Assembly (NCBI RefSeq): GCF_000092105.1
Contig: NC_014148.1
Location: 1,230,001 to 1,262,000 of the forward strand
Length of the DNA stretch: 32,000 nt
Origin: Planctopirus limnophila DSM 3776
GTDB lineage: Bacteria > Planctomycetota > Planctomycetia > Planctomycetales > Planctomycetaceae
Reading direction: 5' to 3'
This document shows positions 1-32,000 of this stretch, one piece after another. Every line of letters begins with the position of its first letter. The first letter of the stretch is position 1. The notes below the pieces were generated by a model. That model saw only the letters and a list, made by a program, of their open reading frames with translations, ran no database searches and was not told the DNA's origin. Made by a program: the position numbers and the translations under genes.

Positions 1-1382
1 AGCAGGTCGTGTGCCATTTCCCCCAAGGCCATTCGGGCGGCGAACTCTGGTAATGGCACGCAGGCATACCGTTTCATCACTCGGGCCAGCACTTGTGTGA
101 ATTCCCGATTTGTCACCGCCTGGGGAGCTGTCGCATTCACGGGCCCTGCTAAACTCGGAGTCGCGATCGAGTGCAAAATCGCCCCGCACAAATCATCCAC
201 CGAAATCCAGCTCCAATACTGCGAGCCATTCCCAGCGACACCGCCGGCACCCCACCAGAACGGTGTCAGCAACTTCTGCAAAGCCCCTCCTCGTGGTGTC
301 AGGACAATCCCAATCCGCAGATTGACCACGCGAATCCCCGCCTTCCGCGCAGGCTCGCACGCCTCTTCCCAGGCTTCGCTCACTTCGGGGAGAAATCCCT
401 GCCCCGCGGCCGATTCTTCGGTCAACACCTCGTCACCGCGATCGCCATAAAAGCCAATGGCAGAAGCACACACCAGGACGGCGGGTGGCTCCTTAAGCGC
501 TGCCAGTCTTTCGCACAACTTCCGCGTTCCCACCACCCGGCTGTCACGAATTCGCTGCTTGAACGCCGGTGTCCAGTGTCCTCCGGCTATGTTCTCACCC
601 GCCAGATGCACGACTGCTTCGACGCCATCGAGCGAACCCTCCTGCACCTCACCCGATTCCGAGTTCCAGATCACATCGGGTAATCCGGTCGCATACACCT
701 GGGGAGTTGGCTTTCTCAATAGCCGTGCGACGCGATGCCCCTGCGTTGTCAACATGGGGATCAGCGTCGAAGCGACTAAGCCTGTAGCCCCCGATACCAG
801 CACCTTCCGGCTGGAAAAACCCGACTCATGCAGTTGCTTCCACTGAGTCAGATCCATCAGCGTCGTGCGATGGCGATAGCCGAACATTGTGGCCAGCTTC
901 TGCTCGACAAACGATCCTCCCAGCCACGCCCCCAATGATCCTCCCGGCAATCGATAACTGATCTCATCCGTCAATTGAGATTCATTGACGCCCAGATTCG
1001 CAAAGCGATGGCGATGCTCGAAGTGAGCAAACGGCCCCCGCACCTGGATGTCGCGAAACTCCTGCCCCCAGACACAGTGGCTATGCCTGGCAACCCATGT
1101 CTGCCGCATCCCAGCTGCAGGAACCGACAGCACCACCTCACCCGCGTTGTCGATGCCACCGGTTCGCGAGATCACACGGATCTCTTCCCAGGGCGGCGTC
1201 AATCTCTCGAGTGCACCCGGAGCCGCATGCCACTCAAACGCTCTCTCGGCACTCACCGGCAGCACCACCGAGCGTTGGAACGATTGAAGATGGACAGGCA
1301 GAGTGGCCTCTGTGGTCAATGTTTGCTCGATCGCTGTCGCTGCATGACTGGCCAAGATGTCTCTCCCACTGCAGTTATTCAC
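1..1382 (-). CDS. SRPBCC-domain + TIGR01777/YfcH-like NAD(P)-binding epimerase/dehydratase-family (SDR) fusion protein; C-terminus runs off the window
   Basis: Absent from the ORF track because no stop codon lies in the window. My translation of the minus strand from GTG at 1382 (in-frame TGA just upstream at 1385-1383) stays open to position 1. It reads ...FEWHAAPGALERLTPPWEEIRV... (SRPBCC-like), then KVLVSGATGLVASTLIPML (Rossmann GxxGxxG), ...HLAGENIAGGHWTPAFKQRIRDSRVVGTRKL..., ...QYWSWISVDDL.... The overlapping plus-strand ORFs at 97-1816 are antisense shadows. Confidence 0.8.
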   Translation of the reverse strand, partial: MNNCSGRDILASHAATAIEQTLTTEATLPVHLQSFQRSVVLPVSAERAFEWHAAPGALERLTPPWEEIRVISRTGGIDNAGEVVLSVPAAGMRQTWVARHSHCVWGQEFRDIQVRGPFAHFEHRHRFANLGVNESQLTDEISYRLPGGSLGAWLGGSFVEQKLATMFGYRHRTTLMDLTQWKQLHESGFSSRKVLVSGATGLVASTLIPMLTTQGHRVARLLRKPTPQVYATGLPDVIWNSESGEVQEGSLDGVEAVVHLAGENIAGGHWTPAFKQRIRDSRVVGTRKLCERLAALKEPPAVLVCASAIGFYGDRGDEVLTEESAAGQGFLPEVSEAWEEACEPARKAGIRVVNLRIGIVLTPRGGALQKLLTPFWWGAGGVAGNGSQYWSWISVDDLCGAILHSIATPSLAGPVNATAPQAVTNREFTQVLARVMKRYACVPLPEFAARMALGEMAHDL

Positions 1383-1556
1383 TCACCAGGGGCACCTCTG
1401 GATTTAAATCAGTTCATGATCGGTTCATGATCAGGTCGGATCGTGAACGCTGCCCAATTCAAGTCCAAAGGAGGGGTGGCCCTCATGAATCGTCACACAT
1501 GAATCATATCACACACCGCCCCCACGACCCATCAGCACCACTTTTCCGGCAATCCC

Positions 1557-1577
1557 GTAGGGTCCGCTGTGCGGACC
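1557..1577. repeat. REP-like hairpin with GTAG head (GTAG-GGTCCGC-tgt-GCGGACC)
   Basis: A 7-bp perfect stem follows GTAG. A near-identical copy lies at 29171-29191. Confidence 0.7.
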
Positions 1578-1723
1578 ATATTCCGCTCGGCTACCACTTT
1601 CTTGCCTGCCACCTTCTCGGGTGCCACTCCCTCGGGTCTAACTTTCGCGGGTGCCACTGCCGGCTTGCCAGCAGTGCTCCTCCCACCAACGAACAAGCAT
1701 ATCCCACGTCCACCCCGCATCTG

Positions 1724-1771
1724 CCACCAACGAGCCGGAAGCGTAAGCGACGGGCACTCGAGAGAGATCAA
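1724..1771. repeat. dispersed ~48-nt repeat ccaccaacgagccggaagcgtaagcgacgggcactc...
   Basis: The same string occurs at 11228-11275, and at 29035-29070 where its 3' part is amplified into a tandem array. Confidence 0.8.
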
Positions 1772-1812
1772 TGGATCAAAGCCACGAAGCGTTCTAACAC
1801 GACGAAAGTCAA

Positions 1813-1890
1813 GTAGGGTGGGTTAAGTCTTCGCAACCCACCAGCCCAGCAGCCCGGTAGGGTGGGTTAAGGCTTTGCGCAACCCACCAG
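1813..1890. repeat. two adjacent REP hairpins GTAGGGTGGGTT-loop-AACCCACCAG
   Basis: GTAG heads at 1813 and 1857. The stem is GGTGGGTT/AACCCACC. The same element occurs at 3593-3624, 3795-3826 and 12595-12626. Confidence 0.85.
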
Positions 1891-2088
1891 CACCCTTGCC
1901 AGCAGTGCTCCTCCCACCCCGCACTCGACTCCCAGCCTTCGTGCTCTTCGTGAACTTCGTGGTAGAATCACATTTCTTACAGGGTGGCCAAAGGCGTATC
2001 TTTGAACAACTGGAAAACGCTTTTCACTAAAATGCATCCAGTGAAACGCAGCAAAGCTCCGGTTGAACTCGTGATTTTGACAGAATCC
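1857..2088. repeat. composite ~200-230-bp repeat (REP + cttcgtga..cttcgt..gaatca..cagggtggcc + hairpin GCTCCGgttgaa.tcgtgattttgaC.GA..C), copy 1
   Basis: Colinear, diverged copy at 3593-3792. The ORFs predicted here (1867-2184, 1984-2169) lie inside the repeat. Confidence 0.6.
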
Positions 2089-2270
2089 AAAAGCGGATGT
2101 GCCACTCTTCTTGCGATGCCCATAACTCAGAATGTGCATGCCGGATTTGCGGATGTTATTGATTGTTAAAAGTGGAAAACACATGCTTGCTCAGCCCCGC
2201 AAGCAGGACACGAATTTCCGAAATTCGTGAATCGCGAGTATGCCACCCCGCCAGGCCAGGAAGAATATCC

Positions 2271-2336
2271 CTTGTGGCGTCACCATCCCGGTAGAAATCA
2301 GAATTTCAACCGGGGTCACCCTGCGATTTATCAGGC
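2271..2336 (-). repeat. degenerate attC-like remnant distal to the last cassette
   Basis: Minus strand: GCCTGATAAatcgcaGGGTGACCCCGGttgaaattctgatttctACCGGGATGGTGACGCC. It resembles the 4558-4648 / 10333-10423 family (same GAAATT loop and ACC(C)GGTGACGC arm), but the terminal GTT box is lost. Confidence 0.35.
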
Positions 2337-2351
2337 TCAGTTTTGATCTTC

Positions 2352-2741
2352 TTATGGTTTAGTGACGCCTTCGAGAGCCGAGAGCCGTTCTTGGGTGAGC
2401 CGGCTGTATGTCCGGTTATGGACTAGAGGACGGATGCTGCCTCCGCGGTAGAGATCCGCCTCAAACGTGGTTTGAGCAGAACGATAATCTCTCCAGAGCT
2501 TCGATGCCTCCGAGAAGAGTCGTAGCGCCTCAGGATCTAAATCTTTGGCGACGTCCCGCTCTTTCTCAACTAGCTTTTTATCTAAATATTCAGCAATCTT
2601 ACTCGACGCAATATTCATTTCAATCTGGGTTAACGCCGACTGGAGATGCGCCTCCAAGTCCCGTAGCTTCGCATCATCAGCACGTAATGCACTGGTGAGA
2701 ACCATCGCCATAAGAACCGCATAATGAAGCTTCGTTTGCAT
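2352..2741 (-). CDS. secreted DUF1311 / LprI-like (lysozyme-inhibitor family) protein
   Basis: 129 aa with an ATG start. Signal peptide MQTKLHYAVLMAMVLTSALRA. C-terminal ASKLWRDYRSAQTTFEADLYRGGSIRPLVHNRTYSRLTQERLSAL matches the DUF1311 pattern (W..yR...C/t.fea....GGS..p......l...R...L). Confidence 0.7.
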   Translation of the reverse strand: MQTKLHYAVLMAMVLTSALRADDAKLRDLEAHLQSALTQIEMNIASSKIAEYLDKKLVEKERDVAKDLDPEALRLFSEASKLWRDYRSAQTTFEADLYRGGSIRPLVHNRTYSRLTQERLSALEGVTKP

Positions 2742-2751
2742 GTATTCTTCT

Positions 2752-2833
2752 GCCTAACGATAAAGGTAACGGCGCCGCTGCCAAAAAAACTATGTGTTCA
2801 AAATGGGCGTCATCGACGGCTACCATTCATCGC
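2752..2833 (-). repeat. attC-like imperfect palindrome (family with 5725-5805 and half-site 4033-4051)
   Basis: Minus strand: GCGATGAATGGTAGCCGTCGATGACGCC...cattttgaacacatagttttttt...GGCAGCGGCGCCGTTACCTTTATCGTTAGGC. CGATgAAtGGTA pairs with TACCTTTATCG. GTTAGGC ends 10 nt before ATG 2741. Confidence 0.5.
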
Positions 2834-2849
2834 TTTGTAATGCGTCTAT

Positions 2850-3455
2850 TCACTTTGTACAGCTTTGTGCGTGCGGCCAATACTCCAGTACATATAACCC
2901 ATCTGCAAGCAGACCCTTGCGAAAGGGTGCGCCTTGTTTCTTTGCCTCTGATACTATTCTGTTCACGTATTCGTCAAGTGATTCACCTTTGGGGCGCGCC
3001 CACGACTTCGCAGGAATTTCGTACGCGGTGACGATCCATATGTTTTCATGATATGCCAGCATCAACACAAGTTGCTCACGGGCACTCCCTTTGAAAAAGC
3101 AGGTGGCCACATCTTCCCGGCCGCCCAAAACGACGAGTTCCGTAAACCAGAGCGTCCAGCGTTGGGACCGTAGGTACTGCCCCAACGACTGAAGCGCCTC
3201 GTCGCGGGCATCGTCTTTGAGTTTGCTGAAGACGGGAATCTTGGGTAGAGGATTTGGAAGTTCATCACCTGAGAAAATGGACAGAAACTCCTCCGCAGCC
3301 GTTTCGGCTGGATGGAATTGCGTTCGGTCGTTCCGTTTCATGGGTTGAACACTCGATGCCGGAGCTCGCGTCCCATCAGCACCCCCACACCCGGAACATA
3401 AGCTTGCCACGGACAGACACAGGGCAAATGGAAAAATTACTTGTAAGCGATTCAT
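2850..3455 (-). CDS. hypothetical lipoprotein
   Basis: Single open frame across the interval. ATG at 3455 (the track start at 3461 is GTG). Lipobox-type signal MNRLQVIFPFALCLSVASLCSGC. No recognisable domain. Confidence 0.65.
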   Translation of the reverse strand: MNRLQVIFPFALCLSVASLCSGCGGADGTRAPASSVQPMKRNDRTQFHPAETAAEEFLSIFSGDELPNPLPKIPVFSKLKDDARDEALQSLGQYLRSQRWTLWFTELVVLGGREDVATCFFKGSAREQLVLMLAYHENIWIVTAYEIPAKSWARPKGESLDEYVNRIVSEAKKQGAPFRKGLLADGLYVLEYWPHAQSCTK

Positions 3456-3486
3456 CAGCACAACGCACCTTGTAAGCGAGTGGTCA

Positions 3487-3590
3487 GCCTAACGACGGGC
3501 ATCACCGAGCACGAGCGGTTGACTCAGCGCAAGTCAAAACGGCCGATCGAGTGCTTCGTGTGCATGCCATGGTTCTGCCACATGTTAGTC
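3487..3590 (-). repeat. attC-like site (104-nt family; also 5194-5297 and 9249-9338)
   Basis: Minus strand: GACTAAC-...GCACACGAAGCACTCGATCGGCCG-ttTTGACTtgcgctgAGTCAA-CCGCTCGTGCTCGGTGATGC-ccgtc-GTTAGGC. The outer boxes are complementary except for 1 nt, the arms pair with bulges, and there is a central 6-bp hairpin. Confidence 0.6.
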
Positions 3591-3592
3591 AT

Positions 3593-3792
3593 GTAGGGTG
3601 GGTTAAGTCTGCGCAACCCACCAGCACTTAACTCTCCCCCAACCTTCGCCCTCTTCGTGACCTTCGTAGTCGAATCAGACTTCCAGCAGGGTGGCCGAGA
3701 GTTGGCTTTGAGCGAGTGGGTGATGTGAATCACAAGAATCGTTCAATGGAGAGCGAGAAGGCTCCGGTTGAAGTCGTGATTTTGACGGAGCC
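3593..3792. repeat. composite repeat, copy 2 (REP 3593-3624 + hairpin GGCTCCG-18 nt-CGGAGCC at 3761-3792)
   Basis: Colinear with 1857-2088. ORF 3524-3733 is encoded entirely by repeat sequence. Confidence 0.6.
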
Positions 3793-3794
3793 AT

Positions 3795-3826
3795 GTAGGG
3801 TGGGTTAAGTCTGCGCAACCCACCAG
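3795..3826. repeat. REP hairpin GTAGGGTGGGTTaagtctgcgcAACCCACCAG
   Basis: Identical to 12595-12626, the hairpin just downstream of the uvrB stop. Confidence 0.85.
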
Positions 3827-3865
3827 CATCTACTACATGTTTACTGGAATTAGCGATCGAAAAGG

Positions 3866-3938
3866 CCTAACTCCCAAACTTCTTCGGCTTCGGAACTCTT
3901 CCGCGCTGGGCAGGCTTTTCTTCTCCACGGGCGGCGGC
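3866..3938 (-). pseudogene. orphan duplicate of the last 24 codons + stop of uvrB
   Basis: The 73 nt at 3866-3938 match 12655-12727 with 3 mismatches and encode ...[22 protein letters not shown]. There is no upstream uvrB body. It ends on the gene strand in GTTAGGC (GTTAGGT in the real gene). Confidence 0.85.
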
Positions 3939-3940
3939 GA

Positions 3941-4035
3941 CAAATTCAAAGGAGTCACGGACTCTTTGTTGTTTCAACAATTTCTTGTGACTGTCGTCAC
4001 CCAGACGTGCAAAACCTCGTCTGGGCCACCCTGCC
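3941..4035 (-). repeat. ~95-110-nt MITE/REP-like element (GGCAGGGTGGCCCAGACG..CGTCTGGGTGACgacaGTCACaagaaattgttg...gaattt)
   Basis: Copies at 5103-5196 and 11281-11388 in the same orientation, and a partial inverted copy at 29290-29345. It contains an 8-10-bp hairpin CCCAGACG(TG)/(CA)CGTCTGGG and a GTGAC/GTCAC hairpin. Confidence 0.75.
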
Positions 4036-4051
4036 GGCTCCCGTTCACCGC
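4033..4051 (-). repeat. 5' half of an attC-like site, truncated
   Basis: The 19-mer gccggctcccgttcaccgc is identical to 5787-5805 (the R''-side arm of the 5725-5805 site). Here it is followed directly by the 3941-4035 element instead of the 3' arm. The TGA stop of gene 4045-4545 lies inside CGGTGAAC. Confidence 0.55.
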
Positions 4052-4545
4052 TTGGTTCTGTCGCGTTCACGCCGATAGGGTTTCGATCCCGGCATGACAT
4101 CTGTCGTCCATGCAGTGGATTCGACATGACCGTCGAGCAAATCCAGAAATGCATACCCAATATCTTTGAGATGCGCGCGATCGATATCAAAGAAGTCCCT
4201 CCCTACGATTCCCAACGAGTTGATGGTGTCAGCGTTCAGCGGTGCATCGGATTTGTCAAGCGCTGCTATCAATGAGTCAATCGCTTTTCGTACGACACTT
4301 TGGCGCTCAGGTGTCGCCGCAGCGAATTCCATTTCGTGAGGGACACATCCGCCAAAATAAATGGATGACGCAAGAAGCCATCGATTTCGTATTTCAGGTG
4401 TTGCCGCGTGTTCGCCAAGGTCGTTAGGCTCGGGAAGGTGTAAGGCCAACATTCGTAGCCATAAAGTGAGCATGCCGTCGGTCATCCAGAAGCCGGGCTC
4501 GTTGCCGGTGGTGCCTTCCGTAATTGTGACAAACGTGGTTCCCAT
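4045..4545 (-). CDS. hypothetical protein (cassette ORF)
   Basis: 166 aa. ATG at 4545 lies 12 nt after a GTTCTGT box. No recognisable domain. Confidence 0.6.
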   Translation of the reverse strand: MGTTFVTITEGTTGNEPGFWMTDGMLTLWLRMLALHLPEPNDLGEHAATPEIRNRWLLASSIYFGGCVPHEMEFAAATPERQSVVRKAIDSLIAALDKSDAPLNADTINSLGIVGRDFFDIDRAHLKDIGYAFLDLLDGHVESTAWTTDVMPGSKPYRRERDRTKR

Positions 4546-4557
4546 ATGGATTCAGCG

Positions 4558-4648
4558 ACAGAACGTCACGCGTCACCGGGTACGCGCGAAAAAATCAGAA
4601 CTTCAAAACCGCCTGACTCGCGTGCTCCGGGGCACGCGAGTGTTACCC
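4558..4648 (-). repeat. attC-like site (91-nt family with 10333-10423)
   Basis: Minus strand: GGGTAAC-act-CGCGTGCCCCGGAGCACGCG-31 nt-CGCGTACCCGGTGACGCG-tgac-GTTCTGT. It has the same two bulged bases as its sister site plus 2 mismatches. Confidence 0.65.
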
Positions 4649-4660
4649 GCCCGTCATTGG

Positions 4661-5080
4661 CTAAATGCACCACAACCCAAACGCTTGATCAACAGCGTCA
4701 CGACCTTGATCGATCACTTTTAGGCACATGGGACAATACAGCATGTCTTCGTACGATTCTAAGTTGGTGATGGCTGAAGAGCAAACGGTACAGTGTTTGC
4801 CGCGCCAATCAGTGACATAGTCGTTTTTGGATTCGAGTCCCGCAAGACGCTGTAAGTCCGATTCGAGCAAATCAATGGCATTAAGCATCGGTTTCGATTT
4901 GCCCCAATGATCGATTGTGATTGAGCGCATCTTGGCGAAATGTAGTGCCGCTTGGGCCAGCAGTTCTATTTTGGCTTCACTTGAGACCAGAGTCATCCGC
5001 TTCGCTATCGACAGGATCGCGCCGTCCTCACGTGAAATCGCGAATGTCGGTGGCGTATCCGGATGATCAAGGTCGAGCAT
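4661..5080 (-). CDS. hypothetical protein with C-terminal CxxC...CxxC (Zn-ribbon-like)
   Basis: 139 aa with an ATG start. Contains ...KHCTVCSSAITNLESYEDMLYCPMCLKV.... Confidence 0.6.
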   Translation of the reverse strand: MLDLDHPDTPPTFAISREDGAILSIAKRMTLVSSEAKIELLAQAALHFAKMRSITIDHWGKSKPMLNAIDLLESDLQRLAGLESKNDYVTDWRGKHCTVCSSAITNLESYEDMLYCPMCLKVIDQGRDAVDQAFGLWCI

Positions 5081-5102
5081 GAGTCTTTGTCCGGTAACAC
5101 AG

Positions 5103-5196
5103 AAAATTCATAGGGGTCAGGACTCTTGGTTGTCTCAACAATTTCTTGTGACTGTCGTCATCCAGACGTGCAAAGCCACATCTGGGCCACCCTGCC
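5103..5196 (-). repeat. MITE/REP-like element copy (same family as 3941-4035)
   Basis: Sits between the GTTAGGC box (5200-5194) and ATG 5080, i.e. in the cassette leader. Confidence 0.75.
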
Positions 5197-5297
5197 TAAC
5201 GACGGGCATCACCGAGCACGAGCGGTTGACTCAGCGCAAGTCAAAACGGCCGATCGAGTGCTTCGTGTGCATGCCATGGTTCTGCCACATTTTAGTG
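5194..5297 (-). repeat. attC-like site (104-nt family)
   Basis: Nearly identical to 3487-3590. The 5' box is degenerate (CACTAAA) and contains the TAA stop of gene 5292-5711. It ends in GTTAGGC. Confidence 0.6.
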
Positions 5298-5711
5298 ATG
5301 GTTCGCGTCCATGTCATCAGGTTCGATGATCGGTGTACCGGCCATGAGTCTGGCCGAGAAGGCATCGAATGATGGGGACAGTTCTCGAAAGTCCTCCCAT
5401 TGAAGCGACGTTGCGGGAATGTCACCGACAGCACCAGTTCCGTTTTCACGAACATCAATTGCATATAGTTCGCCACATCCATCAGTGCCGAAGCCGAGCA
5501 GTCCGGGCGCGAATTCATCAAATCCGTATTCTCGGCTGAATTGCAAAACGTCACGCAACGGCCACATGCACACCAAACCAGAGCCAATTGACTCGATATC
5601 CATTTTTACGGCCCCGTGTTGACAGTGAAAATCAACGAACGATTGCGGCATTGTCTTTGGACATGCCGCAAGGAAATCGTCAATCTCAGTTTGGGTTGGA
5701 ATCAAGGGCAT
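5292..5711 (-). CDS. SMI1/KNR4 (SUKH-superfamily) immunity-type protein
   Basis: 139 aa. TEIDDFLAACPKTMPQSFVDFHCQHGA... and ...LLGFGTDGCGELYAIDV... match the SMI1_KNR4 pattern (N-terminal l..lP..y..f....g; central fg.dg.G..y..d). Confidence 0.75.
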   Translation of the reverse strand: MPLIPTQTEIDDFLAACPKTMPQSFVDFHCQHGAVKMDIESIGSGLVCMWPLRDVLQFSREYGFDEFAPGLLGFGTDGCGELYAIDVRENGTGAVGDIPATSLQWEDFRELSPSFDAFSARLMAGTPIIEPDDMDANHH

Positions 5712-5724
5712 TGGTGGCTTAGTG

Positions 5725-5805
5725 GCAGAACGACAGCGGTAACGGGGCCGCCGCCAAAAAACTATGATTTCAAATCTCGCGTCATCGCCGGCTCCCGTTC
5801 ACCGC
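5725..5805 (-). repeat. attC-like site (family with 2752-2833)
   Basis: Minus strand: GCGGT[G]AACGGGAGCCGGCGATGACGCG-agatttgaaatcatagtttttt-GGCGGCGGCCCCGTTACCGC-tgtc-GTTCTGC. GCGGTgAACGGG pairs with CCCGTTACCGC, leaving one bulged G. Confidence 0.5.
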
Positions 5806-5809
5806 ATTT

Positions 5810-6463
5810 TTATCCGTCTTTTCGCGCAAGATCAGTGACCAGCAGTGGATTCGATTTGCGATGCAGTTCAATGATCTCTTCGCAAGTTGTGGACTTGTTC
5901 ATCAGGCTGTCGAGCTCCGACTGCGTGATGCCGAAGGCTTGAATGAAGTCTACGTGACCGTGCGGAGTTTCTGCCGCCTGAAGCTTTGTGTCATGCACGA
6001 ATGCGAGGCCCACAATGTCAGTTTCATGGTCAGCGCGAATTGGACCGTTGGCAGGAATCCAGTGGTAGTTGTCAAACCATTTGCCAGATTCAAATACGTA
6101 CCGAGCAAGATTCTGCAATAAGTTGCAGACCCAGATTGGTTCTTCCCTTGGCGGGAGCGAGCTCGCCAATCGAAAAGTCATTTCGAATCCGAACTTGCTG
6201 AAATCACCACCCACTGATTCTTCATCGTAGTACAGCGAGGAATATCCGAACGTCACAAAGTGCAAGTGGTCAATGCCCCCATCTTCACACGGATAGGCGC
6301 TGATACCGTCAAGTGGATCAGGACCACCAAGACGGTGGCTTATGATGGTCCCCCAGTGCTTGGGTTCGAGGTCACCATACTCGTCGCGCAGGCTGGCATT
6401 CAACGAATCCCAACCGGGCGATGAGTCTTCGGCGAAACGTCGCTTGTATTCTTTAAGGTCCAT
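5810..6463 (-). CDS. Suppressor-of-fused (SUFU)-like family protein (bacterial immunity-type)
   Basis: 217 aa. ...HLHFVTFGYSSLYYDEESVGGDFSKFGFEMTFRL... is the hallmark SUFU-domain core (H..yvt.GlseLy....e....sG.GfElt.Rl). Confidence 0.8.
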   Translation of the reverse strand: MDLKEYKRRFAEDSSPGWDSLNASLRDEYGDLEPKHWGTIISHRLGGPDPLDGISAYPCEDGGIDHLHFVTFGYSSLYYDEESVGGDFSKFGFEMTFRLASSLPPREEPIWVCNLLQNLARYVFESGKWFDNYHWIPANGPIRADHETDIVGLAFVHDTKLQAAETPHGHVDFIQAFGITQSELDSLMNKSTTCEEIIELHRKSNPLLVTDLARKDG

Positions 6464-6472
6464 AGACGTGAC

Positions 6473-6562
6473 GGATAACGACCAAGATCAGCCGGTTGCC
6501 GCGACTGACGTTCCAATGTGTGCGCAGCCCATCGGCAACTCGGCTGCATCTTTTTGTTACTT
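6473..6562 (-). repeat. attC-like site (90-nt family with 7008-7097, 8064-8154, 8662-8753)
   Basis: Minus strand: AAGTAAC-aaaaagatgcagccGAGTTGCCGatgggc...gcggCAACCggctgatcttggtc-GTTATCC. The GTT box lies 9 nt before ATG 6463. Confidence 0.6.
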
Positions 6563-6575
6563 GCGTTTTGTGCGT

Positions 6576-6953
6576 TCAGTATTCGCCGTAGGGCCAGCCT
6601 GCCTGCAGTATTTTGCCGTCAGACACAATGATTTTTGCCTCACACGGCTTGTGGTCACCACCTCCGCCAGCCAAAACATTATAAGCGTGAATCTTTTTGT
6701 CGCCATCAGTCTTCGTCCTGTCAGCCAGCGACAACAATTCTGCGTAGTCTGCGGAAGGTCTGCCTGCGAGATCATCTTTTGCACTGATGAGCCAACGAAT
6801 CTCGTTCAGGAGTTCGTCTTGTCGTTCCTCCTGGGCTTGCGTCAGTGAATGGGTCGTCCAGCCGTCAACATCTGGGTTTCGGGTGCACCCGCAGACAGCC
6901 ACCAGCCACAGGCTGAAGCTGGCTATCGCCATGTAGGTTTGCGGCGAAGGCAT
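6576..6953 (-). CDS. hypothetical lipoprotein
   Basis: ATG at 6953 (the track start at 6980 is TTG). MPSPQTYMAIASFSLWLVAVCGC is a lipobox-type signal. Confidence 0.6.
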   Translation of the reverse strand: MPSPQTYMAIASFSLWLVAVCGCTRNPDVDGWTTHSLTQAQEERQDELLNEIRWLISAKDDLAGRPSADYAELLSLADRTKTDGDKKIHAYNVLAGGGGDHKPCEAKIIVSDGKILQAGWPYGEY

Positions 6954-7007
6954 TGTGAATGTCCCTTGTTGGTTCCGCAAGACGACAGCCGCCCGGGCAG
7001 TATTTGC

Positions 7008-7097
7008 AAGTAACGGCTAAAATCACGCGGTTGCGGCCAAGTGACTTACCATCAGGAAACGCGCGATCCGCAACTCGCGTGCATTTTTTTGTTCTGT
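7008..7097 (-). repeat. attC-like site (90-nt family)
   Basis: Minus strand: (TGA)CAGAAC-aaaaaaatgcacgcGAGTTGCGGatcgcgcg...ggCCGCAACCgcgtgattttagcc-GTTACTT. The 5' box abuts the TGA stop of gene 7097-7501. Confidence 0.6.
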
Positions 7098-7501
7098 CAC
7101 GTTTTGGGGAGATCGCCAAAGTCGTCGGCGATCAGTTCGATTTCGCCCGTTTCGTGATCCCACCAGTATACCGAATGCTGTAGCGTGTCGGGATGCTCCG
7201 ACATTGGTATCAGCACCAGCAAATCACCGCCACCGTTTGCGCCAATCGCCACGGCGTCTGTCGGAAATGCATACCAGTCTTTTCTCGCGGTGGTTGTTTC
7301 TCGGTCAATGCTACTGCATGTTCGTTGGATGAGTTTGCGATCGGACTCGTCAAGAATCGGGAATAACTCAAAGTGGTCGATCCGAGTTCGAACAGTGCCA
7401 CCATTCTTTTGTACCATCGCCGTCACGAATGACGCCGGAAATCGCACACCGAGTTTCTGCTCGGTCTGCCTGATCCATTTTTCGTCAACAGGGAACGGCA
7501 T
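7097..7501 (-). CDS. SMI1/KNR4 (SUKH-1) immunity-type protein
   Basis: 134 aa. IRQTEQKLGVRFPASFVTAMVQKNGG (classic SMI1_KNR4 N-terminus), ...AVAIGANGGGDLLVLIP..., ...VYWWDHETGEIELIADDFGDL. Confidence 0.85.
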   Translation of the reverse strand: MPFPVDEKWIRQTEQKLGVRFPASFVTAMVQKNGGTVRTRIDHFELFPILDESDRKLIQRTCSSIDRETTTARKDWYAFPTDAVAIGANGGGDLLVLIPMSEHPDTLQHSVYWWDHETGEIELIADDFGDLPKT

Positions 7502-7522
7502 TGCAGTGATAGGTTTCCAGTG

Positions 7523-7768
7523 ACAGAACAGGTATTCGACCGCCGAAGTGCGGTAGAATTTTACCGCACTTCGGCGGCGTAGTATGGACGTGTCGAAATT
7601 GATTTGTCAAACTGCGAAAATAGTTGCGACGAACCGCTGATGACAACTCCATGCGACTCCGCACTTGGCCTCCATAGTAGGCCGCACTCTTCACAATCGC
7701 GACCCGACGTGCGTCCGTCACCTCCAGCCTGACACCAATCGCAGCGGTTAGCACAAACGAGTCCTGCC
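7523..7768 (-). repeat. ~245-nt composite repeat: conserved ~85-nt 5' module + attC-like palindrome ending GTTCTGT (copy 1 of 3)
   Basis: Copies at 10972-11218 and 11774-11980. Conserved module: GGACTCGTTTGTGCTAACCGCTGCGATTGGTGTCAGGCTGGAGGTGACGGACGCACGTCGGGTCGCGATTGTGAAGA. The arms CCAAGTGCGG... / ...CCGCACTTCGG pair. This copy has an extra perfect 16-bp hairpin at 7540-7577. Confidence 0.55.
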
Positions 7769-8043
7769 TCTTTTTCTGACCCGTCGTCGGTATGCCCACC
7801 GATGTCCTGGTATCCGAACATATCCTCGGTCATCTCGTGCTCTAGACGCACGTCAATCCGGTGCCCGCTGTGGTCTGCCAAGAACTTCGAAAGCACTTGG
7901 TTGAGTTGCTGCCGCGCCCAGTGAGCAGGTTCTTCGGGCCCGCCAATATGGAAAGCAAACGGACGGTAGTTGCAATGGAGCGCCTTACCAAGGAACAGCG
8001 ACTGTCGGCAGTCGTGGCAGTTTAAGTAGCCGTAAATGCTCAT
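7561..8043 (-). CDS. hypothetical protein; 3' third is read out of the composite repeat
   Basis: ATG at 8043 (MSIYGYLNCHDCRQ...). The track start at 8130 lies inside the upstream attC-like site. The unique sequence ends near 7775 without a stop. The frame continues through the repeat (…GLVCANRCDWCQAGGDGRTSGRDCEECG…) to TAA at 7561. Confidence 0.5.
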   Translation of the reverse strand: MSIYGYLNCHDCRQSLFLGKALHCNYRPFAFHIGGPEEPAHWARQQLNQVLSKFLADHSGHRIDVRLEHEMTEDMFGYQDIGGHTDDGSEKEAGLVCANRCDWCQAGGDGRTSGRDCEECGLLWRPSAESHGVVISGSSQLFSQFDKSISTRPYYAAEVR

Positions 8044-8063
8044 CGCCGTGAAGACCTCTGGTT

Positions 8064-8154
8064 GCCGAACGGCTAAAATCACTCGGTTGCCGCTAAGAGA
8101 CTTTGACTTCAGGAAACGCCCGATCGGCAACTCAGGTGCATTTTTTGGTTCGTC
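8064..8154 (-). repeat. attC-like site (90-nt family)
   Basis: Minus strand: GACGAAC-cAAAAAT[G]CAC[C]TGAGTTGCCG-atcgggcgtttcctgaagtcaaagtctcttag-CGGCAACCGAGTGATTTT-agcc-GTTCGGC. The outer boxes are complementary except for 1 nt. Confidence 0.6.
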
Positions 8155-8162
8155 CTTGTCTG

Positions 8163-8543
8163 CTATTCAGGATGATACTTTCCGGACGAAAGTCCATCGA
8201 ACAACTCAATCGGGTTAGCGGTAAACTTCGCCGCATTCGAATTGCGAACAGCAGCAAGCAGCAAATCTAATTTGGGTTCAGCAAGAATATCGTTCGTGAG
8301 CACCAGCAGCCAATCAAAGTGACAGGCCAACTTTGTCACACCGTTTGCAAATTCTTTGTATTCCGTCGGAAGGGCAATCCTGCACGATACTTCCACGATT
8401 CTTGCGGTCTCGTAGACAAAATGGATGCGGTTCCCGTTTTCCGATCCCCACATCAGGATCTCGTTCGACCATGAATGATACTGATGTGAAATGGCGTCAA
8501 CAATCGGCGCCACGTCACAGCCGGGTTGTTGCTGCCATGCCAA
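8163..8543 (-). CDS. hypothetical protein (cassette ORF)
   Basis: 126 aa. TTG start at 8543 is preceded by GAGGA 7 nt upstream. The start is uncertain and no domain is recognised. Confidence 0.5.
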   Translation of the reverse strand: MAWQQQPGCDVAPIVDAISHQYHSWSNEILMWGSENGNRIHFVYETARIVEVSCRIALPTEYKEFANGVTKLACHFDWLLVLTNDILAEPKLDLLLAAVRNSNAAKFTANPIELFDGLSSGKYHPE

Positions 8544-8661
8544 ATCAAAATCCTCAGCAATCGAGGATTGGGGCAGCGTGCCGTACTTGGCGATCAGTAG
8601 ACCGCAAGGAAGCAGCCCGAATCGGTACTAATGCACAGCCAAATGGTTGCTCCCTTCGGAG

Positions 8662-8753
8662 GACGAACGGCAACCATCACCGAGTGGCCGCCGAAAAAGG
8701 TTCTATAGTCGAGCGCCGCCGATCGGCCAATTCGGTGCATGGTTTTGTTATCG
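8662..8753 (-). repeat. attC-like site (90-nt family)
   Basis: Minus strand: CGATAAC-aaAACCAT[G]CACCGAatTGGCCgatcggcgg...cggcGGCCActCGGTGATGGTT-gcc-GTTCGTC. Confidence 0.6.
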
Positions 8754-8762
8754 GACTGTTCG

Positions 8763-9230
8763 TCAATCCCAGAAGTTGAAGATGATCTCTCCGGACGTGC
8801 TTGGATTGTGCACAAGAATCTGATCGTATTCTGAATCCGACATGTCAACAAGCTCCATTTTGTGAGGAGGAATTGTCAAGTCAGAATGGCTAAGTATCGC
8901 ATAGCCACCAATCTCATTCCAGTAAATGGCGTATTCAGGACGATCAATGAATTTGGCAATCACCTCGCCAACACACATCGGTTCCGCAAATGCGAGCATT
9001 GGATAGTGAGCGTTGAAAAGAATCGCGAACCCATCACTATTGGTCTCGAATGTCACACTGGTGAAGTTCTTCTCCGCCGTCCCAACTCTGCGATCGACCC
9101 GAACAATTTTTGCAGCTAGTTTTCTGGCGAATGCATAACAGTGATTAAGGAATGCTGATTCGTCAGTAGATGGTGGCGGCGGGTCGAGATAGTAATAGAA
9201 CCCCGTGATTCCATAAGGCGGGCGCTGCAT
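8763..9230 (-). CDS. hypothetical protein (cassette ORF)
   Basis: 155 aa with an ATG start (MQRPPYGITGFYYYLDPPPP...). No recognisable domain. Confidence 0.6.
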   Translation of the reverse strand: MQRPPYGITGFYYYLDPPPPSTDESAFLNHCYAFARKLAAKIVRVDRRVGTAEKNFTSVTFETNSDGFAILFNAHYPMLAFAEPMCVGEVIAKFIDRPEYAIYWNEIGGYAILSHSDLTIPPHKMELVDMSDSEYDQILVHNPSTSGEIIFNFWD

Positions 9231-9248
9231 CTCGTCCTTTCCTGTTTC

Positions 9249-9338
9249 CGATAACGTTGGGGTTCAGCGGGCACGAGTGGTTGAGTCGCCATTGCGAAAA
9301 CGGCTGATCGAGTACTCCGTTGCAACCCATTGTTATCG
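9249..9338 (-). repeat. attC-like site (related to the 104-nt family)
   Basis: Minus strand: CGATAAC-...GGGTTgCAaCGGaGtACTCGATCAGCCG-ttttcgcaatggcgactcaa-CCACTCGTGCCCGCTGAACCCC-aac-GTTATCG. The outer 7-mers are perfectly complementary. The TAA stop of gene 9333-9881 lies inside CGATAAC. Confidence 0.65.
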
Positions 9339-9881
9339 CAATTTTCGATCTTCGAATGCGATGGATTTCAAACAGGCAATGTCGATTGATTGGGCATTTG
9401 CATCGTCCGGTTGTTGCACTACGTTCGACTCAATTCCGAATTGAGTCAATCGGCCGTGCAACCATTCCATCTCTGTTCTTGTTCCAGTATACACGACGCC
9501 GGGCATGCGGTTTTTCATAGGAGCGACCTCTTCCATGGTCGTGTTCAAATCGCAATGAAGAATCTTGCAGGCTTGAAGTCGTTTTGGGCCTTCGACAGTG
9601 ATTTGCAATCCCCATCTTCCTGAGGATTCCATGATCTCGTCGCGAATCTCGTTCGGTGGCAGTCCATAGTCGTCGGCTTCAATTGCCATTCCGCAGCTCG
9701 CGCACCGCGTTGATTTAAACCATACAAGACTGGCACCAGCAACGGATTGCCCAAATGCAATGGATGCAGCTGCGCCACAGTCAGTGCATTTGTCCGTATG
9801 AGTCACCATTGATCGTGTCGATCCGTCGGTTTGATAGCGATAACGTCCCGCATCAGCGGGCGGCGGGAGTAAAGCTTCCAT
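9333..9881 (-). CDS. hypothetical protein with CxxC-(26)-CxxC Zn-ribbon-like motif
   Basis: ATG at 9881 (MEALLPPPADAG...). The track start at 10010 is TTG and would overlap the upstream gene by 56 nt. Contains KCTDCGAAAS...STRCASCG. Confidence 0.5.
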   Translation of the reverse strand: MEALLPPPADAGRYRYQTDGSTRSMVTHTDKCTDCGAAASIAFGQSVAGASLVWFKSTRCASCGMAIEADDYGLPPNEIRDEIMESSGRWGLQITVEGPKRLQACKILHCDLNTTMEEVAPMKNRMPGVVYTGTRTEMEWLHGRLTQFGIESNVVQQPDDANAQSIDIACLKSIAFEDRKLR

Positions 9882-9954
9882 TTGTAAAATCGTCTCCACC
9901 GCCGCTCCGTTGCATGCGATGGTTTGCCACAACGTCCTGTGTGACTTAAGGTTA

Positions 9955-10308
9955 TCAAATCCAACCCGCCTTGGCACATGCGGCTGCCGCAATGCCGAGT
10001 AATCCGCCAACGAAGTACGCAGTCGATGACAGTGGCCACGCCGTAAACGAACCGTGGAGCAATCGTTTTCGAATCGCGTGAAGCCCCGTCAGGACGAACG
10101 CGGATCCAACAAGAATCGGAACTACATTTGGCCAGTTTACAAATACACCCAGAATCTGAAGTAGTCCGAAGAATACGAACGCACCGAAGCAAACGGCTTT
10201 CATCGCTGTAATCACAACAAACACTATCCGCTGAGGAGCGGAGGCAGTGTCGATGCCGGAACGCTCAACGCTTGCTGTGCTGGCCAGTGGTGGATCGTAA
10301 GGATTCAT
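9955..10308 (-). CDS. small integral membrane protein (3-4 predicted TM helices)
   Basis: ATG at 10308 (MNPYDPPLAS...). The track start at 10344 is a GTG inside the attC-like site. Hydrophobic stretches: IVFVVITAMKAVCFGAFVFFGLLQILGVF, VVPILVGSAFVLTGL, YFVGGLLGIAAAACA. Confidence 0.6.
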   Translation of the reverse strand: MNPYDPPLASTASVERSGIDTASAPQRIVFVVITAMKAVCFGAFVFFGLLQILGVFVNWPNVVPILVGSAFVLTGLHAIRKRLLHGSFTAWPLSSTAYFVGGLLGIAAAACAKAGWI

Positions 10309-10332
10309 GTTACCGAACGAGTTGTGCTTGTT

Positions 10333-10423
10333 GGCGAACGTCACGCGTCACCGGGTACGCGCGAAAAACTGTCAATTTCAAAACCGCCCGATTCGCGTAC
10401 TCCGGTGCACGCGATTGTTACCC
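10333..10423 (-). repeat. attC-like site (best-formed example)
   Basis: Minus strand: GGGTAAC-aat-CGCGT[G]CACCGG[A]GTACGCG-32 nt-CGCGTACCCGGTGACGCG-tgac-GTTCGCC. An 18-bp perfect stem carries two single-base bulges 6 bp apart on the 5' arm. It starts 1 nt after the TAG stop at 10425. Confidence 0.7.
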
Positions 10424-10424
10424 G

Positions 10425-10943
10425 CTACTTCACCACCCATAATGGCAGTCGTTTCTTAAGTGCGTAGCGAGCAAGTGGAAGCAGTTGGGTAAAAGTTTGG
10501 ATCTCCATGTCGTCGTCGATTAGATCATCATCGTCAGCATAGTGATGGTACAGTTTATCTAGCGAATCGTCATCCGTCGGAAGATTTAGGGCGTTACCGA
10601 TTAGTTCAAGTTCGGCAATTAGATTTGACAGGCAGCCGATGTCCAAATTTGTCGCATCGCCCGGGAATTCAAACGTTCCTGTTTCAGTCTCGATCGGGAC
10701 ATAAACGCCACTCCATGCTTCCATCGACAAGAAGTGCGGAATGGCTTCGGCACCGCACGCATCCGCCGCTCGTTGTTGAAGCGTGGACCATCCGGACCAG
10801 CCCAATTCGTAGGAGTAACGTTCGTCAGTGGAGTCGTAATCGATCGCGTCACCGAAGTGAGCGCGCAATGTGTCCGCAACGAGAGTGCCATGCGGTTCCG
10901 TAAATACAGTCGTCGGTGCAGAAACAGTGAAGACGAGTGCCAT
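10425..10943 (-). CDS. acidic hypothetical protein (cassette ORF)
   Basis: ATG at 10943 (MALVFTVSAPTT...). The track N-terminal extension is repeat-encoded. Asp-rich C-terminal half (…HHYADDDDLIDDDMEIQ…). Confidence 0.6.
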   Translation of the reverse strand: MALVFTVSAPTTVFTEPHGTLVADTLRAHFGDAIDYDSTDERYSYELGWSGWSTLQQRAADACGAEAIPHFLSMEAWSGVYVPIETETGTFEFPGDATNLDIGCLSNLIAELELIGNALNLPTDDDSLDKLYHHYADDDDLIDDDMEIQTFTQLLPLARYALKKRLPLWVVK

Positions 10944-10971
10944 GCCAATGGAGTCAGAAAAGGATTTGGTC

Positions 10972-11218
10972 GGGTAACAGGTATTCGACCGCCAAAGTAC
11001 GGTAGAAAATTGCTGTAGTTTTGCGGTGTGGCGTGGACTTGTCAATTTTAATGTGCCAGATTCTCCAAAGATCTACGACAGATCGTCTCACACAGTCCCA
11101 TGCTATACCGCATTTGGCTACCATACTATGCCGCATTCTTCACAATCGCGACCCGACGTGCGTCCGTCACCTCCTGCCTGACACCAATCGCAGCGGTTAG
11201 CACAAACGAGTCCTAACC
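10972..11218 (-). repeat. ~245-nt composite repeat, copy 2 (ends GTTACCC)
   Basis: Shares the 85-nt module and the terminal ...CTACCGTACTTTGGCGGTCGAATACCTGTTACCC with copies 1 and 3. Confidence 0.55.
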
Positions 11219-11227
11219 CCGTATCCC

Positions 11228-11275
11228 CCACCAACGAGCCGGAAGCGTAAGCGACGGGCACTCTAAAGAGATCAA
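11228..11275. repeat. dispersed ~48-nt repeat (as 1724-1771)
   Basis: ccaccaacgagccggaagcgtaagcgacgggcactc is identical to 1724-1759. Confidence 0.8.
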
Positions 11276-11280
11276 CGCCG

Positions 11281-11388
11281 AAAATTCAAAGGGATCAAAA
11301 ATTCAAAGAGGCCAGGACTCTTCGTTGTCTAAACGATTTCTTGTGCCTATCCTCACCCAGACGTGCAAAGCCACGTCTGGGCCACCCC
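11281..11388 (-). repeat. MITE/REP-like element copy
   Basis: Same family as 3941-4035 and 5103-5196, with a duplicated aaattcaaag end. Confidence 0.7.
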
Positions 11389-11411
11389 CCGATTGTTTGC
11401 CGATTTGTCTG

Positions 11412-11759
11412 CTACGGGCTTCTTCCACTTTCGATCATTTGGAAGTCGTTGCCTTGCTTATGTCTCCATTCTCCCCAAACTACTCCTGTGATCGCAATCG
11501 GCAATAGGGTAAGGCTGATCTTCTTGATGTGATCGTCGGTGAACGACTCCAAGTCCAATCGGAATATCCGGGTTTCAGTCAAACCTGGGGGCGCTGTATG
11601 CGTCCGTGTAATGTCTAATTGAATTCTCTCAACGACCAGGGTGCCAATCGCCCATTCCCAGTAATCCTCAGCATCGAACGAAACGTCGGCAAGACCGAGG
11701 ATATCGGCAATCTCCTCCAGCGAGCATGTCGATCTGAACCAGATGTCCGTAATTTCCAT
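11412..11759 (-). CDS. hypothetical protein (cassette ORF)
   Basis: ATG at 11759 (MEITDIWFRSTCSLEEIADILG...). The track N-terminal 21 aa are repeat-encoded. Confidence 0.55.
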   Translation of the reverse strand: MEITDIWFRSTCSLEEIADILGLADVSFDAEDYWEWAIGTLVVERIQLDITRTHTAPPGLTETRIFRLDLESFTDDHIKKISLTLLPIAITGVVWGEWRHKQGNDFQMIESGRSP

Positions 11760-11773
11760 TGTATTGCCAGTCG

Positions 11774-11980
11774 GCAGAACAGGAATTCGACCGCCGAAGT
11801 GCGGTAGATATTGATTTGTCAAACTGCGAAACGACTTGCGACGAACCGCTGATTATAACTTCATGCTACACCGCACTTGGCCACCAGACGTTGCCGCAAT
11901 CTTCACAATCGCGACCCGACGTGCGTCCGTCACCTCCAGCCTGACACCAATCGCAGCGGTCAGCACAAACGAGTCCTGCC
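11774..11980 (-). repeat. composite repeat, copy 3 (ends GTTCTGC; 5' box GCGGCAAC)
   Basis: Minus strand: ...GCGGCAAC-gtctggtgg-CCAAGTGCGGTGTAG-58 nt-CTACCGCACTTCGG-cggtcgaattcct-GTTCTGC, 14 nt before ATG 11759. Confidence 0.55.
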
Positions 11981-12059
11981 CCCTTTTCCTCCCCTGGGCC
12001 AACCTGCCATTTTTACCTCCGCAGCAGAAAGATGCGGCTCAGCAATCTGTGAGTGGCAC

Positions 12060-12500
12060 TTACAATCTCACATTAACACCTTTCTGATAAAACATATCAG
12101 CCTCGACTGAGGCCAAAGTCTTGGGATGCCAAGCCAGCTCTTCTTCCTGCACCGAGCGGGTAATCATCCGGCCAAGCAAGTATGCATCTCCCACTGCTGA
12201 ATACTGCCAGAAAGTGGTATCCTGATTCCCAATCTCTCGCTTGAAAATAAGATAGGCCAAGTCGAAGAAAACCCTCGCCCAAAACTTGCGCTCATCTCGC
12301 GTGGGAAACTCCCGCTCAATCGCGAACTCATAACCCGGAAAGAACGCGACGCTCCTCTCCCGAAGTCCAGCGATGAAAGGTCTCTCACCATCTGAATCTG
12401 CCGTTTTCTCCGCGACCTGCAATCCAAACTCAATCAGCGAATGAAACCGCTGATTGGAGACGTAGAAGAACTGGTCTTGGTAGGAGATGCAACTGGACAT
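12060..12500 (-). CDS. hypothetical protein (first ORF downstream of uvrB)
   Basis: 146 aa with an ATG start (MSSCISYQDQFFYVSNQRF...). No recognisable domain. Confidence 0.6.
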   Translation of the reverse strand: MSSCISYQDQFFYVSNQRFHSLIEFGLQVAEKTADSDGERPFIAGLRERSVAFFPGYEFAIEREFPTRDERKFWARVFFDLAYLIFKREIGNQDTTFWQYSAVGDAYLLGRMITRSVQEEELAWHPKTLASVEADMFYQKGVNVRL

Positions 12501-12594
12501 ATGCGAGAGATACCTGACTTGTGACTCTCTGGATCAAACGCTCTGAAAATACCATTTGCAAGCTGCACATCAATCGAAAAAGCCATTTAGCCAT

Positions 12595-12626
12595 GTAGGG
12601 TGGGTTAAGTCTGCGCAACCCACCAG
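12595..12626 (-). terminator. REP hairpin 28 nt downstream of the uvrB stop (probable terminator/REP)
   Basis: GTAGGGTGGGTTaagtctgcgcAACCCACCAG with an 8-bp GC-rich stem. Identical to 3795-3826. No clear U-tract, so terminator function is an inference. Confidence 0.45.
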
Positions 12627-12655
12627 CATTAAATAAATAAACCAGTCGATAACAC

Positions 12656-14779
12656 CTAACTCCCAAACTTCTTCGGCTTCGGAACTCTCCCGCGCTGGGC
12701 GGGCTTTTCTTCTCCGCGGGCGGCGGCACCTCGACTTTTACGCCGGCCTCGATTCTTCGGTTCCCGATCGCGCTGGGTCGTCAGGTCTTCATCCGCCTGA
12801 ATCGCCTGGCCCACCTGCTTCTTGAGTTGCAGAATCCGGTCACGTAGTTGAGCAGCCCGTTCAAAGTCGAGACTTTCCGCCGCCTTGAGCATTTCCGCTT
12901 CAAGCTCTGAAATGTATTCCAGTGTGACGTACTCGACCTCGCTTGACTTGCCACTGGCCTGCTGCACAATCTTGTTTGCCTCGGCATCCTCTTCAATCCC
13001 TCGCCGGATCGATTTGCGGATGGTTTCGGGCGTGATGCCGTGCTTTTTGTTATACGCCACCTGGAGTTCACGGCGGCGGTTGGTTTCATCAATCGCCAGC
13101 TGCATGCTGTTCGTGACCGAATCGGCATACAGATAGACCTCTGCATTAACGTTTCGTGCAGAGCGGCCAATCGTTTGAATGAGACTGGTTTCGCTACGCA
13201 GGAAGCCTTCTTTATCGGCATCGAGAATTGCAACCAGCGAAACTTCAGGAATATCAAGACCTTCTCGCAACAGGTTCACACCCACGAGCGTATCGTATTT
13301 CCCCTCGCGCAGTTCGCGAATGATTTCGACACGCTCGAACGCATCGAGTTCGCTATGCAGCCAGGCGCAGCGTAAACCTTCTTCGCGGAGATAAGCGGTC
13401 AGATCTTCGCAGAGTTTCTTGGTGAGGGCGGTGACCAGCACGCGCTCGTCTTTCTCGGCACGTCCTTTAATCAGCCCCATCAAGTGCTGTACCTGCCCGC
13501 GCGAAGGATGAATATGGATGACCGGATCGACCAGTCCGGTGGGACGGATCACCTGCTCGACAATCTCACCTTGCGACTGTTCTAATTCCCAGTCGGAAGG
13601 GGTGGCCGATACAAAAATGGCCTGCTTACGGCGAGTCTCCCATTCATCAAATTTGAGAGGCCTGTTATCCAAAGCCATGGGCAAGCGGAAGCCGTGTTCG
13701 ACCAGTGTCGTTTTCCGCGCATGATCGCCATTGAACATCGCACGAATCTGCGGAATTGTTACATGCGATTCATCAATAAACGTGAGGAAATCATTAGGAA
13801 AGAAGTCGAGTAGCGTATAGGGTGGTTCACCAGGCGGCCTGCCAGAAAGGGCTCGGCTATAGTTTTCGATCCCGGGGCAGAAGCCAACTTCGCGCAAAAG
13901 TTCCAGGTCGTGCCGGGTGCGGGCATTGAGCCGTTGAGCTTCGAGAAGTTTGCCTTCTTTTTTGAACTTTTCGAGTTGTTCGGCTAATTCCTTTTCGATC
14001 TCGGCCACAGCACTCGCGACACGATCTTCCGGGAGGACATAGTGCTTAGCCGGATAAATATAGATCTCTTCCAACGAGCGCACTTCATCACTCGTTACCG
14101 GGTGAATGATGGAGAGTTTGTCGATCTCATCTCCCCACAGCTCAATGCGATAGGCAAATTCCTCGTAAGCGGGCCAAACGTCGATCACATCGCCCCGCAC
14201 ACGAAAGTTGGCCCGTTCGGGTGCATGGTCATTCCGGGTGTACTGGATATCGCAAAGTTTGCGGAGCAGTTCGTCTCGATCAATGGATTCCCCCTTACGC
14301 AGAGGGATCATCATTTCGAGATAATCTTTGGGAGAACCCAGCCCGTAAATACAACTGACAGAAGCCACCACAATCACATCCCGCCGGCTCACCAGAGCAC
14401 TCGTCGCGAGCAGACGAAGCCTGTCGATTTCTTCGTTAATCGACGAGTCTTTTTCGATATAAATATCCCGCTGAGGGATATAAGCCTCCGGCTGATAGTA
14501 GTCGTAGTAGCTCACAAAATAAGTGACGGCGTTATGCGGGAAGAATTCTTTAAACTCGGCATAAAGCTGTGCCGCCAGCGTCTTGTTGTGAGACAACACA
14601 AGTGCCGGCCGTTGAAGCTGCTCGATGACATTCGCCATGGTGAATGTCTTCCCCGAACCGGTGACCCCCAGCAGTGTCTGATTCTTTCGATCGTTCTTCA
14701 GGCCTTTGACGAGCGCTTCAATCGCTTTGGGTTGATCCCCTGCGGGACGAAAACGGGAATCTATCTGAAACTGTGGCAT
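12656..14779 (-). CDS. uvrB: excinuclease ABC subunit B
   Basis: 707 aa. N-terminus [20 protein letters not shown], Walker [24 protein letters not shown] (DExH), and a C-terminal UVR motif [29 protein letters not shown] ~60-aa Arg/Lys-rich tail follows. Confidence 0.97.
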
Positions 14780-14826
14780 AGCTACTTTTCCCCGACTGAG
14801 CGATCACCCATCCTACGATTCTCAAT

Positions 14827-16131
14827 CTATTCCAGGCAGTAGAGCCACTCCTGCCGACTGCCGCCCGATTCTTCGCCGACGCGCAGAAAGAGTTCTTTCC
14901 CGACGACCGCCGGGCTGGCAAAGGTGCTGTTTCCCAGCGTATTGCGGGCCACTTCTTCATACTTCTGTGGATTCGGCTTAAAGACGTACATCGTCCCCAG
15001 TTCATTCGCCCAGTAGATATAACCACCGGCATAGACCGGCGAGGCACTCACGGGCCCTGTTAAGCGCTGCTTCCACATCTCTTTTCCAGTCTCGGCATTC
15101 CAGCAGAACATCACACCGTTATCAGTGAGTGCGTAAACGTAGCCATCAATGAGAATCATCGATTGTTCGTAGCATTTCTGGTTGTTCTTCCAGAGCACTT
15201 TGCCACTTCCGTCAGCCTTGACGGCAATGGTCTCAGCTTTGGGATAACCGCCGCTGGCGACGACGATATCATCTTCCCAGATCATGGTGCCGCAGGTGGC
15301 CATGGTGGTTCCGGGAGTGGACCAGAGGAGTTTCCCGGTGGTGGGGTTATAAGCAGAGATTTTCTCCTGGCCGCTGATGAGAAGTTGATCTTTCCCCGCG
15401 ACATGGGCAATCACGGGCGATGAAAAGGTCAACATGCCGGCGCGTGGTGTTTTCCATAATGGTTTGCCGGTCTGGCGATCGAAGGCTGCAATAAAGCTCT
15501 CCCCTTCCCATTCAGCCGAGACGATCACCGAATTCTGGTAGAGCAAAGGTGAAGGTGCATAGCCATACTCGAAACGCATGGGCTTAAAGCGACCAGCAAA
15601 CTTCCGCCAGCTCACTTTGCCGTCGAGTGTCAACGCGATCAATTCGACTTGATCGTGATGATAAAAGGAGATGAAAAGTCGCTCACCATCGCAGGCAATC
15701 GTGGGTGAAGCCTCGGTGTTTTTGGGATGATTGTTCTCCGGGAAAGCCCCGCGATTGACCTCAGTTTCCCAGAGCTTTTTCCCCGTGTTTCGATCAAACG
15801 CAATGACAGAGTGAATCTGTGCCGCTTCGTCAGCCGTCGGCAAAAAGACTTTGGATCCCACGACGATAGGGGAGCCATGTCCGCGGCCGGGAACCTGTGC
15901 TTTCCACTTCACATGATTGCTGGCACTGAACTCTGTGGGAGGTTGAGCATCCGGCTGAGCGTAGCCATTCCGGCTCGGCCCGCGCCACCATGGCCAGTCA
16001 GTTTTGGGACTCAGCTTAGGAAAGTCAGCAATGCCACGATCTTCAGCATCAACAGGTGTCGATGCGAAGAGCCCCAGGCCACAAATTGTCAGTAACCAAA
16101 GGTGGGGTACAAAAGCTTTCCACAAATTCAT
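14827..16131 (-). CDS. secreted PQQ-like (BamB/YfgL-fold) beta-propeller repeat protein
   Basis: ATG at 16131 gives the signal peptide MNLWKAFVPHLWLLTICGLGLFASTPVDA. The track extension to 16299 is unlikely. Recurrent a.d..tGk.lW repeats: VIAFDRNTGKKLWE, IAAFDRQTGKPLWK, ISAYNPTTGKLLWS, FCWNAETGKEMWK. Confidence 0.85.
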   Translation of the reverse strand: MNLWKAFVPHLWLLTICGLGLFASTPVDAEDRGIADFPKLSPKTDWPWWRGPSRNGYAQPDAQPPTEFSASNHVKWKAQVPGRGHGSPIVVGSKVFLPTADEAAQIHSVIAFDRNTGKKLWETEVNRGAFPENNHPKNTEASPTIACDGERLFISFYHHDQVELIALTLDGKVSWRKFAGRFKPMRFEYGYAPSPLLYQNSVIVSAEWEGESFIAAFDRQTGKPLWKTPRAGMLTFSSPVIAHVAGKDQLLISGQEKISAYNPTTGKLLWSTPGTTMATCGTMIWEDDIVVASGGYPKAETIAVKADGSGKVLWKNNQKCYEQSMILIDGYVYALTDNGVMFCWNAETGKEMWKQRLTGPVSASPVYAGGYIYWANELGTMYVFKPNPQKYEEVARNTLGNSTFASPAVVGKELFLRVGEESGGSRQEWLYCLE

Positions 16132-16965
16132 GTTTATCACCAAAGAACCTTTAAGCAGGGAAATGAGGAGGAGCAGGGAAATGAAAAGGTCAGGTTTTCC
16201 TGAAGGAGACCAGCAATTTTGGGCGAGCGTGGATCTCTCGAAATCTAAGGTGACGCAGTGCGCCCGGCAACAGTCATTTTTTCTCCCGGAAAGATTCATC
16301 TGCTTCGCGAGGGAAAACGTATTGTCAGCAAATCAGAGCCAATCTGCCAGAACATACAGCAAAAGCGGACTTTCGCTTGATGGAAATTCAGCACATGGAA
16401 CGACTTGTTGTAAGGTTTTCCGCTTCAGCGAGTAGCCCTTAACAAGCATTGTCGTGGAACTGAATTGACCTGAGTGACCTGTGGTGAACCTGAGAATCAA
16501 TGGTCATGCCGGGATTTTTGATAACCAACACCAGGTTGATGGCTACTGAGAATGATGAATCGCTGGTCACAATCGCCCTGATGGGCAACATCAAAACCTG
16601 ATGGGCAAGATCAAAAACAGTGCGAATGGACCAGATGAACTGAACTTTTCCTGAATCTGCGGGTCAGAGGTTTCACTCGCAGTGTTCAGAACGACGGCTG
16701 ACGGGAACTTGCTACGGGCGGACAGATTTCTGCCTGGCTGGCAATCCCGAAAGCCCGACACCCAAGAAAGCTCGATATCTCTGAAAAGCTCGACTTTTCC
16801 AAGTCATGGAGAATTCTGGGCCACGTCCGATCTGGGTTGATGCAGCCGACTATCATTCAGGCAGCCAGCTCAGAACTTCGCTGCATGGAACACGGCTTAA
16901 CGGATCAAGATGAATACATACATTCGTCGGCCTGCTGCTCGAACAGGTTGGCATAGAAGATAGAA

Positions 16966-17421
16966 ATGGATTGCCAGATGACCCCTCCTGCCGCACCGCA
17001 AATTTCCTCACAACCCGATTGGCTCAATAACCGTACCGACACCTGGCAGGCCGCCATCAAGCTGGAACAGGTGGCGCGCAGGGAAGTGGTTGACCAGATC
17101 CAGCAAGCCAGGACGCGGAGAGTCCAGCAGACCATCGTGCTGTTTCTGGCCGCTGTCGGATTAATCTCTGCTGTGGTCTGGCTCGATACGAACGCTGCCG
17201 TTAAGGCGAACACTGCCAGTAAGACTCAGGCGGTCTTGCCCTCCACAGCAGCAAATCAGGCTGTAGCGCCATCGGCCAATACGGAAGCGATGCTCACCCG
17301 TCCCGTCCATACAGAGCCACGAGTCACATCGTCGGTGACAACTGCTGTGGGGACAAGTGCCGTGGGGATCAGTGCTCAGGCTGGATTGTCGATGGATCCT
17401 TCCGCTCTGACGGCACACTAA
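16966..17421 (+). CDS. possible single-pass membrane protein (weak call)
   Basis: 151-aa ORF with one hydrophobic segment (TIVLFLAAVGLISAVVWL) and a low-complexity Ala/Thr/Ser tail. It is the only sizeable ORF in a 1.85-kb gap. Confidence 0.3.
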   Translation: MDCQMTPPAAPQISSQPDWLNNRTDTWQAAIKLEQVARREVVDQIQQARTRRVQQTIVLFLAAVGLISAVVWLDTNAAVKANTASKTQAVLPSTAANQAVAPSANTEAMLTRPVHTEPRVTSSVTTAVGTSAVGISAQAGLSMDPSALTAH

Positions 17422-17485
17422 GACACCATTCGGATCGCTTATTCTCGGAACAGTGTTTCGAGGTCAAAACTGTGTTTCCAGCCTA

Positions 17486-17507
17486 GTAGGGCAGACTCCC
17501 GCCTGCC
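17486..17507. repeat. REP-like hairpin GTAG-GGCAGactcccgCCTGCC
   Basis: Sister copy at 29264-29285. Confidence 0.6.
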
Positions 17508-17640
17508 GATTAGGTTTACCGCACCCTTTGGACTCAATCCAGAAAGACAGGCACCCACGAGCCCGCCCAACACGTCTCAGCTTTCTCCACCCGTCATGCA
17601 CTTCATGCCCTTCGCGGCTGGGTGGCTGGGGTTCTTGACT

Positions 17641-17666
17641 CCTTCTCCCGTTCCGACGGGAGAAGG
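17641..17666. repeat. perfect 10-bp hairpin CCTTCTCCCG-ttccga-CGGGAGAAGG followed by ccgggatgagggg
   Basis: Read directly from the sequence. It looks like a REP-type intergenic element. Confidence 0.5.
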
Positions 17667-18148
17667 CCGGGATGAGGGGAACTCGCACTTATGGAGCGTG
17701 CGATCAACAAGCGGCTTCATCGCAGCACACTCTTCACCTTATGCCACGCCGAGACAATCACCGCACCTGCGGCTGGGTGGCTGGGGTCAAACGTCCTCGT
17801 TTGCCCCCAGGACATTAGACTTCGATTGTCCCTGGCGAACTTTCTCAACTGCCATGAAGCATGTTTTCAGAGACTCACAATTTCCGAGCACATGGACAGC
17901 CATATTCCACGGATTCACAGGCAACATTCACGCCCATACCGGCTCGATCTGAGTTCGTCGGGCGTCCTGTAGTGGGTCATTCAGGCCAACTGTCAACAGC
18001 ATTTATCGCTTTTAATCATCCCTAAATTTCTCGCAAGCTGTCTGCTTTCTCAGAGAGAAGCATCGATTCTTGCCCCGAAAACACATAGAATTTCGAGCAC
18101 TGGCGGTGGCGACTCGATCTGAGTCGAACTTGCCGACATCTCTGAAGG

Positions 18149-18766
18149 ATGGACCGGGTGCTTCAGAATTCACCGATTACACGAGTCAGCCTGCTGCTCC
18201 GCCTGAGGGATACGGCAGACCACTCGGCATGGCAGCAGTTTGCAGAACTGTACGGCCCTGTCATCTATCGCTTTGCTCGCGGACGTGGACTTCAGGATGC
18301 TGACGCCGCCGATGTGATGCAGGACACGCTCAGGTCAGTTTCTAACGCAATCGGTCGTCTCGACTACGATAGCGCGAAAGGAAGCTTCCGAGGGTGGCTA
18401 TTTACTATTGCCAGGAACAAGATTTTCAACCTGCTCTCTTCGCGGAAAAACAAGCCGCGGGCGGCTGGTGACACAGCAGCCCACGAGTTGCTGCAAGCCA
18501 CCCCTTCCGACGACAACAGCCTCGAAGAGTCCTGGGAAGACGAATATCGCCGCAGGCTGGCTGGCATTGCGATTGAACGCATCAAAGGAGAGTTCCAACC
18601 CAACACCTGGGAAGCCTTCTGGGGGACAGCCGTCAACGGAGAATCCGCGACGGATGTGGGTGAGCGGTTGGGAATGTCCAGTGGTGCTGTCTATGTTGCC
18701 AAAAGTCGCGTGCTTGCCCGTCTCAAAGAGCAGGTTCAGCGGTTGATCGATGAAGAGGATCAGTAG
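18149..18766 (+). CDS. ECF-type RNA polymerase sigma-70 family factor
   Basis: 205 aa. TRVSLLLRLRDTADHSAWQQFAELYGPVIYRF (region 2 N-terminal part), DAADVMQDTL, FRGWLFTIARNK, and the region 4 HTH ATDVGERLGMSSGAVYVAKSRVLARLKE. Confidence 0.9.
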   Translation: MDRVLQNSPITRVSLLLRLRDTADHSAWQQFAELYGPVIYRFARGRGLQDADAADVMQDTLRSVSNAIGRLDYDSAKGSFRGWLFTIARNKIFNLLSSRKNKPRAAGDTAAHELLQATPSDDNSLEESWEDEYRRRLAGIAIERIKGEFQPNTWEAFWGTAVNGESATDVGERLGMSSGAVYVAKSRVLARLKEQVQRLIDEEDQ

Positions 18767-18768
18767 TC

Positions 18769-21297
18769 ATGCCATCACAGCCCGCTCCTTTCCCCGCCGA
18801 GCATTCGACCGGAAAGAGTTCGTCAGATATTGATCTGACAACGAATTCATCGACGACCGAAGCCCGGCAGATCTGTGATTCGCCCTGTCCTTCGGTCGAA
18901 GTGCTCAAGCAAGTCATGCTCGGGACACTCGATTCGCAGCAGCAGCAGGTCTGTATCTGCCATCTCGATCATTGCACGGCTTGCCAGCAAGCCCTCGAAC
19001 GATTGGCCACTGGCGATTGCGCACTTGGCCGAAAGATGGGCCAGCTGTGCCAGCATGTCGATCAGACTGTTCCCGAATCGGGCTCCGCCTATTGGCCCGC
19101 TTTACGCGAGGTCGAAGTCGATCTGGCTGAGACCTTTGTTCCAGAACTGAGCCCACTCCCCAGTTCTTTATCGGGCCTGGGGAAAGACAGTGCGGCCCCC
19201 ACTTCGGGATCGGGTGGAAAGCCCTCGAACTTTTCTCATCCCAGCCGGGGAGATTTGAAGCTCGACTTTCTATCTCCTCCCGAAGACCCGGCCTATCTGG
19301 GGCGGCTGTCTCACTTTGATATCTCCCGCGTGATTGGCCGTGGCGGTATGGGTGTGGTGCTGGAAGCGTTTGATACGCATCTTCAGCGCGCCGTCGCCAT
19401 TAAAGTGCTTGATCCGGAACTCGCCTCCAACGAGACCGCCAGACTTCGCTTCTGCCGGGAAGCTCGCGCCGCCGCCGCCATTACTCACGAGCATGTGGTT
19501 TCCCTACATCATGTTGAAAAATCGGACAATGGCGACCTGCCGTTTCTGGTGATGCAACTGGTTCAAGGAACCACTCTTGAAGCTCGAATTGCCAGCGAAC
19601 ACAAACTCCCCGTCCGCGAAATCGTCAGGATCGGGATGCAGGTTGCCGCCGGTCTGGCAGCAGCTCACGCCGAGGGGTTGATTCATCGCGATGTCAAACC
19701 GGCGAATATTCTTCTGGAAGGGCCCAGTGGACGCGTGAAGCTGACAGACTTCGGCCTCGCCCGCTGTGTCGAAGATGTCAAACTCACGCAGACCGGCTTC
19801 GTCACTGGCACTCCACTTTACATGGCTCCCGAACAGGCCCTGGGCGAGGAAATCGACGAACGCTCCGACCTCTTCAGCCTCGGTGCTGTGATGTACGAAA
19901 TGGCGACGGGTGTCCCTCCTTTTTCCGGGACGACACCACTGGCCATCCTGCGCAAAATCACCGAAGAAAATGCCCGGCCCATCAGCCAGCTCAACCCGGA
20001 GATTCCCACCTGGCTGGTCGAGATCATCAGCAATCTGCTCAAGAGAAATCGTAACGATCGTTACAGTTCAGCGGCTGAAGTGGCTCACATCCTCGCTTCG
20101 AAGTATCAGCAACTGGAGCACCTTTCGCCGTTACAGCTCCCGACAGTCGCTGGCGATGCCTTCCATGAAACGTCGCTCACCTGCCGACAGGCCGAAAAGC
20201 GGCACGCCCGCAATCGTCTGTTCGCACTGGCTGGCGGCATCTTGGGAGGCATGATCCTCACACTTTCGGCAGTCAGCTTTTACTGGTGGCAACTGGGCCT
20301 GACGACTCCCAATCCTACGGGTGCCTCAGCCAATTCACCGGGTGCCAATACAGCCTCCATCGGTGGGCTGGATGGTGCCGGAAGTGCGAATGAGACAATT
20401 CCACGCGTCAAACCAGGAAGGGTCTACACCAACAACGCCGGCCCGGTCTGGGGCATGGAGATCACTTCGGACAACAAGCAGCTTTTCACGGCAATAGACG
20501 ACGGCACCATCCGCGTCTGGAACCGTGATCAGCATCGCATTGCCGGCACTGTCCAGGCATTTGCCGGTCAGGTCTGGGATGTCTCAGCCTCTGAAGATCG
20601 CAAGTTCTTCGCCGGCGGCGGAGATGACGGCAGCGTGAAAGTTTTTGATCTCTCCACTCGCCAGCTGCATGAAACCTTAAAAGCCGGTGGCCCGGTGCGA
20701 ACCTTGCAATTCGCACCGAAAGGACATCGCCTGGCTGTGGGTACTCGAACAGGTCAGGTGGAAATCTGGGATGTGGATACCAAAGAACGCCTCCTGATGA
20801 ACCCTGGTCATACCAGTGGTGTCGTCTCTGTCGCCTGGTCGAATGATGGACAGTTTCTGGCGACTGGCGGAGGAGATAAGACAGTCAATCTGTGGGATGC
20901 AGCCGATGGTTCTCTCCTGCTGGAAATGACGGGTCACACCGGAGGCGTCTACAGCGTTGCCTTTACGGCTGATGATCAGAAGATTGTCACCGGAGGCTGG
21001 GATAAAAAACTGCATGTCTGGGATGCCGCGACAGGTTCGAGCCTGGGAGAATTGGACGGACATACGGCCGATATCTGGTCGGTGGCGTGCTCTCCTGCTG
21101 GTGCACTGGTGGCCTCTGCCGGTGAAGACCGGATGCTCAGACTGTGGGATCTCGACACCATGAAACCTGTGGCAGTGCTGAACGATCAATCGGGCACGAT
21201 CTACTCGGTTTGCTTCTCGGCTGACGGAAAATCGGTCCTCACGACCGGCCGCGATGGCATTACGCGGGAATGGAGTGTCCCCCAGACCAGCAAATAA
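18769..21297 (+). CDS. membrane Ser/Thr protein kinase with N-terminal HxxxCxxC (ZAS-like anti-sigma) motif, one TM helix and C-terminal WD40 beta-propeller
   Basis: 842 aa. The ATG lies 2 nt after the sigma gene's stop codon. Motifs: CHLDHCTACQQALERL; VIGRGGMGVV, AIKVL, HRDVKPANILL, DFGLA, YMAPE; TM LFALAGGILGGMILTLSAVSFYWW; at least 6 WD repeats (GHTSGVVSVAWSNDGQFLATGGGDKTVNLWD, and others). Confidence 0.92.
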   Translation: MPSQPAPFPAEHSTGKSSSDIDLTTNSSTTEARQICDSPCPSVEVLKQVMLGTLDSQQQQVCICHLDHCTACQQALERLATGDCALGRKMGQLCQHVDQTVPESGSAYWPALREVEVDLAETFVPELSPLPSSLSGLGKDSAAPTSGSGGKPSNFSHPSRGDLKLDFLSPPEDPAYLGRLSHFDISRVIGRGGMGVVLEAFDTHLQRAVAIKVLDPELASNETARLRFCREARAAAAITHEHVVSLHHVEKSDNGDLPFLVMQLVQGTTLEARIASEHKLPVREIVRIGMQVAAGLAAAHAEGLIHRDVKPANILLEGPSGRVKLTDFGLARCVEDVKLTQTGFVTGTPLYMAPEQALGEEIDERSDLFSLGAVMYEMATGVPPFSGTTPLAILRKITEENARPISQLNPEIPTWLVEIISNLLKRNRNDRYSSAAEVAHILASKYQQLEHLSPLQLPTVAGDAFHETSLTCRQAEKRHARNRLFALAGGILGGMILTLSAVSFYWWQLGLTTPNPTGASANSPGANTASIGGLDGAGSANETIPRVKPGRVYTNNAGPVWGMEITSDNKQLFTAIDDGTIRVWNRDQHRIAGTVQAFAGQVWDVSASEDRKFFAGGGDDGSVKVFDLSTRQLHETLKAGGPVRTLQFAPKGHRLAVGTRTGQVEIWDVDTKERLLMNPGHTSGVVSVAWSNDGQFLATGGGDKTVNLWDAADGSLLLEMTGHTGGVYSVAFTADDQKIVTGGWDKKLHVWDAATGSSLGELDGHTADIWSVACSPAGALVASAGEDRMLRLWDLDTMKPVAVLNDQSGTIYSVCFSADGKSVLTTGRDGITREWSVPQTSK

Positions 21298-21444
21298 GCG
21301 GGCAAACAGGTGAGCAAACAGACCACGGGCACAAATCTCACGGTCCGATGACCAACATTTGCCGCGGGACAGTTGTTTGCCAGTTTCCGATCAATTATTG
21401 TTTGGGAACCGAGTGTTCAGGATCGAGTTTCGAACCTGCACGAA

Positions 21445-21518
21445 GGGCGGTTAGCTCAGTTGGTTAGAGCGTCACGCTTACACCGTGAATGTCGGGGGTT
21501 CGAGTCCCTCACCGCCCA
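21445..21518 (+). tRNA. tRNA-Val (anticodon UAC)
   Basis: Hand-folded cloverleaf. Acceptor GGGCGGT/ACCGCCC, D stem GCTC/GAGC, anticodon stem TCACG/CGTGA with loop CTTACAC, variable ATGTC, T arm GGGGG-TTCGAGT-CCCTC, discriminator A. CCA is not encoded. Confidence 0.9.
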
Positions 21519-22797
21519 TCAAAGCCATTTCGCACGCCTCATCAGCAAGCATCAGCACCCCGCAAAACCCCTCGTTTTGTGGGGTTTTCTCTTTTCCCGG
21601 GCAATCGCCTGCCAATTCGGGAAGCGTTCTGATGGCTTCCGACTGCACCGCTTTCTGCACCACTTTCTGCACCGCTTCGGGGAACGTGGCGCGTTCGAAG
21701 TGTTCATCGGTCATTTGCAGGTAATGCTGCTTGGCAATCTGCTCGCTGTTCCCCAGCCATTTCGTGACAACATGCAAAGGGAAGTTCTCGCAAAGTTCTG
21801 TCTCGCAGGTAGACCGCAGATTCTGGAACAGCTTCGGCCAGGGAGTCAGCCCCGCCCGCCGGATGATTCTTTCGAAACGGGTTCGCAGATTCTTCCGACC
21901 ATCACCCATGGAAGGAATCACGAATACACTTCCAGGTTCTGCCGCATCGAAAGCCGCTTCAAGGTGAGACTTGAGCCGGGGAAAGATCGGCACCACCCGT
22001 TTATCGCCCCCATGATGATGTTCTGTCTTCGGTGAGGAAACGGTCATCCGCTGGCGTTCCCAGTCGATATCGCACCACTTCAAGGCAAACGTCTCGCTGG
22101 GAGTCCGCAGGCCGCCGTAGCGGGCAAGAGCGACGATCAACCGCCATGTGCCATTCGGGCAAGCGTCGATCACTTTCTCGGCATCGTCAATCGTCACAAA
22201 GTGGAATCGGCTTTCGTTGGCGAGAACGGATTGCTTCAACCCCTTGAACGGGTTTTCTGTCAGGAGCTTCCGCCGGATGGCATCATTGAAAAATTGCTTG
22301 GCCACTCCTGTATGCCGCCGGATCGTATTTTCGGCCAACTTCTCTCGCTGGAGATATCTCACCCAGTCGTCGGCATCGCCTGCTGTGATTTCATCCAACC
22401 GCATTTTCTCGCCAAAGTGTTCGACCAGATGCTTGCGAACTCGCCCATAGACTGCCCGGGTTGATGGCTTTGTGCTGATGGCGCGTTTGCTGATGAACTC
22501 ATCGACGAAACTGGCCAGCGTGATAATCGCCACAGGTTCCCGGCGTGGCACCAGTTCAAGGCCGGGCCGCGATAGCTTCTCGTGTACGTCATCTGGCAAA
22601 GAGCCAACCCATGCAGCGAGATCGACTGGCCAGGGAGTTCCCGACCGCTGGCAGGCCACGAGAGCTTCCAGTCTCAATCGGAAGGACTTGGCCGCTTTGG
22701 TAGGAAGTGCCCCCAGTCGGATCGACCGCCGCCGCCCATCAGAACAGACGACTTGTAACGTGACATTGCCAGAAGCATCTTGAGAGAGACTTGCCAT
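21478..22797 (-). CDS. tyrosine recombinase / phage-type integrase
   Basis: 439 aa. SAM-like N-domain (…DDWVRYLQREKLAENTIRRHTGVAKQFFNDAIRR…). Catalytic-domain landmarks ARYGGLRTPSE (Arg I), FQNLRSTCETEL (xxLR box), VTKWLGNS, and AKQHYLQ (Tyr). The last ~40 codons overlap the tRNA/att region. Confidence 0.9.
   Translation of the reverse strand: MASLSQDASGNVTLQVVCSDGRRRSIRLGALPTKAAKSFRLRLEALVACQRSGTPWPVDLAAWVGSLPDDVHEKLSRPGLELVPRREPVAIITLASFVDEFISKRAISTKPSTRAVYGRVRKHLVEHFGEKMRLDEITAGDADDWVRYLQREKLAENTIRRHTGVAKQFFNDAIRRKLLTENPFKGLKQSVLANESRFHFVTIDDAEKVIDACPNGTWRLIVALARYGGLRTPSETFALKWCDIDWERQRMTVSSPKTEHHHGGDKRVVPIFPRLKSHLEAAFDAAEPGSVFVIPSMGDGRKNLRTRFERIIRRAGLTPWPKLFQNLRSTCETELCENFPLHVVTKWLGNSEQIAKQHYLQMTDEHFERATFPEAVQKVVQKAVQSEAIRTLPELAGDCPGKEKTPQNEGFCGVLMLADEACEMALMGGEGLEPPTFTV
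21499..21603 (+). repeat. attL: direct repeat (last 20 nt of tRNA-Val + 85 nt downstream)
   Basis: About 105 nt, roughly 94% identical to 28922-29026. Confidence 0.85.
21558..21588 (+). terminator. rho-independent-type terminator after tRNA-Val
   Basis: CCCCGCAAAAC-ccctc-GTTTTGTGGGG followed by TTTT. Duplicated at 28981-29011. Confidence 0.7.
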
Positions 22798-23110
22798 TGA
22801 ATGAACCCCTACAGTTCGAATGAGCTAGAACAATCAAACGATATCACGAATCACGAACAGCGCGCAAGAGTCATCAGCAGCTTGCATGCTTCACAGGTCA
22901 GCAGCAGCAGTGAGTTTACGTGGCCATATCGGCAGAAATTCCCACATGCCGAAAACCGTCAAAGGTCATGCCCCCCGCTGGAAGGACCCCAAAAACGTGG
23001 GACATTAACAGCCAGGGGAAATCGGCATGTCTATCGAATCCGCGCGGGTGCGAACATCGCGGGGATGAATCGACCCCCGGGAAGGACCCACGAGCTTTTC
23101 CCGTGGCCGG

Positions 23111-25711
23111 TCAATCGAAGTCCGCATGGATGGCCGCCAGTTCGTTTTCATCGATGAACCGATCACCCAGCGAAATTGGAAACGCATTCAGGCTTTCGTT
23201 GTCTACAAAAGTATTCCGCTGATATTGCGGCGAGAGAACAAAAGTCCGCTTCGGTCGTCCGCCGGAGCATGCCTCCCGCCATGATCCATACCCCAGAGCT
23301 TCCAGCCCCGAAAGATAGGTTCGGGCTTCGCTCACATCTTTGAACTGGCGTCGGGATTGAACCAGTTCGCGTGGCGTGATTTCCCCGCCCCGTTGAACCA
23401 GCCAATCGAGGAAGTCCCGCATCTCCGCTTGTCCTTCAGTTTCCCGGAGCGTGGCATAGACCCGGCGGGTTTCATTGCCGAACCATTCCACCAGGCGAAC
23501 CGCCGCATCGACCGTCTCAGCATCGACAATCAATTCCCGTTCGGGAGCAATCTCCCCGTTCGCCCATCGAATGCCATGAATCACGATGGCCAGCCGCCCC
23601 GCGTATGCCCGCAGCTTCGACCAACTGGCCGCCAGTTCCGAATCGAGTTCTCTTTGTTCGCTGGCGTGCAGATCGTGAAACTGAATGAATCGAGACTTCG
23701 CCGCCGCATCAAACCGCAGCAGTTTCGCCCGTGGTTCATCGAACTCCCCTTCCGGCGGTTCGGGTTCAAGGGCCAGGAGTCGGTTGAATAGTCCCTTCAT
23801 CGCATCGAAGAGTTCATCAGGAATTTCACACTCAGTCCATTCCAGCTTGCGGCGTGGTGGCATGGTCATCAGGAAACGGGCCGCCATTCCACTAGCGCGA
23901 TGCTTCGATGTTAGATGCTGTTTGAGTGTGAAGGGTTGAATTCCGCCAATGATTGAAACGGATGCGTTCGGAATATAGAGCCGCTTCTGCCCCGTCTTCC
24001 GGTTGATCGTCAGGGAGTGCCCCCCGAAGAGTTCCAGCCATGGCGCGGATGAATCGCCGCTTGAATAGCGTTCATGACTGGCAAACCATCCGGCGAGCTC
24101 ATCGACTGCCACGAGCATTCCGCGTGGTTGATCGACCAGCAACCCGGCGAGAGCCTCAATCGTGGCATCCGATGTCAGGAGTTGTTTACAGGCCGGTTCC
24201 ACGGGTTCAACGGGAGCTTCCTTCAACTTCCCTTTTTCGAAATCCTTCAAGTCCCGGCGATAGGCCGGTAGCTGGGCTTCATAGTCCCGCATCAGGCTTT
24301 GCCATTCTCGAACCGCAGTTCGTTGCCTTTCCTTGATTGCTCGCAGGGCAATTTCGAGGGCCGGGGTTTTCGCTTCCCCGGAAAACCCGACGATGATTCC
24401 CCACAGGATGGCCGGTTCCGTCCAACCGCGTCGCATCTGCAATCGGCGAGTGTTTCCAATGGCCGCCGCACAGGCCACGAGTAGCGGCAGTGCGATGAAT
24501 GATGGATCGCACCCCAAAGCCGCCGCCGCCGTCAGGACGAACCCCCGCACAGGATGCGGAAGTGCCTCCACGGGGAATTCACGAAACGGTTCGATCAATA
24601 GGCTTTTGTTGTCTACAAAAGTCCCTGCCCCGTTTGAAATCTCATTTCCGGCGGGTTCGATCTGTTCGGCATTGGCCGCCAGGGCTTCCAACCCTTCCAG
24701 TGTGCCCCCCTCTTTGAAAAAGTCCCGCAAGTCCAGCCCATGCGTGGGAGTCACTTCATGCAGAGCGGGCAGCAGTTTGATTGTGGCCGTCTGCTGAACC
24801 GTGGCGACACGCTCGGCGAACTTCCGGGCACCAGTTTGTCCCGGTTCGTCAGAATCGCCGATCACCCGGAGTTCCTTCCCGCCAAAATCAGGGAGTTCAT
24901 CGGGAATCGGCTTACAGCCGCAAATGTTTGTGAAAGCGATATGCCCCGCTGGCAGATGTTTTGCCAGGGCCAAAGCATCGGGCACCCCTTCACACTTCCA
25001 GACGATGCGAGCTTCGGCAAAGCGTTGCCAGCCCCCGATCACCACCCAGCCATCGCGTGAGCCGCCCACCGTGTGCGTTTTCCGCTCGGGAAGGCCGTTC
25101 GGGATGGCCGGGAAGGGTTTCCCGTCCACTCGCCGCAGGATCACCCCGACGGGCCGCTGGCCACCCGGAAGCGTGGCTGGGAGCAAAAGGCACCGTTGAC
25201 GATGATTCCCCGTGGCTGGCCACCAGACCGAACAGGCCGCCGCATCCCGCAGACTTTGAAGCGTGGCCGGGCCGACTGCCGCCAGGTATTCATCGAAGAG
25301 TGCTTCGGGATTGTCGAACCGTTCCACTTTGGAATCGAAGTCCGGCGGTTCGGCCATGGGCTTTACTGGCCGGGAGATCGGTTCCCGCTTTGCCGATGGC
25401 TGGCCAGTGTTCAGCCGGAGTTCATCGGCCACGAGCCGGAGAGCTTCAGGGAAATCGCACCCCCGCAACCATTGAACAGCCGCCAGCCCATCGCCATTTC
25501 GTTCATTGAAGCATTGATTGCAGTACAACGAACCGGCGTCAGCATCCAGCATTCTGAATCGATCTGTGCCCCCACACTTCGGGCAGGGATGATGTTTGCC
25601 ATCGAGGAGAGCACTATCAATTCCGCCAACCGTAGAGAGGATCATCTCCCATTGGCCACGGGCCGCTGCTTTGATTTCGTTCGCATCGAGAGACTGGGAA
25701 GGATGGTTCAT
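23111..25711 (-). CDS. bifunctional primase-helicase-like protein (Zn-finger + Toprim-like + DUF3987/P-loop domain)
   Basis: 866 aa. HHPCPKCGGTDRFRM...LYCNQCF (CxxC..CxxC), EGVPDALAL ... VIGDSDEPGQTGARKFAE (Toprim E / DxD), GFSGEAKTPALE (Walker A-like), VAVDELAGWF (Walker B-like). Confidence 0.8.
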   Translation of the reverse strand: MNHPSQSLDANEIKAAARGQWEMILSTVGGIDSALLDGKHHPCPKCGGTDRFRMLDADAGSLYCNQCFNERNGDGLAAVQWLRGCDFPEALRLVADELRLNTGQPSAKREPISRPVKPMAEPPDFDSKVERFDNPEALFDEYLAAVGPATLQSLRDAAACSVWWPATGNHRQRCLLLPATLPGGQRPVGVILRRVDGKPFPAIPNGLPERKTHTVGGSRDGWVVIGGWQRFAEARIVWKCEGVPDALALAKHLPAGHIAFTNICGCKPIPDELPDFGGKELRVIGDSDEPGQTGARKFAERVATVQQTATIKLLPALHEVTPTHGLDLRDFFKEGGTLEGLEALAANAEQIEPAGNEISNGAGTFVDNKSLLIEPFREFPVEALPHPVRGFVLTAAAALGCDPSFIALPLLVACAAAIGNTRRLQMRRGWTEPAILWGIIVGFSGEAKTPALEIALRAIKERQRTAVREWQSLMRDYEAQLPAYRRDLKDFEKGKLKEAPVEPVEPACKQLLTSDATIEALAGLLVDQPRGMLVAVDELAGWFASHERYSSGDSSAPWLELFGGHSLTINRKTGQKRLYIPNASVSIIGGIQPFTLKQHLTSKHRASGMAARFLMTMPPRRKLEWTECEIPDELFDAMKGLFNRLLALEPEPPEGEFDEPRAKLLRFDAAAKSRFIQFHDLHASEQRELDSELAASWSKLRAYAGRLAIVIHGIRWANGEIAPERELIVDAETVDAAVRLVEWFGNETRRVYATLRETEGQAEMRDFLDWLVQRGGEITPRELVQSRRQFKDVSEARTYLSGLEALGYGSWREACSGGRPKRTFVLSPQYQRNTFVDNESLNAFPISLGDRFIDENELAAIHADFD

Positions 25712-26226
25712 TCGGCACCCCCTTCCAAAACATCTTCACCGCAGAGCTGAATCAATTCAGGTTGCCATACTCCATGCCAAAACTTGCGTTGAGCTTCAAA
25801 GAATTCGCATGGATCAGAGCTTGTGTAGACTTGTCGGTATCGATTCAGCCATTCGATAGCAAACCAATTCGGCAAACGTGAGGCCATGATCAATTGAGAC
25901 TGCCGCACAATCGCCACATGGAAAGCGAATGGATCATTGCTTCGATCCCCGTTCGTTTCTATCTGCCAGACCGGGCCGCCATGTGGATATCGAGGGAATC
26001 CCCGCAGGATGCGAGGGCCAGCCTTTGAGACAAACGGATGAAAGCCGCAAGTTTCACCCGTCGCCAGCCATCGAGAGTTATCATCGAACCAATGAAGTCC
26101 TAGTGTTTGAACATCTTCGCGAGCAACCGCAAAGAATGCGAACTTGGAAACAATTCGCAGATGGAGCTTATCAGCATCCGTCAATCGGGATTTTCGAGGC
26201 GCACTGGTAGCGTTATAATGAGACAT
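25708..26226 (-). CDS. hypothetical protein, translationally coupled to the primase-helicase
   Basis: ATG at 26226 (MSHYNATSAPRK...). Its stop overlaps the primase ATG (ATGA at 25711-25708). Confidence 0.6.
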   Translation of the reverse strand: MSHYNATSAPRKSRLTDADKLHLRIVSKFAFFAVAREDVQTLGLHWFDDNSRWLATGETCGFHPFVSKAGPRILRGFPRYPHGGPVWQIETNGDRSNDPFAFHVAIVRQSQLIMASRLPNWFAIEWLNRYRQVYTSSDPCEFFEAQRKFWHGVWQPELIQLCGEDVLEGGAE

Positions 26227-26287
26227 AGTTGTGCCTTTCGGGAGCCACGTCCGCCAGTTGAAGGGGGAGACGTGGCTTCTCTTTTGA

Positions 26288-26500
26288 TTAGAGAACGGGA
26301 GCATTGGCCGGGGAATCACACGATTCACCACGCAGCCACTTCACGAGAGTTTCCCGGCAAAACAACACTCTTCGACCGATCTTGCGGTGAGGGACTTCGC
26401 CCCGCTTCACGAGTCGATCCAGAGTGGCCAAAGACAGCCCCAACAATCGAGCCGCCTGAACACGATCACAGGCCAGGGGTTCGGGAGAGTTAGCGGGCAT
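26288..26500 (-). CDS. excisionase-family helix-turn-helix DNA-binding protein
   Basis: 70 aa. VQAARLLGLSLATLDRLVKRGEVPHRKIGRRVLFCRETLVKWL fits the excisionase/AlpA-MerR-type HTH pattern. Confidence 0.75.
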   Translation of the reverse strand: MPANSPEPLACDRVQAARLLGLSLATLDRLVKRGEVPHRKIGRRVLFCRETLVKWLRGESCDSPANAPVL

Positions 26501-26684
26501 TGGCCACCCCGCTTTCCGCTAAAGCTTCCCGCAGGGCATTAAGCGCCGTCACATCGAAAAGTCTCAATCGGCCGGCGCGAGCTTTCGCACCGATACCGCG
26601 TGCCTTCAACAAGTATTGGACCCGATGAATTGGCACTCCCAGTTCACTGGCAAGAACACCAGCCGTCCTTAGTCGCACTTCCAT
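26490..26684 (-). CDS. second small HTH protein (excisionase/MerR-like)
   Basis: ATG at 26684 is preceded by GGAGG. VLASELGVPIHRVQYLLKARGIGAKARAGRLRLFDVTAL. Overlaps the next gene by 11 nt. Confidence 0.6.
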   Translation of the reverse strand: MEVRLRTAGVLASELGVPIHRVQYLLKARGIGAKARAGRLRLFDVTALNALREALAESGVANAR

Positions 26685-26827
26685 AATGAAAACCTCCACA
26701 GATTGTGATTTGAGCACTCGCTCACCAATCTGCAGCGTTCACAGAAAATGGCCGTGGATTTGAGTTTTTCAGCTAGGAAAGCGGCTTTTGTTGTTCATGA
26801 ATATCGTGAATGCGTTCATGAACGCAA

Positions 26828-28021
26828 TTAACGCTGTCGTGGCTTTCTTGAAGCGGATTTCATCTCTCGCTGCTGCTCATCAATAAGCTCATCAAGCTCA
26901 GCGATTTCTTTCTGTTGATCTCTTTCAGACCGAACAGCAAACTGATTCATTGTATGGCCATCAACACTTCCAGTTCGCACGCTGGTCCCTTTGCGTTTCT
27001 TTTTGGGCACCTTTCCATCTCTTGTTGCAGCTATCCAGAGAGGCAACTGGCCAACCATTCCTACGGAGCAACCGATTTTTTTGGCAGCTTGCTCATGGGT
27101 CAATTCGAAACACCTCCCTTGTGTAGCTTTTGCAAGTTCTCCCAGTATGCGATTTGACTCTTCTTTAGACTGCCGATTTTTCTTCGTGGCGGGCTTAGGT
27201 GAGGCACTCGGTTGAACTGCCGGAGTTTCCTCCGGCCAGTTCGCAATCACCCAGTCGATTGCATGAATGCTGGCCATGTGTAAGTCATCAATTCGGATAT
27301 ACCAAGACATCGGCACTTGAACAGGATTGCCCGCACGATCTTTAGCATCGGGAAGTAGCCCCAACTGCAACTCTTCATCCCAATAGGCACGTTCCAAATC
27401 GTCCTTCCAAGTCCTCATGTCGAACCGGAACGGCGCAGACAGTTCCTGCCCATTGTCTAGCTTCTCGAAGTACCAACCGCGTGGATAAATATGATGCGCA
27501 GGAATCGGCGGCTGAAGATTACCCAGCTTGACAAGCCACGAGAGCCACAATGAATCACTCTCAAGGTCCAATGCAGAATTGAACTCTATTAGCTTTGACG
27601 CTTGTTGCGTCACCGCACTGACCAACCCAGACTCATACGATTTCATGAATTGGTTATAGCGAAACGAATACAACCCCTTTAGCTCATCGCCAAACTTCTT
27701 TACGTCCCGCATTGTTGGATCAAATACTCGATATTCTCCCGTCGCCCCGCTCCAAGATTGAGCTGGAATGGTGAACATAAAGCGATTCAGTTCTCGAAGA
27801 TGCTTTCCGTACACATACGGCCAGGGATCATCGTCTTCGCTATAGTTATCTTTCAGCGCCTCTATAGTGCGATTCCCTGATGCTTTCGCAATGTCCGGGA
27901 CATATACGACCACAATGCCAAGTGGCGAGTAACCCGGCCGGGTTGTTTCCTGAACGATTTGTTGCTGCGTACGCTCAAGCGACTTTAGGCAGACCTTCAA
28001 CGCATTGCCACTCGTCGTCAT
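26828..28021 (-). CDS. hypothetical 397-aa protein with C-terminal HTH-like segment and basic/coiled tail
   Basis: Clean ORF with an ATG start, visibly more AT-rich than its neighbours. C-terminal LTHEQAAKKIGCSVGMVGQL followed by KKKRKG and ELDELIDEQQREMK. The N-terminal ~270 aa are unrecognisable. Confidence 0.7.
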   Translation of the reverse strand: MTTSGNALKVCLKSLERTQQQIVQETTRPGYSPLGIVVVYVPDIAKASGNRTIEALKDNYSEDDDPWPYVYGKHLRELNRFMFTIPAQSWSGATGEYRVFDPTMRDVKKFGDELKGLYSFRYNQFMKSYESGLVSAVTQQASKLIEFNSALDLESDSLWLSWLVKLGNLQPPIPAHHIYPRGWYFEKLDNGQELSAPFRFDMRTWKDDLERAYWDEELQLGLLPDAKDRAGNPVQVPMSWYIRIDDLHMASIHAIDWVIANWPEETPAVQPSASPKPATKKNRQSKEESNRILGELAKATQGRCFELTHEQAAKKIGCSVGMVGQLPLWIAATRDGKVPKKKRKGTSVRTGSVDGHTMNQFAVRSERDQQKEIAELDELIDEQQREMKSASRKPRQR

Positions 28022-28150
28022 GTTTCCCCCCCCTACTCCTGAAACGGGACAGCACCCGCAGCCGCCAGGGAGTAGGGTTCCCCGCAGCCACGGGTGCTGA
28101 TTTCAGCATTAAGGGCTTGCAATCCCTCAATGGCACCCTAAGACTCGATT

Positions 28151-28576
28151 CTATCGTGGCAAGTGTGGAGTTTGAATACTCCCGTCATTTTGACGCAAGC
28201 CATTCGCTTTCATCGCTTCAATTCTTGGACTCGATTTCGCAGCGGTACGTTCCGCCGCTGGCCGCCGTCGTTTCTTGGCCGGTTGATCACCCTCCGGCTT
28301 TTTGGTTGGTTGTTGTTGCGCAGAGAGCTTTCTCCGTGCCGCTTGCAAGAGTTCCTCGGGCCAGGGCCGAATCCGATGCTTATTCCCGCCCACCCAGTTT
28401 TGGTAAGCCGCCAATAGACCTTTACCAAAATCGCTCGGATCACGCTGATTCAAGTGAGTTAGCACGAGTGCCGCCACAAGATCATCAACCCGTATATCCG
28501 CATGACAGCATCTCAACTTAAGTTGCCGCACCATTTCCGCATTCATCCTCAGTGTGATCTTCCCATCCGTTGACAT
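28151..28576 (-). CDS. putative ribbon-helix-helix (CopG/Arc-like) DNA-binding protein with basic tail
   Basis: 141 aa. ATG preceded by GAGGGGG. KITLRMNAEMVRQLKLRCCHADIRVDDLVAALVLTHL looks like a beta-strand plus two helices of an RHH fold. The fold assignment is an inference. Confidence 0.55.
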   Translation of the reverse strand: MSTDGKITLRMNAEMVRQLKLRCCHADIRVDDLVAALVLTHLNQRDPSDFGKGLLAAYQNWVGGNKHRIRPWPEELLQAARRKLSAQQQPTKKPEGDQPAKKRRRPAAERTAAKSSPRIEAMKANGLRQNDGSIQTPHLPR

Positions 28577-28648
28577 CGGATTCCCCCTCTTTCGACCCGC
28601 TGGAGATCACTGGCCAGCCCACGGGCCGCAAGACGTGCCAGCGTGCCC

Positions 28649-28903
28649 CTATCGGGCTGAAAGATCTTTGGACAATGGTTTCCCCGTCCGTGAGTATTGA
28701 GTCGATCCACGGGCCGCTGCCATCGCTTCCGCGTGGCTGGCGAGGGCTTGCCGGTCATCGGGAGAGAGCCGCCCCCAACATGCCGCCAGTCGCCGGAGAT
28801 CGGCATCCGTGGCTAGAGCTTGCACCAACCCAGCCACGAGAGCGGATGAATTCTGAACTGCACCGCTTTCTGCACCGCTTGAACCAGGAAATGCGGTTTT
28901 CAA
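28649..28903 (-). CDS. possible small protein at the element's right end (start uncertain)
   Basis: Track ORF 28649-29065 begins inside attR, so its N-terminus is tRNA/att-encoded. An internal TTG at 28903 or a downstream GTG is the more plausible start. Contains …LAACWGRLSPDDRQALASHAEAMAAARG…. Confidence 0.3.
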   Translation of the reverse strand: MKTAFPGSSGAESGAVQNSSALVAGLVQALATDADLRRLAACWGRLSPDDRQALASHAEAMAAARGSTQYSRTGKPLSKDLSAR

Positions 28904-28921
28904 GCTGGAAAGTGGGGGTTG

Positions 28922-29026
28922 TTCGAGTCCCTCACCGCCCATCAAAGCCATTTCGCACGCCTCATCAGCAAGCATCACGACCCCGCAAAACCCCATGTTT
29001 TGTGGGGTTTTCTCTTCTCCCGGGCA
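28922..29026 (+). repeat. attR: displaced copy of tRNA-Val 3' end + downstream 85 nt
   Basis: Matches 21499-21603, including the terminator hairpin (28981-29011). Confidence 0.85.
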
Positions 29027-29053
29027 TCCCCCTTCCAACGAGCCGGAAGCGTC

Positions 29054-29172
29054 AGCGACGGGCACTCAGTAGCGACGGGCACTCAGTAGCGACGGGCACT
29101 CAGTAGCGACGGGCACTCAGTAGCGACGGGCACTCAGTAGCGACGGGCATTCAGTAGCGACGGGCATTCAGT
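29054..29172 (+). repeat. tandem repeat, 17 bp x 7 (AGCGACGGGCAYTCAGT)
   Basis: Counted directly: units start at 29054, 29071, 29088, 29105, 29122, 29139 and 29156. The last two carry C>T. Each unit junction creates GTAG. The unit derives from the dispersed repeat also seen at 1724 and 11228. Confidence 0.95.
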
Positions 29173-29191
29173 AGGGTCCGCTCTGCGGACC
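29171..29191. repeat. REP hairpin GTAG-GGTCCGC-tct-GCGGACC
   Basis: Sister of 1557-1577. Confidence 0.7.
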
Positions 29192-29263
29192 ATAACCCGC
29201 TTCAAAAGCCCCGTAGGTTGCCTGAAGTTCCGACGCAATGCACCAACTACCTTCCCAATTAAA

Positions 29264-29345
29264 GTAGGGCAGGCTCCCGCCTGCCACTCGCAGGGTGGCC
29301 CAGACGTGGCTTTGCACGTCTGGGTGACGACAGTCACAAGAAATC
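29264..29345. repeat. REP hairpin (GTAGGGCAGGctcccgCCTGCC) + partial inverted copy of the MITE/REP-like element (29290-29345)
   Basis: GCAGGGTGGCCCAGACGTGgctttgCACGTCTGGGTGACgacaGTCACaagaaat is the reverse complement of the plus-strand sequence at 3975-4035 and 5140-5196. Confidence 0.75.
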
Positions 29346-29421
29346 ATGGTTCACAATACACCACCGTAGTGTCCGCGCTACGAACTTTATTTCGCCCACT
29401 ACCACCCACAGAACTTCATAA

Positions 29422-29443
29422 GTAGGGTGCATGCCAATGCACC
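29422..29443. repeat. REP-like hairpin GTAG-GGTGCAT-gcca-ATGCACC
   Basis: A 7-bp perfect stem follows a GTAG head. Confidence 0.6.
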
Positions 29444-29507
29444 AATTCAAACGGCAACACACCAAACTCACAAACGGCCACCTTGCGCCGCCCACTGGAA
29501 CGAAATA

Positions 29508-29753
29508 ATGACGGCACTCAGGAAGACAATAAGCCGATTCTTTGAGAAGATCAGGGCGGCATCGTTAGAAAAGCGTTACTTAGACAGCGTCATGATGTTT
29601 GATGAGTTGCGTTCCGAGTTTCAAGCAAACCCGCCGCCGGAAAGTGAAGTCATTGAATTTCTAGAAGGAGTTTACAAAAGTAATTCACTTTCTGATGCCA
29701 ACCTCGGTCTCCCTTTGATTTCTCGCGTGTGCCCGACTCGTTCGACATGCTGA
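29508..29753 (+). CDS. small hypothetical protein (weak)
   Basis: ATG at 29508 (MTALRKTISRFFEKIR...). AT-richer than its surroundings, with no recognisable domain. Confidence 0.3.
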   Translation: MTALRKTISRFFEKIRAASLEKRYLDSVMMFDELRSEFQANPPPESEVIEFLEGVYKSNSLSDANLGLPLISRVCPTRSTC

Positions 29754-29991
29754 TGTCCTGTTGACCCGCCAGTTGATTGGCCCTCCTTTGCCAGGTCACC
29801 CGGCATCACGAAGCCCCCTTGGGCAATCCCCACGCGATTGTTCCGTATTCGCTGAGCTCTTCAGGAAACAGGGTATTGACAGTATTTCTCACAATCCCGA
29901 TTCTTGAAGAAATTCAGTTTCCAGAATTGTCCGAGTCCAGCAGTGTTCCCGTACAAGCTCCCGTGACGTCCACCCATTCAAAGGCTCATCG

Positions 29992-30426
29992 ATGCTCTCA
30001 CTCCATTCCGCTCGTGCTCGTTGGATGACCGGTGCATTCCTCCTGTTGGCCTTGGCCCTGACCGAGGGGATCTATTACCGCGCTACGACAGCTGCGGATA
30101 AGGAAGACCAGTCATTGAGTGTCTTCATGCGGAAGAAACTCGATGCGTCATCGAAGATTCTGGAGGGGATTACCACTGAAGATTCTCAGCTTGTGGTGCA
30201 GGGGGCGGATGCGTTGCTCGCGATGAGTAAAACCGAGATCTGGAATGTCCTCCTCGACCAGGACTATCGGGACTTCAATACGGAATTCCGTGGGTCAGTC
30301 CGCAAATTGCGGGATGCCGCCGAAAAGGGAAATTTCGACAATGCCACCTTGCAATGGATGGATGCGGTGAAGTCATGCGTCGAGTGTCACAAATACGTAC
30401 GGAGCCAGCGCCCTGTTGTGAAATAG
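29992..30426 (+). CDS. class II cytochrome c (cytochrome c'-like four-helix-bundle type)
   Basis: 144 aa. N-terminal hydrophobic signal/anchor WMTGAFLLLALALTEG. A single CVECH heme-binding motif lies ~12 residues from the C-terminus, as in Cytochrom_C_2 family proteins. Confidence 0.7.
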   Translation: MLSLHSARARWMTGAFLLLALALTEGIYYRATTAADKEDQSLSVFMRKKLDASSKILEGITTEDSQLVVQGADALLAMSKTEIWNVLLDQDYRDFNTEFRGSVRKLRDAAEKGNFDNATLQWMDAVKSCVECHKYVRSQRPVVK

Positions 30427-31041
30427 AGTTGGTCAGAAGTAATGTCGGCGAGTCTGGAACTGCGGTGAGTCCCGAGGTCATCCCTCGCTTTGCGCCCCCG
30501 GTTGAAATTCCGATTTCGACCGGCGTGGCGAAGCCATTGCAGGGCTCTACCCCCTCGTAACATTCGACCCATTTGCTGGGCCGCGCAACTCAACTGGAGA
30601 GTCGCTCAGTCGGCATCAAACGACCACCACCGCTCCGCAGTCGCCACTCAGTCACAGCATCGTCGGCAAGCTTCAGCTGCTGATTTCTAGCGTCGGACTG
30701 GTCGTCATTTCCTCACTTCTCCTCCCCCCGTCGCCATTTCTCTTCCTACTCAGGCCCCACTCTCCAATTCTCTCCCGGAGGGCGGCACCATTCTCAGCCG
30801 GGCTCGGTCATCGATCTCCCCAAAAATTCGGCTCCACATCCTCCCCAAGCCACTTCATTTGGAGTGGGCGACACGTCAGCCATTCGCTTGAGCTGACATT
30901 TAGTATTATGTTGCAGAATTACACTTGATTTCACTGACCATGGCGCGCATGTATACAGTGTACTGAAAATACTAACAACAGATATTAGACGAATAAAATA
31001 CTGCACATATTTGCATTTTTCCTGTGTAAACATCGGTAGAC

Positions 31042-31791
31042 ATGTCTGTTTGGGGAAGCAAGATGACATTGACGCAACGAGGGATGGCCCGCTGCTACGC
31101 CGGCCTGATTTTTGCAATCTTGCCTGGACTCGGAAGTGTGGCGCAGGCTGAGATTCCCAGTCTCATTCAGCGACAACCGGCCAGCATCCAGCAGGCGTGG
31201 ATTGAGGTCGAAAAAGTCGTCAACGAGAACGAAAAACTGCCACAACCACTACCAGAACCTTATTTGGCTCGGGGGGATTTGTGGAGTCGAGTTGGCAGTC
31301 ACGAAGATGCGCTCTCCGATTATCTCAAGGCCACAGAGCTCTTCTTCCAGGGCTCGCCCACACCCAGCGAACGGGCTCGGTACCTCTCACAGTTGCAGCG
31401 GGCCCTGGATGCGGTTGTCCAGCAACCCAAACCTCGTTACCCCAATGAGGCTGCGTCTGAATACTCACAAGGACTTTTGGCAAGTCGAAGTGGTGAACAC
31501 ACCATGGCGGAGTCCCACTTTGCTGAAGCTTGTCGCCTGATGCCAGAAGTGCCTCTCTATCGGGTGTATCGTGCTCTCGCCTTGCGCGAACTCGGCCGGA
31601 ATGAAGAGGCCCATCGACAAGTGGCGGCTGCCCTGAGCCTGATCCGCGAGAGCCCACTGGGTGCATCAGCAGAGATGCAGTTGCTCCATCGCGGATTGGA
31701 ACACATTCAAGGTCCGTCACGTCTGTGGCTCTCCCGCGAACTTGAATTGATCAGTAAATCGCCAGCCACGAAGCCGGGCGCAGCTCACTAA
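31042..31791 (+). CDS. secreted TPR-repeat protein
   Basis: 249 aa. Signal-like CYAGLIFAILPGLGSVAQA. TPR-like helices (ARGDLWSRVGSHEDALSDYLKATELF; AESHFAEACRLMPEVPLYRVYRALALRELGRNEEA). Confidence 0.7.
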   Translation: MSVWGSKMTLTQRGMARCYAGLIFAILPGLGSVAQAEIPSLIQRQPASIQQAWIEVEKVVNENEKLPQPLPEPYLARGDLWSRVGSHEDALSDYLKATELFFQGSPTPSERARYLSQLQRALDAVVQQPKPRYPNEAASEYSQGLLASRSGEHTMAESHFAEACRLMPEVPLYRVYRALALRELGRNEEAHRQVAAALSLIRESPLGASAEMQLLHRGLEHIQGPSRLWLSRELELISKSPATKPGAAH

Positions 31792-31867
31792 TCCAATCCC
31801 GACATGCGTTGACCGAACGGCCGAGGATGGGCCGTCGAGCCAGATCGACAGGGATGCTTCACCCGCC

Positions 31868-32000
31868 ATGCTAGAGGCTACTCTCGTGAAATTACTTCTC
31901 GGTCGAATTCATCGATACGGACAACCTGTATTTTGGGTGCATTGCCTCGCGCAGGTTGCCGTCTATGCACAGGTTTCTGTCAACGCCACAGCGGCCGAAC
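31868..32000 (+). CDS. possible 5' end of a gene running off the window (weak)
   Basis: The frame from ATG 31868 (MLEATLVKLLLGRIHRYGQPVFWVHCLAQVAVYAQ...) stays open to the window end. It is too short to judge. Confidence 0.25.
   Translation, partial: MLEATLVKLLLGRIHRYGQPVFWVHCLAQVAVYAQVSVNATAAE

Follow-up and report, generated by a model that had tools for sequence, protein, structure and literature searches.

An integron-type gene-cassette array without an adjacent integrase behind uvrB in Planctopirus limnophila

Gene content of the uvrB locus

The window analysed here, a 32-kb stretch of DNA from Planctopirus limnophila DSM 3776, carries an array of about 16 integron gene cassettes at 2276-12655 on the minus strand, directly behind uvrB. 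The uvrB gene (12656-14779, minus strand; Pfam UvrB_inter, UvrB, Helicase_C and UVR) is the upstream neighbour and has the same orientation as the cassettes. On the downstream side lies a gene of SRPBCC/epimerase/DUF1731 type (1-1380, minus strand) that continues past the window edge and also flanks the array of a related genome (GCA_006365015.1, hereafter L093), of which a 20-kb locus was compared. As originally predicted, 16 short ORFs are packed in the same orientation on the minus strand, with sizes of 0.35-0.68 kb and spanning 2352-12500. Each unit consists of a short ORF followed by an attC site of 90-92 nt.

All cassette ORFs and attC sites lie on the minus strand and are described from the uvrB side. 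Cassette 1 (12060-12500) encodes 146 aa of no family. Cassette 2 (11412 to about 11759-11822) is common to L093 (12590-13089, 92.6 %); only the R'' box (TCGGCAAAC) and spacer of its attC persist at 11387-11403, the remainder being replaced by a dispersed repeat, element B, while the same site is intact in L093 at 13078-13167. Cassette 3 (10425-10943, no family) is followed by the attC at 10333-10423 (R'' GGGTAAC, R' GTTCGCC, 90.6 bits), and cassette 4 (9955-10308), encoding a membrane protein with 98.2 % identity to L093 9478-9975, by that at 9838-9928 (GGCAAAC, GTTATCG). Next come the Cys-rich cassette 5 (9333-9809) with its site at 9249-9338 (CGATAAC, GTTATCG), cassette 6 (8763-9230) with 8662-8753 (CGATAAC, GTTCGTC) and cassette 7 (8163-8543) with 8064-8154 (GACGAAC, GTTCGGC), none of the three belonging to a family. 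The frame of cassette 8 (7561 to about 8043-8130) continues into another repeat, element A; its native protein family, of about 90-145 aa, is widespread in Planctomycetota.

Cassette 9 (7097-7501) encodes an SMI1/KNR4 (SUKH-1) protein and has its attC at 7008-7097 (ACAGAAC, GTTACTT); cassette 10 (6576-6953, lipoprotein-like N-terminus, no family) has its own at 6473-6562 (AAGTAAC, GTTATCC). The SUFU-domain cassette 11 (5810-6463) ends in a site with a degenerate R'' (5725-5815; GGATAAA, GTTCTGC), and cassette 12 (5292-5711), a further SMI1/KNR4 (SUKH) gene, in the site at 5194-5285 (GCAGAAC, GTTAGGC). Cassette 13 (4661-5080, no family) carries the attC at 4558-4648 (GGGTAAC, GTTCTGT), 89 % identical to 10333-10423. 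The site of cassette 14 (4045-4545, no family) is truncated: R'' GCGACAGAAC and L'' are present at 4033-4064, after which element B cuts it off, a truncation that the original prediction had recognised. The attC at 3487-3578, a duplicate of 5194-5285 at 98 % identity, is preceded by a REP sequence and by no ORF. Cassette 15 (2850-3461) is lipoprotein-like and of no family, with a degenerate, weak-stemmed attC at 2752-2843 (R'' GCATTAC, 64.6 bits). Cassette 16 (2352-2741) encodes an LprI lysozyme-inhibitor domain and is followed by an attC remnant without R' (2276-2321), 93 % identical to L093 14513-14555.

Repeats other than attC also occupy the array. A palindrome had been reported for all gaps but one; instead, the gaps after the ORFs of cassettes 1, 2 and 8 carry the 200-250-nt element A, which retains of attC only an R'-type GTT end. 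Its three minus-strand copies lie at 11774-11976 (in attC position, with the end GGTCGAATTCCT/GTTCTGC, G of GTT at 11780), 10972-11213 (end GTTACCC, G at 10978) and 7523-7764 (end GTTCTGT, G at 7529). Element B is found, on the same strand, at 11299-11386 (its first 55 nt recurring at 29290-29344), at 5104-5191 immediately after the R' box of attC 5194-5285, and at 3942-4030, where it is joined to a second copy of the uvrB 3' end (~72 nt) with the REP hairpin (3789-3938, minus strand) that is 85 % identical over 151 nt to 12589-12727. Element C (11231-11263, minus strand) is likewise dispersed, recurring at 1727-1759 and 29026-29067, and the REP-like hairpin GGTGGGTTGCGCAGACTTAACCCACC just after uvrB (12599-12624, minus strand) has further copies at 3799-3824, 3597-3622 and 1817-1842 and a variant at 1857-1891. 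The uvrB 3'-end duplicate, the dispersed REP, B and C repeats and the substitution of element A for three attC sites represent later disturbance that is not site-specific.

Architecture and confinement of the attC sites

The 12 imperfect palindromes, 90-92 nt long and every one on the minus strand, are bounded by R'' (..AAC) and R' (GTT..) boxes that enclose a covarying 18-bp stem. In the 94-column alignment of the 11 distinct sites, AAC is present in 10 and GTT in all 11, and mean column identity is 65 %. Stem cells are paired in 93 % of cases compared with 32-48 % when partners are slid as a control, and 14 of the 18 stem pairs show compensatory changes, an architecture far beyond chance. 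On the top strand, the AAC arm carries extrahelical bases at positions 16 and 23, separated by 6 bp; site 5194-5285 and its duplicate have three (16/20/24). This geometry matches the published description, in which the canonical positions are 16 and 23/24 (PMC5027507).

The boxes proposed from the first inspection could be traced individually. All ten R' boxes listed there were recovered where they had been placed, and R' boxes beyond that list lie at 9844 (site 9838-9928) and 5731. The stem of 10333-10423 does measure 18 bp (5+6+7), and its 5' arm contains two single-base bulges separated by 6 bp. For the AAC boxes the proposal stood in part: those at 7097, 9333 and 10425 are R'', but the one quoted at 4045 (CGGTGAAC) is L'', the true R'' being the box named above inside 4033-4064, and CACTAAA at 5292 is the stop-codon region just before a site whose true R'' is GGCAGAAC (5279-5286).

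Two features of the sites speak against a CALIN reading: on the bottom strand, the first extrahelical base would be a C where G is usual, and R and L boxes are separated by 3-4 unpaired nt where 5-6 is usual. A third point against it is that neither the 5' boundary of cassette 1 nor any attI-like site was identified at the array.

A covariance model built from the array's own attC sites and run with filters off matched nothing in the 32 kb except the 12 array sites, which all lie on the minus strand. Could these be ordinary REP/BIME-type intergenic palindromes, placed among small genes by chance and unconnected with site-specific recombination? Short dispersed repeats do abound in the genome (elements B and C and the REP hairpin), and some occur both within the array and elsewhere in the window. 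Scattering of the palindromes themselves had been named as evidence against an attC reading, yet the 91-nt sites occur nowhere in the window but in the array, on a single strand, with one lone match in 906 kb of uvrB loci from other Planctomycetota.

The sites also carry the signature of a circular cassette intermediate. Each R'' is complementary to TTxxxx at the 5' end of its own cassette (66 of 84 positions; none of 100,000 permutations as high), compared with 28 of 84 positions for R'' against its own 3' R' as a control. Even the truncated site conforms, its R'' being complementary at 10 of 10 positions to GTTCTGTCGC at 4564. A 22-mer of one attC arm retrieves nine metagenome contigs, each with 1-6 one-stranded attC matches about 0.3-1.4 kb apart (at least two in eight of them), and the arrays on them obey the same rule, with complementarity at 118 of 140 positions and none of 100,000 permutations as high. 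No cargo common to the window and the nine contigs was found; there, unrelated genes lie next to this attC family. We observe attC architecture with covariation, the circular-cassette signature and unrelated metagenomic cargo beside one attC family. Chance REP/BIME palindromes predict neither the complementarity of R'' to its own 5' end nor the cassette-precise polymorphism at GTT described below; that explanation is already contradicted and retains next to no probability.

Cassette turnover between related genomes

In L093, too, an array lies at this locus, bounded by uvrB on one side and the epimerase gene on the other, with flanking genes 89-92 % identical. Its content is mostly different and its order changed: only three cassettes are common to the window, window cassettes 5-7 are missing from it, and cassette 2 takes a different place in the order with respect to 4 and 8. 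All homology breakpoints between the two fall at GTT. Comparison with relatives had been proposed as a check for cassette turnover, and gain, loss and reordering with cassette precision are what it reveals. Cassette 4 is 98.2 % identical between the genomes compared with 92.4 % for uvrB (binomial P = 8.5e-9); set against core genes at ~92 %, this points to an exchange later than the separation of the two lineages.

Taken together, we conclude that the region is very probably a chromosomal integron cassette cluster without an adjacent integron integrase, a CALIN, between uvrB and the SRPBCC/epimerase gene. All of the originally suggested tests that ran favour this part of the prediction. The element type is already well known, and no new kind of element is represented here.

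The mechanism can be taken from established integron biology. The attC bottom strand, here the plus strand of the window, would form a hairpin in which R and L boxes pair and some bases are extrahelical. A tyrosine recombinase of IntI type, its gene located elsewhere, would bind this hairpin, cut between G and TT, excise cassettes as circles and re-insert them. We infer that this integrase acts, or acted recently, in trans, and since no integrase was found, recombination activity is itself inferred. Transcription of the cassettes would start at internal promoters or reach them as read-through from uvrB.

The search for an integrase bears directly on an alternative, that of a fossil array which a past IntI assembled and which, the working enzyme since lost, persists as a set of accessory genes that is inert and in decay. 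No IntI or IntI remnant was detected in the 32-kb window by Pfam and NCBIfam scans or by tblastn with IntI1, as had been predicted, and there is none in the 20-kb L093 locus; the only tyrosine recombinase in the window (21478-22797) is not IntI and is part of a tRNA-Val island. The lack of IntI within 19 kb upstream, elsewhere in the window and in L093 fits a fossil, as do the broken or degenerate sites (2752-2843; AAA at 5815; 4033-4064; 2276-2321), element A in place of three sites, and the non-site-specific rearrangements within the array. Because sites 2752-2843, 5815 and 4033-4064 and the three replaced by element A are degenerate or destroyed, part of the array is probably immobile. Against this alternative, boxes, stem and extrahelical bases are all intact in nine of the 12 sites, the similarity of cassette 4 points to post-split exchange, and turnover after the split respected exact GTT boundaries. 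A fossil array is possible but doubtful.

The original prediction had also allowed for the distal part of a sedentary integron; contiguous intI and attI would then lie just beyond the window. Such an origin would be consistent with the homogeneity of the attC sites (mean column identity 65 %), a trait of sedentary integrons, with 12-16 cassettes, and with GC skew, which apparently places the attC bottom strands on the leading-strand template, the arrangement of most sedentary integrons (PMC5371416). However, the attI-proximal end adjoins uvrB and then 19 kb of housekeeping and island genes without IntI, and the distal end adjoins the epimerase gene. Since the array head adjoins uvrB and housekeeping genes in both genomes, L093 being likewise bounded, contiguity is contradicted and this reading is highly improbable. 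An integron separated from its intI, with that gene at another place in the genome, is possible and compatible with the CALIN explanation.

Cargo and known systems

SUKH, SUFU and LprI-type families are typical immunity or inhibitor proteins of the polymorphic-toxin literature. With two SUKH, one SUFU, one LprI, lipoproteins and unknowns, the cargo suggests immunity- or defence-type accessory functions. The two SUKH/SMI1-KNR4 genes, the SUFU gene and the LprI inhibitor might also indicate a polymorphic-toxin immunity island, in which orphan immunity genes are stockpiled by a non-integron process. Yet such domains occur in only 4 of the 16 ORFs, no toxin, Rhs, CDI or secretion gene was found, and the units are bounded by attC sites with integron recombination signatures. 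As an account of the architecture it is already contradicted and very unlikely; it describes at most part of the cargo.

CALINs have been described before and are common; a 2016 survey counted 279 (PMC4889954). The array resembles them in having at least two attC on one strand with intI absent within 4-10 kb, cassettes mostly of unknown function, and no intI pseudogene nearby, as in 95 % of CALINs (PMC4889954). It differs in being larger (83 % of CALINs have fewer than 6 sites and only 6.6 % more than 10; PMC4889954), in occupying a chromosomal position common to two genomes with flanks ~90 % identical, and in containing host repeats and a duplicated gene end that interrupt it. The Vibrio cholerae superintegron shares the long array, small mostly unknown ORFs and host-specific homogeneous attC, and VCR2 the three extrahelical bases at 16/20/24 found here in some sites. 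In contrast, the array has no adjacent intI, attI or Pc and only 12-16 sites, and its attC are 91 nt instead of ~130, with C, not G, as the first extrahelical base on the bottom strand. Sedentary integrons share the probable placement of bottom strands on the leading-strand template (PMC5371416).

Like Xanthomonas integrons at ilvD, the array is fixed at a housekeeping locus across relatives while its content is lineage-specific. Xanthomonas arrays, fixed beside ilvD, keep intI at their head, often inactivated, whereas neither intI nor a remnant is detectable here. Among planctomycetes, 'inverted' integrons are said to be a known group. With planctomycete integrons whose intI has the orientation of the cassettes, the array shares the cassette 8 family: in the genome L098 a homologue takes the first cassette position behind a co-oriented IntI remnant (C-terminal part; TIGR02249, E = 5e-25), with an identical 5' boundary, GTTCGGC, and an ordinary attC whose R'' GCCGAAC matches it. 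This tie to an integrase favours the CALIN reading. Here, uvrB stands in the integrase position. The attC sites of L098 score low against the model from the window (15-33 bits) and therefore belong to a different attC subfamily.

A trans-acting integrase can seed cassettes outside an integron at attG secondary sites (GWT/GTT; Loot et al., 10.1101/2022.09.11.507474), which offers a possible route for seeding cassettes outside an integron. The present array is much larger than the 1-2 cassettes discussed there, and no junction proving attG-type insertion was identified here. The uvrB stop region, GAGTTAGGTGTTATCG, contains two GTTs.

Architecture and cassette logic of the array

Downstream of uvrB (12656-14779, minus strand, identified by Pfam), sixteen small ORFs on the same strand span 12500 to 2352 and are followed by an SRPBCC/epimerase-type gene that continues past the left end of the window. 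GC content is 0.49-0.54 over 2001-13000 versus 0.59 in the flank (1-2000). The ORFs, numbered here as cassettes 1 to 16 from the uvrB side, are accompanied by twelve attC sites, all on the minus strand and spaced by about 0.5-1.1 kb; counting partial sites, the array holds 12 canonical and 3 partial ones. The original prediction of an integron-type gene-cassette array at this locus proved essentially right, with corrections to individual boxes.

The sites are 90-92 nt long, within the 57-141 bp range of attC sites, whose terminal structure varies, and have a loop region of about 34 nt. An attC site is an imperfect palindrome with pairing arms that is better kept in structure than in sequence. 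Aligning the eleven distinct sites over 94 columns shows that the AAC ending the R'' box (consensus RYYYAAC) is present in 10 of 11 and the GTT starting the R' box in all eleven; the RRRY part of GTTRRRY is loosely kept (e.g. GTTCGCC, GTTCTGT). Most sites take a common single-stranded DNA fold, whose 5' arm consists of the 7-nt R'' box, a spacer of 3-4 nt, then 5 bp and 6 bp, each followed by a one-base bulge, and about 7 bp, and which continues after the loop with the 3' arm, from which 4 nt of spacer lead to R'. Two sites depart from this shape: the lowest-energy fold of 4558-4648 consists of two local hairpins, and the arm pairing of 2752-2843 is weak. Covariation was scored on a structure that we specified, using 500 shuffles and partners slid by 1-3 columns as controls. 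Paired cells make up 93.1 % of the stem versus 32-48 % with slid partners, changes on both sides are found in 14 of the 18 stem pairs, and none of the 500 shuffles reached the observed covariation score.

In attC sites generally, the AAC arm (top strand) carries extrahelical bases at 16 and 23/24, with 20 as an optional third, and 6 bp separate the first from the last (PMC5027507). The geometry found here, including the required 6-bp spacing, agrees with this description: most sites have the bases at positions 16 and 23, those of the 5194-5285 type at 16, 20 and 24. The last of them is the usual T. The first (position 16), a G when read on the top strand, corresponds to a bottom-strand C instead of the usual G, and this C is invariant across the family. 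A second departure is the unpaired spacer between R and L boxes, which measures 3-4 nt per arm, versus the usual 5-6, because the stem starts at position 11, a shorter version of the attC layout. GC skew of the + strand is negative throughout the window, which would tentatively place the attC bottom strands (the + strand) on the leading-strand template, as judged from the skew of these 32 kb. In sedentary integrons, attC bottom strands occupy the leading-strand template in 25 of 30 cases (PMC5371416).

Cassettes that are excised at G|TT via a circular intermediate should have an R'' complementary to their own 5' TTxxxx, which is the R' of the upstream site and not the R' that comes after that R''. 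Over the seven positions compared beyond AAC/GTT, R'' is complementary to the upstream R' at 66 of 84 positions versus 28 of 84 for its own downstream R'. Permutation of the partners gives a mean of 32 and reaches 66 in 0 of 100,000 trials. For example, GTTCTGTCAC (7529) pairs with GTGACAGAAC (7097) and GTTCTGCC (5731) with GGCAGAAC (5286), and at the truncated site after ORF 4045-4545 the R'' GCGACAGAAC matches GTTCTGTCGC at 4564 at 10 of 10 positions. The same complementarity test corrects box assignments: for the site after ORF 9955-10344, R'' proves to be GGCAAAC (9928) and not GATAAC (9955), and the sequence at 4045 previously read as an AAC box is actually an L'' box. Another such reading, at 5292, had picked the stop-codon region directly upstream of the site.

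Distribution of the attC family and cassette turnover

Rfam has no attC family; as a substitute, attC sites were detected using R1, a covariance model built from the window's own sites. Run with filters off over the whole window, R1 finds the twelve sites and no others; all are on the minus strand, and the next best match is below 10 bits. We fetched 80 uvrB loci of other Planctomycetota (UvrB at most 82 % identical) and scanned the 57 planctomycete-type loci among them, a total of 906 kb. None of these 57 loci has an attC array downstream of uvrB. The sole R1 match in the 906 kb (2443-2533 of a Schlesneria MAG locus, L010; 30 bits, E = 1e-4) comes after a 120-aa ORF convergent with uvrB and may be a solitary cassette. 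The 80 fetched loci yielded neither homologues of the cassette proteins nor a downstream gene that is conserved.

Palindromic sites of 91 nt might also be read as REP/BIME elements, short palindromes spread in both orientations over the intergenic regions of a genome and lacking cassette logic. Dispersal of that type is indeed seen in this region, in a REP-like hairpin and in two further repeats (elements B and C), unlike the 91-nt sites. The confinement of R1 matches to the array excludes a REP/BIME-like distribution as far as available sequence goes and, together with the cassette logic, rules out this reading.

The integron-type attC family extends to metagenomes. A 22-mer taken from the 10333-10423 site (3' arm) retrieves nine metagenome contigs, on which R1 gives 29 strong one-stranded matches spaced by about 0.3-1.4 kb. 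None of the window's cassette proteins is encoded on these nine contigs; common to both are the attC sites only, at 84-95 % identity. In the metagenomic arrays R'' is complementary to the upstream R' at 118 of 140 positions, a value reached in 0 of 100,000 permutations.

An array at the same locus was seen in one other genome only (GCA_006365015.1, contig VFQR01000490.1; hereafter L093), which was reached via a 99 %-identical homologue of the protein of cassette 8 (7561-8043). The PQQ-repeat gene, uvrB and the epimerase gene of L093 are 89-92 % identical to those of the window, and the uvrB-epimerase interval holds an array of about 14 small genes in which R1 finds ten sites. Only three cassettes are common to the two arrays, namely 2 (92.6 %), 4 (98.2 %) and 8 (89 %). 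Cassettes 4 and 8 are adjacent in L093, whereas cassettes 5-7 lie between them in the window; cassette 2 is upstream of both in the window and downstream of both in L093. Every junction at which homology between the two loci breaks falls at the GTT of an R' box. A comparison of related strains had been proposed as a check on the array, and the cassette differences and reordering in L093, with breakpoints at GTT, favour the integron reading. Cassette 4 differs at 9 of 498 positions versus the 7.6 % expected from uvrB (P = 8.5e-9); this similarity, significantly above that of uvrB, suggests that the cassette was exchanged after the lineages diverged. The two genomes provide a natural comparison in which cassettes have been gained, lost and reordered precisely at GTT. 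L093 also has a 1.4-kb insertion (3314-4695) between the PQQ-repeat gene and uvrB, carrying a 321-aa ORF without a Pfam family, which is missing from the window.

Integrase status, class and cargo

The sole tyrosine recombinase of the window (21478-22797) is located about 9 kb from the array head and matches Xer-type models only, far below their cutoffs. It has no TIGR02249 match, is part of a tRNA-Val island and is not an IntI, in line with the earlier statement that the 32 kb contain no such gene. The recombinase gene overlaps the 3' end of tRNA-Val(TAC) (21445-21518), and the small, 7.4-kb integrative island is delimited by 119-nt direct repeats at 21487-21603 and 28908-29026 that are 92 % identical. 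Cargo of the island (21445-29026) consists of a DUF3987/primase-type protein (23111-25711) and ORFs without assigned function. A tblastn search of the window with an IntI1 query gave a best E of 0.5, and no integrase was found in the 20 kb of L093.

Three classes can be compared with this locus. A complete integron would have intI with adjacent attI and Pc; here uvrB stands at the head, no IntI is found in the window, and attI and Pc are unrecognisable by sequence in this clade. A sedentary chromosomal integron is defined by more than 19 attC sites or presence in all genomes of the species, plus an integrase (Cury 2016), and the array has 12 canonical and 3 partial sites, with no integron integrase in the window. 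The definition of a CALIN, a cluster of attC sites without an adjacent integron integrase, describes what was found, with at least two attC sites on one strand and neither an integron integrase within 4 kb (or 10 kb) nor a nearby pseudogene. The attC architecture, its confinement, the cassette signature and the comparison with L093 support the predicted interpretation of the array as a CALIN. The other option put forward at the outset, that the array is the distal part of a sedentary integron, falls as far as a contiguous structure is meant: core genes adjoin both ends of the array, which is therefore not the distal end of a contiguous integron. The array may have arisen by insertion at a genomic secondary site, or by loss of, or separation from, an integron. 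From integron biology and the signatures seen here, a trans-acting IntI would recognise the folded + strand and mobilise cassettes at G|TT.

An integrase remnant occurs beside a relative of one cassette. The cassette 8 protein family has 65 homologues, mostly of 90-145 aa, in Planctomycetota. In a Planctomycetales MAG (GCA_016794185.1; L098) a homologue comes first behind a 61-aa ORF (9639-9824), for which the best NCBIfam match is the C-terminus of TIGR02249, the integron integrase model, at E = 5e-25 and some 30 bits above the Xer models. This remnant shares the orientation of the cassette array, which begins some 150 nt downstream of it. The cassette of this homologue starts with GTTCGGCC and closes with an ordinary attC (R'' GCCGAAC). 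Two serine recombinases are found near the remnant.

Only four cargo proteins of the window have a family match, all on the minus strand: two SMI1/KNR4 (SUKH) proteins (5292-5711 and 7097-7501), SUFU (5810-6463) and LprI (2352-2741). PADLOC and NCBIfam searches for anti-phage defence gave no meaningful matches among the cargo, and sigma-70-like sites that could serve as internal promoters show no enrichment (7 observed versus 8.2 expected).

The locus is a clean, well-bounded integrase-less cassette array in Planctomycetota, a phylum with little-studied integrons, and a possible test bed for two questions: the servicing of CALINs in trans, and target recognition by a planctomycete IntI. Knowledge of integrons is unchanged by it, CALINs of such size with cargo of unknown function being already in IntegronFinder surveys. 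The locus is of interest mainly for the cassette turnover that two genomes document in the absence of an integrase nearby, for the C that the whole family has as its first extrahelical base, and for element A.

Element A and other repeats

Element A is a lineage-specific repeat of 200-250 nt, with three copies in the window (11774-11976, 10972-11213 and 7523-7764, minus strand) and three and a half in L093 (9241-9480, 10280-10518, 14610-14823 and 12590-12700). It sits at the attC position of cassettes 1, 2 and 8. Its core of about 95 nt is 97 % identical within the window, and its 3' end is always GGTCGAATNCCT|GTT, that GTT being a true cassette boundary and a functional-looking R'. Replacement of attC by element A occurred at least three times in each of the two genomes. 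For cassette 8, element A has replaced a normal attC, since the L098 homologue has one.

Several identities for element A were considered. As a known RNA it was rejected, with no Rfam match at E <= 1. A small zinc-ribbon gene is suggested by a CxxxCxxC...CxxC frame that is open in all copies; this candidate was discarded, as a start codon is present in 2 of 7 copies and no homologue was found among 5.8 billion proteins. Nor is it a long attC, the fold of its 3' half being neither conserved nor significant (z = -0.4, copy 1) and R1 giving no match. Its 38-nt core has zero exact matches in JGI metagenomes. Element A could be an undescribed non-coding element targeting attC sites, or a non-canonical long recombination site. 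Two linked readings, that the array is a live satellite on which an integrase from another part of the genome acts in trans, and that element A is a new element, are together rather improbable. If the satellite reading is true, the array would be kept at the uvrB locus across species and its promoterless cassettes would be expressed via read-through from a DNA-damage-responsive gene.

The REP-like hairpin, GGTGGGTT-N10-AACCCACC (26 nt), occurs on the minus strand only, at 1817-1842, 1857-1891, 3597-3622, 3799-3824 and 12599-12624, with a chance expectation of zero copies. It sits behind uvrB and brackets both segments of the cassette array. These segments, of 14 and 2 cassettes, are divided by a duplicate of the last ~72 nt of uvrB plus REP hairpin (3789-3938, 85 % identical to 12589-12727), which differs by 3 substitutions in the coding part and in its spacer, and which directly abuts a repeat B copy interrupting an attC. 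Rather than to an integrase, the duplicate seems due to segmental duplication or to recombination that involved the flank. Site 3487-3578, fused to a REP, duplicates 5194-5285 at 98 % identity.

Elements B and C are dispersed, with further copies at 29026-29344 and 1727-1759. In L093, direct copies of the B-C repeat region lie on both sides of the array (7502-7675 and 15784-16062; one with a partial B and C, the other with complete B and C), and a rhodanese-like gene (6939-7481) is found between uvrB and the first of them. Just beyond the right repeat of the tRNA-Val island, a 17-nt unit, AGCGACGGGCACTCAGT, is repeated seven times in near-perfect tandem (29054-29174), contiguous with the repeat C copy at 29026-29067. 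Unrelated to the array, 18149-21297 encodes a sigma factor of ECF type (Sigma70_r2) and, after it, an 842-aa fusion of a Ser/Thr kinase with WD40 repeats.

Follow-up and report, generated by a model that had tools for sequence, protein, structure and literature searches.

Introduction

Complete sedentary chromosomal integrons include the superintegrons of Vibrio. Chromosomal arrays of at least two co-oriented attC sites, with cassettes of about 0.5–1 kb carrying unrelated small genes, mostly of no known function, and with intI absent within the clustering distance, have been described as CALINs (Cury et al. 2016, PMC4889954). The SUKH and SUFU families are predicted polymorphic-toxin immunity proteins (Zhang et al., PMC3113570, PMC3482391), and heterogeneous polyimmunity loci place such unrelated genes in tandem on one strand without a toxin; in 2012 these loci were recorded from proteobacteria, bacteroidetes, firmicutes, and actinobacteria only, the extended type needs at least four tandem immunity genes, and no link to attC sites or integrons was noted, the word "integron" being absent from that paper (PMC3482391). 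The rAID-1 arrays of Bacteroidales, clusters for recombinase-associated acquired interbacterial defense, consist of co-oriented small orphan genes, including SUKH-type families, with repetitive intergenic sequences, no toxin, and variability between relatives, and as immunity arrays they have been said to share "hallmarks of integrons" (Ross et al. 2019, 10.1101/471110).

The locus analyzed here, in a 32-kb window of the Planctopirus limnophila DSM 3776 genome (the window being the whole stretch of DNA that was analyzed), shares all the CALIN features listed above, but its 12 sites place it in the upper tail, 6.6% of CALINs exceeding 10 (PMC4889954), and the head of the array (ORF14–ORF16) is organized by a 240-nt repeat, D1, instead of attC or a recognizable attI. 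Where a complete sedentary integron would have intI, attI, and the Pc promoter, it has uvrB. With the polyimmunity loci it shares unrelated SUKH, SUFU, and SUKH genes in tandem on one strand and the lack of a toxin, and with rAID-1 the features given above; however, rAID-1 has a 5' XerD-like recombinase and an intergenic motif of its own, whereas the window has true attC sites and no adjacent recombinase, and many rAID-1 genes are demonstrable T6SS-immunity homologs with protection shown experimentally, whereas 3 of the 16 genes here belong, by sequence, to immunity families. The concept of an acquired-immunity array on integron-like logic is not new, having its precedent in Ross et al. (10.1101/471110).

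An attC Array Downstream of uvrB

All 16 small ORFs called by the first-pass annotation between 2352 and 12500 are present at or near their original positions, all on the minus strand. Five starts were corrected (8043, 9809, 10308, 10943, and 11759), several long ORF calls having begun within attC sites. The array is flanked on one side by uvrB (12656–14779, minus strand, 707 aa), the 3' end of which abuts the array head, and on the other by a leftward housekeeping gene. No ORF longer than 225 aa occurs on either strand within 1431–12655 and Pfam finds no toxin domain in the array ORFs, as had been claimed. A contig from an independent read set is 100% identical over 5194–7555. UvrB is 56–82% identical to the UvrB of 80 genomes (best, Schlesneria sp. 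MAGs, 80–82%); among 80 uvrB loci of relatives there is no array, and just one locus has a single weak attC-like match.

The array contains 12 attC sites of one family, spanning 2750–10425 and scored with a covariance model (R1) built from these same 12 sites; coordinates are those of the recombinogenic bottom strand, that is, the plus strand. From the uvrB side these are c12 (10331–10425, 89 bits), c11 (9836–9930, 78 bits), c10 (9247–9340, 78 bits; R boxes CGATAAC/GTTATCG matching 7/7), c9 (8660–8755, 78 bits), c8 (8062–8156, 85 bits), c7 (7006–7099, 78 bits), c6 (6471–6564, 81 bits, with a predicted fold), c5 (5723–5817, 88.5 bits), c4 (5192–5287, 98% identical to c2), c3 (4556–4650, 89% identical to c12), c2 (3485–3580, 80 bits), and the last site, c1 (2750–2845, 65 bits, with a degenerate R'' box GCATTAC). 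The ends are invariant in all 12 (R boxes AAC(G)...GTT), the 3' arm of the bottom strand carries two conserved bulges of one base each, and 13 of the 17 stem pairs show compensatory changes. Scores range over 65–89 bits, against at most 11 bits on the opposite strand, and across the 32 kb nothing beyond the 12 sites exceeds 8 bits (E ≥ 3.9). The genes between the sites are promoterless, co-oriented, mutually unrelated, and small, in cassettes of 495–1071 nt, each starting 8–25 nt past the attC before it, except at ORF4 and ORF10, where the gap is about 110 nt. The window thus holds a genuine integron-type gene-cassette array. The attC-type platform postulated for the whole region does not extend beyond 2750–10425: R1 recognizes no site for ORF15 or ORF16, ORF14 has an attC downstream but none upstream, and ORF1, which starts 9 nt past c1, lies beyond the final attC, with no recognized downstream site of its own.

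Integrase and Related Arrays

The 32-kb window yielded no IntI, attI, or Pc promoter, and because IntI is lacking there the array is classed as a CALIN. The sole tyrosine recombinase of the window (21478–22797), which adjoins a tRNA-Val gene, was rejected as an IntI, having no match to TIGR02249 and scoring far below the cut-offs of all families matched. A complete sedentary chromosomal integron with the same attC family, cassette architecture, and a SUKH cassette in common is found in Stieleria maiorica (array L206), where at least 13 sites score 48–78 bits with R1, an IntI lies beside the array (398 bits on TIGR02249, cut-off 265), and the ORF8 SUKH cassette is carried at 81% amino acid identity. 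R1 finds 161 more sites in contigs retrieved by attC pattern. At least ORF8, ORF11, and ORF14 are cassettes that recur in other arrays. When the ORF8 cassette of the window is compared at the DNA level with those of L206, L207, and L208, homology begins exactly at G|TTCTGTC and spans the ORF and its attC; as read from these sequence boundaries, the cassette is the mobile unit.

Immunity- and Inhibitor-Family Genes

The four family signatures named by the first-pass annotation are all Pfam matches above the gathering score (22 for LprI, 25.4 for SMI1_KNR4). [quoted passage not shown] These three are single-gene cassettes and lie inside four successive cassettes. ORF1 (2352–2741, minus strand, 129 aa, with a signal peptide) is LprI/DUF1311-like (PF07007, E = 1.8e-12, 48 bits); DUF1311/LprI is absent from the 2012 immunity catalogue (PMC3482391) and the gene lies outside the attC-bounded part, so that its proposed status as an immunity cassette is not upheld.

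ORF8 has 345 homologs, of which the best 120 are 65–85% identical; the cassette recurs in different planctomycete orders, with the length of the family fixed at 134 aa. It is a cassette in arrays L206–L210 and its homologs are often attC-flanked. Eight genomic contexts of ORF8 homologs show no adjoining toxin gene, so no class of cognate toxin can be named, and in three of the eight the gene is a singleton amid housekeeping genes, without attC. ORF8 homologs in Pirellulales and in metagenomes are 80–84% identical, whereas UvrB is only 63–70% identical to that of Pirellulales; ORF8 identity exceeding UvrB identity across orders favors horizontal spread under selection over vertical housekeeping descent.

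SUKH/SUFU genes account for 3 of the 13 attC-cassette ORFs, whereas a broader sampling of cassettes has 3 among 124 (Fisher p = 0.011) and the genomic frequency is about 0.3%; immunity cargo is locally enriched in the array (p about 0.01). In a cargo-blind sample of 121 cassette ORFs, for which an attC DNA pattern was the sole search criterion, SUKH, SUFU, and the Imm families each have fewer than two members, and none of the 34 ORFs of the closest attC-family arrays belongs to an immunity family. Given this near absence among the 121 ORFs, immunity is not a dominant integron cassette function. The remark that immunity cargo had not been highlighted as a dominant function of integron cassettes agrees with the literature searched, in which no description of it was found.

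Genes without an Assignable Family

Twelve of the 16 ORFs have no family in Pfam, NCBIfam, or PADLOC, show no paralogy among themselves, and are mostly acidic (pI 4.1–5.7). The profile comparison proposed earlier bears out the two SUKH genes and the SUFU gene, but Imm1–Imm74 and SUKH profiles of Pfam match none of these 12 at E ≤ 0.1. All lie on the minus strand. At the array head are ORF16 (12060–12500, 146 aa), with attC on neither side, ORF15 (11412–11759, 115 aa), likewise without attC, and ORF14 (10425–10943, 172 aa, pI 4.1), whose 35 homologs include none with a Pfam domain and are attC-flanked in arrays L083–L086, making it a recurrent integron cassette; its AlphaFold (AF2) model is confident (pLDDT 91.3) and, as modeled, has no structural neighbor in the PDB. 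ORF13 (9955–10308, 117 aa) is a hydrophobic membrane protein (GRAVY 0.90), ORF12 (9333–9809, 158 aa) has CxxC...CxxC motifs, and ORF11 (8763–9230, 155 aa) has only four homologs, one of which, in L203, has an attC just upstream, and an unusable AF2 model (pLDDT 47). They are followed by ORF10 (8163–8543, 126 aa) and ORF9 (7561–8043), which below about 7765 reads through a D1 repeat; its 3' third is probably non-coding and its true 3' end uncertain. ORF7 (6576–6953, 125 aa) and ORF2 (2850–3455, 201 aa) have lipoprotein-like N-termini (..LVAVCGC and ..SLCSGC), ORF4 (4661–5080, 139 aa) has a C-terminal CxxC...CxxC with sub-threshold Zn-ribbon matches only, and ORF3 (4045–4545) encodes 166 aa. These 12 are best left out of a tally of immunity genes, and the label of an immunity bank, which fits three to four of the 16 ORFs, is only partly justified. 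The first-pass interpretation as a whole is partly supported.

Origin and Function of the Cargo

We consider it probable that the locus is a sedentary chromosomal CALIN downstream of uvrB in this Planctomycetaceae genome, with heterogeneous cargo, in which the two SUKH genes and the SUFU gene are orphan immunity genes. The cassettes would have been captured singly, through IntI-catalyzed recombination of folded bottom-strand attC sites, from a pool common to Planctomycetota, the IntI having since been lost or being encoded elsewhere in the genome. At the level of family prediction, the SUKH and SUFU proteins would most likely bind and neutralize nuclease-type toxins of competitors and, without a cognate toxin, give pre-emptive protection; for the secreted LprI-like protein, a possible role is inhibition of a lytic enzyme acting in the periplasm.

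SUKH and SUFU proteins of eukaryotes are adaptors, and a possible, if rather doubtful, reading is that these genes are merely abundant, small, and self-sufficient in planctomycete mobile pools, with an adaptor, regulatory, or cellular role and none in interbacterial immunity. The conservation of ORF8 is unusual for an immunity protein and, together with its attC-less singletons, would be compatible with a conserved role in the cell; the toxin-free contexts point the same way, as does the expansion of SUKH in planctomycetes, with 21 paralogs in Gemmata (PMC3113570). The local enrichment, far above the genomic frequency, and the horizontal spread of ORF8 argue against it.

That the entire array forms an acquired interbacterial defense system, as an attC-based, shufflable library dedicated to orphan immunity genes and including most of the 12 family-less ORFs, is unlikely. 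The closeness of ORF5, ORF6, and ORF8 would suit such a library, as would the small, mostly acidic, unrelated, single-domain family-less proteins, two with lipoprotein-like leaders, but small acidic proteins without a known family are typical of integron cassettes in general. Heterogeneous polyimmunity loci are already known (PMC3482391), the sibling array L084 unites two to three SMI1_KNR4 cassettes, Imm22, and an ORF14 homolog, and in L083 a PARG-like cassette adjoins an ORF14 homolog. Against this stand the lack of Imm or SUKH matches among the 12 ORFs, the confident ORF14 model without a PDB neighbor, and the closest attC-family arrays, which carry a RES-Xre toxin–antitoxin pair and family-less ORFs.

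Still less likely, in our estimate very improbable, are anti-phage defense or anti-defense genes like those of Vibrio chromosomal and mobile integrons (10.1101/2024.07.02.601686, 10.1101/2024.07.02.601719). Viral SUKH domains bind host factors (PMC3113570), and the wider cassette sample includes singletons of TIR (CAP12), Mrr, an AHJR-like REase, and patatin; but no effector domain such as a nuclease, an ATPase, or TIR is found by Pfam in the array, and PADLOC is blank for 14 of the 16 ORFs, the other two being matched only in part and marginally, over about 35 residues (E ≥ 0.001).

Other Repeats and Duplications

Other repeats (D1, D2, and a hairpin) share the region, but that the attC sites are ordinary REP- or terminator-like palindromes and no integron exists can hardly be right, given the covarying stems, the R boxes, the bulged bases, the asymmetry between strands, the arrays adjoining a true IntI that R1 also finds, and its additional sites on attC-pattern contigs.

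D1 occurs on the minus strand at 11739–11977 (copy 3, just 5' of ORF15), at 10976–11214 (copy 2, 5' of ORF14), both ending ..CCTGTT, and at 7527–7765 (copy 1), which contains a promoter-like TTGACA-18-CATACT and stands where other arrays have an attC before the ORF8 SUKH cassette. D2, of 90 nt, lies on the same strand at 11298–11387, with a terminator-like hairpin and T-run, at 5103–5192, between c4 and ORF4, and at 3942–4031; D1 and D2 form the spacers of ORF14–ORF16. The hairpin GGGTGGGTTAAG..CAACCCACC is also present in the array region beside D1 and D2. The 3' end of uvrB (82 nt, 93%) and its downstream hairpin are duplicated at 3789–3938 (minus strand; D4, D7), 8.8 kb from the original at 12589–12727, and the C-terminal peptide is likewise repeated.

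A Large attC Array without a Nearby Integrase

The structure between uvrB and its leftward neighbor is of a known kind, an integron cassette array of the CALIN type (cluster of attC sites lacking an integron integrase), in which SUKH and SuFu genes stand out by being locally enriched. It comprises 16 small ORFs (ORF1–ORF16), all on the minus strand, bordered on the right by uvrB (12656–14779, minus strand) and on the left by a gene for an SRPBCC and epimerase-like protein, which starts near 1400 and runs off the window. Imperfect palindromes of 90–100 nt are found at 11 gene junctions and, with a gap of 9 nt, before ORF1. On the plus strand they start with ..(T/G)AACG and end with ..GTT.., AACG and GTT being invariant across the 12 aligned sites. 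The common stem has 17 pairs (RNAalifold, 12 sites), 13 of which show compensatory changes on both sides, and two single-base bulges are conserved in the 3' arm of the plus (bottom) strand. Integron attC sites have this structure in their recombinogenic form, the bottom strand: R''...AAC and GTT...R' ends surround a palindrome of variable sequence but conserved structure, the extrahelical bases lie on one arm, and all sites share one orientation, which is also that of the ORFs. A covariance model built from the 12 window sites only (R1), scanned over all 32 kb with filters off, gave 65–89 bits for these sites and at most 11 bits for their reverse strands; beyond them, nothing in the 32 kb scored above 8 bits (E>=3.9). 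The attC-type cassette platform proposed in the first-pass annotation is thus a true attC array, with covarying stems, bulges, and strand asymmetry at all 12 sites.

The ORFs start mostly 8–25 nt past the preceding attC, with leaders of ~110 nt for ORF4 and ORF10, and their stop codons often overlap the R'' box of the next site; cassette lengths range from 495 to 1071 nt. Over 5194–7555, the window is matched at 100% identity by a contig built from independent reads (SRR017855), showing that the array is not an assembly artefact. Only the region 2750–10425 is bounded by attC sites: The scan with R1 returned no attC for ORF15 and ORF16 and only a downstream one for ORF14 (10425–10943), and ORF1, which starts 9 nt past the last attC, has no recognizable site of its own. 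A decayed attC downstream of ORF1 was considered and rejected, the similarity amounting to a loop-like stretch of 15 nt.

The intI, attI, and Pc of a complete integron were not found at the head of the array, where uvrB is located instead. Going past uvrB, 19 kb contain no intI; in the opposite direction, the 1.4 kb visible are filled by the housekeeping gene. The sole tyrosine recombinase of the window (21478–22797) lies 9 kb off beside a tRNA-Val gene, in a separate island, and gave no match to the integron-integrase model TIGR02249. With at least two attC sites and no nearby intI (4 kb clustering rule), the array is therefore a CALIN by the definition of Cury et al. (PMC4889954), and by site number a large one, CALINs with more than 10 sites representing only 6.6% (PMC4889954). 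UvrB is 80–82% identical to its homologs in Schlesneria sp. MAGs, a placement within the Planctomycetaceae, and 63–70% to those of the Pirellulales. An array was absent downstream of uvrB at all 80 loci examined in relatives, indicating that the array is lineage-specific; a single weak attC-like match (L008) lies next to htpG.

The separate island (21445–28021) is unrelated to the cassette array. It begins at the tRNA-Val gene (21445–21518) and contains an 866-aa primase/helicase-like protein (23111–25711), small genes, and the 439-aa tyrosine recombinase, whose gene runs opposite to the tRNA gene and overlaps it. This tRNA was the only Rfam match obtained (whole window at gathering score; 10900–12700 at E<=1).

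The Same attC Family beside an Integron Integrase

Because R1 was built on the window sites alone, its matches elsewhere count as independent evidence. We found 161 sites in contigs fetched by a degenerate attC DNA pattern, 37 in loci reached via homologs of the SUKH protein ORF8 or of ORF11, and at least 13 and 4, respectively, in the metagenome scaffolds L084 and L083, both reached via ORF14 homologs. In Stieleria maiorica (L206, CP036264), an array of at least 13 sites (48–78 bits) diverges from a gene for an integron integrase (IntI), which scores 398.5 bits on TIGR02249 (cut-off 265). The window sites therefore belong to an attC family that accompanies a canonical IntI in the Planctomycetota. 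DNA alignment shows that the G|TT boundary of the ORF8 cassette is common to the window, L206, L207, and L208. Integron integrases of planctomycetes were already known in 2011 (PMC3108266).

Two features of the sampled arrays are recorded here. In several metagenome arrays (L113:3090–7078, L156, L142, and L144), with attC sites of 50–75 bits, the longest inter-attC ORFs lie on the strand opposite to attC polarity, and anti-oriented ORFs make up 33 of 142 across all sampled cassettes; in integrons it is unusual for the ORFs of a whole array to be inverted. The planctomycete cassette array of L208, which also has the SUKH cassette of ORF8, contains a reverse transcriptase of a group II intron (RVT_1 + GIIM; L208:2463–3875), in line with the association already known between such introns and integron arrays.

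Protein Families Encoded in the Array

Profile searches bore out the four family signatures read initially from the sequence, each scoring above the Pfam gathering score (GA). ORF1 (2352–2741, minus strand) belongs to LprI/DUF1311 (E=1.8e-12, 48 bits, GA 22) and has an N-terminal hydrophobic leader, read from its sequence. Two ORFs belong to SMI1_KNR4 (SUKH; GA 25.4): ORF5 (5292–5711, minus strand; E=6.7e-8, 33.6 bits, profile positions 2–123 of 125) and ORF8 (7097–7501, minus strand; E=5.3e-18, 66.3 bits, profile positions 1–121 of 125). ORF6 (5810–6463, minus strand) covers the complete SUFU (Imm-SuFu) profile (E=3.6e-43, 147.8 bits, positions 1–172 of 172) and matches the solved N-terminal domain of human Suppressor of Fused (E=8e-25), and PDB sequence searches with ORF1 and ORF8 gave no useful match. 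The other 12 ORFs returned no Pfam match at E<=0.1 save sub-threshold zinc-ribbon fragments. Searches with all 16 ORFs gave no NCBIfam match and no paralogs among themselves (all-against-all BLASTP), and PADLOC gave no anti-phage defence system, only two marginal partial matches (ORF4 and ORF8). The 16 proteins are mostly acidic and include one hydrophobic membrane protein. The absence of a toxin noted at first reading was confirmed: Neither strand of the array region has an ORF longer than 225 aa or encodes a toxin domain.

Structure prediction, suggested for all 16 ORFs, was run on two of them and yielded no immunity assignment. The AlphaFold model of ORF14 is confident (pLDDT 91.3), and Foldseek found no neighbor for it in the PDB (best E-value 0.48, TM at most about 0.2); the model of ORF11 (8763–9230), based on five sequences, was set aside (pLDDT 47). 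The ORF14 family has 35 members of about 172 aa with an invariant GWSGW and a C-terminal LWVVK (window 10425–10943; L082–L086), and a member is the first gene of an attC-bounded cassette run in three independent loci. Directly after the ORF14 homolog of another attC array lies a cassette for a PARG-like protein (poly-ADP-ribose glycohydrolase; L083:10650–11675); PARG-like enzymes are able to reverse ADP-ribosylating toxins.

A Widely Shared SUKH Cassette

To tblastn against 213 fetched loci, only ORF8, ORF11, and ORF14 of the 16 ORFs were recurrent. Homologs of ORF14 are cassettes in L083–L086, and the ORF11 homolog in L203 has an attC just upstream. For ORF8 we found 345 homologs (E<1e-5), the best 120 of which are 65–85% identical and nearly all exactly 134 aa long; they derive from Stieleria, Rhodopirellula, Aeoliella, Bremerella, Rubripirellula, Schlesneria, and many MAGs. 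This exceeds the conservation of UvrB relative to the Pirellulales, which argues for horizontal spread of the cassette. The ORF8 homolog is flanked by attC on both sides in L206, L207, and L208–L210, and the DNA alignment of the cassette shows similarity that begins exactly at G|TTCTGTC and extends through the ORF and its attC. In three other genomes (L211–L213), it stands alone between housekeeping genes, without attC. An immunity protein of a polymorphic toxin would be expected to neutralize that toxin and to be encoded directly downstream of it in at least some relatives; in eight contexts of ORF8 homologs no toxin gene adjoined. The immunity role of ORF8 is predicted, from literature on its family (PMC3113570).

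Immunity-Family Cargo Is Local Rather than General

The first-pass annotation described the cargo as a bank of orphan immunity genes. For SUKH and SuFu proteins, a role in immunity to nuclease toxins has been proposed; their genes are found in polyimmunity loci and have expanded in planctomycetes (PMC3113570; PMC3482391). Three SUKH/SuFu genes lie within four consecutive cassettes of the window array, and L084, reached via the unrelated ORF14, carries two to three SMI1_KNR4 cassettes and a cassette for DUF4284 (Immunity protein 22). We surveyed by Pfam scan 124 cassette ORFs from arrays fetched regardless of cargo, assuming ORFs to be co-oriented with attC; GNAT acetyltransferases, beta-lactamases, HEAT, and HD domains were the commonest, and SMI1_KNR4 had two members only, both from L084. 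A second, strand-blind survey of 121 ORFs, restricted to pattern-fetched contigs, revealed no SUKH, SuFu, or Imm family with two members, and the 34 ORFs of the arrays with the most similar attC gave only a RES-Xre toxin–antitoxin pair and weak HNH matches. Immunity-family cargo is thus significantly enriched in the window array (Fisher tests: 3/13 vs. 3/124, p=0.011; vs. 0/108, p=0.001), and in L084, and is rare in integron cassettes at large.

An integron-style library of orphan immunity genes is plausible for three cassettes, the two SUKH and the SUFU, but unproven for the rest, 12 of the ORFs having no family, and it is not general. DUF1311 is absent from the 2012 immunity catalogue (PMC3482391); ORF1, which lies beyond the last attC, is best described as a putative secreted inhibitor-family protein at the array edge.

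The array also differs from the systems it resembles. An extended polyimmunity locus has at least four tandem recognized immunity genes (Zhang 2012), whereas the window has SUKH, SUFU, and SUKH, interrupted by a lipoprotein gene. The recombinase-associated rAID-1 clusters of acquired interbacterial defence in Bacteroidales (Ross 2019) start with a XerD-like recombinase, of 44% or higher identity to BF9343_RS08045, on which at least two co-oriented low-GC genes follow, but no recombinase adjoins the window array, and its GC content is only slightly lower (0.49–0.54 vs. 0.55–0.59 in most of the remaining window). The idea of an immunity library is close to published work: T6SS immunity arrays have been compared with integrons by Kirchberger et al., and phage-defence cargo in integrons is established. 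Full-text literature searches found no SUKH, SuFu, or Imm genes described as integron cassettes; immunity and polymorphic toxins are unmentioned in two large cassette-function surveys, and the families are absent from the supplements of one. To this extent the literature agrees with the first-pass annotation, to which immunity genes were not known to have been highlighted as a dominant cassette function; by the strand-blind survey, they are not one.

The function of thousands of environmental-integron cassettes is largely unknown, those recognized so far being antibiotic resistance, toxin–antitoxin modules, and recently phage defence. A fourth class, orphan immunity to toxins from other bacteria, gains in this locus a concrete case that can be tested. 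The case is strengthened by a SUKH cassette common to several planctomycete arrays, one of them beside a true IntI, and tempered by the finding that such cargo is enriched locally, in some arrays, and is neither general nor dominant. The larger part of the window cargo is unclassified, including a family with a confident predicted fold and no solved relative. A more far-reaching model, which we consider rather unlikely, is that planctomycete integrons in part act as attC/IntI platforms of acquired interbacterial defence, in which orphan SUKH, SUFU, and Imm cassettes would circulate across orders (the 134-aa SUKH cassette, 65–85% identical in Planctomycetales and Pirellulales, being an example) and be stockpiled to pre-empt contact-dependent toxins, with the repeat D1 as a secondary element, an attI-like entry site or promoter. 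If true, integrons would be the mechanistic counterpart of the Bacteroidales rAID systems.

Other Repeats of the Array Region

The array head is organized not by attC but by other repeats, namely D1 (~240 nt, three copies), D2 (90 nt, three copies), and a GC-rich hairpin (five copies). D1 is a non-coding repeat on the minus strand (7527–7765, 10976–11214, and 11739–11977) with a core ~95% identical. Its homology stops exactly at ..GAATACCTG|TT, immediately 5' of ORF8, ORF14, and ORF15, and the GTT that follows it 5' of ORF8 is the cassette boundary that follows attC in three other arrays. Since its homology ends at cassette boundaries, D1 may be an attI-like or secondary recombination site, possibly with a promoter; copy 1 contains a promoter-like TTGACA-18-CATACT (7610->7581). 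A general sigma-70 promoter scan gave fewer matches than in shuffled sequence and was uninformative. D1 was absent from the other fetched loci and from Rfam. Two further identities were rejected: an unusual attC, as there is no end-to-end fold (copy 2, z=-0.3), and a small gene, as no reading frame is open in all three copies. Together with the widely shared 134-aa SUKH cassette, D1 is the most useful lead from this locus.

The D2 copies (3942–4031, 5103–5192, and 11298–11387) form several short hairpins, one of them followed by a T-run (terminator-like), and are placed after ORF3, between attC site c4 and ORF4, and after ORF15, respectively. A diverged inverted copy, 75% complementary, lies at 3683–3738. 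The GC-rich hairpin GGGTGGGTTAAGTCTGCGCAACCCACC is found at 1807–1856, 1851–1874, 3587–3636, 3789–3838, and 12589–12638; with the repeats D11, D12, and D16 it makes up a composite element of ~200–280 nt (1807–2084 and 3587–3789), which is REP- or MITE-like. The last 82 nt of uvrB and the downstream hairpin are duplicated within the array, 8.8 kb apart (3789–3938 vs. 12589–12727, 92–93% identity), and enclose the genes ORF16 through ORF3. The arrangement resembles a scar left by a part of the array that formerly adjoined uvrB and was either inserted by Campbell-type homologous recombination or duplicated.
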